DNA of 63,800 bases, the filler included, from Reclinomonas americana ATCC 50394 (lineage: Eukaryota): assembly GCA_048213135.1 (NCBI GenBank). It is 17 parts of 17 records of this genome, joined end to end, with 100 filler letters (N's around TTAATTAATTAA, not from the genome) between each part and the next. Parts side by side here need not be neighbours in the genome. Positions count along the whole stretch, not along the records: positions 35,767 to 38,751 come from AFZH01024334.1; positions 38,852 to 43,804 come from AFZH01024335.1; 15 more parts are not named here. The stretch is one strand, 5' to 3'. Every line of letters starts with the position of its first letter. Position 1 is the first letter of the stretch. The position numbers and the translations under genes were made by a program. Under the pieces are notes generated by a model. The model made no database searches. It had not been told where the DNA came from and was given only the letters and a program-made list of their open reading frames with translations. Of this stretch, positions 1 through 63,800 are shown in pieces.

Positions 1-858
1 TTGTTGCGATGCGCAGCTGCAGCTACCAGCTACGAAAGCATCTCGTGATTGCAGTACCCAGTCGTGCTACATAGCCACGTGCTTTCCCGTGGAACCTTTC
101 CTCGCGAAAGGCACTTCGCCTCTGGCTTTCCCCGCTGGCTTTCGATTCCGACCGATCGATCACCACCGTCACCCTTATCTTGTTTTTCGCCGCGCATTGA
201 TGTCTCTCCCTCGACGACCTCCTCGATCGCACGTGCGTCTGACGATGGTGCCGTCCCTCCCTTTCTCTGCACACTCACTCCGCCTCCCACCACAGCGCGA
301 CACCACACCGGTTACTTGTCTCTCCTCTCTCTCTTTTCTCTCTCTTTCCTCCCTTCTTCCCCCCTCGTCGCTCACTCACACCCACGTTGCCTCTCTATTT
401 TTCGCAGAGTTCACGCAGTTCGCGCCCATCGTCCAGCGCACAACGCACCTCCACACGTTGTGTAAAGTGTGCTGACGGTTTCACGCGCGCCACACTCTTG
501 ACAACTCACATTGTCGTTTCTTCTTCTTCTTCTTCTCCTTCCTTTGGCAGAACGCGAAGAGTGAGTGAGCACGCGTGTTCTTTTTTGTTGTCGCCTGCAT
601 TGTGAATCTGGACTCCTGCAGAGACGCCGTGCCCACATCGCGATCTAATGTCACGCGCGTGTCGCCTGGTGAGTCCTCGCTTCCCTCTCTCGTCGTTTAC
701 CCTCCTCTCATTGACGTGGCTGGCGCAGCGCGTGAGCGGTCACCCAGCAGCCGACGAGCGCTGTCGTTTGGTTCTTCGTCTCTTCGACCGCTCGGTGCTG
801 GTGAGTGAGTGCGTGGGTGCGTGACTGGCGGGCGCGCTGCTCATCACAAGACGCGGTG

Positions 859-3800
859 ATGGCAGAGGCGAGTGAGTCAGTGCTGCCGGCGGGAGCCGAC
901 CTGATGGACATGAACCCGGCGCTCTCGCAGTCGTCGTTGATCGACCAAGTGCTGCGCAATGCGGCGGCACCGTCCGGTTCGCGACGGCGATCGGCACTTG
1001 CTCGCCGCCCGTCGCCACCGCCACCGCCACCGCCACTACTACATGTGCGTCCGCTTTTCCCTTGCTCCGTCTCCCGCACGCCCTCTTGTGTCTCAGGGGG
1101 GCGTGACGCAGATCGACACCGACGTGGCCGCCATCCATGCTCCTTCGATCGACACGACTCCTCTGTCGGCGTCGGCCTCCAAGTGGATCACCTCACAGGC
1201 GCCTGCATTCACTCCCACTGCCGGGCTGTCGACCGAAAAGCTCCCTCCGAGCAAGCTGTGGTCGCACCAGGCCGATCCCAGTGCGCTGCCTACTGCTCCC
1301 GCCGCCGTGGCCAGCGAGTTGCGTCTTGTTTCTTGGTGACCGCGTGCCCCACCATCTCCCCTTTTTGTTATTTACAGCCTTTGCTTATGCAGTGGTGTAC
1401 GAACTAGTGCAGTGGTCGACATCGATGAGTTGAGTGTGGTGGCAGGAGCACCAACCAATACCGCTACTTCTGCTGCTTTCGCCGCTGATTAATTGTGTGT
1501 GCAGGTTAAAACAGGATACTGCGGAGCACGTGAGACGGCTCCGGCAGTTCCAGTTGGTGCACTCGGCAGAGTCACGCATCGCCGGCGATGCGAGAAAACC
1601 ACGCGCCGCCGCATCTGCCTCCCGCCACGCTGTGGCCGGTGGCAGTCGCGAGGAGCGCGCAGCCGTGACAATCCAGCGATGGTATCGCCGCCAGCAGGTG
1701 ATCCACTGTGATGAAGCTCTTCCACACATGCAAACCAATATGGGTTTCACCGTGCTCGAGCCGTACAGTTGCGCCAATTCGCCACGCAACAGCGAGCTCG
1801 GCTGCGCGCCGCCGCGAGTGCTGTGCGCGCGATACCAGATCGTCGCCGACCGCGAACTCCACAATTACAGTCGTGGACTTCGAGCAGCACCACGCACGCG
1901 CGGCCGATCGAAGCAATGCTGCCGCGATCCCCGGCGTCACCGTCGCCATTGCATTGTCCGCCGTCTCCAAGTGGCGTAGAAATCCTGCATGGTGGTGACT
2001 CGCCTGCACATCGTCCGCCACCACACGCGTTGGTCGTCGAAGACGTGACGGGGGAACAGGTGAGTGGGCCGCCTGTCGCACGCGTTCTCGGCGGAGACTC
2101 AACCTCTGCTGCGTAGGCAACCGCTCTTCACGTACCGCATGGAGCGACAACTGGTGAGGCACACGCTGTCACTGATTTCTGTATGTAGTACTGAAGACCG
2201 TGTTCCTCCTCCAGTTGACATTCCAGGTTTGCACACGGCCGCCGTCGCGGCTGCTGTCGAACAGGTGCGAAGGTCGCTCTCGGAAGAACTGCAACGCATG
2301 TCGCCAACAGCGGCGGCGGATCCGCGACCTGCTTCACCGGTGGCCGCACCACCGCCACTGCATCAACCGGCGTCGCAACAACGGTTGGTTGTGCCGTACT
2401 TTGTTTCAGCACTCGCTGCTGCGTCCCGAATTTGCACACACAGGTCGATCGAGGGCCGCGAGAGCCGCACGTTTGAAAAGTTGCAGAATATCATGGCATT
2501 CTTGGAGGAAGCTAATGTGCATACACGCGTCAACTCCATTACCGCCGCTGCTCTCGCTCCGTCGGCCACGTCATCGCCTGTGAAAACAGTCGTGAATGGC
2601 GATGTAAAGTTGAGTGTCGCGTGCTCTTGAAGATGTCGCCACTCTTGTCGGACACCGTTGCTGAACTGCATCGCAGTTCTGCTTCCGCGGCTGAGATGCC
2701 AGACGACGACGGTTGCAGACGCCTGTGCTTCAATCTTTGTGCACGTACTTTCGTACACTCATCTCGCTCGCAGTGGAGGTGCTAACATCCAACTTGACGT
2801 TTGCCAAATTCCGGAGCAAGCTACAGCAGGCACGTCGTGACGTGGAGGAGCGGAATGAGCGCATTGTGCAGTTGGAGCGCGACGTGGCTCGCCTGCAGGA
2901 GCGCGAGCAGCGTCTGACTCGCAAGTTGTTCGTCGGCGCCTCGCTGCTGGTCGCTTTTTTCTTTCCGTCGCTGACGTTGCGTCGTGTGCCAGTGAGACCG
3001 CCGCCCAGGCCGAACTCGAGAGTCAGAGGCGTGAATTCGAGCAGATTCACGCGCGACAACTGGCCTTTGTTCACGAGTTGGTCATCGACAAGCAACAACT
3101 GACCAAGAACATGAACGACATGGCGGAGACTCTGAAACGCGTCCAGCAGGAACACGCAGCCAAGGTACATACATCCGCAGTGCTGCGCTGCTTGGCGCAG
3201 GTAGTTTTCATGAGTTTTTCTCCGAGTGCAGCGAGCTGCCGACGAAGCCGAGTTGGAGCAGCGGCTGAAGAAAGCCAAGGAGGGCTGGATTGCCGCTGAA
3301 AGAGTGCGTCGGGAGAACTGGCAGACGGCCAAGGAGAAGGAGATGAAGCAGTCGGCGTGGAGTGAGATGGAGCCAGAGGTCAAGCGAATGTTGCGAGTTG
3401 CGTGATGCGTGCCTATTTGCATGCCTCCTCTTTCCTGGGTGGCTATTGAGCGCGTGTGCAGCAACACAAGACAAAGGCCGCCGAGATGACTCGTGCACAC
3501 GAGGATGAGATGCACAGATTACAATTGCAGCTACAGGCGGAGCACCAGGATGCCATGGTATGTGCGTTTGTGAAAAAAATGTGTTTACTGCAGATCCTCA
3601 CCATCCACTCGCAGGCGGAGATGCGTCGGCGCTGTGTACAGGAACTCGAGGAAGCGGTGCAGGCTGAGCGCGATGCTACCAGTCGAAAGTACCGTGACGA
3701 GGCCAGTCATTTGGACGGAAGAGTTGTGTGTCACTGGTGTGGTGGGCAATTAGGCGGCCGTGTCCACTCAATATGTCCTTCTCGTGCCACCGATGCAGTT

Positions 3801-4688
3801 GCAAGCGGAGCGAAGAAAATGGGTGCAGCAGATGGAACAGGAACGCAGTGAGATGGAGGAACAGCTTCGCCGGGAGAGGTTTTGTGTGGCGTCCGTGCAT
3901 TGCGCCACGCATCCACCTTCCTGTTCTCCTCACTGCCACTGTGCACGTGCAGGCTCAATCTCGCTCGCCAGCGCGAGGAGATGCGTGAGGCCGAGGAGCA
4001 CCGCGAAAAGGAGATGCACGATAGACTCGAGTCGCTCCGCACTACTCTCAACACACACCACCAGTCTGAGGTATTGTACCCCGTTCGCCTCCTTCGCCGT
4101 TCCACCCCCGCTGACTGTGGTCCGTGTGGCAGCTGGATCTTCTGGCACAGAAACTGGCCAGAGAGCGTGCCGACTGGGAGCGCTCGCAGCGAGAGCAGAT
4201 CAATGACGAGTTTGCGCGCAAGGAGGTACGTGATATACGACCGACCAGTGGAGCCGTGAGGGTCTCTCACTGTGTTGAACGTCATGCAGGTGGAAAGTCG
4301 CCGAGCAATGGAGGCAGAGCGCAACGCGCAACTGGAACGCGTCATCGAGAAGCTCGAGGAGGAGGCTGCAGCCTCGCAGACAGATACAGTACGTGACTGT
4401 GAGGCGCGCCTTCGAACAGCCCGAGATCAGCATCAACGACAGCAGCGAGTGCTGGAGGCGGAAATCGCCGACTGGCGAGTGAAGCACGCGGAAGCCGTCG
4501 CGAGAGCGGACGCAGCAGACACCAAGTGCGCCAGCTTGCAGGCACTTGTCGAGGTGTTGCAGCGCGAGAATGCCACCAAATCCGAGGCCATGCGGCAGGT
4601 CGAGTTGCGACACGACCGCACGGTGGCCGAGCAGCAAGCGGCTGGTTTGTCAACATTGCCCGTCACTCGGCCTCCTCTTCTCTCTCTC
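859..4688 (+). CDS. CEP131: Centrosomal protein CEP131/AZI1-like; multi-exon, 3' end truncated
   Basis: IQ-like motif AAVTIQRWYRRQQ. Spliced coiled-coil exons 'RQLAFVHELVIDKQQL...AERVRRENWQTAKEKEMKQSAWSEMEPEVKRMLRQHK' resemble the CEP131 core (RHLAFIDQLIEDK...EKARREKW...GLEPEIQKLIARHK). Introns are GT-AG. Confidence 0.75.
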
Positions 4689-4788
4689 NNNNNNNNNNNN
4701 NNNNNNNNNNNNNNNNNNNNNNNNNNNNNNNNTTAATTAATTAANNNNNNNNNNNNNNNNNNNNNNNNNNNNNNNNNNNNNNNNNNNN
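4689..4788. other. Artificial contig linker (N-run + TTAATTAATTAA + N-run); occurs 16 times in the window
   Basis: The same six-frame-stop linker sits between N runs, and sequence character changes abruptly across it. Confidence 0.98.
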
Positions 4789-4797
4789 ACCTACCGA

Positions 4798-4929
<132 letters not shown>

Positions 4930-4979
4930 ATGAGTGCCTATTAACAACAAAGTGGGGAATGATATCACCAAGCAATAGG

Positions 4980-7900
4980 AGCACCTCCACTTCGGCAGCT
5001 GCAGTTGTCGCTGCTGCAGGCGCATCGCCAGCACCATCTGCGCCGTCGTCACTCTCGCTCTCGTCGGCATCGGCAGCCGGAGATGGCCGCTCAAACACAC
5101 CAGCCTGCAGTGGGTAAATTCTTGTGAGTCATCGGTTCACCTCCCCGTGTGATAAGAGAGATTGGCGAACCGACGACGCAGCGGCAGCGGGACTCTCCAC
5201 CCACGGTCGACGCTCGTTGAAATGCCTGGCGATGCACGAATCGTCCACTCGGAACAGGAAGCCGTAGCCCATCACCAGCGCATTGGGCGTCATAAAATTC
5301 TTCTTGCCACGAATCATGAAGCTGCCAGTCGTCAGATACTCGCCACTCGGTGCCGTCTTCGACACCTGGTCCGCGTAGACCCAGTACGCACTCGTCAACA
5401 CCTGCGAGTGGTGGCAATCAGCAGTGTGAACGACGACGACTGGTCCTGGAAGTCACACACCTTGCGATCCCACGCCGACGAGTGACACACACAAAAGCTG
5501 CCGGCCTGGTTGAGCGTGAGCACCGGCACCTCGCCGCCCACATGATTCTTGATGATGCACGACGACGCGCCAATCACGTCGGCGTGCACGTACACGTCGT
5601 TCTTCTTCATGTACCGCTTCACCAGCATTTCGTTTTGCTGGGCATCGCGACCACTCACGACCACATAGTTCTCGGACGAGATGAACCAGTGGAACTTTTC
5701 AAACCACCATCGCTTGCGAATAATCTGCAACGCAGGCTTATGCTGCTGTTGCACCTGCACCCCAGTCACCCCGGCCGTTAGCCTCCGGCAGACGGTCACT
5801 CGCAAGCAGATGGCACGCAACCTGAGAGAGTGAATCCCGAGCACGCCGCTCGGCAGCACGCACAGCCTTGTCCGCCGCAGAGACTGTCTTGTGTGCCTTC
5901 TCGGCCGCTGCCTTCTTCTCTGCGTAGTACCGTCGGGTGTTTGCATGTGCCGACAAACCAATGTCCACATCGACCTTGACCAAACGAGGGCCGCGTGTCG
6001 CCGCCGCCGCCGCCTCATCGTCACTGTCCTCGTCGTCGTCCTGCTCGCCGTCGCTTGCAGGTTGGCGGAACGGGGTGTCGCCCTCTGGTAGCAGCAGTGT
6101 AATCTACCCACGCACATGAGAAAAACGACGAGAGGGAGAAAGAGAGAGTGTGAGAGAGAGAGGAAGAGAAAGGCAGCGCACCGCATTTCGGTCGAGCTTC
6201 AGCTTCCAGATCATTTGTGCAATCGGATTGCCTTGCGTGCGTTGCTCATCAATCACATTCTGCAGCTCCGACCAGTCCATGCCGTGCGCCAGCGCACTTC
6301 GCACAACCAGAATGGCCTCCTCCACCTGCGCCGCATGAATCTCCAACAGCTCGGCCTTGAAGCGCGACACCTCTTGCGTATCCTGCAGCCGACGAATGCG
6401 CTGCGCTTGATCCTCTTGCAACTGACGCAGTTTCTTGGTGATGGCCCGCTCCTGCACAATGATAAGCACGGCATACGACTTCAGCCAGCTTCAAGCAAAG
6501 GAAGAGGAATGAATCGCTCTCAGTACGAGATGCACCACTCCCTTTCTCCTACACACGTAACCTTTGCAGAGTGCTCTACTTCAAGTTTCTGCGTTTCGGA
6601 GCGCGCGAAAAACTCATCGACAGCGTCGTTGAACGAGGGGAACTCCACAGCCGGGCGACCAGCGTGTTGCGCCAGCAGCATGGGTGTATACTCGGCATAC
6701 CTACAACAACGTGAGTGACACGCATTGCACTCCCAGCGTTCCGGTTCTACGCGCAACAGTGGATTCGACTCAGCGCCCTCGGTCGACGCGCTTCCCTCCG
6801 GTCTCTCGTGACACACAATAAAGGCCTGCACAGGCATGCATCGGATGAGTGCGAGAGGATGGATTCACCAGCAGACTGACGGCGCAGACCTTGCTTCTCG
6901 ACGAGCCGGCATGCAAAAATATCTCATCCACTTGACGGAGAGCATCGACGAGTCTGTGCAGAGCCTCCGAACCTACGCCAACAGGGTGTGGTCAGTACAC
7001 GGAATGCGGACGACAGCAGCCGGCGCACCACATCACACGACGAACCAGCAGATCGGTCGACCTTGGAGACCTTGACGTTGTGCGAGAAGCCTGCGGTGCG
7101 CACGGCGTGCTCGGCCAGCGCCGGTCCACAATCTGCACGCCAGTGTGAGTCGTTCGTGGCGGCCTTCCCCTTCGCTCTTACAACGAAGCGACGCTCTCAC
7201 CAAGATTGACGCCGAGCACCTGCCGCAAGTTCTTGCTCTGCGCCTCGGGATCCTCCAGCAGCGGCAGCAGCCGTTCAATCGAGGTTGGCACATATTCGCG
7301 CACCGTGTCACGCGGGAACAGCTCGCCCACTGCGTATCGCACATCCTCGTTGGCCTCCTCTGTGCGTTGTGTGTGAGCACAAGCCAGTCAGGCAGCACTG
7401 TTATCGCAGCAGTACGCACCACCGGCGACTGCATGCGAATGCGTGCGCAGGAGAGCCAGGATGCGATACTCGTGATCGCACAGAATAATGTTGCCGCGAG
7501 CGTAGAACTCGAAGATGAGGAAGTACATGTTGGGCCCGTGCGTACCAAACTGCATGCACACGACGCGATCGGAGCCCAGCTGGCTAATGTCATCCAGACG
7601 CCACGTTCGAATGTGCTTGCGAAGCTGCGCCATCCGCACTGTCGTTAGAAGCAGCAACAGCAGACTGTGCCGATGAAGAGCAGCAGCACCTTCATGGAGA
7701 AGGGCGACGGGGAGCTATTCTTGGAGCGATGAAAGGCCGACACATGCAATCGCATGCCGCTCTCCACGAGCACGTGGCACTTGTCCTCGGACTTGGCAAA
7801 CTTGAAAATGTACGTGCGCGGGTTGATGTCGTAGACGTTGGCAAGGCGGTGGCCCACCAGACGCTCTCGCAGCTCCGCCACCGCCACGCGAATGTCGAAC

Positions 7901-8022
7901 CTGCACACGCACACACACGCACACGCCCCCCATCATTGCAATCAGCGCAATGCTGATGCTGTCACGAGAAAGAGAGAGAGTGAGGGAGTACGCAACACGC
8001 TGAATCGCTTGGCGGTCGCCAT
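4980..8022 (-). CDS. NEMF: Ribosome quality control factor NEMF/Rqc2 (NFACT family); multi-exon, 3' end truncated
   Basis: [115 protein letters not shown]. Confidence 0.93.
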
Positions 8023-8118
8023 TGGGTTGAAGGTAAAGGTTGTTGAAGGTCGAAGTGACGTCACCGCGGCAACTGTCCACATAACACAACTTTTTTCTCT
8101 AGCCTCGTCACGCAAAAA

Positions 8119-8288
8119 ATGGAGTCTGTCGCCACGTCGCCCTACGATCCACGGTTCCCCAACCAGAACCAGGCAAGTGCTTCTCTCATTTTTCTTTCTC
8201 TGACATGGAGGAGACTGCATGCAAACTGACGTGCATGCACGCACACACAGACGAAGCACTGCTTCGTGTCGTACGTCGAGTACTTCAG
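8119..8288 (+). CDS. COX6B: Cytochrome c oxidase subunit 6B (COX12), first two exons, truncated
   Basis: Exons 8119-8172 and 8251-8288 give MESVATSPYDPRFPNQNQ-TKHCFVSYVEYF, which carries the D-x-RFPNQNQT-x-x-C motif. Intron 1 is GC-AG (GCAAGT...CAG). Not in the ORF track. Confidence 0.88.
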
Positions 8289-8429
8289 GTGAGAGAGATA
8301 CAGAAAGAGAGAGCGCGCGCGTGTGTATGNNNNNNNNNNNNNNNNNNNNNNNNNNNNNNNNNNNNNNNNNNNNTTAATTAATTAANNNNNNNNNNNNNNN
8401 NNNNNNNNNNNNNNNNNNNNNNNNNNNNN

Positions 8430-9203
8430 CTGGCCTGGTTGACGGGTCTGCTGGTCGGGATGTGGGGCGGCGTGGTCGTGCTGTTCACGCTGATCCCGAC
8501 GCTGGCGCTCAGCAGCGCCGACATGACCGTGTTCTGCAGCCTGCTGCTGATGGCGCACGCCATACCGGTCGAGCAGCGCATCGTCGCCAAGGCGGGGCCG
8601 AATGTCTGGACGACGTCGATCATCCGCATTGCCGGCGCGATGGTTTTCGCTGCGCTGCTGCACCTGCTCTTTTCCGCAACCGGCTGGCTGTCGCAGCCGA
8701 TCGCCCCGGTTTGGCAGCCTGGGGCGGGCGAGGGCGGCTGGCTCGGCTTCGCCCATGGCACCGCCAAGACGCTGCTGGTGATGCTCGCGGTCCTGCTGGC
8801 CCTTTCCTGGGTGATGGAACTGCTCAGGGCCGCGGGCATTCTCGCTGTGCTCTACAAGGGACTCGCGCCGCTGTTCCGTCTGGTCGGCCTGCGGCCTGAG
8901 GCGCTGCCGTTCACCACCGTCGGCCTGCTGCTCGGCATTTCCTATGGCAGCGGGCTGATGCTGGCGGAGGTGCGCCGGCAGCCGATCGAGCCGCGCCAGA
9001 TCTTCCTCGCCAGCGTCTTCATGGGCTTCGCCCACAGCCTGATCGAGGACACGCTGATCGTGGTCGCGCTGGGGGCGGACCTGACGACGGTGCTGTTCGG
9101 GCGGCTCGTGTTTGCGATCGTGGCGACGGCGGCCGTCGCCTTTGTGCTCGAGCGGTTTTCGGGTGCGCTGATCGCGCAGGGCGATTCCGCGAGCCGGTTC
9201 TAG
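8430..9203 (+). CDS. Nucleoside-recognition (Gate) domain membrane protein, 5' partial (bacterial)
   Basis: Multi-TM ORF with 'AHAIPVEQ', 'GLLLGISYGSGL' and 'AHSLIEDT' motifs; high GC3. Confidence 0.7.
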   Translation: MAWLTGLLVGMWGGVVVLFTLIPTLALSSADMTVFCSLLLMAHAIPVEQRIVAKAGPNVWTTSIIRIAGAMVFAALLHLLFSATGWLSQPIAPVWQPGAGEGGWLGFAHGTAKTLLVMLAVLLALSWVMELLRAAGILAVLYKGLAPLFRLVGLRPEALPFTTVGLLLGISYGSGLMLAEVRRQPIEPRQIFLASVFMGFAHSLIEDTLIVVALGADLTTVLFGRLVFAIVATAAVAFVLERFSGALIAQGDSASRF

Positions 9204-9342
9204 CAGTGACGCGCTAGGCGGCGAAGCGTTCGGGGCTGGGAAACTTGGGCTGGACGCTTCGGGTGCGAGTCCGCTCCTGGCCCATTGCGGACCTAGATTG
9301 TTGCCTCCATCATGCGTTCAAGCAACGGGAGCCGTGCTTAAT

Positions 9343-10083
9343 ATGGCAGATCGAGCGCTCTACGACGATCCGCTGATCAGCGTCGCCTATAGCGAGCTGC
9401 GGTCCCGGCCTGGGGGCCCCAATGAGGTTATCGAGCAGCCCGCGCTCCGATCGCTGATGCCTTCACTTCAGGGAAGGGACGTCGTTGACTTGGGCTGTGG
9501 CTCGGGCGGCTTGGCACGGTTGGCTCTCGAACAAGGCGCGCGTTCGGTGAGGGCCTTCGACGCTTCGGAGCAGATGATCCGAGAGGCGATCAAGCTCGGC
9601 GGCGATTCTCGTTCGCGTTACGAGATTGGCCGGATCGAGGATGTCGTGCTTCCCGATCGCAGCGCTGATGTCGTCATCAGCGGGCTTGCCCTGCATTACA
9701 TCCCTGACGTCATGACATTGTCGAGGCGCGTTAGTGGATGGCTGAGAGAAGGGGGAAGTTTCATTTTCTCTGTTGAGCACCCGATAATGACATGCGCCTC
9801 CCGGCAATGGGCTGAGGCGACTGACGGCACACGGCAGCATTGGCCGGTGGATCGCTATCTTGAGGAGGGGACACGGCTTGTCCGATGGCTAGGCGTCGAC
9901 ACACCAAGGGAACATCGTGCCGTCGCCAGCTACATAAATGCCCTGATCGACGCAGGCTTGGTCATCCGCCGCGTTCTCGAACCCGGACCCGATCCTGTTT
10001 CATTGCAGCAATGGCCGAAATTGGCTGACCATATCCGGCGTCCAGCGTTTCTAATCATTCGAGCCGATCGTCAGTCGGCCTAA
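9343..10083 (+). CDS. Class I SAM-dependent methyltransferase (bacterial)
   Basis: VVDLGCGSG motif I, 'DVVISGLALHY' and 'FIFSVEHP'. Confidence 0.88.
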   Translation: MADRALYDDPLISVAYSELRSRPGGPNEVIEQPALRSLMPSLQGRDVVDLGCGSGGLARLALEQGARSVRAFDASEQMIREAIKLGGDSRSRYEIGRIEDVVLPDRSADVVISGLALHYIPDVMTLSRRVSGWLREGGSFIFSVEHPIMTCASRQWAEATDGTRQHWPVDRYLEEGTRLVRWLGVDTPREHRAVASYINALIDAGLVIRRVLEPGPDPVSLQQWPKLADHIRRPAFLIIRADRQSA

Positions 10084-10254
10084 CGGGCGATAACTCCTTC
10101 CCATCGGAAGCAGCCACAAGAGCGACCAGGGCAATCGGTGCGCTCGTATGGCCGNNNNNNNNNNNNNNNNNNNNNNNNNNNNNNNNNNNNNNNNNNNNTT
10201 AATTAATTAANNNNNNNNNNNNNNNNNNNNNNNNNNNNNNNNNNNNNNNNNNNN

Positions 10255-10739
10255 GTTGGGCATGGTCATTCCTCTCACACACACACACGCACCGTCGTTC
10301 TTGCTCCTCAATCTTGCGTCGCAGATCCGCATACTTCTTCTCCAAGTACGCCTTGACAGCGGCCGCCTTTTCCAGTGTGATGGGACTCGGTTCCACGCCA
10401 TCGTCCTCCAACTCCTCATCGTCATCCTCCTCCTCTCCCTCCTCTCCCTCCTCGCCTTCCTCCTCGCCTTCCTCGCCCTCGCGCAACTCACTCTCGGCTT
10501 CCGCTGCGGCCGCGGCGGCGGCGGCATCGTCTCCGAGCTCTCGGCGCTACATTATTGGTGTCAGACACTCTCTCATGTGTGTGCGTGTGTGTGATGAGTG
10601 TGAGACTTACCAATTGAGCACGAAGCTCTGCCGCGCGCTGTTGTTGCGAGGTTGCGGCGGAGGGCGGCGACTGTGGAGTGGTGGCTGCACTTCCGCCAGC
10701 AGAGCGTGGCTGCGGCACTTGGGGCATGCGCGACGCCAT
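10255..10739 (-). CDS. 5' exons of an NDR/LATS-like AGC kinase (truncated; kinase domain not in contig)
   Basis: An acidic tract is followed by 'SPITLEKAAAVKAYLEKKY...EQERR', which resembles the NDR N-terminal MOB-binding region. Confidence 0.5.
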
Positions 10740-11001
10740 GATTGGTGCGAGTCGTTTAGCGGGACAGATGACGGCGCGAGCCCGTCGATTCTGTCCTTGT
10801 AGAAAAAAGCCGTTTCGTTCGTGGGCTGGAGGAAACGCTCTCTTCTCGCGCCAGACGAGCAACCGAGACGCGTTGTGCGTAATCCGCTTCTTTCTATCTC
10901 TCTTTCTCCCTCTGTCTTTGTCGCCCCGCTGTGTGCTGCTCCTTGGGTTGCTGACTTTAGTGCGGGCAGTTTTTTTCTTGTGTTGACGACGACGCACGCA
11001 A

Positions 11002-14000
11002 ATGGACGCCACTGCGGTGACGACAGACGCGGCGCCACCGCCACCGGAGCTGGAGGCGTTGGATGCGGAGGGAGCCAATGTGCGCTTCCGATGCACCATG
11101 CAACAGAGGTGAGAGAGCATGCGGTGATCGAAGAAAGCGAATGTCCGATCACCGACCTTTGAAACCGCAGACATACGCTGGGTGTGAGCCTGGTGGGCGC
11201 TGACAAGGTTGGTCGGCCCGACGATGAGCGCATCGTGTACGCCGCCGGTCGCGATGTCATCGTTTACGACGAAGACATGCGCCAGTGCCACTTTATGAAG
11301 CGACAAAACAACAACCTCATCACGTGCCTCAGCGTCTGCGCCGCGGCCACCTCGAAAAAGTCGTACGTGGCGGTGGCTGACTATGTGGACGGCATTGGAC
11401 CGCAGGTGCATTGCCGCTTGCTTCCTCTTCCTCGCGAGTTTCTCTTCGCTGATCTCTTCCATTTGTTGTAAAAAGGTGGTCGTGCACAGTCTGGCCACGG
11501 GCAAGAAGGTGCGACCGACGCTGACCTTCTCCGGTCTCACGGACGCGCCCATCAAGGCCCTTGCGCTGTCGGCAGACGCCAAGAACCTCGCCACCTGTGT
11601 AGCACTGCCGAAACCAGCGGTTCACCTGTGGAAGCTCGACAAGCAGCGACCGCTGTTTGTCGGCGAGCTGGAGACCGAGGCCAACCGTGTTTCCATCAAT
11701 CCCGCCGAACCCACGCAGGTGTGCACGTCTGGTGGGTCGTCGCTGCAAATGTGGCGCATGGTCGAGGGCGTACCGAAGGCCACCAGTCCTTTCGGCTCGT
11801 TCTTCCTCGACACGGTGAGTGCGTCCGCCTGTTTCGCAAAATACGCCTGTCTCTCACTCTTGTACACACGCGCAGGTGACTGACCACGTGTGGGTGGATG
11901 CCAACACACTGCTGGCCAGCCTGGCCAGTGGAACGGTGGCCGTGATTCACCGCGGCGAACTGTACAAGACGATCGAGGATGTGTTGCCGCAGCGCTCCCC
12001 TGTCCTCTCGTTGTGCCTCTTCAAGAAGGGCTTTGTGGCGGCCGGAACCGGTGGCTACATTGCCGTGTTCGAGCGCCCCCGACGCGACACCGAGTACACG
12101 TACAACCAGTACCGCACCTTCCGCAACCGCGCCCACCTCAACATTGTCGGCCTTTCCATCTCGCCCTCCAACGAATCCGTCATTTGCGCCCTGGAGAACC
12201 GCGAGCTGCAGAAGTTCATGCTGGCCAACGTGGACATTATGCGCGAGGAGGACGACAACTTTGAGCCGGTTCGCAACTCGTTCCACATGGCCGACATTAC
12301 CGGTGAGTGTGTTTTGCACTTGCTTCCACCCCCCACGCTCTCTCACACCAACATCCGGGTGGCAGACTTTGGTACATGCACGCAGCGATCGCTGTGCATC
12401 TCCAGCAGCTCCGACACGCGAGACTGCTCGGTGCGCCTGTACAATTTCCAGACGCGGCACAACGAGGTGCAGAAGCAGTTCCACGACGAGCCACTGAGGT
12501 GAGAGTCCGTCGACCTCCGATCGCAAAAGTGCGAGCAGGTTGTGCTCACCTTTTTGCAGTGCGGCAATTGATCCCACTGGACACCGTGCTCTGGTCGGCT
12601 TCTCCTACAAGCTGGAGGTGTTTGACATTCTCTACAACGATCTGCGCAGCTGCTTCGAGATTCCCGTGAAGAACTGCCGAGAGGTTCGCTCACACAAGTA
12701 GCCCCTCTTCCGTTTCCCTACGTTGTTGCTCAACCGGACTCGATGCGATTGCAGATCTGCTTCTCGAGAGGAGGCCACTTGTTTGCCATTGCCTGCTCCG
12801 CCATCATCTACGTATTCAGCTCGACCACCTTCGCCAAGCTCGCACAACTGCGCGGCCACACGTCGCAGATCCGCCACATTGCCTGGACCTCCGACGACAC
12901 TCGCCTGCTCTCCGTTGGCTCCGACGGTGCCATCTACGAATGGAATCCGCGTGAGGACGGCAGCCCGCTGCTGGAGATTTTGATCCGCGGATGCCAGCAA
13001 ACGTGCGCCGTGTACGACAATACCGACAAGCGATTTGCCGCGTGTGGCACCGACGGTGTCATCCGGCAAGTGGAGAACGGTGTCGTGGTGCAGGAGGTTC
13101 CGTGCCTTGGCAGTATTCCGACCAAGGTAATATGATGAGCCACTGTTTTGGTACTCCGGTTTTGTGCAGCACGGAAAACTGAACGACACTTGCGCAGATG
13201 TTCATCTCGGACACGGCCGAAACTCTGGTTGTTGGCACCGACCAGGGCAGTCTGTTGCTCTACCGATGGCCCCTCAAGGACCAGCGGCCATATCTGCAGT
13301 ACACTGGACACACAGGTGCGTGATACGTGTGTGTTTCCCTCTCCATCACTGGCAAGTGTTGACATGTGCTGGTGCAGCGCCAATCATCCACCTGGAGGCC
13401 AGCAAGGACGACAGCCAACTCTTCTCAGTGGCCATGGACGGTACCATGCTCACGTGGGAGGTGCAATGCTACGACTACACTCGCACACTGCAACGAAAGG
13501 CCTTTGATTATTCGGTGTGTGTTTTTCCGATTGCGCTCTCTGCTCTCTTCACTTCCCTCACTCACCTTTTACAAACTTGCAGATCTTCTCCAACGTAATC
13601 ACCGTCGACCGCGGCGAGTACGAGGAGAAAGTGTCGACCATTGAGTTCATGAAGGCCGAGATCCGCCGAGTCGAGAACGAAATGCGTTGCGTGAAGCTCT
13701 CATACTTCTTGTTGCCTTTCTGTTGTTGCTCACCACACAACACAGAGCACCTGGAGCAAGCGCTGACAAAGGAGGCCAAGGACAAACTGAAACTGATGGA
13801 GACGGAGAAGGACCGCAAGCTGCAAGAGGTGTCGGACCGGCTGGCCACGCGGGAGGAGGCACTGCAGGAGGAAATCGTGTACCTGCGTGCCCAACTCAAG
13901 GCCAAGGAGAAGCGCACGGAGGATGTGTACTTTGAGCTGGAGAAGACCTTCCAGGAGAAGCTGCGACGACAGGAGGAGAAGAATCACAAGCTGGAGAACA

Positions 14001-16117
14001 TCATCACGGCCATGGAGATTGAGCGTGATCGGCGCGAGGAGGAGTGGGCCAAGGAGAAGCAGACCGACTTTGATCATGTGCACGAGCACTTTTTGGAGCA
14101 GATGAAGGTGCGTTGCCCCCTCATCCTCCTGCACCGTCACTTGCTCACTCGCACCTTTCGTCCGACAGACCAAGGAGGGCGAGATGGAGTTGATGCAGGA
14201 AGAGTACAGCAAACTGCGCTCCGAATTCCGCGAGACCACTGACCAACAGGTGCGTTGCGGTTGATGTGCAGTCTACAGTACGTGGCATGCTCTCGCTCCT
14301 GCTCACACACAACTGCGCAGTCCGGCGAGCACGAGACGATGATTGACCGCATGAAGATCCAATACGAGGAGAAACTGGAGGCCGAACGGCGACGACACAA
14401 CGAGATCAAGGACAAGTTGGTGAAGGCGACCACCGAGATGCGCAAGTCGGAAGCACGTGCGGCCAAGGCGCTGGCCGATGTGCAGTCGCGCGATCGCAAG
14501 ATCGAGCAGCTGAACCACAAGGTGCAGGAGGGCCTGAAGGTCATTGCCACACTGCAGCGCGATATTGCCGTGCGCGAGGAGACGATTGGCACCAAGGAGC
14601 GCGGTCTGACGGAGCTCAAGAAGGAGGCCTCGGAGCTGGAGAAGCTGCGCAGTGTGCTCACCTACAAGCTCAACGAGGCCAAGGAGCACATGGTGCCGAA
14701 GGACGAGCAGATTGCGGAGATGACCGAGGCCATCAAGGACATGGACGCGCTGCTGCAAGAGGTCACACTGCACAAGGAGTCGTTGGAGCTGCTGGTGAAG
14801 CAGAAGACGGAGAAGATCGGAGTGCTGAACCAAGAGAATGCCCGCTGCCGTCGCCTGCTGGAGGAACGCAACATGCGTTACGACAACCTCGTCAAGGACT
14901 TGGGCGAGATGCTGAACCGCACCGACCCCAAGGGCCTCTTCTCGGCCCTCAAGGTCTTCCTCGCCAAGATCAACGTGCACAGCCGCGAGAAGGAGGAGGA
15001 CAATCGGGAGACGTTGCTCAAGGAGTTCGACCGGCAGCGCTCGTACATTGAGAACCAGCTGCAGTCGGTGCGCCGGCGTGAGGAGTTCACCGACCGCAGC
15101 ATGACCAAGATCACCAAGCGCCACACCGCCGAGAACAACTTCCTGGTCAAGGAGCTCAACCAGCTGCGCAAGGAGAACAAGGAGATGAAACGCAAGCTGA
15201 TTGCCGCCGAGGTCAGCTTACTCTCGCAACTCTAGCATTGTCGTGGTCACGCTCAGTGTCTCACACTTGTCTTTCCTCCTCCCCATGTGCAGCAACAGGT
15301 GCGGGAAGCCGCCGTTGGCAAGCTGCCGGCATCGTTTGGCGCAAGCCCCGTGGCTCCCCGTGAGCGGCAGTCGACTCCGTCGCTGCGATCGTCGTCGGCC
15401 ACCCCCATCTCGCCGATTGACCGCGATCGCGAGAGGCCCGACTCGGTCTTGTCGAGCACGGGCTCCTCGCTCCCATCGACTCGACCCTACTCTGCCGCCT
15501 CCACCAATCGCACCCTGATGCTGGCCAGTCGCCTATCGCACCAGCGAAAGACGGCCGATCACTTGTCGGCACTGATTTCCGGTGTCGACGCCACCGCACT
15601 GGCCATCAAGCGGCAGGACGACGAGTTGTCGCGATTGCGCGACAATGTGCAGGCGCTCATGGGCGACCTGTCGTCGGTCGGCAGATCACCACCTCCCAGC
15701 GATGGAGTGGGTGGATCGGGAGGCGGTGGCGCCGGTGGTTCCCTGTCGGTACCACACACTCCACCGCGCTCCGCCAGCGCACCGCTGCGTCCCGATTCGC
15801 CGCTCGACGTGAGTGCGCGAGAGGACCTGCAAGTTGATGGTACGTGCACCAGGTGCTGGAAAGAGAGATGGAAATGCACGCAGGTGTGTGTTGACGCGAC
15901 TGTGCATGCACACACAGATGGACCGCTAGGGAAGCGACCAATATCAGCCGGCCAGTCAAGATTCGCCTTTGAGGATCGCGTGAGGTGAGTGAACCCCACA
16001 GCGGGAGCGGGGAGCGAGTCGCGTGTGCTGACAATCCTCTTGTGTTTCTGCAGACTGGCCAGTGCGTCTGCGCTGCCTGATATTACCACGAAACCAACGC
16101 AAATGCAACCACGATGA
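11002..16117 (+). CDS. CFAP57: Cilia/flagella-associated WD40 + coiled-coil protein, CFAP57/WDR65-like; multi-exon
   Basis: WD40 repeats (LRGHTSQIRHIAWTSDDTRLLSVGSDGAIYEW; EICFSRGGHLFA) followed by a long coiled coil with 'ELEKLRSVLTYKL...PKDEQI' and 'EFDRQRSYIE...ENNFLVKELNQLR'. Confidence 0.85.
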
Positions 16118-16299
16118 CGAAAAATATGCAGTGAGCAAACCAGCCTCTCGCGTCCGCCCCCGTGTGCAAAATGTTAGAAAAAAGAGGGAGAATACGGAGC
16201 AGGTGAAGAGCAAATGTAACGCAATTCAACACATTCTTTTTTTAATGGCGTCCGCACGAGCAAGCGACTGCGGTACTGCTGGGTGTTGCTGTGTGGTCG

Positions 16300-18912
16300 T
16301 TACTGCACGGCCTCCGGCTGCACCAGCACCCAGTCGAACTTGAACACGTCGGGCAGACCATTGTGCGGCTCGTTGGCCCACTGACCGGCAAACTCGAAGG
16401 CCGGCTGATCCTGCGTTGTTGGGCCTGCACCAGCGTGTGAGCTCGCTGGGAGGGATGCCACGAGAAGAGCAATGACAAAAAAACGCACCATTAATGACCC
16501 AGCCGACTAACTGCGCGATGCTACCGGCATCGGTCCACTTGGAGTCGTAGCCGCCACCCGCGAAGCGAGACTTGGGATCGATCTGCACACGATGACGGTC
16601 AGCGGGATGTGTCTCAATGAGATCACGGTGCGCCATCACACACCGCCAGATCAAAGCGCGCTGCGACGGCGGCTCCCGGATCGAGATCGGCCAACGGATC
16701 TGACTCAAAATCGTTGTACCGCATGATCCACTTCATCTGATCGGCCGTATCGACGTCGGCCGCACGGTTGCGGAAGATCTTGGCGCGCGGTGCCATAAAG
16801 TAGCTGTAATCTAGCGGGGAGGACCAAAAGAAATTGTCGTGAGACATCCTATACTTAGTACTGCACACTCATTTCCTTCGCCTCACCGTTGCCGAACTTG
16901 GCCAAGAACTCGGGATATCCGCTCTTGTTGAAAATGTCGCGGAAGAACGGCACATTGTACGACGACTGCATGCAGCGATCAGAAAAAAAGGAGTGTCTTG
17001 TGCAAATGTAAAAGGGGAGCAACGGACGCACCCAGTAGCCCCAGTTGAGCGACATGGTGGCGTCGGCTGCGAGATAACAAGACACGCGTGAGGTACACGT
17101 GAAAAATGCAAGACACATGTGCGTGTGCGCACGCTCACCACTGGTGATGTGGCCGGGGATCTGCTCGAGGATCCACAGGGCGCCTTGACCGAGGGGCTGA
17201 CCCGGTCGGAACTGCTTGTAGTCGACCACCATCCACTGGCTGCGTCACGCACCTCCATGGTCAGCTTACAATAGAGCACAGTCGTTGTTGTGTCCAATGC
17301 CCTTCACTCACCAGTTGTACGTGCCGGCGTTGTTGCGCGAGAAGAACTGCAGAGGCAGTCAGGCACAAAACAGAGCGAGGAAAATCACGCGGAGAACGAA
17401 CCGAGGACCACTCGTTGCCGTCGCGAGCCATGCGCGTGGCGACCAGCACCTTTTGCCACGACAGGAGGCCCTGCGTGGTGACCTTTTGGTACAGCGAGGT
17501 GTCGAGAATCGAGTTGCTGCACGCTCACATATGTCAGCCAAGCACCACCGCTGGGGGTACGCAAGAACGCCACGCAACGTCGTCTCAATGACGTTCAGCT
17601 TCTGCTCCGTAATGTACCAGTCGTCGTTCGAGGCCAGCGTGCCGGGGTACGAGGAGAAGGCGATGCGGGCGGAGACCACACCGCGGAACGGGAAGTTGGT
17701 GTACTTGAAAATGCGGTTCCTGCACAGCGATACAAATGCAAGTGTGAGGCAAGCTGCTGCTGTGCTGGTGGCGAGGGGAGTATCACTCAACATTGCGCTG
17801 TAGACAAACCACGCCGTGTGGCCGGAGAACAAGTTCGAAAAGTCGTCGGTGATGCGCACAAAGCCAGAGCAGTGCGAGTTCTTGCGCACATAGTTCCGCA
17901 GCTCCGTGAGATCCATGGCGTGCAGGTTGGGCGGATCAAACTTGGCCGTAATGTCAAACAAGTCGCCAAACGCGCCCTGCAAGCACCATTCATGATCAGC
18001 ACACTCGCCGAGCCACAATGACGCCGCACGTCAACAGGAAACGCAACAGCGACACTCATGTGCGCCGACGACAGGCGCTGGTTCGCCGACACGGCGCTGT
18101 TGTAGCCGTCGACCAAACCATCCCACTGCGCCAGCACGTTGCCGACGTTGGACCAGTACATGTCGGAGGGATCGGCGGAGGCCACTTGCATCTTGACCCA
18201 GGCCTCCTGCTGCACGAGGAACTGCTCCACCTGCGTGGTCATGGTGCCGTTCGGCATGGTCGCCTGAGCCATGTTCTGGTAGTGCGGCCAGATTTGACTG
18301 CGGGTGGTGCCAGTCAGCAGCGTGGCACGCGATGAGAGTGGTGCACAGACACAAACGGAACTGACTGGTGATGGCGCCCTCCAGGTAGCCAGCAGCGTAC
18401 GCCTGCACTGTGTCGGGAAACGCCGGATTGCTCTCCAAGTACAACCGGCCCCATCCTGCGCATGATAAGAACGGGTATATACAAAACACACATGACGACC
18501 GTCCTCTTGAACTCACCAGTGACCTGCAGCTCATCGTCTGCATTTGGCGGGCGGATAATACAGTGAGTAGTGGCAGAGAGAGAGAATAATCTGCGCGCGC
18601 ACGCGCGTGGACGCAACAAAAGACTCCGAAGGCAGCTCCGTTGCGGTCAATCACGCCCAGCTTCAGCGAGTACGTGTGCGACGCCGCATTGAACATCACC
18701 GTGCCCTTGACTGCACGATAAGAGAGAGTGAGAAAGTGAGCACACAAAGGAGTTAGTGGGTGACACGCACCGACCCCGACTCCAGAATTTCGCAGTCGCC
18801 ACTCCAACGACTCTCCACTGTCGTCGTTCTCGTCGAGCTCTACTGCGCGTGCTGTGCGCGCGCTCACAAGCACAAGCGCAAGCAGCGCAAAGACGACAAA
18901 CGCGCGCCGCAT
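16300..18912 (-). CDS. Phospholipase B-like (Ntn hydrolase, PLBD family); multi-exon
   Basis: Signal peptide; AYAAGYLEGAIT; SHCSG autocleavage site; FSSYPGTLASNDDWY; ETTN; NAGTYN; LWILEQIPG; SYNVPFF; APRAKIFR; MRYND; GGYDSK. Confidence 0.9.
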
Positions 18913-19464
18913 TTAATTGTTTTTATGGGACAGTAACTGTGCGCGGCTCGCGGCGTGTGACTGTCCCTGTTTGCGGTGAGTGTGCGCGCTTGTCGCCCTT
19001 TCTTTCCCCCCGCGTCTCCTTGCCCGCGCGTGCACACACGAGAGAGAAAGAGAGACATAACACACACACATACTCAGCAAGAGTGCGGTGCTTTGTGATC
19101 GTCTTTCCTCTTTTGACTCCCGCGCTTGGTGGCCTTATAAGGAGGGTTGCCTCACATTTCAAGAATACAGAAAACATCGTCATTCTTGCCTTTGCTGAGT
19201 GCACGTTGTTCCTACTCTTGTCGATCCGCCCGCGTTCTTTCCGGGTCAGTGTGATGTTTGAGAGGGATCGATGCATACGTGTGTGTGTGTGTTTGCGCCT
19301 GTGTGCGGGTGGCCATTTCACACTTGTGCACACTCTTGCACGTTATGCGCACGTTTCTTTTCTCNNNNNNNNNNNNNNNNNNNNNNNNNNNNNNNNNNNN
19401 NNNNNNNNTTAATTAATTAANNNNNNNNNNNNNNNNNNNNNNNNNNNNNNNNNNNNNNNNNNNN

Positions 19465-20308
19465 GCAGCGTTCTGGCCTTCGCGGCCTCTCTGGCGCCCA
19501 GATCCGTTCGCTGCATATTCTGCACAACATGAGGCAAATATATTTCTGAGTCTAAATTCCCATAATTTGAGTAATAAACGAACTTCGGCAGCGCGTCGGT
19601 TACTAGATCAAATACTCCCTCCGCCTCTTCTGGATCGCGCAGCTCAAGACGCTTTGCGATATCCTCCAAATCATCAAGCAGCGCTCGAAATCGCGGCACA
19701 ATCGAGCTGGTAGCTGCCGGATTTTCCGGGAGGGTCGAGCGCAGTCGGTTGGCTAGTTCACGAACAGCGGCCGCACTGTAGGCGCTAACGCTATCGACAC
19801 CACCGGAAACTTTCTGGATGGATTCAGCAAATTGGCTCTTGAGATCGCCTTCTTTCGCCAAAGGAGATATTTTCTCAAGTTGATCAGCGGCAGAATCAAG
19901 TGCAGCCGCAAGTTCCTTACCTTGCAACGTGCGTTGAGGGGCATGATTTGGAAATCGGATGCTATAATTACCATCAAAATATCGCGTAACTCGCACAATG
20001 CGTGCGTCGCTCTCGGATATTCCGGACAACTGCGAAATTCTTGCCATCAACTCAGGCGCATCGAATTCCGCTTCAACAAAAGCGTACTCTCCGGGGTCGG
20101 CTTGAATATCGTTAAACGTAGCCTTCGGATAGTCTGAAGTTGCCTTGAGCTCACCTTCGCGCGCTGGATTGAGCTTCCACAGCGGCAATAGAAGGTTGGT
20201 TTTACCAGACTCGTTTACGCCTATAAGCGCCGTAACACGATCCGCTTCAACCCAACCGCTATCGACCACCGACCTATAATTGGTAACCCTATACTTGAGG
20301 AGCTTCAT
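19465..20308 (-). CDS. AAA_15/OLD-type ABC ATPase (ATP-dependent nuclease family), 3' truncated (bacterial)
   Basis: MKLLKYRVTNYRSV...TALIGVNESGKTNLL is a Walker A N-terminus typical of OLD/AAA_15 proteins. GC content is lower than in the neighbouring bacterial contigs. Confidence 0.75.
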
Positions 20309-20703
20309 CGGAATTTTCCCGAGCCGCGATTCGCATTACGGATGAGGATACTGCGCAACCTTCGGCTAAAAGAACAGCGTTGCTGTGCCCATAGGTTGAT
20401 ACAAGCGGGGGAGAGAACTTATCCCCGCTACCAAAACCTCCCGTATGATCCCCTCGCCCATCACCCATACGGGGCGGCCGTCCGGAGGTATGCCAGAGGC
20501 TGGGTGAGGGTCGGCGCCTGCGGGCGGGGGTTACGCCCCGCTCCCGGGAGGCTTCGGGGCACCGCCCTGGGGACACTACGATCCCTGTGCGAGGAGCTCG
20601 CTANNNNNNNNNNNNNNNNNNNNNNNNNNNNNNNNNNNNNNNNNNNNTTAATTAATTAANNNNNNNNNNNNNNNNNNNNNNNNNNNNNNNNNNNNNNNNN
20701 NNN

Positions 20704-20867
20704 TCGAGTACCGGCAGGTCGTGCCGTATGACGTCGCTGAGGTGCGTCGGGTCGTCGAAGGCGTCGAGTCCGTAGGCGTCCTCGTGCAACGGCACCCGGT
20801 CATTCCAGTTCTGCTGATTCGCGTGCCGCGCGGCTTCCCAGTCGATCTCGACGTTGCGTGGAGTCAT
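20704..20867 (-). CDS. Probable SAM-dependent methyltransferase, N-terminal fragment
   Basis: 'ANQQNWNDRVPLH..Y' N-terminus resembles a common actinobacterial methyltransferase family. Truncated. Confidence 0.5.
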
Positions 20868-21228
20868 GGGAGGAAGCCTAGTGAGGGCCCTCCCAATCGA
20901 TCCACGCGGATAAACCGATAATGCACATTATGTCAGTTCGTCTCTGAAGATCCCCCTCGCCCGGGCGAATCACCTCGATGACTGTCCCGTCGCGCCGCAG
21001 ATAGAACGTACCGGCCTCTCTGGGCGGCGTTCTGGCTGGGGATGCTCCTGCCTGGGAACGGCGGTGTCCTCCGTAACCCGTCCGGCACGACCGAGGCCCA
21101 GGTCAGCCATTTGATGAGCCTCATCGGGTGATCGCGTCTCTCGGAGTTCGCAGCGAGTCGCCATAACATCCGGATGCGAGGGCCGATTCCCGCGAGATTC
21201 TCGAACTCCTGGCTGATGAACTCGAGCC

Positions 21229-22473
21229 ATGACAGTGAGCAGCCGCGATCCCCTCCCCCGCCGATTCCTGCGCATCGCATGGTCGAGCGTGGCCACCCAG
21301 ATGGCGGAACAGGTCGCGCTCGTGGCTGTGCCGCTCGCCGCCGTGCTGTCGCTCGGTGCCGGAGCGACCGAGACGGCCCTCCTGCATGTCGCCCAGACGC
21401 TGCCCTTCCTTGTGCTGGCTCTCCCCTTCGGTCTCGTCATCGATCGGTCCTCCCCGCAGCGAGTGCTGATCGCGTCGGAGGTTCTGCGAGCCGCCACGCT
21501 GGGCGCCATCGTCGTTCTCATCACGCTCGACTCGCTGTCCATGGGCGCTCTTCTCGGGCTCGGCTGCCTCGGCGCGATCGGCACGGTGGGCGTGAGCGTC
21601 TCAGTCCCCTCAGCGGTGCCGCGCCTCGTGACATCCGACCGCCTGATCGACGCCAATCGATGGTTGGAGCTCGGAAGGAGTGCGGCCTTCATCTGCGGGC
21701 CTGTCATCGCTGGCGCCATCGTCTCCGCCGCCGGCGCGGGCACAGCCCTCGTGGTCGCCACGATCGCCTGCGTCGCCGCCGCGGCGCTATTGGTTCGACT
21801 GGACATCCCTCGAAGCGTGCCCTCGGCCGGTGGGTCAGCGTGGAGAGCGGCTGCCCACGGCGTGCGATATGTGCTGGGGCACCACCTCTTGCGGCCGATG
21901 ATCGTCACCTCGACCATCTTCAATGTGGGCTGGTTCCTGATTCAGTCCGTGTTCGTCGTCTACGCCGTGGACCGGTTGGGGATGACAGCCACCGCCGTGG
22001 GCATCGCGATGGGAGCTTACGGCGCAGGCATGGTGATCGGAGCGCTTCTGGTACCCCCGCTGTCCCGACGCTTCCGTCTCGGTGCGATGACTGTGCTCGG
22101 CCCGGGCGGCGGGTTCGTTGCGGCAGTTCTGATGGGCATCACACTGTGGACACCCGCACCCGCCCTCGCCTTCGCCTCATTCTTCCTCTTCGGCTTCGGC
22201 CCGGTGATCTGGACGATATCCACGACCTCGCTCCGCCAAGCCGTGACCCCGGCCCCGATGATCGGGCGAGTTTCCTCGTTGGTGGTGGTCTCCACCTATG
22301 GCGCGCGGCCGCTCGGCGCGGGAATGGGAGTCGCGATCTCGGCAGGATTCGGGATGGAATGGTGCATCGCTGTCGCCGTCGTTGTCTTCGCTGCCCAACT
22401 CGTCACCGTCCTCTCGTCGGCTCTCCCGGCCGTGCGGGAACTTCCTGCTGCGCCGACCCCGGCCTCTCGGTGA
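21229..22473 (+). CDS. MFS transporter (MFS_3-like)
   Basis: About 12 TM segments; motif A-like 'FGLVIDRSSPQRVLI'; 'LRQAVTPAPMIGRVSS'. Confidence 0.88.
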   Translation: MTVSSRDPLPRRFLRIAWSSVATQMAEQVALVAVPLAAVLSLGAGATETALLHVAQTLPFLVLALPFGLVIDRSSPQRVLIASEVLRAATLGAIVVLITLDSLSMGALLGLGCLGAIGTVGVSVSVPSAVPRLVTSDRLIDANRWLELGRSAAFICGPVIAGAIVSAAGAGTALVVATIACVAAAALLVRLDIPRSVPSAGGSAWRAAAHGVRYVLGHHLLRPMIVTSTIFNVGWFLIQSVFVVYAVDRLGMTATAVGIAMGAYGAGMVIGALLVPPLSRRFRLGAMTVLGPGGGFVAAVLMGITLWTPAPALAFASFFLFGFGPVIWTISTTSLRQAVTPAPMIGRVSSLVVVSTYGARPLGAGMGVAISAGFGMEWCIAVAVVVFAAQLVTVLSSALPAVRELPAAPTPASR

Positions 22474-22496
22474 TCGCCAGGTCGGCGGATGGTCGG

Positions 22497-23039
22497 CTAC
22501 GCGAGCACGCGGTAGCGCAGATGGACCTCACTCGCGAAGGCCGAGGTCTCGATGCGCTGCAGCGTCATCTGCCTGCTCAGTCCCGTGAACAGGGAGATCC
22601 CGCTACCGAGCAGGACCGGCACCACGTCAAGGACGATCTCATCGACGAGTCCCTTCTCCAGACACTGCCTCGAGATGCTGCCCCCGAGCACGCTCACCCA
22701 CTTGTCCACCGCCGCTTGCTTGGCGGCACTCACGGCTTCGACCACGTCGTCGACGACGAATTCGTAGATGATCCCGTCTCTCTCGATGGACTCGTGAGGG
22801 GTGTGCGTCATGAGGAACACCGGCACCCCCAGGATGCCGCCGTAGGGAATCTCCCCGTCTTCGATCGTCTGCGTCTTGTTCGCTCCCCCGACCACTGCGC
22901 CGATCTCCCCGACGACGCGCGAGACCACCGCCTCGTCTGCCGGATCGACCGGGAACCCGTTCATCCACTCGACTCCCCCGCTGGCATCGGCCATGAATCC
23001 GTCGAGCGACACAGTCGCGTGTATGAGTACTTTCGACAT
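22497..23039 (-). CDS. Dihydrofolate reductase-family (RibD C-terminal) protein
   Basis: 'TVSLDGFMA', 'VLGGSISRQCLEKGLVDEIVLDVVPVLLGSGISLF'; GGAGG RBS upstream. Confidence 0.88.
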   Translation of the reverse strand: MSKVLIHATVSLDGFMADASGGVEWMNGFPVDPADEAVVSRVVGEIGAVVGGANKTQTIEDGEIPYGGILGVPVFLMTHTPHESIERDGIIYEFVVDDVVEAVSAAKQAAVDKWVSVLGGSISRQCLEKGLVDEIVLDVVPVLLGSGISLFTGLSRQMTLQRIETSAFASEVHLRYRVLA

Positions 23040-23319
23040 CACTACCTCCTGGATAAGAGCCCGTGGCCCGAGAGGTGAGTCGTTCGACTCACCTTGATTG
23101 CAGGCTAGCTCTCCGCGAGTCCCGAGTCAAGCGACTCACCACTACGGCATACTTGATCCATGCCTCGTGAGCTCTCCGACTATCACCGCCAGGTCGCCGC
23201 CGACAACCGCGCGGCAATNNNNNNNNNNNNNNNNNNNNNNNNNNNNNNNNNNNNNNNNNNNNTTAATTAATTAANNNNNNNNNNNNNNNNNNNNNNNNNN
23301 NNNNNNNNNNNNNNNNNNC

Positions 23320-23808
23320 AGCATCCACCTCGTCCATCTGAAGACCGTGCCGCGCCGCCACCGTTCGCAATGCTTCGGCGAGGTTCCGGATGTTGGCGTT
23401 CCAACTCTCCTCGAGATACATCCTCGCCACCTCCGGCTGCGTCACGGCCTCCGCCGTCACGAGTCGACGCATGGCGAGGACCGGTTCGCTCAGGATGCCG
23501 AAGCGCATCGTCTCCGCGAGATCGGCGAGCCCTTGCCGAAGATCATCCGCCGCCTGCAGCCGCTCCAGAGCCGGGCGCATCGCGTTGCGCCCGGAGGATG
23601 CCCAGTGGTGGACCACTGCTTCGTAGAGGGCCGACTTCGAGGGCTGCTCACGATAGAGCGACGCCTTCGAGATCCGTGCACGTCTGGCGACCTCCTCCAT
23701 AGAGGCTCCGCCATACCCGCGCTCGAGGAACACGTCGCGCGCCACCGCGAGGAGGTCCTCCCCCGTGAGGCCTGGGGGTCGACCCGGGGCGCGAGCTTCT
23801 GTCGTCAT
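23320..23808 (-). CDS. TetR/AcrR family regulator, 3' truncated
   Basis: HTH 'ARDVFLERGYGGASMEEVARRARISKASLY'. Confidence 0.9.
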
Positions 23809-23816
23809 GCTTCCAC

Positions 23817-23873
23817 TTTAGTACTTGACGGTTCTAAATCACCAGTCTACTCTGAGTACCAGTCGGTACTAAA
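23817..23873. promoter_or_regulatory. Two palindromic TetR-type operators in the divergent promoter
   Basis: TTTAGTACTTGACGGTTCTAAA (23817-23838) and AGTACCAGTCGGTACT (23855-23870) share an AGTACY-N4-GGTWCT dyad. Confidence 0.7.
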
Positions 23874-23882
23874 GGAGTCGAA

Positions 23883-24263
23883 ATGCTCATTCTCGGAATC
23901 GCCGTCGCCACCGTCGCGTCGTTCGTCGCCAGTGCGGCGCTGTACGCCATCCCTGCTGTCTCGGCCACGATCACCCGCACCAGCACTCCACGGCCCGGGC
24001 TGTCCATGGCCGCCCAGATGGCGTCCGTCGTACTGCGCAGCCTCATCACCGCGTGTCTGATCGCCGGAATTCTGGTGTGCGCGGAATGGCACGGAGCCGT
24101 CCCGGGGCTGCTCCTGGGCCTCGCTCTCTCGGTGCTGCCGCTCACGCTGCTCATGGGTGGCGTCGTACACGAGAACACAGCCGTCTCGGCGGCCGCGATC
24201 CACCTCGTCGATTGGGTCGTCAAGCTCGTACTGATCGGCGTCATCGTCGGACTCTTCGTCTGA
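23883..24263 (+). CDS. Small 4-TM membrane protein (DUF1761-like)
   Basis: Hydrophobic ORF with '..VVHEN...AAIHLVDW'; AAGGAG RBS. Confidence 0.65.
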
Positions 24264-24283
24264 TCACAGAACCGGAGGACATC

Positions 24284-24504
24284 ATGACCACACCCGCACC
24301 CCTCGACATCACCTTCGTGGCCACGCTCGGCAAAGTGCGTGACGGCGACACGTGGACCTGCGTCCAGCTCCCCGACTCCGCAGCCGTCTTCGGCACGCGG
24401 GGTCTCGTGAAGGTCGTCGGAACAGTGGACGGAGAGCCGTTCCGGGGCGCCTTCATGGCCCTGGGCGACGGCACTCACAAACTGCCGGTGACCGCCGCGA
24501 TCCG
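24284..24504 (+). CDS. DUF1905-domain protein, 3' truncated
   Basis: '[46 protein letters not shown]'; GGAGG RBS. Confidence 0.8.
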
Positions 24505-24604
24505 NNNNNNNNNNNNNNNNNNNNNNNNNNNNNNNNNNNNNNNNNNNNTTAATTAATTAANNNNNNNNNNNNNNNNNNNNNNNNNNNNNNNNNNNNNNNN
24601 NNNN

Positions 24605-24821
24605 GGACGAGCGGTCCGCCGACCGGGCGCGGCTCGTCGGCGAGCAGAAGCCCTCCCACCTCGCTCCCGTCACCGCTCGGCGAGGCGATGCCCGCGTAGC
24701 CCGGTCCGTAGTCGACGAAGGTCCAACCGAAAGCCTCGGTGTAGAAGGCCGTGGCGGCGGCGAGGTCGGTGACGACGAGTTCGGTGTAGTCGAGGGAATG
24801 GTGCACGGGTCGAGGGGTCAT
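24605..24821 (-). CDS. VOC/glyoxalase-family protein, 3' truncated
   Basis: 'LDYTELVVTDLAAATAFYTEAFGWTFVDYGPGYAGI'. Confidence 0.85.
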
Positions 24822-24886
24822 GCGATCACCGTAGCGGTGGCTGACGACATGCGGGCGCCGACGATGTCTGACGCCTCTGGCAGGCT

Positions 24887-25438
24887 GTGAGGATGAGCTC
24901 GACCATCGCCGCCTGGAACGGCAGTCACGATCAGTTGACGCAGGCGGCAGAGCTGTACGCTGACGTCTTCTCCGAAGCGCCGTACGACGAGGAGCGTTCG
25001 CAGAGCATCGAGAGCTTCACTTCCCGCGTGCGACGCTATGCAGCCGAGAAGCCGTCGTTCCGGCTGCTCATCGCATCGGAGGGCGACCGGGTGGTCGGCC
25101 TCGTTCTCGGGACCGGCGCCTCCCGTGGCGACTGGTGGTGGGACCGCCTGGAAGCAGTTTTGCCGGCAGACGTGCAGGCGCTCTGGCTCGACCCGGAGTG
25201 CTTCTCTGTGGAGGAACTCGCCGTCGACGCCTCGCACCGCCGTCACGGGGTCGCAGCCGCGCTGATGACCACCGTCCTCGGTGAGCTTCCCTACCGCACC
25301 GCGCTTCTCTCCTGCTACCAGGAGGCGCGGTCGGCGCAGAAGCTGTACAGCGGCCTCGGCTGGACGATCATCGATCCTGCTGTCCACTTCACGGCGTCTC
25401 GCGCAGTGCAGGTGATGGGCATCCGCTTGCGCGAGTGA
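24887..25438 (+). CDS. GNAT family N-acetyltransferase
   Basis: 'VEELAVDASHRRHGVAAALM' motif A; 'AQKLYSGLGW'. Confidence 0.85.
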   Translation: MRMSSTIAAWNGSHDQLTQAAELYADVFSEAPYDEERSQSIESFTSRVRRYAAEKPSFRLLIASEGDRVVGLVLGTGASRGDWWWDRLEAVLPADVQALWLDPECFSVEELAVDASHRRHGVAAALMTTVLGELPYRTALLSCYQEARSAQKLYSGLGWTIIDPAVHFTASRAVQVMGIRLRE

Positions 25439-25480
25439 CGATGCGAAACCCGCGCCGCTGCACAGGAGTAGCGTTGAGGC

Positions 25481-26582
25481 GTGTCGCAGGTCCCCCGCTC
25501 CCCCGTCTCGACGCCGGAGTGGCGAGCATGGCTGGTCTGGTCCGTGGGTGTCGCGGCCTACGTGCTCGCGATCACGAACCGCACCTCGCTCGGCGCCGTC
25601 GGCGTCGAGGCCGCTGATCGCTTCCAGGCCGACGCGTCGACGCTCGCGCTCTTCGCCGTCGTCCAGCTCGCGGTCTACGGAGGCATGCAGATTCCGATCG
25701 GGGTGCTGCTCGACCGGTACGGATCACGCCCGATCATGACGATCGGCATGCTCCTGATGGCCGCCGGGCAGTTGACGATGGCCCTCTCCCCCAGCGTCGG
25801 TATCGCGATCGTCGCCCGCATCCTTCTGGGTGCCGGTGATGCTGCGATCTTCCCCGCCGTCCTTCGTCTCGTCGCGACCTGGTTCCCCGCGCAGCGCGGC
25901 CCGATCATGGTGCAGTTCACCGGCATCGTCGGCCAGGCGGGCCAGCTGATCGCCCTCGTCCCGCTCGCTGCTCTCCTGCATGCGACGACGTGGACCATCA
26001 CCTTCGGCAGCATCGCCGGCCTCGGCGTCCTCTTCGCGATCCTCGTCGCCCTGATCATCCGCAACCACCCGCCTGAGCGGAATGCCGACGTCACCGTGAA
26101 CACCGACACCGGAGTGATCCGCGTCGTCACGTCCGCGATCGACACCGGCGTCGGCATCCGCGCCGCATGGGCGCACCCCGGGACCCGGCTCGCCTTCTGG
26201 TCGCATTTCACCTCGCCGTTCGCCGGCACCGCGTTCATCCTCCTGTGGGGGATGCCGTTCCTGACGGCGGCTCAGGGACTCGACACCGCCCACGCTGCGG
26301 GGATCATCTCGGTCTACGTGATCGCCGGCATGGTGCTCGGCCCGGTGATCGGCGACCTCTCCCGGCGGCTGCCGAACTATCGGTCGATGGCCCTCGTCCT
26401 CCCCGCTGTCGGCATGCAGATGCTGGCCTGGATCGTCGTCATCGCGCTCCCCGGACCTGCCCCGCTGTGGCTGCTCTACGTGCTCGCCGTGGCCCTCGCA
26501 ACCGGCGGCCCCGCATCGATGATCGCGTTCGATCACGCCCGCACGCACAACCCTTCGCACCGACTGAGCACGGCGACGGGGG
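25481..26582 (+). CDS. MFS transporter, 3' truncated
   Basis: 'QIPIGVLLDRYGSRPIM' motif A; multiple TM segments. Confidence 0.88.
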
Positions 26583-26682
26583 NNNNNNNNNNNNNNNNNN
26601 NNNNNNNNNNNNNNNNNNNNNNNNNNTTAATTAATTAANNNNNNNNNNNNNNNNNNNNNNNNNNNNNNNNNNNNNNNNNNNN

Positions 26683-28023
26683 GGCACCGCACCAAACCAA
26701 TGACAGCAACATGCCAACAGCAGTAATAAACGACTTTGTTTGACTTTATTTTACGTGCCCCCTTCTACTCGATTAACTATCGAAAGAACGTGCGCGGCAC
26801 TGGCAACGACGAGCCAGCGCAGCACAGGAAAATAACCAATCGCTGCAAGCGAACCACAATAAAGCTAGAAACAGGTGACCAGCACGGGGCGTGTGTGCAC
26901 CAAACAACTCGCTGGTCACCACAACCCGCTCGTGCTCTCGCACCCACAAACACCCTCGGCGGGCACTCAGCGCCCGCCCAAACACCAAAAAACACGCCTG
27001 CCACACCCAGATACAGGCAGGAAATAACCCACAACAACCACCAGGTGACGCACACACGCCCATCCACATGCTCTGAGCAGCATGCTCTACACAACAAAAG
27101 GAAAGGCAAACCAGGCATCACCAATGCATGCTCGAGGAACCCTACATCCCGCCCTCAAAAAGCAAATAAACCCAGAACAACACCAAGTGCGGTGGCCAAC
27201 ACTGGTCCACCCAGCAGTCGCGAGACCCGTGCCACAGACAAGTCGCTCGCGAACGCCACCAACATCTGACCGTCCAAGGTGACAACAACAAAGCACGCCG
27301 TGGTGGAGGTCGGGACAAACCCTTCCAACCTCACCTCCCAGCCAGCGACGAGTGATGCGCTCCACAACAGGAACGAGGAGGACAAAACCCAGTGGGAAAA
27401 AGTACCTCCGGAAGGGACCACTCGCGCCCAAGGCTGCTGACTCGTGCACCACAAGCACCGAGACAGACCAACAGCGTGCGACCAAGACCTAAACAGTCGC
27501 TACAGTCACCGACATCTGCCTGGCAAGAGACTCCACCGGTAGAGTCCGCCAGAGAACACGACGGTCCAAGTAAATAGTGGCGAAGCCGAGTCGAACCGCC
27601 ACCACCACGAAACAACGACGACACACCCCGCACCACAGAACTGTCCAACCACAGGGAGGGTGGGCGGGAGAATCGGGGTTGGAGGAAGCCACCAGGTGGT
27701 TCACTCGCACGAAGGCGGCAAACCACGGGAACAATCATCCAATGGATTGCAGGACGGAGTGACAGATGGAGAGATAATCGACAGCTGTCTAACGACGTCG
27801 GCAATCCTTCTGCAATGAGCTTCTCGCCAACAGGTTGCGAGAAACTATTAGCATTTGGATGACTGCCTCCGTCGTTATACAGAAAAGTCTCCATCTGTCA
27901 CTCCTCTCACAGTGCTGCCACTAGCCAGCCGAGATACCAACAATGATGCCGCCGAACCTCACTCGACGACGGCACCGCACCAAACCAATGACAGCAACAT
28001 GCCAACAGCAGTAATAAACGACT
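26683..28023. repeat. 53-bp perfect direct repeat (26683-26735 = 27971-28023); first copy cut by the contig edge
   Basis: GGCACCGCACCAAACCAATGACAGCAACATGCCAACAGCAGTAATAAACGACT occurs twice. Confidence 0.95.
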
Positions 28024-28072
28024 CCTTCATCCCGCCCTTCAAGAAAGGCAGTGCAGTGAGCCACAGCGTGGG

Positions 28073-31000
28073 TCACAAGCCCATCGCCACCGAAAGGCTG
28101 GTCGGACTCCTCTCGTCAAACGAGCGAGTCCCATCGTGATCAACCAGCTGCTCTATCCAGCTGTTGCGACCCGCACCACCGTTACTCTCACCTGCTCGTA
28201 GATCGGCCTCCAACTCATCGTCGTCAATCGTAACCATAATCGAATCCGCCTCACTCTCAGAGGAGGCCTTCTTCCCCACAGCAGCGTCGCCTCCACTGTC
28301 AAGCTCCATGATCCGTAAGTACTTCACGATCGTAGAGGAGCCAGGAGCGAAGCCAGCCACTGCCTCGGCCAACTTGCCGGAGACACCCGCAGCGCACAGC
28401 AATGTCAAGCCAGTCACTCGAAGAGAGTGACTGGCAACCAAGTCAGGGTCCATACCACCGGCTGCCGCCACAACCTTGACAACAGAGTTCGACACATTGC
28501 CCAGCACCTCCACCTTCCTCCTGCCAGGAGTAGGTGCCTGTAGAAACAGACTGAGCGTCGACACCTCGTCCTCAGGGTCCACAAATCTCGCAGCAAAGGG
28601 GCGCGACTCATTGAGGTACTTCGTCATGAGACGCACAGGGCATGTCCACTCTCCCTGCCCCCTTGCCACAACGTACCGCTGCGAGGTTGCACCCCGCTGC
28701 TGGTTCTTTCGCCACCGCAGAAACACTGTCATCTTGTCACCAGGAGACTGAAGAATCACGTCGTGCAACGTCAGCTGCAAGATGTCCGACTGGCGAAGAC
28801 ACAGCCTAACGCCGAGGAAGAACATGGTCAGGTTTCGAATAATGAGGAAGCGGCGGTGATGGGACGCAGATGGATTGAGGTACTCTGCCGCCATCACGGC
28901 CGCCGCCTTCCGAAACACCGCCGGGCGAATAGGAGCGTGCACCACTCGCTGAGTCTCCGTATTCGACCGCTCAGAGCTCGCCACCTTCCGAATGCCATTC
29001 ATGAGGGCCGCAGTGTACTCTGAGACAGGTGGGGAGCGATTGTTAAGAGCAAAAATCTTCTTCAAAGCGGCGATCGCAGAGTAACAATCGTCCACGTGGG
29101 AGTCGCGTTCAAGCGCTTCCAAAACGCAGCGTTCCACATCCGACTGCTGCCACTCCAACAGCCCGACACCGTGTCGTGCACAGTAGCCGTCCAACAAGCG
29201 CAAACCACGGTCACTCTTCAGCCGGGTGCTGGCTGCCCATCTGGCCGCCACGAGCTGCTCCTTGAGCAACTCCACCTGCTCCGGACCGTCTGCCATCGCC
29301 GAAGAGATTAAATCTCTGAGATAGCCCCGTCGACCAAGTACACGTCTACGGACCAATTCGCTCTCTCGTCCGACTTCCACTTTCGACACGGCTCTGCGAC
29401 CTCGAAGGACGGAGCTGGCAAAAAGTGCACCCCCGGTTCTCGACTCAACCGCAGCGGCTCCCCGCATTGCATCTGCCGCAAGGGAAGCCACCACTCCATT
29501 GTCGGCCAAGACGGTGCCACTATGAGTGCTCTCGCCTGTGAGTCGCGCACTACTCGAATCACGCTCGATAACAGAGCGAACGGTGCCACCACTAGGTTGA
29601 ACTCGTTCCTCCAATCGACTGCTGCCAACGCGTCCCTCCCCTTCTCCTCCAGGGTACAATACGTGGCGCATCGCGTGTTCGTGTGAGAAGCGAACCGATC
29701 GCAAGTAGGGGTCCCAAAACGCTCCGTAATCAGACTCCACGCCGAGTCCGAGAGTGTCCACTCCCCGTATTGCATCGACCGAGAGAGGCGGTCTGCCAAC
29801 CCGTTCGCCTGCGACGCCAGCCAACGTGGGTGCAGCAGGGTGATCCTCTCCTCGTATGCCAAATGCCAAATGTCTCTCGCCAGTAGCGCCAAGCCCTCGT
29901 TCGTGCTGTGACCACGCCTGAGGCAGGCCGCTGCCACTGACGAATCCGTCACGATGCGGATTGTGGCGCCCGACAGAAAACCCTTCCAATAGTCCAGAGC
30001 CATGTACACCGTGTACAATTCCAGCAGTGCGATATGCATCGACCGTCCCTGCACTGCTCCATACTTCTCTGGAATCGTACAGTCTGCCCACAAACCTTGC
30101 ATCACCATGTCGAGGAGATGAGCACCGTATCCACTCAGACTCGCGTCCGTAGTCAGCTCCCAAAACAATGGACCCGCTCGGCCCTCCTTCCCTTGTGGTG
30201 CGTGCCGAATCGGCTTCCTGTTCGAAGCACACAGCTGACGGTGGCCAAACGCCAACGCGTCCAGCTGTGCCGTTGCCAACCGTCGGAGGGAGTGGCCCTT
30301 CGGGTCGCCAATTCTGTCCCACTCCTCGTTCAGCCACTGCATAAGAGGGAGGGCCACCAGGAGCGCTGCGCGGCAACCCCTGTGAGCCCACACCAGTGTG
30401 CCCACCAACGAGGCCACCTCCGCCACCGAGACCAACTGTTCGTGTCGGCCACGCACCAAGAGACGACGACACTCCTCCGCCAGCGATGCCAGTTTGTCCG
30501 CTGGCACGCTGACGGACCATTTCCCCTGAGAAGTGTCGAAGAGAAAGCCCAAAAACCTGAACCGGCGCGACGGTTGTAGAACCGACTTGGTGGTCTCCAC
30601 ATGCACGTTCAGTAGGCGGAATAGAGACAATGTCATCCCAATCTGTCGCTCCAATGTCTCTGGCGACAAGTGAAAGAACGCCAGGTCGTCCAGGTACGAC
30701 ACCACCAACACGCCTCTGCTCCTCAAGTACTCGACGATCATTCGCACCTGCAGAGTGAATGTCGCTGGCGAGAGCGTGTGGCCAAATGGGGTGACTCTCT
30801 GAATGAAGAATCGATTGTCTACCTGAAAGCCCAGCAGGCTCGCAAACTCCTCCGCCACTGGCAAAGCGTGAAAGCCACTCTTCATGTCCATCGTGACTCC
30901 ATACATTCCACGCTCCAGCAGCAGTTCCACCACTCTGAGATCCTCCAAGCGCAGGGAACGACCCGCTGGCTTCTGCAGACCGTCGCGACGGTAAAAAGCG

Positions 31001-33829
31001 TTCAGCGACCGCAAGTCGTGGATCACTCGCCGCTTCACGCCGTCCTTCTTGGGAATTGTAAAGAGGGGAGAGAGCCACTGAGGGGTATGCTCCACCTCCT
31101 GGGCCACCCCATCTGCCAACCACTGCGGGAGCTCCTTCTCCAAATAAACTCTGTCCTCCACAGAGAGCGCCCGAGGAACCGTCAAGTGAAACGGCTGACG
31201 GGCCGGTAACTGGTGCATGGGCAGAATGGTCACGCCAAATCGCGACCAACTCGCCGGCCGTGCATAACGCGCCTTCAGCGCCGTTCCCACTCGCCGCACC
31301 TCGTGCCCAGTCAGCTGCAGAGAATCCACTTGACCACTCCCAACCGACAGCACTTGCGCCATAGTCTGCCAGGCGAGCGTTCCCCTCAAGAATGCTCCAG
31401 CCACCGCTTGTCGGTTGGGGAAGTGGCGCAACAGTTCCGGCGCTCCCTCCCACAGGAGCGACAGACGCTGAATTCCGAAAAAACTGACAGATTTCGCCAG
31501 TGTACTCCTCCACCGAGGAATAGTGGGGAGGGATCGCCTCCAGCGGCCAACTGGCGCCGGAGTGCTCCCCTCCCCTGGGCAGCGGGATCAACGGTTTAGA
31601 GATTGGGTGAAAAGGAAGGAGAGATGGTGGATACCCCAAGCCCACTGACGTATCTCTTCTCCCACTTCCTCCCGCTGCGCCTGCCGTGGCGAGGGGGTGA
31701 GGAGGTGGAGGCGGCGGCGGCGGCGGCTGCGGCTGCGGTGCTGGTGTAGCCGCACCGGCTGCGGCAAGCCCGAAACCCGGCCAGCTGGGGGGAGGCGTCT
31801 CCGACTCCGCTACCGGTTGTAGCTGGCCCGCCATGGGCTGCAAGGGCTCAAACCACTGCTCTAGGTCCAAATCCAGCCCGTGCCACGCGAGCTCGTCAAC
31901 CGCACCCCCACTTTGGGCTGAAATGAAGGTGTTGGATGGGAGCAAGTAGGCAGAGCCCGATGCGTTCATTTGCGTCACGCCGCTGGCCTGCGTCGCTGCC
32001 GTTGGTGCCGCTTGGCCGCCCGCTCCGTTGCCGCCATAAGGGCCGCGGTGGCCTCTCGACCGCCCACGGCCTCGGCCACCTCCACCACCGCCACCACGGA
32101 AGCCGCCAGTAGCACCACCGCCGGTCTGCGACGCCGCTCCACGGCCCCCCGTGGCCGACGTCGTCGCCGCCGGGCGGTTCTGGTATGAGCCATAACGGCC
32201 CCGTTTCGCCTTGAACGGCGCCTGCTTGCGCGTCTCCGACTCGAGCGTGCCGAGCGCCACCTTGGCGGCGCGTTTAGCCAACTTCATCGACAGCTCGCCC
32301 ATAGCCGTCTCCAGCAGGTCCCTCTGCGCGCGTCGAGCCATCTCCACCCAGCTGAAGGCGTTGACCGCCGTCCTCAGCCCGGCCCGGTAATCTCGCGTCT
32401 TCTGAAGGAACAGCGCCTCGATCAACTTGCCCCCGAATTCGACCTGCGTCTCCAAGTCATCGTCGCCGAATTGCTCCTGTGCCTTCGCCACCGACCACCA
32501 CGGTTGAGCGGCCACTGCCTCGGCAAAGGCCGGGAAGCGCGACCTCAGGTACGTGCCCAGAATGGAGTCAAGGTTGTCGCAGGTGGCATCCAGATACTTG
32601 CGCCCCGCTGGACTGAGCGTATTGGCCAAAGTCCCATACTGCCAGATCTCTGACGGCGCGGAAAAGAGGGCCGCCGTCGCGTCAGCCACGAAGTCCGTAG
32701 CGGCGGTGCTTGCTGCCAGCTGGATCTTCTCCATCCGCCCCTCTCGGCTGTGCTGGTGGGGGCGGGTGTGCGGTGTAGCAGTCATACCGTTCGAGGCGTA
32801 GATGATCGTATTGGCCTCGTCGACGATGCCGCGCAGGGCCTCGCGAAGTGCCTCACGAACGGCTCCCTGGTGCGCAAGGTGGGCGACTTGCAGGATGTTG
32901 ACCTGGCCGTAGCCGGGCTGCGGAATCAAGGCCGCTGGGAAGGCGTGCTGAGCCATGTCGGCTTCGAATGCTGCTCGGTCGGGGGCGAAAGCGCCCCGCT
33001 CCCGCTCCCCTTCCATGAGCGGCATCTCCTGGTCGTCTCCCAAGAGCCGGTCGGCGGCCGGTGCTGCCCCCGGTGGAGCCGCCGGCGGCACAGGCCCGAC
33101 TGGCGCCGGTGCAGGGGCCACGGGGTCAGCCGGTGCCGGAGCAGCGGGTGCAGCCGGTGCCGGAGCCGCAGGCGCAGCCGGCGCGGGGAGACGCTCGTCG
33201 AGCAAGGTGCTGATGTCGGTGTACAGCCTGCCGAAGTCCGACTTCAAGCCAACTAGGCGGGACTCCACCGAAGACACGCGTGCGTCCAGCACCTGCGCCT
33301 GCCTCGACAGGGCTGCGTCAAACTCAGTGCGCAGCCTCATTTCCGCCTCCTCCGTCTGGCGCCTCCACTCCTCCTTCGCGTTGTTGAAGACCTCCACGAC
33401 CATGGGGACCGTGACGGGCACGGTGGAGGAGAAGTTGGTGGTGGTAGTGGTGCCGCTGCTGCTGCCGCCCGAGCCACGAGAGGGGGCAGCAGAGGGGCCT
33501 GTTGCGGCCTGCTGTTGCTGCTGGCCGCGAGTAGAACGCGAACCCGTACCCCCGACGGGAGGGGCCGGAGGAGGAGGAGGGGGAGGAGGCGGAGCTGCCG
33601 CGGAGTGGGAAAAACTCGGGGCAGCGGCGACTTCGACAACTGCAGAAAAAAGTGACGTTAGTTCACTCGCGGAAAAATATAGGGTAGATTCTATTCCCCC
33701 GATACATGCTACAATGCAACAACCCAGCACGTATCCCGCGAAGAACCACATCGAGAATGCAGTTTCGAGAAGAAATGCTATCGCCTCCGCTACAAAACGA
33801 GGAAGAGAGGAGAAGAGACCGAGTGACAC
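28073..33829 (-). CDS. Continuous Gag-like + tyrosine recombinase ORF (up to 1918 aa)
   Basis: N-terminal coiled-coil, Pro-rich and RG-rich Gag-like region. C-terminal YR motifs: LCLRQSDI (R), WRKNQQRG (K), SHSLRVTG (HxxR), GFAPGSSTIVKY (Y). Confidence 0.8.
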   Translation of the reverse strand: MSLGLFSSLPRFVAEAIAFLLETAFSMWFFAGYVLGCCIVACIGGIESTLYFSASELTSLFSAVVEVAAAPSFSHSAAAPPPPPPPPPAPPVGGTGSRSTRGQQQQQAATGPSAAPSRGSGGSSSGTTTTTNFSSTVPVTVPMVVEVFNNAKEEWRRQTEEAEMRLRTEFDAALSRQAQVLDARVSSVESRLVGLKSDFGRLYTDISTLLDERLPAPAAPAAPAPAAPAAPAPADPVAPAPAPVGPVPPAAPPGAAPAADRLLGDDQEMPLMEGERERGAFAPDRAAFEADMAQHAFPAALIPQPGYGQVNILQVAHLAHQGAVREALREALRGIVDEANTIIYASNGMTATPHTRPHQHSREGRMEKIQLAASTAATDFVADATAALFSAPSEIWQYGTLANTLSPAGRKYLDATCDNLDSILGTYLRSRFPAFAEAVAAQPWWSVAKAQEQFGDDDLETQVEFGGKLIEALFLQKTRDYRAGLRTAVNAFSWVEMARRAQRDLLETAMGELSMKLAKRAAKVALGTLESETRKQAPFKAKRGRYGSYQNRPAATTSATGGRGAASQTGGGATGGFRGGGGGGGRGRGRSRGHRGPYGGNGAGGQAAPTAATQASGVTQMNASGSAYLLPSNTFISAQSGGAVDELAWHGLDLDLEQWFEPLQPMAGQLQPVAESETPPPSWPGFGLAAAGAATPAPQPQPPPPPPPPPHPLATAGAAGGSGRRDTSVGLGYPPSLLPFHPISKPLIPLPRGGEHSGASWPLEAIPPHYSSVEEYTGEICQFFRNSASVAPVGGSAGTVAPLPQPTSGGWSILEGNARLADYGASAVGWEWSSGFSAADWARGAASGNGAEGALCTAGELVAIWRDHSAHAPVTGPSAVSLDGSSGALCGGQSLFGEGAPAVVGRWGGPGGGAYPSVALSPLYNSQEGRREAASDPRLAVAERFLPSRRSAEASGSFPALGGSQSGGTAAGAWNVWSHDGHEEWLSRFASGGGVCEPAGLSGRQSILHSESHPIWPHALASDIHSAGANDRRVLEEQRRVGGVVPGRPGVLSLVARDIGATDWDDIVSIPPTERACGDHQVGSTTVAPVQVFGLSLRHFSGEMVRQRASGQTGIAGGGVSSSLGAWPTRTVGLGGGGGLVGGHTGVGSQGLPRSAPGGPPSYAVAERGVGQNWRPEGPLPPTVGNGTAGRVGVWPPSAVCFEQEADSARTTREGGPSGSIVLGADYGRESEWIRCSSPRHGDARFVGRLYDSREVWSSAGTVDAYRTAGIVHGVHGSGLLEGFSVGRHNPHRDGFVSGSGLPQAWSQHERGLGATGERHLAFGIRGEDHPAAPTLAGVAGERVGRPPLSVDAIRGVDTLGLGVESDYGAFWDPYLRSVRFSHEHAMRHVLYPGGEGEGRVGSSRLEERVQPSGGTVRSVIERDSSSARLTGESTHSGTVLADNGVVASLAADAMRGAAAVESRTGGALFASSVLRGRRAVSKVEVGRESELVRRRVLGRRGYLRDLISSAMADGPEQVELLKEQLVAARWAASTRLKSDRGLRLLDGYCARHGVGLLEWQQSDVERCVLEALERDSHVDDCYSAIAALKKIFALNNRSPPVSEYTAALMNGIRKVASSERSNTETQRVVHAPIRPAVFRKAAAVMAAEYLNPSASHHRRFLIIRNLTMFFLGVRLCLRQSDILQLTLHDVILQSPGDKMTVFLRWRKNQQRGATSQRYVVARGQGEWTCPVRLMTKYLNESRPFAARFVDPEDEVSTLSLFLQAPTPGRRKVEVLGNVSNSVVKVVAAAGGMDPDLVASHSLRVTGLTLLCAAGVSGKLAEAVAGFAPGSSTIVKYLRIMELDSGGDAAVGKKASSESEADSIMVTIDDDELEADLRAGESNGGAGRNSWIEQLVDHDGTRSFDERSPTSLSVAMGL
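29308..31587 (-). CDS. Reverse transcriptase / RNase H / DAM-like methyltransferase ORF nested in an alternative frame
   Basis: RT: DMKSGFH, PFGHTLSP, YLDD. RNase H: TDASLSGYGA, HIALLEL, TDS, NGLADRLSR. MTase-like: DRFASHTN...DAL..W...VAPF...PSWP. The frame is open upstream to a TGA at about 31590. Confidence 0.93.
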   Translation of the reverse strand, partial: SRCPGEGSTPAPVGRWRRSLPTIPRWRSTLAKSVSFFGIQRLSLLWEGAPELLRHFPNRQAVAGAFLRGTLAWQTMAQVLSVGSGQVDSLQLTGHEVRRVGTALKARYARPASWSRFGVTILPMHQLPARQPFHLTVPRALSVEDRVYLEKELPQWLADGVAQEVEHTPQWLSPLFTIPKKDGVKRRVIHDLRSLNAFYRRDGLQKPAGRSLRLEDLRVVELLLERGMYGVTMDMKSGFHALPVAEEFASLLGFQVDNRFFIQRVTPFGHTLSPATFTLQVRMIVEYLRSRGVLVVSYLDDLAFFHLSPETLERQIGMTLSLFRLLNVHVETTKSVLQPSRRFRFLGFLFDTSQGKWSVSVPADKLASLAEECRRLLVRGRHEQLVSVAEVASLVGTLVWAHRGCRAALLVALPLMQWLNEEWDRIGDPKGHSLRRLATAQLDALAFGHRQLCASNRKPIRHAPQGKEGRAGPLFWELTTDASLSGYGAHLLDMVMQGLWADCTIPEKYGAVQGRSMHIALLELYTVYMALDYWKGFLSGATIRIVTDSSVAAACLRRGHSTNEGLALLARDIWHLAYEERITLLHPRWLASQANGLADRLSRSMQYGEWTLSDSAWSLITERFGTPTCDRFASHTNTRCATYCTLEEKGRDALAAVDWRNEFNLVVAPFALLSSVIRVVRDSQARALIVAPSWPTMEWWLPLRQMQCGEPLRLSREPGVHFLPAPSFEVAEPCRKWKSDERANWSVDVYLVDGAISEI

Positions 33830-34320
33830 TCTTCACGGAGATGCTCTCGTGAGACACTTCTCGCACTCGGAGCGCATCCCCCCCACCGAGCAAAAAAAAA
33901 TGTTCGGCAGATATGGTGGCTACATGACTCCGACAGTCGGACGGTACGCGCTCGAGTGCGAGAAAGGTGTCAACACGAGCGTGACGCAGAAGGGAAAGGA
34001 GTACAGAAGTGGCTGTAGCGGGGCTCAGAAAGCGCAAGAGTGGGAGCACCGCTTCTCCCACACGGGCTGTGTAAACACGAGGCCCCTGCGCACTGAGGCT
34101 AGCTGCAAGACACTGCACGTGTGCCACTGCGACCCACTCCTCTCACCTTCCTCGTCACCAGACGGCATCGAAGAAGAAGCGACAAACTCGAAAGAATTCT
34201 CCATACAAAAGTGCGGAAAGGCGAAGAAGGTACTTGGCAGCGCTCAACGACAAAGAAATTCTCGTGGTGTGCGCAAAATCGGAGAAGGAATCAATGGCGG
34301 CGAACAAAGGCTCGGCGCCG

Positions 34321-34785
34321 AATGGCTGCGTCCGAGGCGGTTGCGGGGCGGAACAAGATGCTCTCAATACATCTCCGTCGTCCCCCACGAGCCACCTCTT
34401 CCTTCGCTGCCAACACGCTTCATCGCCCCGTCAAGTGCCGCGCGCACCACAGAAATGTGCACTACTCTCGCCACCCTCCGAGAAACGATGCTCGTGGCAC
34501 CGCTGTCGTAGCCCGCGCCACGACCGCCCGTATCTCCCACAAGCGCGGGGAAGGCGGAGGAGGGCTGACCGACGACAACGGGACCCACGCCCCACCGACG
34601 AATGGAGGGAAGGAGAGAGAAAAAGAGAGAGAGAGAGAGAGAGAGTAGAGGACGCGACGAGCGAGAGCTCCACGCTGAATGGCGGCGTCCGCAGTGATTC
34701 GCAGGCGGCACAGAGATGCTATCAATACATCTCCGTCCCCCTTATCACCACCTCACTCGCTGCCAAACACGCATCATTGCCTCTG
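34321..34785. repeat. Imperfect direct repeat of about 110 bp (34321-34430 vs 34678-34785)
   Basis: Shared AATGGC.GCGTCCG...AGATGCT.TCAATACATCTCCGTC...TCGCTGCCAA blocks. Confidence 0.7.
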
Positions 34786-35940
34786 CCGGTCATCGCCCGC
34801 AGTGGTGACGATTCACTCCCCCCTGATGCACACCAAGAAGCGACGCACAAGTGACACAGTCGTTGTACACCCGAGCCACAACCAGCCTCTCGTGTTCTCC
34901 CACAGGAGAGAGACACTCCGACGCTCACATTGCAATCGCGTGCCCGGGGTAGGGGTGCGCAGAAGGAATGGCGACGGGAGGTGGTGTGGTGGGTGTGTGC
35001 GGTGAGTGGGACGCCCCCTGTGTGTGCGTGTAACCCACAAGACCCTTGACGCGCTCAGACATCAAGAGTCGACTCGGGGGAGGGCGTCACCCCCTAGAAT
35101 GCCATACACCGCTGACCGAGAGCGTCCAGTGGTTGCCCCCTGAACGCCATCGGTGCCTGTCCAGCGGCAGGCCAATAAATAGTGGCACGCAACTCCCGTG
35201 AGACTTGGTGTACACCCGGCAGTGCCACCAACGAACCCACGAGAGCGGCTGGGAACGCAGACAAGCAGGAACCCAGCAGGCCGAGTGGTGCCCCCCGGGC
35301 TTCCCAAGCTCAAATACGTAGCACATGGACCACTCACGCCCGGGTACGCAACACACATAGCGCCCACCACAACAGAGACCGCTGCTGCCAAGAGCCAAAG
35401 TGTGTGGAAAGGAAAGGAGAGGGAACCCAAGAGAATCGGTTGAAAGAGCACACGGAGCCGCTCCCTCCACAAAGACACAGGCACCAAGCTCTGTGTGTGC
35501 AAGCCAACTGGTGTGGGCGGGGACGCCATAGGCCACCCTCCCACGCAGAGAGGCGACTCAAGTGTGCGCGGTGCAGAGCGAATCCAACCGATCATTCCCC
35601 TCCTCTTTCACCCTCCCACAAACATGTATGTGTGTGTGTGTGGAGCGCGTAACGCGATGCCACACGNNNNNNNNNNNNNNNNNNNNNNNNNNNNNNNNNN
35701 NNNNNNNNNNTTAATTAATTAANNNNNNNNNNNNNNNNNNNNNNNNNNNNNNNNNNNNNNNNNNNNGGCCGTGTACTTCGATATCACAATTGTCTTTCAT
35801 CATGCACACAGCACGGTCTCCATTATCGAAGAGCACATGAGAAAGCAGAGTACGCGAGGTATCAAGAGCAGTAAGGACCACCTTAAGCTCTTCGTCCTTG
35901 ACTAAAAGTACGCGGGATTTTGTGTTGTGTTGGACGAGAA

Positions 35941-38515
35941 ATGCGCGCTGCTCTCTTCTTCGTGCTTCTGCTGGCCACGGTGGCCTGTGCCTCGGCCACT
36001 GGCGCTCACTGGGCCGTGATTGTCGCCGGCAGCAAGGGATACGACAACTATGTGCGCACACACCCTCTCACACACACACATGCACATGCTCTTTGTCTCA
36101 CACGCTCTCACGCAGCGCCATCAAAGCGACATTTACCACGCGTATCAGATGCTGCATGGTGTGTGTATGTGAGAACGAGTGCAAAATAGAAGCACACACA
36201 CTCTCTCACACACACGTTTTCTCACAGCCAATGGCATTCCCGACTCCAACATGTTACGATCTCGTCACCTTATTGTTTGTTCTCTCATGACACTGACATG
36301 CCATGCAACAACAACAATCACAGCATTGTGTTCCACTATGATGACATTGCCGACAGCATCGACAATCCGCACAAGGGCACTGTGATCAACTGTTGCGTGT
36401 GAGCTCACTGTGCTTTCCTGCTTCACAACGTGCCCACCGACCCCCGTGCGCGTATGCGTGTGTGTGTGCATGCAGATCCTGGAGTTTCGCATGCTTGCAC
36501 AGTTGTGGCCTCGTTGTCTGCGATGCTTGTCTCACACTGTGATGGTGCAGGGTCCGAACGAGTACCCAGGTGTGCCGAAGGATTACACGAAGCACCTGGT
36601 GTCGCCGGAGAACTTTATGAAAGTGCTGACGGTGAGCCAACTTCCCGTTCTTTTCTTCCGTCTTTCGTGTCTGCTTTGCTTACGCATTCCGTCCGGTGCA
36701 GGGCCAAGTTCCGTCGGGCGGCACTGGCAAGACGTTGAAGGTGCTGTTCATCTTCTCCTCCCCCTTCTTCGTCGTGTGTGCGTGTGTGCCAATGTCTCCT
36801 CCCTGCAGTCGGGCCCGAATGATCGTGTGACGATTTACTTTGCGGACCACGGCGCTCCGGGCCTGGTGGCGTTCCCCGGCACGTTTTTCCACTCGCAGGT
36901 GCTGACGGTGGAGCAGCTGATCAAGACGCTGAACACTATGCACCAGCAGCAGATGTACAGCCAGCTGGTCATCTACGTGGAGGCGTGCGAGAGTGGCTCG
37001 ATGTTTGCCGGTCAGACGCTGCCGCCCAACGTCTACGCTGTCACGGCCGCCGATCCGGACGAGAGCGTTGCGTGCGCTTGTGCACAAGTGATGTGATGTG
37101 AGCGTCGCACTCTGTTGCTCACCCTCGGGACACTGCAGAGCTACGCCTGCGATTACGACTCCAAGTTCCATGTGCGTGCCGTGCTTTGTCGTTGTGTGTC
37201 GTGTTCGTTTCTCATTTGTTTGCCATGCACGCGCACAGACGTACCTGAATGTGAGTCGTCGGCCCTGCTCATCTCGCCCACACGTCTCTCCTTCGCTTAC
37301 ATACTCCTCGCTCCCCAGGACTGCTTCTCCATTGACTTCCTGCTGAACACCGAGAAGGAGGTGTCGGACTCGACGTACACGCTGCAAGAGCAGTTTGTGG
37401 CCGTGCGTGCCAACACCACCGAGTCGCACGTGTGCCAGGTGCGTCAAAAGTCACATTCCTTTTCGTGCATGTCTTCACTTTGCTGAATGCGCGTGTGTGC
37501 GTCACAGTATGGAGACTCGTCGATGGCCAGGTGCGCGTTTTCATGCCATGTGCACCCCCCCCTCCCCCCCCCCACCCCCTCGTTATTTATCCACTCAGCA
37601 AACAATTTTTCCGTCATCGCACAGCTTGCCCATCAGCGACTTCTTCTCCAACGCGCCGTTCTCGCGCGCACACCGCGCTGGTGAGCATGTGTATGTGAAC
37701 CCGATTTGCTTCTCGCACAATTCTCACCTATTCCCTCTCTCTCTCTCTCGCTTCCAGCGCGCCGACGGGCCACCCGCACGCCGCCTGCCAATGCTCGCGA
37801 GGCTGCTCGTCGCGCCCCTGTGCCGTCGTGGGTATGTCTGTGTGTTTGACGACCAAATCAAAATGCCTTGCGTGTATATATTTCTCACGACCATTCTCGC
37901 AGGATGTGGAGCTGAAGCGCCACCAGTTCATGTATGAGGATGCGACGTCTGAGGAGGAGCGAGTTTCGCTGTTCTCCACTCTGCGCAGCGCGCATCGTGC
38001 TTTTTTTTATCTGAATACCCTCTGTGGGGCTGATGCAGTTGGTGATTGGCGCACGCCTGGCGGTCATCGAGGAGCACCGCCGTCGCGTAGACCTCACGTT
38101 TGGCATGCTGGCGGTCGATCTGTTCGGCATCGAGGGCGCCAAGGCGCTCGACCAGCGTCGTGCTGGCGACGACGTGTGCACCACGTTGCGTAAAGGATTG
38201 TTGTGCTGGGTGCACACACCTCATGCCTCATAATATGTCTCCGCCATGCAGCTCCACTCCGGTGGACACCAACTGCATGCTGTCGGCGATGAAGATGCTG
38301 GACAGCGCCTGCCCGGGCGACGACAGCCTCATGGACAACACCTACGGCTTCAAGTACGCTCGCTTCCTGCGCCAAGGTGAAGGAACACAACTGAGTCGCA
38401 GTGTTACTATTCGTTCATCACCTCCTCACAAGTGTCTTTTGTGGCAGCATGCGCGGCTGGCTTCTCCGCGGCGCACATTGCGCAGACGGCGGCTCAGCGT
38501 TGCCAGCGTCAGTGA
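35941..38515 (+). CDS. LGMN: Legumain / asparaginyl endopeptidase (peptidase C13); multi-exon
   Basis: Signal peptide; HWAVIVAGSKGYDNYRHQSD; GVPKDYT; catalytic DHG and EACESGS; ESSYAC; SHVCQYGD. Confidence 0.92.
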
Positions 38516-38636
38516 AACGCCCGCACGTGCCATTGTTGTTCTTTCTCTCTTTTTCCCCGCCTTCTCATCCCTCCCTTAGCTGGTGAATGAAGACCTCTCG
38601 AGAGCTCGCTGGCTGACCTTGGCAGATCAGTTCTTT

Positions 38637-38718
38637 GCCTATCACGCACGAGATGTGGGTTCGACTCCCGCCCGGGGTAACTTCCTGATACCCCGGTGGT
38701 GTAACGGTTAGCACACGT
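38637..38718 (+). tRNA. Circularly permuted tRNA gene (3' half 38637-38679, 5' half 38690-38718), anticodon ATC; Asp- or Val-like body
   Basis: Reassembled ACCCCGG TG GTGT AACGGTTA GCAC A CGT|GC CTATCAC GCACG AGAT GTGGG TTCGACT CCCGC CCGGGGT A folds into a complete cloverleaf. The flanks are mutually complementary. Confidence 0.85.
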
Positions 38719-38922
38719 TTCCTTCTGATCGCCGCACTTCAGCCGCAGCGANNNNNNNNNNNNNNNNNNNNNNNNNNNNNNNNNNNNNNNNNNNNTTAAT
38801 TAATTAANNNNNNNNNNNNNNNNNNNNNNNNNNNNNNNNNNNNNNNNNNNNTCGACCATAGGGCACACTCGCCTCCAGGTCGACGCACTCGACACCGGTC
38901 ACCCACCTCCAAGGCACCCTCA

Positions 38923-41051
38923 ATGCAACCGTTGAACCTGGAGTTGATGACATTGGACGACATTGAGGCGCTGGGTCTGCCTCCCGCCGAGCGTGTGCGT
39001 GCCACCATTCGTCTCTGCAAGATCAACCCCGACGAGCACGTTCGCGTCATGCGGTACATTGATGGTTTGTGTGCTTGTCAGTTTCCAGGAAACGGCATTT
39101 TTATGAGTCTCACATTTTGCTTTGCAGAACCGACTCCACCACTCCCCTCGTCTTTCTCTGCTCCCGAATCGCCCCTGCGCAGCCACGCCGACGACATTGT
39201 GCAACGGAATGTGGTGGCCGTCGCACAAATACCGCGCAGTCCGGATGCGCGACAGCAGCTGGTGGAGAACAAGGTGGGATTCGAATGGCATGCAGTCGTT
39301 GTCGCCACATCAGCACTCACCCGTTGTCGTACTCGGACAGGCTTCGATGTTGCAGGAAAGAGTGGAGCGGTGTTTGCAGTCAAAACAGTTGCTCGACGCC
39401 TCTCGCACTGCACTTCTGCAGTCCATGGTGGAGGAGACGTTTGAGCGGCAAGCCCTGGTACGTGTGTGAAGAGGCAATACATCTCGTATGTGTTGTGCCA
39501 GGAGCCAATTGTGGTGTTGGTGCATGCAGGCGGCCGAGACGCATGAACGGATGGCATTTTTCCGACGTGCCCGTCCATCGATTCAGCTGTGGATGCGTTT
39601 GTGCTGCACGCTGCGCCGTCTGGAAATGCTTGGATTCGCGTTGACGGTACAGCCACTTCCTGCACGCCTTACAGTCGCGTCCCCACTGTGGCATGTTCTC
39701 ATTCTTCTGCCCAAAGCATCACCGCGAAGGAAAGGCACTCCAGACTCGAATCTGGTGGGCGGTAATCAAACTGCAACGCGAATTCTATCCGATTGTGCGC
39801 GCCCGACGCCTGCTTCGTGTGGCCAAGGCGAAGCAGACGCTTACGCGGTTCGCTCAATGCAGCCCGCACCAACCCTGCATTCGTAGCTTCTCACTTTAGT
39901 GTGGCGCATCTGCAGCAACCTGTGGAGGTTCCGCTTGTGGCTCCGTATCGCCATCAAGCGGCGTGCGACGCACATCATTCGCGTGCAAATCGTCGCCTAC
40001 GTCAAGTGCAACCTGGTTTGTCACATTTGGTTCGGAGCCTTTCTTGTTTGCCGTCAGTATGGCTCACCAGCTTGGACGTGCACATGCGCAGTGGGTGGCC
40101 TCCGCACATCGTTTCTGTTCTGCGGTGCATTTCATGAAACGCTGCATGCAAAGCGTGGTGCACTCGAGGTACGAGCTCCGATGCTTCCTTCCTCCTTCCT
40201 CCTTCCACTAACACCTTCCTCTTTCCTGCGCAGGCGAGCACAACGAGCCATGAACGTGCGCAAGTGCATTCTGCTGATTGGTATGCTGCACCGTACTGGC
40301 GAGTATTCGCACTTGGCCGCCGACTGGATGGACACACCGCCGCCCTCAGTTGCATCATGCATGCTGCTCTTTCTTGTCGGTGGCGTATTCCTTTGCAATT
40401 TGTTTCTCACAGTTGCCCGGTGCAGTCGGATTCCACTGCACCACCAGTGTTGCCGTCCGTGAAGCGCCTGCGGCTGAGTTTCGACGACGCGGCACGGTTC
40501 AGGCAGCTCCTGTCGTCTCGAGCCGCCCCCACGTTCCTCTTCACCAGGAGCATGATCGACAAGGAGGTTGGCGTGCGAGTCTCGTACAGCAGGAAAGAGT
40601 ACTGTCGACGGTGGGTCGAATTCAACGCACGCCGCAAGGAGCGCATGGCCGAGCTTGTGGTACGCAACCCTGTGTTACACTGCTCCTGCGTGCACTGTCG
40701 TCGCAGTCCTCACCATGCTCCTTGGAACTTGTGCAGGTGGAATTGGCGGCCGCCAGGGAGCACGAGCGGGTGCGGTCGTTGCTGGCAGGGGACAGCGACG
40801 GTGGCGGTGACGACGGTGGCGACACATCGACGGTGCTCGACGATCGTGCCAAGGCTCGAGAGGCGAGAAGTATTGAGGTCGAGGCGAGCGTGTTGGTGGA
40901 ACAAGAGATTGAGCCGCCGGTCAACCGCTACGTGCTGACGCTGGCCGATTTTGCGGCTGTGATCAATAATCTCACCGAGCAGGCCGAGACAGCACTGAAA
41001 GCAACCGCAGAGGGACAGCAGGATGGAGAGGGACAGACTGCTGCAAGTTAA
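38923..41051 (+). CDS. Uncharacterised multi-exon eukaryotic protein (basic/coiled-coil, IQ-like stretches)
   Basis: Exon-like blocks separated by short GT-AG introns; no recognised family. Confidence 0.45.
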
Positions 41052-41179
41052 TTATTGTAACGCAATAACAGTGCAAACACTGGGGGGTCGTCGGTGCAGC
41101 AGTCAGAGGAGACAAGGAAACAGGAATGATGCGGGCAAGGCAAAGGCAATGCAGGCGAGGCAATGCAGGCGAGGTTCGA

Positions 41180-43802
41180 CTAGTGGATACTTGACAGAAT
41201 ACGATTGATCACGGCCACGCACTCCTCGTGCGTCATGATTCGCCGACATGGTGGGGGCGGGCACAGGGCTTCGACAGAAGACACAGCTGCACGACGCAAC
41301 ACTGTCAACTCGTCGTGGCTGAGGGCGTCGGCAAGCGACGGGTTGCGGCCATTGTGCAGAGCCGAGAGAATCTTGACGCGCTGGGCCTCGCGCAAGAACC
41401 GATCCTGGGCGAACCAAGTGTACATGTGAGAAGACGACGACGACGACGACGACGACAACGAGAAGGTGCTGACGGACGGCACACGCACCGAGGTTTCACG
41501 TAGCCGCGATCTCCTCGACGTTTCCCATTCGCGCAGTGCACGCAAGTATGCCTGTCGTCGCTTCAACACTTCCGCACGCACCAGGCGGCGAATGACAACA
41601 CTGAGTGCGATCGTTCCCAGTCAGTATCGACTTGTAAATTTTCTCTCTGACAAGGCTGACGTAGTGGGGGACGCAACTAGGTGACTTGATTGGTCGGCGG
41701 TGGTGCGCCGGCTGAGTAGCCAAGATCTTCTCGCATGTTGGTGAATGTGTCTTCGTCCATACAGGCGCGTTCCATGAGCTTCTTGAGCGAAATCTGTTCC
41801 ATTTTCGAGCACAATGCATGTCAGCACTCACAGCAGCACTCGAAGGCGACAGCAAGCATCGCACCGTGCACGCTCCGTCGGTCCAATCGGTCTCCACATT
41901 CGAGTGAATGGAGAAGCGATGCAGAATGCTCAAGTACGCCACCACTTTGGCGTGGTTGACGGCGATTTGCGCACGACTGCAAAACGAGTGTGAAGCGCTG
42001 GCCAGCTAGCAACAACCTGCGTATGGAGATGCATCTTGCACGCACCGACAGAGAACAAACTCCCGACTGACGCGCTGCGCCGTGCGCACAGTAAACCTGA
42101 ACTGCTTCACTGCAGCGGCAAACTGGTTTTTTTGACTTAGGGTGCTACTTTTAACAAAAGCAGCAAAACGAATACTGATCACTCACCTTGCGCGTGCCGA
42201 TCAAATTAATCAGGAACTTCTTGATAGTGTTGGTTGCTCGACGTTTGCGTTGCACTCGGGCGCTCAGCAACAATCTCCAAAAGTTCCTGCACCACGAGAC
42301 ATAATATGAGAGTGGGCGCAGAAGCGGCAGTGGTGTTGACGAAAGGACACTCTTCTCACCGATGAATGCGAACCGAGGCAAACAGCTTCACACGGCATCG
42401 CCATGCACGGAATCGTTTCCACAGACGTCGTTGCAAGACAAGCGCCGCTTTCTCGCGTCGCTCCATCCAGTAGCGCAACAAGCGATCTCGCTTGAGGGCC
42501 TCCGACATGACGGCGGCGCGGCGCACCAGAACCAGCATAGAGAACCAACTGCGAAACACGGGTCGCAGCCGTCGCAGCCATTGCAGGTGCTCCTTTCTCT
42601 CTTGTGCCTGTGTAGGTTTCCATGAGTGTCCACAGACGTGATGGTAAACACAAGCATGACAGCACACACCTCTTGCAATTTGACGGCCGACCTCATGACG
42701 CGGTTCTCGCGGTCTTGCAGACGCGCTCTCTCGTGCTCCTCATGTCGCTCCGCAGCTGTGGCCAGACGTCGATGTGTCTCGGCGATGGCGGCATCCAGGT
42801 GCTCCTGACGCAGCCGCGGCGTCATCTCTTGCACACCCTCGGTGGCGTTGCGCTTGACAAAATCAATGCCACTCGGCAGCGGTCGCTGGCGCTTCTCGTC
42901 CAAGAACTCGGCTGTGCGCACCACAAGTCAGTCGAGTGCAAATCATTTGCGCGTCTCTTTCCCCACGGTCCACGCACCAACACGAGCGCACAGCGCGCGA
43001 TACTCGGTCGGGTTTTCACAGTAATAGCGGCAAGTTGCTTCGACACGCTCTTGCAACGACTGCGGTTGTGCCGTGGCTGCCAAGCGCTCGCTCGGCAGCA
43101 TGTCATTCATGTCTTGCTCACGCGTCGTCGGACGACTTGATGCGTTGCGTTTCCCATGTCGACTCTGCGGCACGTTATCTGATCGGGTGCATTGCCGGTG
43201 AGCATCGCTGCACATCGATAAAATAGTCGTGATTGCTCTGACTCCTACCGTGATTAGTTGTTCGCGGAGCCAGCACGGTGTGTGCCGAAGCTTGCATCGC
43301 CTCCACTCGCTCTGCAGAGTCATCGGTAAGCAACTGATGTGCACTATTTCACTTGCGAACTGAACGCAACGAATAATGGCCAGCATATCCATCGCCACAA
43401 TGTCGCGATCGCGCGGAGCTCTTCGACTCAGCGGAACCTCTCGCGGGGTGTGCGCTCGGGGTGGTTTTTGTCCACTTACTGGTCGCGACACCACCTGCAC
43501 GTCAGTGATGAAAGTGGACGATGCCGCCGATGCGTCTGCGCGAACAGTGTCAGCCATCAATCGCCGTCACCACCACACATCCCAATCCAAGCACGCACTT
43601 GATCCTCGCTTCATCTTGTCGAGCACGAGTGGCGGGACTCCGTTGGCGCTGCCGGTCGTGGCGATGCTGCCGCTGCGTCGGGAGCTGTACTTGCCACTGC
43701 TCCTGCTGCGATAGTCGTCGTCCACGTAGTCACCTCGCGTGCGGCGTCGGCCTCCGCTGTCATCTCCGTCGTCGCCATCTTGCTCGCTGGAGTCATCATC
43801 AT
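41180..43802 (-). CDS. Uncharacterised multi-exon eukaryotic protein (coiled-coil, IQ-like 'AALVLQRRLWKRFR')
   Basis: Exon-like blocks with splice signals; boundaries uncertain. Confidence 0.4.
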
Positions 43803-43912
43803 CGNNNNNNNNNNNNNNNNNNNNNNNNNNNNNNNNNNNNNNNNNNNNTTAATTAATTAANNNNNNNNNNNNNNNNNNNNNNNNNNNNNNNNNNNNNNNN
43901 NNNNGTCATTGC

Positions 43913-45250
43913 TCATCGCCTGCCCTCGAGCACGGCCCAGAGCTCCATTTCGAGATCGGGCCAGTCACCGGAGAAATGCATGCCGATCGAACTTGCCGTG
44001 CTGAACTCCGGCCAGAGCGGCGAGGTGCGGTCGAGATAGAAATAGACGTGGTCGGTCAGCGCCCGGATCTGGGGCGGCGGCGTCGGCAGGTGGACGAGAT
44101 TGATGCCCGGCAGATGGGCATGGACGATCTCGTTCATCTTGGTGTTGGGGCCGATCTTGAACAGATGCGGGAACTGCGACTGGATCTCGGTGAGGGGCCG
44201 GCGCGCCGCCACCTCCAGGACCAGGGTCGCATTGCGCATCAAGGCGCGGTCGCGGATCGTCGACATGAAGGCGTTCTGCGCCCGCTCGACGATCTCCAGC
44301 CGGATGGCGCGACGGCCGAGCTGGGCCGAGAGGAAGTCCTGGATGTCGCGCACCACCGGGGTGAAGCAACCCTCCAGGTCGTCATGGTCATAGGCCGGAT
44401 AGTCGCGGGCGCGGCGCTCGGCGGTGGTGAAGGTCGCAAGCTCGCCGGCAATGGCGAGCAGCGTGACGAACAGGCGCTCCGGGTGGACGAAGCGCGAGCC
44501 GCGCATGTGCTTGAGAACCGGGATGTGCCGGTTGAGCAATTGCAGGATGAAATAGTCGGCGCTCTGCAGGCCGCCGCCGGCGGTCGGGTCGGCGGCGTAG
44601 CGGGCGAGCTCCTCCAGCTTGTTGTCGATCCAGCCGATGACGCGGTCCATCCAGCCGTCGACCACCGGATGGGCTGAGCAGAGCAGCACGGGCGGCGCGA
44701 ACTTCTCGTCGAACAGGATGGCGCGGTCGCGCACTTCGAGGATGCGCCCGAGCGCCAGGCCGACATAGCCGGGCTTGCTCGTCTTGCGCAGCTCCAGGCC
44801 GAAGCGCGGATGGGCGATATCGATCTCCTCGTCGACGCGCAGCGAGGCGGTCGAGTCGATCAGCATCTCGGTCGCCGGATAGAAGCGGCTGGCCGAGCCG
44901 TTCAGGCTGTCCTCGACCTCGCGGGTATTGGAGGCGGCGAGCGGCAGCGACAGCCAGGCGATCTGGCCGGCGGCGTTCTCCGGCACCTCGATGGCGGGCG
45001 GCAAAGGCGAATTGTCCGGCATGGCGAAGGGCGTGCCGTCCGGCATCACGCCGACGGCGCGCCGCAATCCGATGCGGCTCTGCTGGGCCAGGTCGCGGTC
45101 GATCTCGAGCACCGAGAACCCCCACGGATAGGGCGTGACGTGCCGGACGCGATTCTCCAGCAGGTTCTCGAGATAGCGATCGTTCTGCTGCAGATGATGC
45201 GGCCGCAGGAACAAGCCTTCGGACCAGACGACCTTACTGTACCACGACAT
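43913..45250 (-). CDS. tssK: Type VI secretion baseplate subunit TssK (ImpJ/VasE)
   Basis: MSWYSKVVWSEGLFLRPHHLQQNDRY...YPWGF; HPERLF; YDHDDL; FKIGP. The stop overlaps an ATG (MSND...), probably the start of tssL. Confidence 0.95.
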   Translation of the reverse strand: MSWYSKVVWSEGLFLRPHHLQQNDRYLENLLENRVRHVTPYPWGFSVLEIDRDLAQQSRIGLRRAVGVMPDGTPFAMPDNSPLPPAIEVPENAAGQIAWLSLPLAASNTREVEDSLNGSASRFYPATEMLIDSTASLRVDEEIDIAHPRFGLELRKTSKPGYVGLALGRILEVRDRAILFDEKFAPPVLLCSAHPVVDGWMDRVIGWIDNKLEELARYAADPTAGGGLQSADYFILQLLNRHIPVLKHMRGSRFVHPERLFVTLLAIAGELATFTTAERRARDYPAYDHDDLEGCFTPVVRDIQDFLSAQLGRRAIRLEIVERAQNAFMSTIRDRALMRNATLVLEVAARRPLTEIQSQFPHLFKIGPNTKMNEIVHAHLPGINLVHLPTPPPQIRALTDHVYFYLDRTSPLWPEFSTASSIGMHFSGDWPDLEMELWAVLEGRR

Positions 45251-45449
45251 CCGGTTCTCGCTATCTCAAGGCCTATCCAGAACACTATACGGCTCGTTCC
45301 CGAGCGTCACCATTGCAATGTCATCGCTGCTTCCACCATTGCTGGCTTCAGGGCGGATTTCGCCACGCGCTGCGAAATCATCGCAAGCGGGCGCAGATGG
45401 TTGTAGCGTGAGACGCAGCCGACGGGCCGTCGCCTATTGGGGCAGCAGG

Positions 45450-45805
45450 ATGAACCAGAACCAGGTGCCAGATTACGATCGCAGCGGTCGGTTCCCGATC
45501 GACGAGGATGGCTGGCAGGTCGTCGATCTCAACCGGATGCTCTATCCGGGCGGCCCGCATGCCCTGCGGGTTCATGCGCCGGGGTTTCCGGCATTCCATT
45601 TCGGCTGGCGGTTCTCGACGAGCAACCCGGCTCCGACCGACAACCGCATCGTCGCCTCGCATATCGGGGCCAAGCTCGGCGGATCGCCATTGCCGCGGGT
45701 GAGCTTCACCCCGGCCGTTCTCGCGCGGATCCAGGAGCGTCTGCGCATCTACGCCATGCTCCACCCGGTGCCGCTGTTCGGAGAGAGGATCACCGGCGTC
45801 GATTT
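45450..45805 (+). CDS. Hypothetical protein divergent from tssK, 3' truncated
   Basis: ORF with high GC3 codon usage; no recognised motif. Confidence 0.55.
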
Positions 45806-45989
45806 NNNNNNNNNNNNNNNNNNNNNNNNNNNNNNNNNNNNNNNNNNNNTTAATTAATTAANNNNNNNNNNNNNNNNNNNNNNNNNNNNNNNNNNNNNNN
45901 NNNNNGCGCCGCCTTCGACGAGACGCCGCGCGAGATCGAGCCGCGCTCCATCGTCACGGCGTTGAATGCGCTGGTGAACTGAAGGCTGC

Positions 45990-46898
45990 TCAGCGCCGCG
46001 CTCCCGGTGGTGCCGTGGCGACGATCAGCCCGGCTGCGACGATCACCGCGATCCCCGCCCAAGTCATCGGCGAGGGCAGGTCGCCGAACAGGGCAAAGCC
46101 GAGCGCGGTGGCGCCGATCAGCTCGAGATAGACCAGGGGCGAGAGCGTCCCGACCGACGCGAGGCGGAAGGCGCTGATCGTCATCAGATTGCTGAGCGTC
46201 GAGACGAGGCCCATCAGCAGAATGAGCAGCAGGCCCTCACGCGTCGGCATGGTCCATTGCAGTACGGCGAAGGGCATCAGCATCAGGATGCCGAGCACGA
46301 GCTGGATCGTCAGGGTTGAAACCGGCGATCTGCCCTGCGCTGTCGCCCGCGTCAGTACCAGATAGCAGGCCATGCAGAAGCCAGAGGCGAGCGCGATCAA
46401 CGTGTCGGCGCTGGTCTCGGTCCCGGGGCGCACGACGAGGATCGCGCCGACGAACCCCAAGACCACCGCCGAGAGCTTCCGGCGATCTAGCCGCTCGCGC
46501 AGCGCGATTGCGGCAAGCAAGGTCGCTGCGATCGGGGCGATAAAATAGGCGCCGAGCGCATCGGCCAGCGGGATGCGCGCGATCGCCACGAAATAGAGCG
46601 TCATCGCCGCGACCAGGAAAGCGGTGCGCACGACCTGGGCAAGCCAGTATCGGGCACGCGACGCCGGAGCGTGCGCCGGCTCCGGTGCTCGCCCGCGCTG
46701 GATCAGGGCCACCGGCAGGATGAAACCGAGCGCCGCGATATAGCGCACCCAGCTGAGGAAGGCCGGGGAGTGGGCGCCGCTGAGATATTTGGCGATGGCG
46801 TCGGAGCTCGGGATGATCAGCATCGCCGTCGCCATGAGCAGCAGGCCGATTGCTTCGTCGCGCCGTTTGGAATGCGCTTGATCGGGAAAAGGAGACAT
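45990..46898 (-). CDS. DMT/EamA family transporter
   Basis: About 10 TM segments; 'DAIAKYL', 'LRERL', 'GAILVVRPG', 'LSPLVYLELI..LFGDLP'. Confidence 0.9.
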   Translation of the reverse strand: MSPFPDQAHSKRRDEAIGLLLMATAMLIIPSSDAIAKYLSGAHSPAFLSWVRYIAALGFILPVALIQRGRAPEPAHAPASRARYWLAQVVRTAFLVAAMTLYFVAIARIPLADALGAYFIAPIAATLLAAIALRERLDRRKLSAVVLGFVGAILVVRPGTETSADTLIALASGFCMACYLVLTRATAQGRSPVSTLTIQLVLGILMLMPFAVLQWTMPTREGLLLILLMGLVSTLSNLMTISAFRLASVGTLSPLVYLELIGATALGFALFGDLPSPMTWAGIAVIVAAGLIVATAPPGARR

Positions 46899-47022
46899 GT
46901 CGCGACCCTATCTGATTCCGTGTGGCCGGCGGCGTTCCCGTAAACGCGTCTGCAGCGTCGGCAAATGCGCGTTAACCGCGCCCAGCATCTTCCGATCCGC
47001 GCTGACGTTGCGATATTGACGT

Positions 47023-47058
47023 GAACAAGAAGGGAACTAAATTGAACATATAGAGAAC
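47023..47058 (+). promoter_or_regulatory. Two tandem alphaproteobacterial LexA (SOS) boxes, GAAC-N7-GAAC
   Basis: GAACaagaaggGAAC (47023-47037) and GAACatatagaGAAC (47044-47058), between TTGACG (-35-like) and an AAGGAG RBS. Confidence 0.8.
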
Positions 47059-47072
47059 AAAGGAGATGGGTC

Positions 47073-47133
47073 ATGGTGATCGCCCGCAAGCTGATGGCCG
47101 GAGCCGTGGAATTCCTGGCGCTCGCTCTCTTCG
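47073..47133 (+). CDS. Start of a hydrophobic SOS-box-controlled ORF (MVIARKLMAGAVEFLALALF...), truncated
   Basis: An RBS followed by ATG directly downstream of the LexA boxes. Confidence 0.5.
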
Positions 47134-47233
47134 NNNNNNNNNNNNNNNNNNNNNNNNNNNNNNNNNNNNNNNNNNNNTTAATTAATTAANNNNNNNNNNN
47201 NNNNNNNNNNNNNNNNNNNNNNNNNNNNNNNNN

Positions 47234-48457
47234 TGAGCTCCGCGAGTCTCCCGGTGTTGCACTGCCGGATCGAGGGGTTTTACACTGGCCGACGGCGCCA
47301 CGTGCGGGCCTCCGAGCCACTCGAGCACGAGCGGTACATGGTGGCGTACCGTCCGTACATTCCAGTGTACGACGAAGCAGGCGAGGCGCGCTTTGATCCA
47401 CTGACACGCTGCTTTGTGTGCGTCGTGCTGCTGTCGATGCCGAGGATGATTGTTTCGCATGTCGTCTCACGTACTTCTGCGCGTGCGACACAGGTACCGA
47501 CTGGCGAATGCTGTGATCATCGACGACGTGAAAGTGTTGTTCCCCTCCAGCTTTGCGCAGTTCCGGCACATGTGCCGAGAATGCTCGGTGCATCGTGTGG
47601 CTGGCAAGCGCAGTGGCAGTAATCGGTGCTTCGCCATCAAGGTACTTCCCTTGTCGCCGCGACTGTATCTGCCGTGGCCATGTGTGATTCTGCTTGCTTA
47701 TTGCAGTCGTGCGCGTGAAATGTGTGCACAGCACCGCTACACCGGAGAAGATGGTGATTGTTTCCTCCACGACCGCTACAATCGACTGGATGGTCGGCGT
47801 TTTCAGTTCTATGCACTGGTCAAAGACTGGGGCCCACTGCCGTGGGGCGTGGAGAATCCCGACGCCGACGATGACGACTGCGGGAATTCAACGATTGCTG
47901 GTGACGAGGCGTTGATCCTCGCTCGTCTGCGACCGCGGCGACAGCAACCACGTCCAAGTCGCCACAGCCACGAATCAATGGCGAGTGCAAGCGCGGCGGC
48001 TCCTCATTCGCTCACCCACCTACTCGCGAATTGGCCGAGCGCGAGTGACAGCGCCACGGCCTCTGTTGGCGTCGGTGACGAGGTGGCCGCAGAGGACGAA
48101 GATGAGAGGGACGGCGAAGATCACGAGGAGAATGGAGTGAGGAAGGTGGATGAGGTGGAGGAGGAGGAGGAGGAGGAGGAGGAGGATGACGACGACGTGG
48201 AAGAGGCTGCGCGCGGCGCAGTGGCGCTGAAAGGCGATTCAAGAGCTCCGCAAGGCGGCACTGCGGGCCAAGAGCATCGGCTTTCAGCACTGGGCCATGG
48301 AGTCACGCAAAGACAACGAACTGTATGCGTGGCATGCCGGCGGTGGTGCGTGGGGCCAGGTTCCTGTGGATACGGCGATGGACGCCCGTGCACGTTCCAG
48401 TGCTCGACGTACGCGTGCTGCTGTTGCCGCTCGCGCGCCGCAAGCCGGCCGCGATAG
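47234..48457 (+). CDS. Uncharacterised multi-exon eukaryotic protein with acidic tract and Cys-rich C-terminus, 5' partial
   Basis: Exon blocks with GT-AG introns; poly-E/D run; CxxC pairs. Confidence 0.45.
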
Positions 48458-49207
48458 CCGCTGCACCACGTGAGTCAGCGAGGGGCAAAAAGTGAACGAT
48501 TTACGTACAACGTGGTACTGTTTGAGCATACAGAAGGCACATCGTGGACGATTTCGCGACACTGACATGTCGACAGTCAGTCGGTGCGGGTTTGCAGTGC
48601 AACGTTGTGCGACCGCGCGCGTACCGAGCCAACTGTAACCAACAATTTCAAACCGACTGAGCAACCAATTCTCCGAATGCGGAAGTCGCATGTCTCAGAT
48701 CACTGTGAGTTCACTTGTCTGTGGCTCTGCGTATCAATCGGCTGAACAATGCTCGACCAGATCTGCATGGTGAAGAGAAAAGCCTGCTTCTTGCAACGAA
48801 GACGAAAAACTTCCAATAATGACGTTTCCAGATCCTAATCCTCGACGTCAACAACAGAAAAGGTGAATACCCGACGTGATGGAAAAGCCACTGTTCAACC
48901 ACGCTGTGCGAGGTGAAGATCGCAGTTCTCAACCTTGTTCGGAGCTCCGAGAGCGAACAAACACACACGCACACAAGGAACCTGGTGCAGCTGCTGCCCT
49001 CAAGATTCGTGTTCGTGTCGACATGTGGTTGGACTTGGTCATCAAGACAGATGTTACTTGTTTGTTGGTGAATTAATTGTTGTTGTTGTCAGTTCCTGCA
49101 CCTCACATTTGACTCGGAGGTTCATTGGCAAACGGCGTGATTTCGAATTCACTGACTCACGCAGGTGATCTTCCCGGTACTAGCACTCAGCGTGCGCACT
49201 GCACCAC

Positions 49208-50729
49208 TCAAACGTTCAAAGCACGCAGACTAATGGCCACAGCGTATGTGGTCATGCCCGCCGAGGTGACCAGCTTCGCACGTGGGCATTGATCGCGGTT
49301 GCGAAGAACGTTGACTATCGACGCCGGCTGGCGGCTCCGCTGAGCAAGTTGAGGATCCTCACTGAGGACGCCCAGTGCATGCAGATGGACGCCCTTGGAG
49401 GTTGCGGCGGGAGCACACCAGTTCCGGGCCACGGATGGGTCTCCGTACGAGATGTCCAAGTAGCCGCCTCCGCAAATGTTGATGTACTTGTCATAGTTGT
49501 TGCCGTGGACGGCGAAGCCAACCGCGTCATAGTAGCGCGTATCGTCAATCACGGTCGTGCTGATCGCGAGCTGAACGAACAGTGTGTGAGAGGCGATTTT
49601 GCGCAGGCCGACACTGTATACAGTCATGCTGCATTCCGCCTGCGCATGCAAGGGAGGAGTGTAGTATTGAGCGCAAAGGAGGACTGACAACGCTGCAGGC
49701 AGCAGAACACTCAACATTTTTGCCATCGGTCACCAGCAAGGCTTTCCCGCGCCATCCCGTAAATGCATTCTGTGCGTTGAGGAACGGAGCTGAGCCCTGC
49801 ACGAAGCAGCGGCCTGGAAACTGCGCAATGTTGGGGTTGGCAACGGCGTTCAGTGCAATACCGCCGCCAGTGATGGTTACGTCGGTAGGCGCCTGCACGT
49901 TGGTCTCGGCCTGAGATTGGGGCACCCGCGAGTCAGCAAGATACCGATTGTCATTGGGAGCCACACAGCGACGATGCACTGCCGCGTGGCCAAACACACC
50001 GTAAGCCGGTTTTGTTGGAGCGAGCCAGAGGCGGTGATCGTCGTCGAAGTGATGACAACAGTCTCAAACGGGCCCAAAATGGCACTTGCAGTGCACTCCA
50101 ATTGTGCTACTTGGCATTCGCCGTTCAGATCCTGTGAAGCGTGAACACACACAGGTACAGTACCGAGATATGAGAAATGTGCTACAAGAGGATGTGCAAT
50201 GATTGCCTTCGGCTCACCACTGCCTCTCCTTCCCAACCGTATCGCCCGGTGCTGCTGTCGAAAAACGGTCGGCTGACCGTGATCGAGAAGCCCTTGGGAT
50301 TGATACACAAATTCGCTCTGGCGTTCGACCGAAATTCCTCCTGCAGCCTTTGCCCGGATTGCAAACCGCCATGGGACTTCACCCGCACACCACCACTGAG
50401 CAGTCTCATGTTTGAAGATACAAGGACTCGGCATCGGATGGTGCCCCTTGCGGAAGCACCCGTGGCCACTGTCTCAGCCGTGTAGGGAGCAAGATCGCGT
50501 GTATCCATGGACTCCACAAAGTTCTCCACCTGCACCGTGAGAGAGGGAGAGAGAATTGGACAGAAAGTGAGAGCGCGCGAAAAAAAGGTCTCGGCTTTTC
50601 CTCAAAACCACGAACGGGGTGCATGTCGAGAAGTTCATTCTGCGAAGACTCGAGCTCGGCGTGCGCCAGTAGCATGAGCGTGCTTGTCAGCAGCAGCGCG
50701 GCGGCCGCCATGAAAATGTTGATGCGCAT
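49208..50729 (-). CDS. Secreted protein with about three beta-rich GG-motif modules; multi-exon
   Basis: Signal peptide MRINIFMAAAALLLTSTLMLLAHA. Modules centre on LLSGG, ITGGG and ICGGG. Confidence 0.55.
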
Positions 50730-51956
50730 GGATGGTCCTCTCTCTCTCTCTCACACACAAGTACGAAACACGAACGAATTTTGCTTTTTTCGCGCTCGTG
50801 CGTTCGCGCGCGCGACGAAAAAAATACTAAAACAACTTTACGAATCTCAACAGCAAATAGCTGCATGATGATCACCATCTTGAGAGAGCACCAGAAACGA
50901 CGTCATGGAAACGAGTGCACTATTTCCGAGCCGCAACGGTTTTTCCCGCGCGCGCGCCGAGGTAATTATACGTGACGCTGCGTACACAACAATACAAATT
51001 ACCAAATCCAAATAGCAACACAGTTGCATGATGATCATCATCGTGAATCAGAACCTGACACTAAGACATCACGTATACGTAAAATGTGCTGCAAGAACAC
51101 AGTCAAAAAGTCCGTACGCGTACACGTCCAGATCGATATCGATATCCATCTCGACGTCTCCATGGCCAACTCTTCGACGTCGGCAGCAGCAGCAAAGGTG
51201 GACGCATCGTGTGATAGAGTGAGAAAGGTTGCCATTGGAGTCACCGTCTTGCGATCGATATCGACAGTTTTCGAATTTGTGCACCTGTCTGTACTTCTCT
51301 CCGCCCACTGCCTTCCCCCTTGTGATTCACCACTAGAGCAGCATCAGCCCGGCGCTCGCCGTGCAGCTGGTGGTGGTGGTCGACGTTACATTTCTCCTTC
51401 GGACCGTGAAATGTTGTAACGGAAAAATCCTGTCTTGTCCCTCGGCACGCGCTCTCACACCCACATCTCTCCGACCGCACCATGCACTCGTCCAGTCGCC
51501 TGGTGCGCCCCACCACGCACATAGCAATCACTCTCATCCCCACTGACACGCGCGCATACACAGGGCGGGTCACCGGGATCAGCCTGGGGAGGATACAACG
51601 CACCTCCGCTCTCTCTCGGCGCACTGGGCTCGGCGCCGCCCGGTGCACCTGGCATGATGCCACAGCACCCGGCAATGGGCATCTCCACTCAGCTGCTGGT
51701 GAGAGACAACCACACACTCTCACTCACACTCGTTTCCTCACAGCACTCTCACTTGTTGTCTTCCCAACATAGACAAGCGCTGCGTCGCTTCAGGGCACTG
51801 GTGCCGCAGGTGCGTCTGTGGAGTTCTTCAAGGATCNNNNNNNNNNNNNNNNNNNNNNNNNNNNNNNNNNNNNNNNNNNNTTAATTAATTAANNNNNNNN
51901 NNNNNNNNNNNNNNNNNNNNNNNNNNNNNNNNNNNNTGGCCTCGTGCACGGAGCAC

Positions 51957-52488
51957 TTGTCAGGCAAGTCGCCTTTCCATGCACACACAGTTGCACTTGT
52001 CACTCTTACACACTCATCATGCAACAGTGGCTTCGGCACCACTGTTGGTGCACCAGCGCACACGCTCCTCCCGGGCTCCGCCATCTTCTCACTGGCATGG
52101 GGTGCCATGTACTGGGTGTTTGAGCAGCTCATCAACTGGTTGTTCCTCGGCTCTGCCATGCACGCGGCCGCAGCGAGCGCTCTCACTGCGTCATTGGTGA
52201 TGGCCACGTGTGCCAGTGTTCTCTTCCTGGTGCTTGTCTTTGGCACGCTGCACAGACGACTGGCGATGTCGCCTCCGTATAACACACTCACTGAGGAGTT
52301 CCGTGAGGCGTCACTGGTGCGTACGCGCGCGCGTGTGTGTCATGATCATCGTGCAGTCATCCATCCATCCATCAACCGCATGCATGCAGGATTATGGGTG
52401 GCACATTGGACTGCCGCTGCTGTCCATGTTTGCTGGTGGCGCCACCTTCATTGGCTACTTGGTGCTGCAGTTCATTGGCATCCTCTGA
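51957..52488 (+). CDS. Small multi-TM eukaryotic membrane protein (uncharacterised)
   Basis: Hydrophobic exons joined by a GT-AG intron, ending ...YLVLQFIGIL*. Confidence 0.4.
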
Positions 52489-52679
52489 CTCTCGTTGCAG
52501 TGAACCCACACACACAGACATTGTCGTGCGTCATGGTCATGTTGTTGTTATTAACATTTCGTTCTGCAGCACACACACTCTGTGCGCAGTGTGAGGACAA
52601 GCTGTTGGCATTACCTCTCCTCCTTCCCACTCTCCGTCTACCGCTCTGGTGGTTCTAAAACAAGAAAACGCAGGGTCGC

Positions 52680-53732
52680 TCATACAGCAGCATCAGCCGC
52701 TGTGTCTGTGGGCAGTGGCTTCTCGGCGCGGTGCGAGATGGTGAAGCCGACCTGCCGCAGCACGTGCAGTGCCGTTGGGTTGTCGACGTGCGAGGTGACC
52801 ACCGCGCGCAGCGACTCCAGTGCCGCCTGACACGTCCACGGCACGTTCGGCTGCGGATCGTCGGTGGAGAAGCGCCGCCACACCAAGTTGACGGCGAGTT
52901 GCAGCACGTAGCGACCGAGTCCGCGACCTCGATACTCGGGAAGCACACCTGCCATTGCACGCACGAGTCAGGCGACCAATCAACAGTGAGGGACTTTAGA
53001 GAACAGAGTGTGTGCACACTCACCAAAGTTGGCAATCTGCGCGAGTGTGGGGCTTCGTCGAAAGTCGAGCAACAGAAAGGCGGCTGGCGATCCATCGACG
53101 TACGCCACATGCAGCTCCACCAGCTCGTGCTGCAAAAACTGGCGTCCTTCCGAGTCCGGCAAAGCTGGCGGGATGGTCGCCTCTGCTGTCTTCGTGGCGG
53201 CGGTGGCGGCGGTGGTGGCAGCTGCTGTGGGCGAGGTGGAAAAGGTGGTGGAGGTGGCGTCGACATCCGAGTCGAGCTTCATCTCACACCGGCACGACAT
53301 GCAGAGGAAGCCGTAGTAGGCCATGGACGGATTGACAGCGCGCAACAGAATCAGCGTCGATCCAGTGAAGCTGCGTGGCATGCGCGGTGGCTTGTTCTCC
53401 AGCGCCCACTCCGGCGCCGTCTTCATCTCCACATACGTCTGCTCGTGCGCGGCCGAGGTCGGCGACAAGCACGACGCCTGCTGCGCGTTGGCAGCCGCAG
53501 CCGCAGCCGCCGCCTTTTGCCGCACGCTGTTGATCCACTCGCTGGTGGCCACTGGCGCAGCGAGGCCCTCGAGAGCGCGGGGGGAGAGGAGGTCGTCGAG
53601 TTCGACAACACCGGTGCCAGCACAAATATCAATGCTGCTGCCGGGCGCACGCGCGGAATTGAGCGTGGTGATGGAGCCGACGCTCTCCACGCGCTTGAAC
53701 GCCGATGACTTGCTGGCCGTACGAGAGAGCAT
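52680..53732 (-). CDS. GNAT-domain acetyltransferase (eukaryotic, at least one intron)
   Basis: 'IANFG-VLPEYRGRGLGRYVL' motif A across an intron; 'DNPTALHVLRQVGF'. Confidence 0.7.
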
Positions 53733-54087
53733 GGCGTATGAAGAGGGGACAAGGTCGTATTTCTTCTCTCCGCCGTTCGAATGAAAATGAGGAGACCGTT
53801 GGGGTCGGCTCTGTTTCGCAAGTGGGACAAGAGAATCACCCTTTCTGTTTTTTCATCTGCAGTGCCCTGGGCCGTGGAAGCCGCGCATGCCGCGACACAC
53901 CACGACGGCCACATGACGGAGGACGGATTGCGAAACAACAGCAGCAGCAGCATGATGTCGGACACGCCAAATCAATGCATGGTGCAGCATATTTACAACA
54001 TCTCACAAAGCCACTGGTTTTCTCCTCTATCGCTCTCGTCGTTCTGCAACATTCTACTCCTATTATACATCCCCGCTGTGTCGGCGC

Positions 54088-55283
54088 TCAGTACAAGCGA
54101 TCGGTGGTGACGCAGCAGCCGAGGGCGTGCAGTTGCGCCTTGCGGGCGGCGTCGTTGACGGTCCACACGTTGCAGCCGGTGGGCCGCACAGCCAGCGCAC
54201 CCTTCACCAGTGTGTCACGGTCCTGCACGCCCAGCATGGAGACGCCGATGAAGTCCGGCAACCACGACGTGCAGCACCACACGTACACACGATCGACCAC
54301 ACGCGACATCCACTGCGGTGTGTACGCCAGCGGGCCCAGCGACTCGGGCTCCTCCAAAATCGCGTCCGTCAGCGTGTTTTCGGCCACCAACAGCATGGTA
54401 CGCAGCGACGGATCGCGTCTCCGCAAGCAGTATAGCAGCACAGGCGAGAAGCTGAGCACGATCACACGCGCGCGGAACTCGGCCGTCTGCCGACTCAGAT
54501 AGTCGACAAAATATCTCGCGGTGGCGCGAGGCGACAGCAGGTCCTTGATCTCCAAAAAGAGATACGACTGCGTGGCGGCCGCACCGACATCCGGCACCGC
54601 ACCCGTCAGCAGCGCCACCACCTCGTCCAGAGTCGGAACCGCCATGGACATGACGGCTGGCGTGAGGTGCGGATGCGCTGCGTGCACCGTCTGTGCGTCG
54701 GGAGTGACGACGTAGGGTCGGCCACTCTCGGCCAGCGAGTACTCGGTCACCTCCTTGTCGATGCCCGTGGTGCGCTTCAAACTGCGCGTGACAACAACGA
54801 AAGGGGAACAAGTGAGTGCGAGCGGGCGAGCGCGCATCGGGCTATTGGCAGGCGAGACGAAACTTGAAGTCGTGATGCACCAACGGCACTCCGTCGGCTG
54901 TGATGTGCACATCAATCTCCACCGCGTGCACACCAACACCCGAGTCGGCCGGGTCAGTTGCGCGACTCGTGTTGTTGTTGTTGTCAGTGGCCGCACAGTT
55001 GAGACTGCTGCGCATCAGCGCATGCGCCAACGCAGGGATCGTGTTCTCCGGCAGTGTAGCTGTGCGTCCGCCACTGCAAGACACAACAAGCTCAAATCAG
55101 CCGACTGCTGCACATCCGGGCCATGACGACGATCGAGAGCGACAAAACACAAACACATGGCGAGAGAGAGAGAGAGAGAGAGAGGTGATACACGCGCATG
55201 GAGTGCGGAAGGAGAGACGGAAGAGTGTGGAGGTGCGAAATGGCGATTGCAATTGCAAGTGATGCAGTTCCGCACGGGATCAT
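54088..55283 (-). CDS. Glycerophosphodiester phosphodiesterase (GDPD family); 5' end uncertain
   Basis: PENTIPAL, VEIDVHITADGVPLVHHD, LKRTT, PTLDEV, FLEIK, VIVLSF, VWTVND, TTDR. Confidence 0.88.
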
Positions 55284-55413
55284 GATTGTGTCTGTCTCTC
55301 CTTCTCCCTCTCTNNNNNNNNNNNNNNNNNNNNNNNNNNNNNNNNNNNNNNNNNNNNTTAATTAATTAANNNNNNNNNNNNNNNNNNNNNNNNNNNNNNN
55401 NNNNNNNNNNNNN

Positions 55414-57310
55414 TCACAACGGTGGTGGTGCCGTGCTTCTCGTAAACTCGCCGGCCACCGTCAGTGCTTCTCAGTTCTACAACAATCGCGTGGAGGATGC
55501 TGGTGCCGGAAATGCGCTATTTCCCTCTGGTGGCTTTTGTGGTGGAGGGGCGGTGCTCGCAGTCAATGGTGCAAAAGTCTCTTCGTCGAGCTTTTCCGGC
55601 AACTCTGTGCAGTCATTCATTCCTCTCGTCATTGCCGGTCGCTCCCATGGAGGTGGTGCGCTGTTACTCGATGCTTCGAGTTTGTCCACCGACTGTTTTG
55701 TGTCAAACAACTCAGTGACCGGAGAGTTGGTAACCGGTGGTGGTGTACTTGTTGGAACACTGTCACAGCTCGTTGATGCAACCGTCACTGGCAACCTGGC
55801 GCGAAACACTGGCGGTGGCGGTGTGGCGATGAGTGGACACGGCTGCGAAATTGTGAACTGCACTGTGACAGCCAATGCATCGCCTGCTGGATATGGTGGT
55901 GGCGTGGTACTCAATGAGGTGGCCACTGCTGCCACTGTCACCAACACTACAGTCTCCGGCAACTCAGCTCGCTACGGTGGCGGAGTTGCCGTGCGTGCCG
56001 ACCAAAACACTCTACTGGTTACCGGCGCGGCGTCGGTGAGTGGCAACGCTGCCTCTCGCAGTGGCGGTGGTCTGTACGTGACGGCCACTGGTACCGTCTC
56101 AGTGAGTGGCGACTCACGATTGGAATCCAACTCGGCTCGCAACTTTGGTGGCGGTGCATTTGCAGACTCGCAGTCTTCAACGTTGTGGTCAGGAGCATTT
56201 GTAGTACGCAATTCCGCGCCCTTTGGTGGAGGACTCTTCAGTGATGCTGAGAGTCTTCACAATATTACGTCCACCAGTTTTGCGGACAACAGTGCCGCTT
56301 CTGCCGATGGTGGCGGTATATATGCAGACGGTGTCTCTCGCATTAACTGTCAAAACTGCACGTTGACGGAAAACCGCGCTGCGCTGGCTGGTGGCGGACT
56401 CTTTGTGTCGGAACTTGCCGTTGTCAATACTACCGAGTCCCGGTTCACGTCTAACAACGCCAACACCTCTGGTGGGCATGTGTGCTTGCGAGGTCGCAGT
56501 GAGTGGAGCGACACGCATTCCGAGTTTGGCGTCGGACGTGCCATGCTGGCTGGTGGTGCAGCGTTTTTTGCAGGTGCAGCAGCTGCTCGTCTGCGCGAGT
56601 CACAGTTCGCCTCCAACACGGTCGTGGCAGGTGGTGGTGGCGCTCTTTCCATAACGGAGACAGCCAATGTCACAATGAGCAACGTTGGACTCGCCGCGAA
56701 CAGGGCACTGTTCGGTGGTGCTGTGCAGCTGGACAACTCTCCGTCAGTCAGCATGACTGACACTGCGCTTGTCGGCAACGTGGTGCCAACTGCTGGTGGC
56801 GGTCTGCTTGCTGTGGGTGCCAGTGCACTGAGCTGTTTGCGCTGTCGCTTTGCTGGTAACGAAGCTCAATGGGGCGACGGTGGGGGTGCGTCGGTGACCA
56901 ACAGTACGTTGATTTCGTTTGTTGACAGTGAGTTCATTTCGAACTTGTCTGGTAGCCGCGGTGGTGGTCTCGCAATCAACATGACGGCTACGTCTGCCAC
57001 TGCTACGGCTGGCGGTCGAGCAAATCCTGTGGGCCTGTGGCTGCAAGGTGCATCGTTTGTCGACAATATGGTTGAGGCACCCGGAGGCGTACATGCTCTC
57101 GGTGAGGGTGCTGGAGGTGGGCTCTATTTGAATGGCGGCGGCGATCCGATGCAATTGTCGACTACTGCTGCAATATTCGCCTCATTCGGCGGTGGCTGGG
57201 AGCAATGGATTGAGGATTATGGCCTTGCATTTTCTGGCAATATCGCTGACGACAGCACAACCGCCGACATGGGCAGCAGTTGCGTCAACGGGCACCGACG
57301 CGTGTGAGAG
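55414..57310 (+). CDS. PMP-like GGA/FxxN repeat (right-handed beta-helix) protein, partial
   Basis: Many 'F/V-x-x-N-x-A-x-x-GGG-hydrophobic' repeats. Confidence 0.8.
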
Positions 57311-57540
57311 GTTTTGCTGCTGCCGCGGGCATGTTCGGGGAAGACGCGAAGCTCTGCTTTTCATTGTTGATGACTCTTGGCATTCTCTGTGTTTCTTTGG
57401 TTTCAGACGAATCACTTTGGTGCACCGTTGCTTCTTCTTGNNNNNNNNNNNNNNNNNNNNNNNNNNNNNNNNNNNNNNNNNNNNTTAATTAATTAANNNN
57501 NNNNNNNNNNNNNNNNNNNNNNNNNNNNNNNNNNNNNNNN

Positions 57541-60493
57541 AGCAACGTGGCTGCGCATGCGCGCTCTGCGGATGTACCGCCGCAGTCAGTCTTCAACATC
57601 ACAGTGTCGATCAGTGGTGGCGGTAACTTTGTCAAGCCGCCGCCGCCGCTTGCAATTCCACTCTCGCCGTGCCCGGCCGGCAAGCATTTTGCAAGCGACT
57701 CTGGCGGCTGCACCGACTGTCCTGGTGGGCAGTACTCACTGTCATCGCCTTCGTTTAATCAAACATGCCAGCAGTGCTCCGCGGGACTTGCCTGCCTCGG
57801 TGGTTCGAACTTGTTTGTCGAGTCTACATTCTGGACGTTCCCGTTAACTTCCCATTGGACCACGGCACCGATTCAAGCTGGTGACATCACCATCATGCCG
57901 CCCCCGTCTGATTTTATTGTGATGTACACGTGCCCGTATGAGTTTTGTCAGCGGCCGGAGCCGGTCGAGCTGAGCAACGAGGGAGTGGTCGATTTCTGCA
58001 ATAGCAGGCTCCATCGAGACCCGCTGTCACCACTTTGTGGCGCGTGCAAGGTTCGTGTACATGGTGGTGAGTGAGACTTGTGCCGAATGATGACCGTCGC
58101 TCACAGGAGAATTACTCGTACTGGGAGGGGCAATGCATAGAGTGCACCAGCACCTCGAATGTTGCTCGGCTTGTCGTTATACTCAAGATGGCGGCATATG
58201 TCCTTGTGTTGCACATTTTCTTCCAGGTCGCAGCTGGCGGAGGTGAGTGCCGGGGTTGGGCATAGAGTTAGGCAATTCAAGAGAGGACGTGTGTACTCTC
58301 CTTGATTTGCATTTGCCCCTCTATGTACGAGAGACGAAATGCTGCGTTATTTGTTGTCGTTGGGCCCAGGGGTGTTTTCGCCGTGAAATCGCACTGTATA
58401 TTATCAGGAGGTGTGAGGCGCTCGCTGCACCTTTCACTCTCGCCGCACGCACAGTCTCAATTTTATATGTTCTTCTCTGGCATTGTGTCGATTATGTACT
58501 GGGACGTTGGACTGACTATCACTTGCTCAACAGCCTCGGCCGAAATGATCATCTTCACTCTGCAGACTATGACTCTGATGTTTTACCCCAATGTGGAGTT
58601 GCTCTCTGTCAGCCGCCTCCTAAAGGGCTGGGTGCCGGCATTCTTCAACGTGGGTTGCCCACTGCATTTGGACGCAGTCGGAGACATGCTTGCCCGTGTT
58701 GTGTCACCCTTGGTGTATCTGGCACTTCTGTGGTCATTCTTTGGCCTGCACAAGTTGCTTGCGTTTACGATGGCGCGTTGCTGTTACCCTGTTGGGCGAT
58801 TCCAGCGCGTTGGTTGGCGCGGACAGTTTGTGCAGTGGTTTGGACGGTTCGCGGTACCGTCTCGCTACGTGATGACAACTGTTGTCCTCCTACTGTCAGC
58901 CTACGAGGGCGTAACGGAGGCTGTGGTTACGTTTCTCTTCTCATGCACGGCAGTTGGTCAGCAGCATGTCGTGCTCTTCTCGCCAAGTATCGTGTGCTAC
59001 ACTGGAGTGTTGCGTTGGGTGGCCAGCAGAGGGAACGGGGACTGTGGAAGAGATAATGTTTGTCACGAAAATAGAGAGTGACAGAGAGAGAGTGTGAGTG
59101 AGAGGGAGGGAGGGAGAGCGTTTGACAGCCTCCCTGAGCGGTTTCAGAGATAGTCCGAGAGTTTCTTCTGTGAGCTGCTTCCCAAATTTTATATGCTGAC
59201 TTGTGTGTGTCACGTGCACGAATGCAGATGGTTGCACTTGGTTCCGCTGTTTGCTATACTGGGGGCGCTGCTGCTCGCCTCACCAGTGGCGATTGTGTGG
59301 TGGACTGTTCGCTTGCGTCGACAACGTAGGCTTGATGACGAGTCGGTACGCCGTAGTCTCGGTACTTTGTACAACCACTATCGACCGCCAGTGGTGTGGT
59401 ATCAAGGTGATTTGTAGTCAACGAGCATGCTCTGCAGCAGTGCATGTTTTACTGATGTGACTGACTACTGTACCATTCGACTGTGCAGCGTACCAACTCA
59501 CCCGTCGACTGGTGATTGTGAGCACTCTCTTTCCACTGGCAGCTGCCGATCAGCTCGCCACTCTGCCGCTTGTGTTGTGGTTGGTGTGCGTCGGCTTCTT
59601 AACAGTACACCTGATCGTGCGACCGTACTCGCGACCACTGTACAACATTCTCGAGGTGAGTGCGCTAATATGTTGGTCATCGAGAGGGCATCTGGAGAGG
59701 GGCGGTGAGGAGGAGTGAGCAACTCTTCGCGGGGTAACACACCAGATTGCACTTGACACTAATCGCCTTCGTTGTCGTGTCATCCACGTGGGAAATTGAT
59801 CGAAGTCAATGCAGGAGTGTATGATGTGCACGTTGGGTAGGCAGGGGCACAGAGCGGGAGATGCATGCAGTGATTCAGTGGCGAAAGCCAGAATATAGAA
59901 TGGTACTAGAAGGAGACTGCGGGCAGTGTGGTTCGCGCTCAATCACACGTTCGCTTGCTGCGACGCCCTCCATTGGGGGAGAGAGGGGGGAGGTGGGGAG
60001 CTGGTGTCAGGGAGAATCAGCGAGAGAGAGAGAGAGAGAGAGATTCTTTTGTGCTGTGCGCTTACACTTGTTGAGTCGCTTCTTGCGTTGCAGGCGATTG
60101 GATTAGGCAGCTTGGTGGTGGTGTCCACCGTCTTTGCGTCTCAAGTGCAATCCCAGTTCAAGGTCGTGTCTTGCATCGTCGTTTTGGTTCTCACTGGTAT
60201 CGTACTGGCGTCGCCGATTCTATGGTCAGCATGGCGGGAAATTATAGGCTGTTGCCTTTGGCTTCGCCGACGACGGCGCTCCACACTTGATGTCGGGAAC
60301 GACAATGCCGTTGGTGCGCATATGCGTTTGCGCATCTCTGTTGTCGACATTCCTAATGTGTTTTTGCGCAGACCAAGTCGATCAGCAGGCCACTGAAATG
60401 ATGCCCCGGGATGCAGACAAGAAGTCACTGGCGGGCGGTGAACTCGGGATACCACTGCTCCGTGGCAGCGAAGATAGTAGTCGAGAGCTGTGA
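57541..60493 (+). CDS. Cys-rich (GCC2/ephrin-receptor-like) ectodomain plus multi-TM receptor-like protein; multi-exon, 5' partial
   Basis: CPAGKHF..C..CPGGQYS..C..C; SPLCGAC; multiple TM exons; 'LGTLYNHYRP..WY'; 'RPYSRPLYNILE'. Confidence 0.7.
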
Positions 60494-60693
60494 GTGTAGC
60501 AAAGCACAACTTGCGCGCTGAGAAGGGAGAGTCCGCAACAATTGAATTACTGAGATCTGGAGCCATACACATGAGAGAAAGAGAGAGAAGGAAGCGAGGG
60601 CACGTGAAAACGATCAAGCCGCCGCCCAGCGCCGCAGCGGTGCGTGCAACAGGGCCTCATTTCACCCTTGTGATATGCAAGTGATTACTGGCT

Positions 60694-60802
60694 TCTCCAC
60701 CCTCGACCCTTGATCCATGTGTGCGTGCGTGTGATCAGTGTCTCTCTCCAACCTCGACCCTTGATCGACATGTGCGTGTGATCAGTGTCTCTCTCCACCC
60801 TC
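60694..60802. repeat. Tandem repeat, about 2.3 copies of a 47-50 bp unit
   Basis: CCTCGACCCTTGATC...TGTGCGTGTGATCAGTGTCTCTCTCCA is repeated. Confidence 0.75.
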
Positions 60803-61130
60803 AGCCCCCAGCCCTCGCACCTCGATCGCTATCGCCAACAAGCGCCCTTTACAATACCTACATCAAATCATAAACACTAAACCCTGTCAAACTCAATCTC
60901 CGTCTCCTGCTTCTCATTGCGCGCCGTGCCATTCCCCCGCAACTGCACCTGCTGCCGCTCATTTCGCGTGACCCGCTCATCCACCTCGTCACGCGGCACC
61001 ACAGAGTTCAGCAGCAGCTGTGGCGAGTAACCCTCTCTCTCTCTCTCTCGCCAACACTGCAGTGTCGATGTGGCCGGTATTTGCGTCTTCTCCCACGATA
61101 ATCCTGCATGCCTTCATTGACACACACCTA

Positions 61131-63000
61131 TTACTCCACCTCCACCACAAAATCCGGCTGTCCAGTGTGGTGCAGTCAGTACACCTAATCATCCACACAC
61201 ACAGCACATCAACTCCTCCACCTACCTTGTAGGTTCGACGCACGGACGGCTCCTGCGGGTATCCGCGCTGGTTGCTGACGATTTGCGTACCAGCATGGGA
61301 GAAATGGCAACAGTCTGCGACACCAGCCATGAGTAGGGTGAATACAACAAAAAGAGCATAATACCACGCAACAGTGGGTGTGCCCAAAGGCCCACACAGC
61401 AACTCGCTTCTCTTCGCGACCCATCAGAGCCGACATGCTGTGGGATACATGACTATGAAACACTTGATTCACACGCAATCGCGCGAACAAGAAAAAACAC
61501 ACAGACAGAGTGAAAGGCAGACGCTTGCACAAAAAAAGTGCAAACACATATACATTTGCAATGACCACAAAGGCGGACGGATTTCCTTTCCCTCCCGATA
61601 CGCTCACGCAACTCAGTGGCAAACGCGCAGTTGGTCGGCAGTCCAGCGTATTGCGGATCAGCGATTCCCTCCATCAATGGCGCGTGATGGGTGAGGATCA
61701 CGAAACACTGATCACCAGGGTTCACACGATCAATAAAAGAGATCTCGTGCATCTCAGCAATAATCTCGTACACCTCTGCCGAATGCCTCCTAAATAAACA
61801 GTAACTGCCAGCAGGCAACGCGAGAATGACGCGTAAAAGAAGCGAGAACAATGCAAAGCAGAGGAATCGCTCACTCTCTTCCTCCCCTTCAGTGCCCTTA
61901 TCTTTCTCTGGGGGATATTTTCTCTTACTGGCAGCGCAGCGCGTACGCATCCTCTTGTCTCCTTTCATGCACCCCCAATGTCGGTGCAATTCTCTGCTTT
62001 CCCTTTCTCATGCTACCCACTCACTCTGCAAGTTGCTCACTCCCCATTCGTTTCCTCTCACTTGCGTTCTATCCCATGCAGCCTCTCTTGTCTCTCCTCC
62101 TCTCCGCGTCCCTGCCTCATTCTGTTTAGTGTCTCTCTCTCGCTCGCTTACTCTTTATCTCGGTCTTTCTGTTTTGTCTCCCTTACTCTCCTCTTTTGTC
62201 TGTCTCTTTTCCCGCTTCAGCAACAGTCAATAATAATAATAGAAACTTCACCGATCCATCCACAACAATGAACATCTACCAGTGATCGCCAACTAGTCTC
62301 GTGTGCTTTCTTTCTACAACTAAAACTTGTTTCAAGTGTGTTGTCTATGTTCAACAACAAGGCGGCGATCATCAGCGGCAACTCTGGTGGCCCTGCCTCG
62401 CTGTGCCCACTCTGTGGCAAGGAGTCGCTCGGTCACTTGCTCAACGGTATTCTACTGGATTCTACCTTAGCGCTAGCTTTCCCTTTGCTAAACTCACGTG
62501 AAACGACACAGAGCGCACACACATGCACGCTCAAAACACGCACAAAGCAGATAGCATCCAGTGACAGCTTTCCCTTTTCCCCTTTCTCCCCCTTCCCCCA
62601 CACTCACCTCCACATGCTCTGGCGCCGACGCCAGGTGCTCCTCAATCCACGCCGTGCTACGCTGGAAAAATCCCACCGTGTCGGCCACTGTCAGTCGTCG
62701 CTGGCCTCCACGAACCGCCTCGTCGTGGACAGAGATCACCCGGTAATCGTTGAGATAATCGGTCACTTCCTTCGCGTTCTCCTCCGGCACGTGGGACCAC
62801 AGTGTACAACCAAGAACGCGCACCACGCGCTGTGTATCTTCACCATCTTCCACGATAGGAATGTCGAAATGATCGTTCTCCATGAACATCACGTTGGGAA
62901 TGCGCTCCGTAAGGCTGCGCAACCATTCCAGCGTGCCGGCCACTGTGGAGCCGTAGTACTCGTGGTTTCCGGCGATCACAAAGATCTGCGGCGAGGAAGC
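61131..63000 (-). CDS. Calcineurin-like metallophosphoesterase; multi-exon, 5' exons not resolved
   Basis: AGNHEYY, LGCTLWS, ILTHHAP, WAFGHTH, VSNQRGYP; ends PDFVVEVE*. Confidence 0.88.
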
Positions 63001-63134
63001 GGGTGAAGGGGGGAAGAGGGGGGGAAAGGGGGGAAAGGGGGGCAAGAGGGAACGGAGGAGCAGGGGAGAGGATGGAGATGCGTCTTCATGAGGGGCAAGA
63101 CAGAGTGAGATGCAGAGGGGGGGAGAGAGAGAGA

Positions 63135-63560
63135 GACGGGGAATGAGAAGCAAAGAGAAAGGACGTACAGAGAATGACAGACACAGAGACAAAGAGGGAC
63201 AGAGAATAAGAAGCAGGGAGACGAAGAAGAATGGCGAATGCAAGACAGAAAATGAGAAGCAGAGAGAGAAGGAGGACAGAGAATGAGAAGCAAAGAAAAA
63301 GGGAGGACGGAGAATGAGAAGCAGAGAGAGAAGGAGGGACGGAGAATGAGAAGCAGAGAGAGAAGGAGGGACGGATAATGAGAAGCAGAGAGAGAAGGAG
63401 GGACGGAGAATGAGAAGCAGAGAGAAAAGGAGGGACAGAGAATGGCAAGCACATAGACAAAGAAGGACAGAGAATGAGAAGCAAAGAGAAAGGTAGGACA
63501 GAGAATGAGAAGCAGAAAGAAAAGGAGGGACGGAGAATGAGAAGCACAGAGAAAAGGAGC
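63135..63560. repeat. Purine-rich minisatellite, 28-32 bp unit (GAGAATGAGAAGCAGAGAGAAGGAGGGAC), intronic
   Basis: About a dozen degenerate tandem copies of GAATGAGAAGCA. This produces the spurious S/L/F-rich ORFs. Confidence 0.9.
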
Positions 63561-63800
63561 GAGACCACAAGAATGCAGAGTGGAAGATAATCATGTGTGG
63601 GAACACATACGGTGGAGACAACCAGGCATAGAGGAGCAGCGTACAATGAATAGTGACATCCGTCACGTTTCTACCTGCAGCTTATCTCATTGCTCCAGGA
63701 CAACACAGACATGGAGAGAGACGAAGACGCACGAACTGATACAAGAATGCAGACGACGGTGACCACGAGCAAGCATTGCCTCCCAAAAAACACCACAAAC

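Follow-up and report, generated by a model that had tools for sequence, protein, structure and literature searches.

The element considered here is a permuted, tRNA-shaped sequence that forms the final 146 nt of a 2,985-nt contig (35767-38751) within the window, by which is meant the whole 63.8-kb stretch of DNA that was analysed (Table 1). It ends at position 38751, the last base of its contig, after which the linker runs as 44 N, TTAATTAATTAA and a further 44 N. Upstream, on the same strand, lies an intron-split legumain gene with GT..AG introns, whose inferred stop is placed ~95 nt before the element; matches to the legumain prodomain are weak but colinear, extending to 38414-38509 with a best iE of 0.0078, and are not confirmed by Pfam. 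Of 120 legumains fetched, 112 went into the legumain profile, and 8 were dropped because their length fell outside 400-500 aa. A coding exon running over the element was considered and set aside, since the open frame at 38580-38708 fails the legumain profile (best iE 4.4).

The window mixes eukaryotic contigs with clearly bacterial ones (e.g. T6SS VasE at 467 bits, MFS and EamA). GC content is 0.59 for the element, 0.53-0.60 for the host contigs and 0.64-0.69 for the bacterial contigs, except that one contig of bacterial appearance has 0.54. No match among the 120 listed exceeds 61% identity to the legumain exon; the NEMF domain is ~68-75% identical to plants and algae alike; and a 227-aa exon, for which no flagellar role is claimed, belongs to no Pfam family and has no homologue among the proteins searched. 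By its sequence the host, putatively a flagellated protist in an initial annotation of this DNA, is a eukaryote rich in introns, and the protein searches showed no close relative.

Table 1. The legumain gene and the successive parts of the permuted element, with positions counted along the window.
Feature	Position	Strand	Basis and remarks
Intron-split legumain gene (Peptidase_C13)	35965..38512	+	Pfam PF01650, 123 bits; tblastn exons 35965-37459
Leader strand of closing duplex	38604..38630	+	21 pairs in blocks of 3, 2, 6, 4 and 6 bp, bulged; cofold/duplexfold
UUCUUU pyrimidine linker, duplex to 3' part	38631..38636	+	Unpaired in cofold
3' part, tRNA positions 30-73	38637..38679	+	ARAGORN on circularised/joined sequence; position table
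Intervening spacer ACUUCCUGAU, 10 nt	38680..38689	+	Turns acceptor stem into a hairpin; sequence
5' part, tRNA positions 1-29	38690..38718	+	ARAGORN; position table
UUCCUU pyrimidine linker, 5' part to duplex	38719..38724	+	Unpaired in cofold
Trailer strand of closing duplex	38725..38751	+	Paired to 38749; cofold

The order of parts given by the initial annotation (3' half, 10-nt spacer, 5' half) is borne out by the sequence and by ARAGORN. The 3' part opens with the top of the anticodon stem, the loop CUAUCAC (anticodon AUC) and the 3' strand of the anticodon stem, and continues through the variable region (4 nt, AGAU) and the T arm to the 3' acceptor strand and a discriminator A; its T arm carries GGTTCGACTCC, a perfect B-box-like sequence, and no other strict T-arm motif occurs in the window. 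The 5' part supplies the 5' acceptor strand, U8, a D arm that includes G18G19, then A26 and the three bases with which the anticodon stem begins. CCA is absent from the encoded sequence of the element.

ARAGORN called no tRNA on the linear window. Given either the circularised segment 38637-38718 or the computed join of 5' and 3' parts, it returned a 72-nt cloverleaf with anticodon AUC and stems of 7 bp (acceptor), 4 bp (D), 5 bp (anticodon) and 5 bp (T). The minimum free energy (MFE) structure of the rejoined 72-mer is exactly this cloverleaf, at -29.7 kcal/mol, and the position table shows that the rejoined molecule keeps U8, A14, A15:U48, G18G19, U33, R37, G53:C61, U54U55C56 and A58; the cloverleaf that had been claimed on rejoining is therefore upheld by the in-silico join, the MFE structure and the tertiary bases alike. 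As a control for chance, every 82-mer of the window was circularised: 39 of 60,822 yielded an ARAGORN call, all starting between 38616 and 38654 and therefore all overlapping the permuted element, whilst the remaining 60,783 yielded no tRNA call. Since ARAGORN is lenient on the D arm, these 39 calls are not mutually independent.

Where the tRNA is broken can be narrowed by the anticodon stem. Fifteen junction choices yield at least four of its five pairs, and only 28/29 and 29/30 combine five Watson-Crick pairs with U33 and R37; the junction table accordingly agrees with the break within the anticodon stem that the initial annotation had placed at one or other of these positions. Choices that would yield the anticodon UUC cost a U.C mismatch and place C at position 33. 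At neither of the two favoured junctions does a bulge-helix-bulge (BHB) emerge: the central helix reaches 2/4 pairs at 29/30 or 1/4 at 28/29, with 0 bp in H1 and 1 bp in H2, and no strict or relaxed BHB was found at 28/29, at 29/30 or in any register giving a product of tRNA length (72 nt). The helix counts at both junctions confirm the claim that no BHB can be built. Junctions of known permuted tRNAs, as recorded in Table 1 of PMC3978253, lie at 15/16, 20/21, 37/38, 50/51 and 59/60; as far as that table extends, a break at 28/29 or 29/30 would be new because the recorded junctions lie elsewhere, in agreement with the novelty first proposed for it. A full-text literature search retrieved no case of a permuted tRNA that is broken in the anticodon stem or that lacks a BHB; Figure S1 of PMC12633428 may list junction types.

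The flanks of the element pair with each other, as had been claimed, in an imperfect duplex of 21 bp at -30.1 kcal/mol (cofold/duplexfold), and the cofold structure also leaves unpaired the two pyrimidine linkers said to flank the junction. Shuffled flanks average -16.7 +/- 3.2 kcal/mol, and 1 of 2000 was as stable as the real duplex. Genomic background is less forgiving: among pairs of the same geometry drawn from the eukaryotic contigs of the window, 309 of 32,606 were equally stable (294 of them in register), so that the flank duplex is real, yet about a 1% event on a repeat-rich background. The duplex also appears in the MFE structure of the whole element (-59.4 kcal/mol), and a fold of stalk plus cloverleaf (-50.3) lies 9 kcal/mol higher than that structure; whole-element folding mildly beats shuffles (z -2.29; 4 of 200). 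Alternative pairings exist within the element: CUGAU of the spacer can pair with AUCAG of the leader, and the leader heptamer ACCUUGG (38616-38622) offers the 3' acceptor strand another partner. Such a heptamer is present in 3,839 of 100,080 random 33-mers (3.8%), and by using it Rfam aligns 38616-38679 as a linear tRNA without a D arm, at 20.9 bits.

Were the element a fragment of tandem, ordinary tRNA genes, a scenario raised at the outset as one that would overturn the permuted reading, its flanks should resemble the missing halves, and they show no significant likeness to them, which leaves that scenario unsupported and of small probability. Leader against 5' part scores 9.0, a value equalled or exceeded by 689 of 2000 shuffles, and trailer against 3' part scores 11.0, equalled or exceeded by 1,584 of 2000. 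Vestiges of tandem duplication in the flanks are likewise unsupported by these scores, the sole remnant being the 7-nt pseudo-acceptor in the leader. Flanks that pair with each other and show no evident descent from tRNA therefore follow the pattern of functional permuted genes.

It is worth noting that the anticodon fits no ordinary decoding role. AUC places A34 in a two-codon box. In eukaryotes A34 is confined to boxes of the four-codon type, and we know of no decoding system that uses it in the split box of Asp and Glu. The discriminator is A73, as against the G73 of tRNA-Asp, and A73 together with the G10-C25 pair does not fit tRNA-Asp identity. Signals for expression are similarly sparse: the 60 nt upstream of the element are 48% AT and hold no TATA-like or AT-rich element; no T-run of four or more occurs inside the element (the longest is 3), its downstream side lying beyond the contig end; and a scan for bacterial promoters and terminators found nothing. 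Of the original description of the locus as a tRNA gene, the permuted cloverleaf order stands, whereas the working gene is disfavoured by the anticodon AUC, by A73 and by an upstream region free of TATA-like elements.

Searches for copies and relatives returned the element alone. The 63.8-kb window contains no second copy, and no stretch of the element longer than 15 nt recurs in it; the many dispersed copies that a tRNA-derived SINE or repeat would have are not seen within these 63.8 kb. A custom scan of the window for permuted tRNAs gave five rows, two of which pass a loose D-loop filter, one being the candidate; the second scan row, a GC-rich spot at 32963/33055, was discarded, its T stem forming 4/5 pairs and ARAGORN making no call. 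The permuted pattern had 0 matches in metagenome contigs. The 22-mer of the D arm is identical in four metagenome loci, all of them ordinary bacterial tRNA-Glu(UUC) or tRNA-Gln(UUG) genes, of which one (L003) was scanned by ARAGORN only. A search of prokaryote genomes gave a single, irrelevant locus (a Streptomyces remnant resembling a tRNA 3' end, beside a hairpin, with no tRNA called), and blastn against phages gave no match to the element.

Several explanations compete for these observations. A non-functional relic, either the young product of a rearrangement or a recently dead permuted gene whose flank pairing is chance or leftover, is a serious contender that we nevertheless regard as unlikely on balance; it may have arisen when part of a gene was duplicated in tandem, when a one-unit circle was re-inserted, or when a permuted tRNA-Glu or tRNA-Asp gene that had once been functional was disabled by the change at position 34. 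Such a history would suit an anticodon that is one base away from both UUC and GUC, a D arm common to tRNA-Glu and tRNA-Gln genes, the absence of BHB, TATA-like element and T-run, a single copy with no relatives in the collections scanned, and a duplex that is rare only at the level of about 1%. It would also suit the D-arm-less linear alignment and the leader heptamer, which can replace the 5' acceptor strand and may be a vestige of a first copy; moreover, with ~250,000 windows scanned, rare accidents will surface. What a relic explains poorly is that all four stems have stayed whole and every tertiary base is in place between flanks without significant likeness to the missing halves: had the outer halves alone decayed, the inner ones must have been under selection until recent times at the least, and two independent breaks at one tRNA position plus complementary flanks make an unlikely accident. 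An assembly artefact or chimera at the contig end might be suspected from a fragmented, contaminated assembly in which bacterial contigs sit beside eukaryotic ones, from the placement of the element in the last 146 nt of its contig, and from the resemblance of both tRNA parts to high-GC bacterial tRNA sequences. We consider this very improbable: a mis-join requires two breaks at one tRNA position and would not produce flanks whose complementarity is imperfect, and a fold-back would give a perfect palindrome, so that the bulges and imperfect complementarity of the observed 21-bp duplex argue against it. The leader, furthermore, continues unbroken from a pyrimidine tract of eukaryotic style that follows the legumain gene, and the GC content of the element matches the host contigs rather than the bacterial ones, the exception at 0.54 aside.

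The reading preferred by the initial annotation was a tRNA gene that functions in decoding and represents a new class of permutation, with its junction at 28/29 or 29/30. The perfect cloverleaf, the 7-bp acceptor stem, a spacer within the known range and flanks that unite the ends all accord with such a gene, and processing without a BHB in a eukaryote is not unthinkable, because section 8 of PMC3978253 describes many ectopic tRNA introns without a defined BHB in the Guillardia nucleomorph. Set against these are the same features that disfavour a working gene. In the split box of Asp and Glu, A34 would either misread or serve no purpose; A73 and G10-C25 are not tRNA-Asp-like, and a Glu-like body bearing AUC would not suit GluRS; junctions that would restore UUC need C33 and a U.C mismatch; no register that yields a 72-nt product contains a BHB; and the documented permuted genes are all of the BHB type, mostly with an upstream TATA-like element and a T-stretch, in contrast to the 48% AT and missing TATA here. 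A decoding gene of this kind is consequently improbable, and so, to the same degree, is the maturation route it would call for, in which cuts in the linkers would be followed by BHB-independent ligation to a circle, after which RNase P and tRNase Z would open the acceptor stem.

The explanation that we tentatively prefer, whilst holding it a little short of probable, is a real, stem-clamped gene for a permuted tRNA-shaped RNA, whose product is likelier to be non-decoding or in two pieces than a standard tRNA. The DNA would encode, or would have encoded until recently, a structured RNA of at least ~146 nt: a complete tRNA body in circularly permuted order, its acceptor stem closed by the 10-nt loop, and its 5' and 3' ends forming a 21-bp stalk that leaves the body where the anticodon stem is broken in its 5' strand. 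Transcription might come from legumain read-through or from an unrecognised promoter, and the transcript is predicted to fold as an L-shaped tRNA module on its stalk. An acceptor stem of 7 bp followed by a discriminator would allow RNase P and tRNase Z to excise the spacer, and CCA might then be added, as reported for the 7-bp-stem YrlA of M. smegmatis. The lack of a BHB means that there is no site for the splicing endonuclease, so the two pieces would most likely stay unligated and be held by base pairing alone (a two-piece or nicked RNA), unless the RNA stays closed. The product would then be a tRNA look-alike, perhaps a decoy for a protein or enzyme or a module for stability or processing; a look-alike is more probable than a codon reader because A34 sits on a body that is not Asp-like. 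Counted against this preferred explanation are the single copy with no relative, the lack of a recognisable promoter and a 3' side that lies beyond the contig end, as well as the 9 kcal/mol gap to the MFE structure of the whole element, its mild advantage over shuffles, the roughly 1% frequency of such a duplex in the genomic background and the missing Ro60 motif and Y_RNA match. Nor would a pure mimic be expected to carry its anticodon arm whole, YrlA having none (10.1101/312249).

The element is in sum a good candidate and not an established discovery: it is a single locus without replication, it lies at the end of a contig, and its anticodon is suspicious. That it represents a eukaryotic nuclear back-to-front tRNA closed by a terminal stem, whether as a two-piece or stem-clamped look-alike or through cut-and-join of a tRNA within the anticodon stem independently of the splicing endonuclease, we hold to be doubtful. 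The stakes are nonetheless clear. To our knowledge, no permuted tRNA gene has been documented that does without a BHB and the tRNA-splicing endonuclease, and Y-type RNAs with a tRNA shape have been described from bacteria and phages alone. If expressed, the element would either add a BHB-free maturation route or extend permuted tRNA mimicry to eukaryotes, and would give a concrete case for the origin of permuted genes; if it is truly a look-alike, bacterial YrlA or two-piece tmRNA would have in it a first counterpart among eukaryotes.

Circularly permuted tRNA genes are recorded in PMC3978253 from Cyanidioschyzon merolae, Ostreococcus, Micromonas, the Bigelowiella nucleomorph and Thermofilum pendens, with spacers of 1-74 nt, and PMC12633428 adds Auxenochlorella. 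Like them, the element has its 3' part upstream of its 5' part, a short spacer at the acceptor stem, pairing flanks that join the junction ends, normal consensus bases and no encoded CCA. Unlike them, it has its junction in the anticodon stem with no strict or relaxed BHB, 6-nt pyrimidine linkers between junction and 21-bp duplex, an anticodon AUC that is unusable by normal rules and no upstream TATA-like element. The split tRNAs of Nanoarchaeum equitans also unite tRNA parts through long complementary flanks, but use a BHB and lie at separate loci, at least as outlined in PMC3978253; the tRNA introns of the Guillardia nucleomorph share with the element the want of a defined BHB, but interrupt genes of ordinary order, as far as the same source describes them.

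YrlA, a tRNA mimic resembling Y RNA that belongs to the Ro60/Rsr particles of bacteria and phages (PMC4201824; 10.1101/312249), provides another likeness. In the sensitive mode of Rfam, the T arm, closed acceptor stem and D arm of the element align to positions 28-81 of YrlA (RF02553) at 20.5 bits. The two share the order of T arm, loop-closed acceptor stem and D arm, and in both the 5' and 3' ends build a long stem that leaves via the anticodon-stem position; with its 7 bp the acceptor stem matches that of M. smegmatis YrlA, a 7-bp-stem form reported to be cleaved by RNase P and to receive CCA (PMC4201824; 10.1101/312249). The differences are equally plain: the element has a complete 5-bp anticodon stem and 7-nt loop where YrlA has none (10.1101/312249), its D-stem sequence departs from the near-invariant one of YrlA, and it sits on a eukaryotic nuclear contig that holds only the legumain gene, without rsr. 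Membership of YrlA or the Y RNAs was rejected, the score of 20.5 bits comparing with a gathering score of 69 and the Ro60 motif being absent: the motif, GNCGAA(N0-1)G, is expected on the 5' strand of the terminal stem, yet the 73 GNCGAAG matches of the window all fall outside 38300-38751, and the leader lacks CGAA. Rfam gave no match to Y_RNA, either with hits allowed up to E = 10 or at gathering thresholds; for metazoan Y RNAs, PMC4201824 describes a tRNA-like domain as not apparent.

The bacterial two-piece tmRNA supplies the remaining comparison, with Keiler et al. 2000 cited for gene permutation in PMC3978253. Identity with tmRNA was discarded: ARAGORN called none, Rfam gave no tmRNA match, and the element has C3-G70 instead of G3:U70, the alanine identity pair. 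It further differs from two-piece tmRNA in having no tag reading frame and in possessing full D and anticodon arms. In the product of such a circularly permuted ssrA gene, the loop that closes the acceptor stem is excised and the pieces remain base-paired and unligated. The element is likewise permuted and has a loop-closed acceptor stem, and the pieces of two-piece tmRNA, held by pairing without ligation, therefore set a precedent for maturation free of a BHB.

ARAGORN called no tRNA on the linear window, and Rfam returned no match there at gathering thresholds. Circularising 38637-38718 within the element, a permuted tRNA-shaped feature at about 38604-38751 (+), or computationally joining its 5' part (38690-38718, tRNA positions 1-29) to the 3' part that precedes it (38637-38679, positions 30-73), produced a 72-nt ARAGORN cloverleaf with acceptor, D, anticodon and T stems of 7, 4, 5 and 5 bp and no mismatches. 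The minimum-energy fold (MFE) of the rejoined sequence is this cloverleaf (-29.7 kcal/mol), and consensus bases are in place at U8, A14, A15:U48, G18G19, U33, A37, G53:C61, U54U55C56 and A58. When all 60,822 N-free 82-mers of the window were circularised, 39 gave calls, each starting within 38616-38654; ARAGORN tolerates poor D arms, and the 39 count as one signal. The strict T-arm motif occurs in the window only in the element's copy, and a permuted-tRNA scan of the window gave five rows, two of which passed a loose D-loop filter: the element and a GC-rich spot (32963/33055) on which ARAGORN made no call. The sequence feature is real, far beyond chance; all results on it rest on a single copy. 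The anatomy described in the initial annotation, with permuted parts that rejoin to a full cloverleaf, is upheld by ARAGORN, the MFE fold and the consensus bases.

The position of the break was examined through every join of the 5' piece (with trailer) to the 3' piece (with leader) that yields a 17-nt anticodon arm, 15 of which retain at least four of five anticodon-stem pairs. Only the equivalent joins 28/29 and 29/30, both with anticodon AUC, combine five Watson-Crick pairs with U33 and a purine in position 37. Joins from 34/35 to 36/37 draw an anticodon UUC (Glu) from the trailer at the cost of a U.C mismatch, a G.U pair and C33; this variant, which involves 38719-38725 with 38642-38650 and is called by ARAGORN on circularised windows starting at 38642-38649, would suit the element's Glu-like body. 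Published junctions of permuted tRNAs lie at 15/16, 20/21, 37/38, 50/51 and 59/60 (PMC3978253, section 4, Table 1), so that an anticodon-stem break is not described there, nor in the other papers found; Auxenochlorella is now among the lineages known for permuted tRNA genes (PMC12633428, in excerpt). For the BHB, the splice-site motif of known permuted tRNA genes, the geometry used was a central helix of 4 bp and bulges of 3 nt, cut after the second bulge base. At the junction the central helix forms two of four pairs (29/30) or one of four (28/29), the outer helices reach 0 and 1 bp, and no BHB-like arrangement anywhere between both strands yields a product of tRNA length, which bears out the earlier observation that no BHB could be built.

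The leader (38604-38630) and trailer (38725-38749) form a closing duplex, or stalk, of 21 pairs in five blocks (-30.1 kcal/mol), set off from the tRNA parts by six unpaired pyrimidines on each side, and this pairing recurs in the MFE of the whole element. Of 2000 dinucleotide shuffles of the flanks (mean -16.7, sd 3.2) one was as stable, as were 309 of 32,606 pairs of the same geometry drawn from eukaryotic contigs of the window (294 of them in register), a background figure inflated by simple repeats and overlapping sampling. The duplex is thus about a 1% event, notable beside a permuted tRNA and not proof of design. The stalk-plus-cloverleaf fold reaches -50.3 kcal/mol and the MFE, which is rod-like, -59.4, a gap that is common for unmodified tRNA sequences, yet gives that fold no positive support. 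The leader heptamer ACCUUGG (38616-38622) can pair, with two G.U pairs, with the 3' acceptor strand CCGGGGU (38672-38678), and competes there with the true 5' acceptor strand. The spacer (38680-38689, ACUUCCUGAU) and the start of the trailer (38719-38730, UUCCUUCUGAUC) share a CUUC..CUGAU pattern, so that the leader's GAUCAG could pair with either in a possible alternative fold.

Rfam also aligned 38616-38679 as a linear tRNA without a D arm (20.9 bits; gathering score 29), taking ACCUUGG as the 5' acceptor strand, which raises the idea that two tandem copies once stood here, with leader and trailer as their decayed halves. Shuffled sequences scored at least as well as the real ones in 689 of 2000 comparisons of leader with 5' part and in 1,584 of 2000 of trailer with 3' part; tandem-copy vestiges are not supported by these figures, and neither are the tandem ordinary genes that the initial annotation had named among its possible refutations. 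Equivalent pairing of a heptamer with the 3' acceptor strand arises in 3,839 of 100,080 random host 33-mers (3.8%), and the leader heptamer may have survived from a first gene copy since lost, may reflect an alternative fold, or may be there by chance. By the shuffle scores, the flanks are tied to each other by pairing and not visibly to the tRNA, as in functional permuted genes. The window holds no second occurrence of any part of the element, blastn against phage records gave no match, and an exact search for the permuted pattern found nothing in metagenome contigs and one match in prokaryote genomes, a tRNA-3'-end-like remnant beside a hairpin in Streptomyces (L005) on which ARAGORN called no tRNA and which looks like what is left of a tRNA 3' end, for example at an old integration scar. 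These negative results carry little weight, since eukaryotes are poorly represented in the collections and the scans could pick up exact pattern matches only.

It is worth considering the assembly itself. The window comprises 17 contigs of 1.1-9.1 kb separated by 16 identical linkers (44 N, TTAATTAATTAA, 44 N), so that a feature touching a linker marks a contig end rather than a genomic neighbourhood. The element makes up the final 146 bases of a eukaryotic contig 2,985 bases long (35767-38751), and a linker starts right after 38751. Ten contigs look eukaryotic (GC 0.53-0.60), with genes carrying GT..AG introns and ends that are often (CA)n or (CT)n; of the remaining seven, which include 23319-24504 (GC 0.66), the six examined hold bacterial genes or unbroken bacterial-style reading frames. 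The bacterial-looking contigs encode a Gate-domain membrane protein, a methyltransferase, an AAA/ABC ATPase (weak), two MFS transporters, an EamA transporter and a T6SS VasE/TssK protein (467 bits), and are probably contamination or co-cultured bacteria. Amongst eukaryotic contigs, a legumain exon has at most 61% identity among the protein matches listed, the NEMF domain has 68-75% to plant and algal proteins alike, and no relative was detected for a 227-aa exon of another contig; nothing in the sequence spoke for or against a flagellated host. Contig 26683-35666 carries the reverse-transcriptase ORF (RVT_1, 66.7 bits) of a retroelement at 29308-31584 (-), overlapped in a different frame by a 1,919-aa open frame (28073-33832) without a Pfam match.

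Features located in the window and in the prokaryote scan
Feature	Position	Strand	Context
Bacterial-looking contigs	8430-10154, 19465-20603, 20704-23218, 24605-26582, 43905-45805, 45906-47133		GC 0.54-0.69, uninterrupted reading frames
NFACT/NEMF RNA-binding domain fragment	5395-6195	-	eukaryotic contig
Phospholipase B-like gene fragment, intron-split	17359-18912	-	eukaryotic contig
GDPD phosphodiesterase fragment	54088-55011	-	eukaryotic contig
Right-handed beta-helix repeat protein fragment	55415-57304	+	eukaryotic contig
tRNA T-arm and 3' acceptor-strand look-alike	L005 (Streptomyces locus) 1501-1556	-	just past gene stop codon, before GC-rich hairpin

The element shares its contig and strand with a legumain gene (Peptidase_C13, 123 bits) that is divided into six or more small exons within 35965-37459. 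A legumain profile built from 112 fetched legumains gave weak colinear matches to the C-terminal prodomain, which end at 38414-38509 (best iE 0.0078) and which Pfam did not confirm; if they are right, the legumain stop lies near 38512, ~95 nt ahead of the element. The element may be transcribed within the legumain 3' region. It is preceded by a pyrimidine tract whose final AG reaches 38579, and an open frame from 38580 runs into it; as this frame does not match the legumain profile, the element is not regarded as a coding exon.

In eukaryotes, deamination turns A34 into inosine, and its use is confined to cases in which every codon read has the same amino acid; the element's AUC anticodon, in the GAN box, would not distinguish Asp from Glu codons. 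With A73 as discriminator and a G-C pair at 10-25, in place of the G73 and G10.U25 that mark tRNA-Asp identity, the body is not Asp-like. U11-A24, U13.G22, A46 and a variable region of 4 nt are features of tRNA-Glu. At four metagenome loci, ordinary bacterial genes for tRNA-Glu(UUC) and tRNA-Gln(UUG) carry exactly this D-arm 22-mer, and a change of one base in the anticodon loop CUAUCAC would give either the Glu (UUC) or the Asp (GUC) loop. In common with all permuted tRNA genes, a B-box-like T arm lies upstream of an A-box-like D arm. Documented permuted genes mostly have an upstream TATA-like or AT-rich element and a downstream T-stretch (PMC3978253, section 5); the 60 nt upstream of the element hold no TATA (AT 48%), and its longest T run is 3, the contig end cutting off the downstream side. 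Of the proposed permuted tRNA, the anatomy stands and the function is putative. That the element is a genuine decoding tRNA, and so a new permutation class, is improbable; the anticodon, the body and the transcription signals on the side that is covered speak against it.

An assembly artefact has to be considered for an element that lies where a contig ends and in a contaminated draft, but a mis-join needs two breaks at one tRNA position, a fold-back would yield a perfect palindrome whereas bulges interrupt the 21 pairs here, host-like sequence passes into the leader without interruption, and the element's GC (0.59) falls within the host-contig range; we consider this explanation very improbable. 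A relic, recently dead or accidental, is somewhat unlikely: a recently disabled permuted gene is possible, but flanks that pair mutually and are not visibly tRNA-like make a simple young-duplication relic harder to argue. We tentatively favour a candidate stem-clamped permuted tRNA-shaped RNA gene, whose product would more likely be a two-piece or closed tRNA look-alike than a decoder.

Under permissive thresholds, Rfam matched 38652-38714 (T arm, acceptor hairpin and D arm) to positions 28-81 of YrlA (RF02553), a tRNA-like Y RNA found in the Ro60 particles of bacteria. The match scores 20.5 bits where the gathering score is 69; any permuted tRNA would give such a partial match, which therefore tells of shape and not of family. 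Membership of YrlA was rejected on this score together with a leader that lacks the GNCGAA(N0-1)G motif, no match to Y_RNA in Rfam at E up to 10, a complete anticodon arm where YrlA has none, and a eukaryotic rather than bacterial context. The two nonetheless share a topology, in which a loop caps the acceptor stem and the terminal stem exits at the anticodon-stem position. YrlA has been likened to circularly permuted tRNAs by its own authors (10.1101/312249, in excerpt), and that of M. smegmatis, with a 7-bp acceptor stem, is cleaved by RNase P and receives CCA (PMC4201824, in excerpt). If expressed, the element would be either the first permuted tRNA found without a BHB or the first eukaryotic analogue of YrlA-type mimicry.
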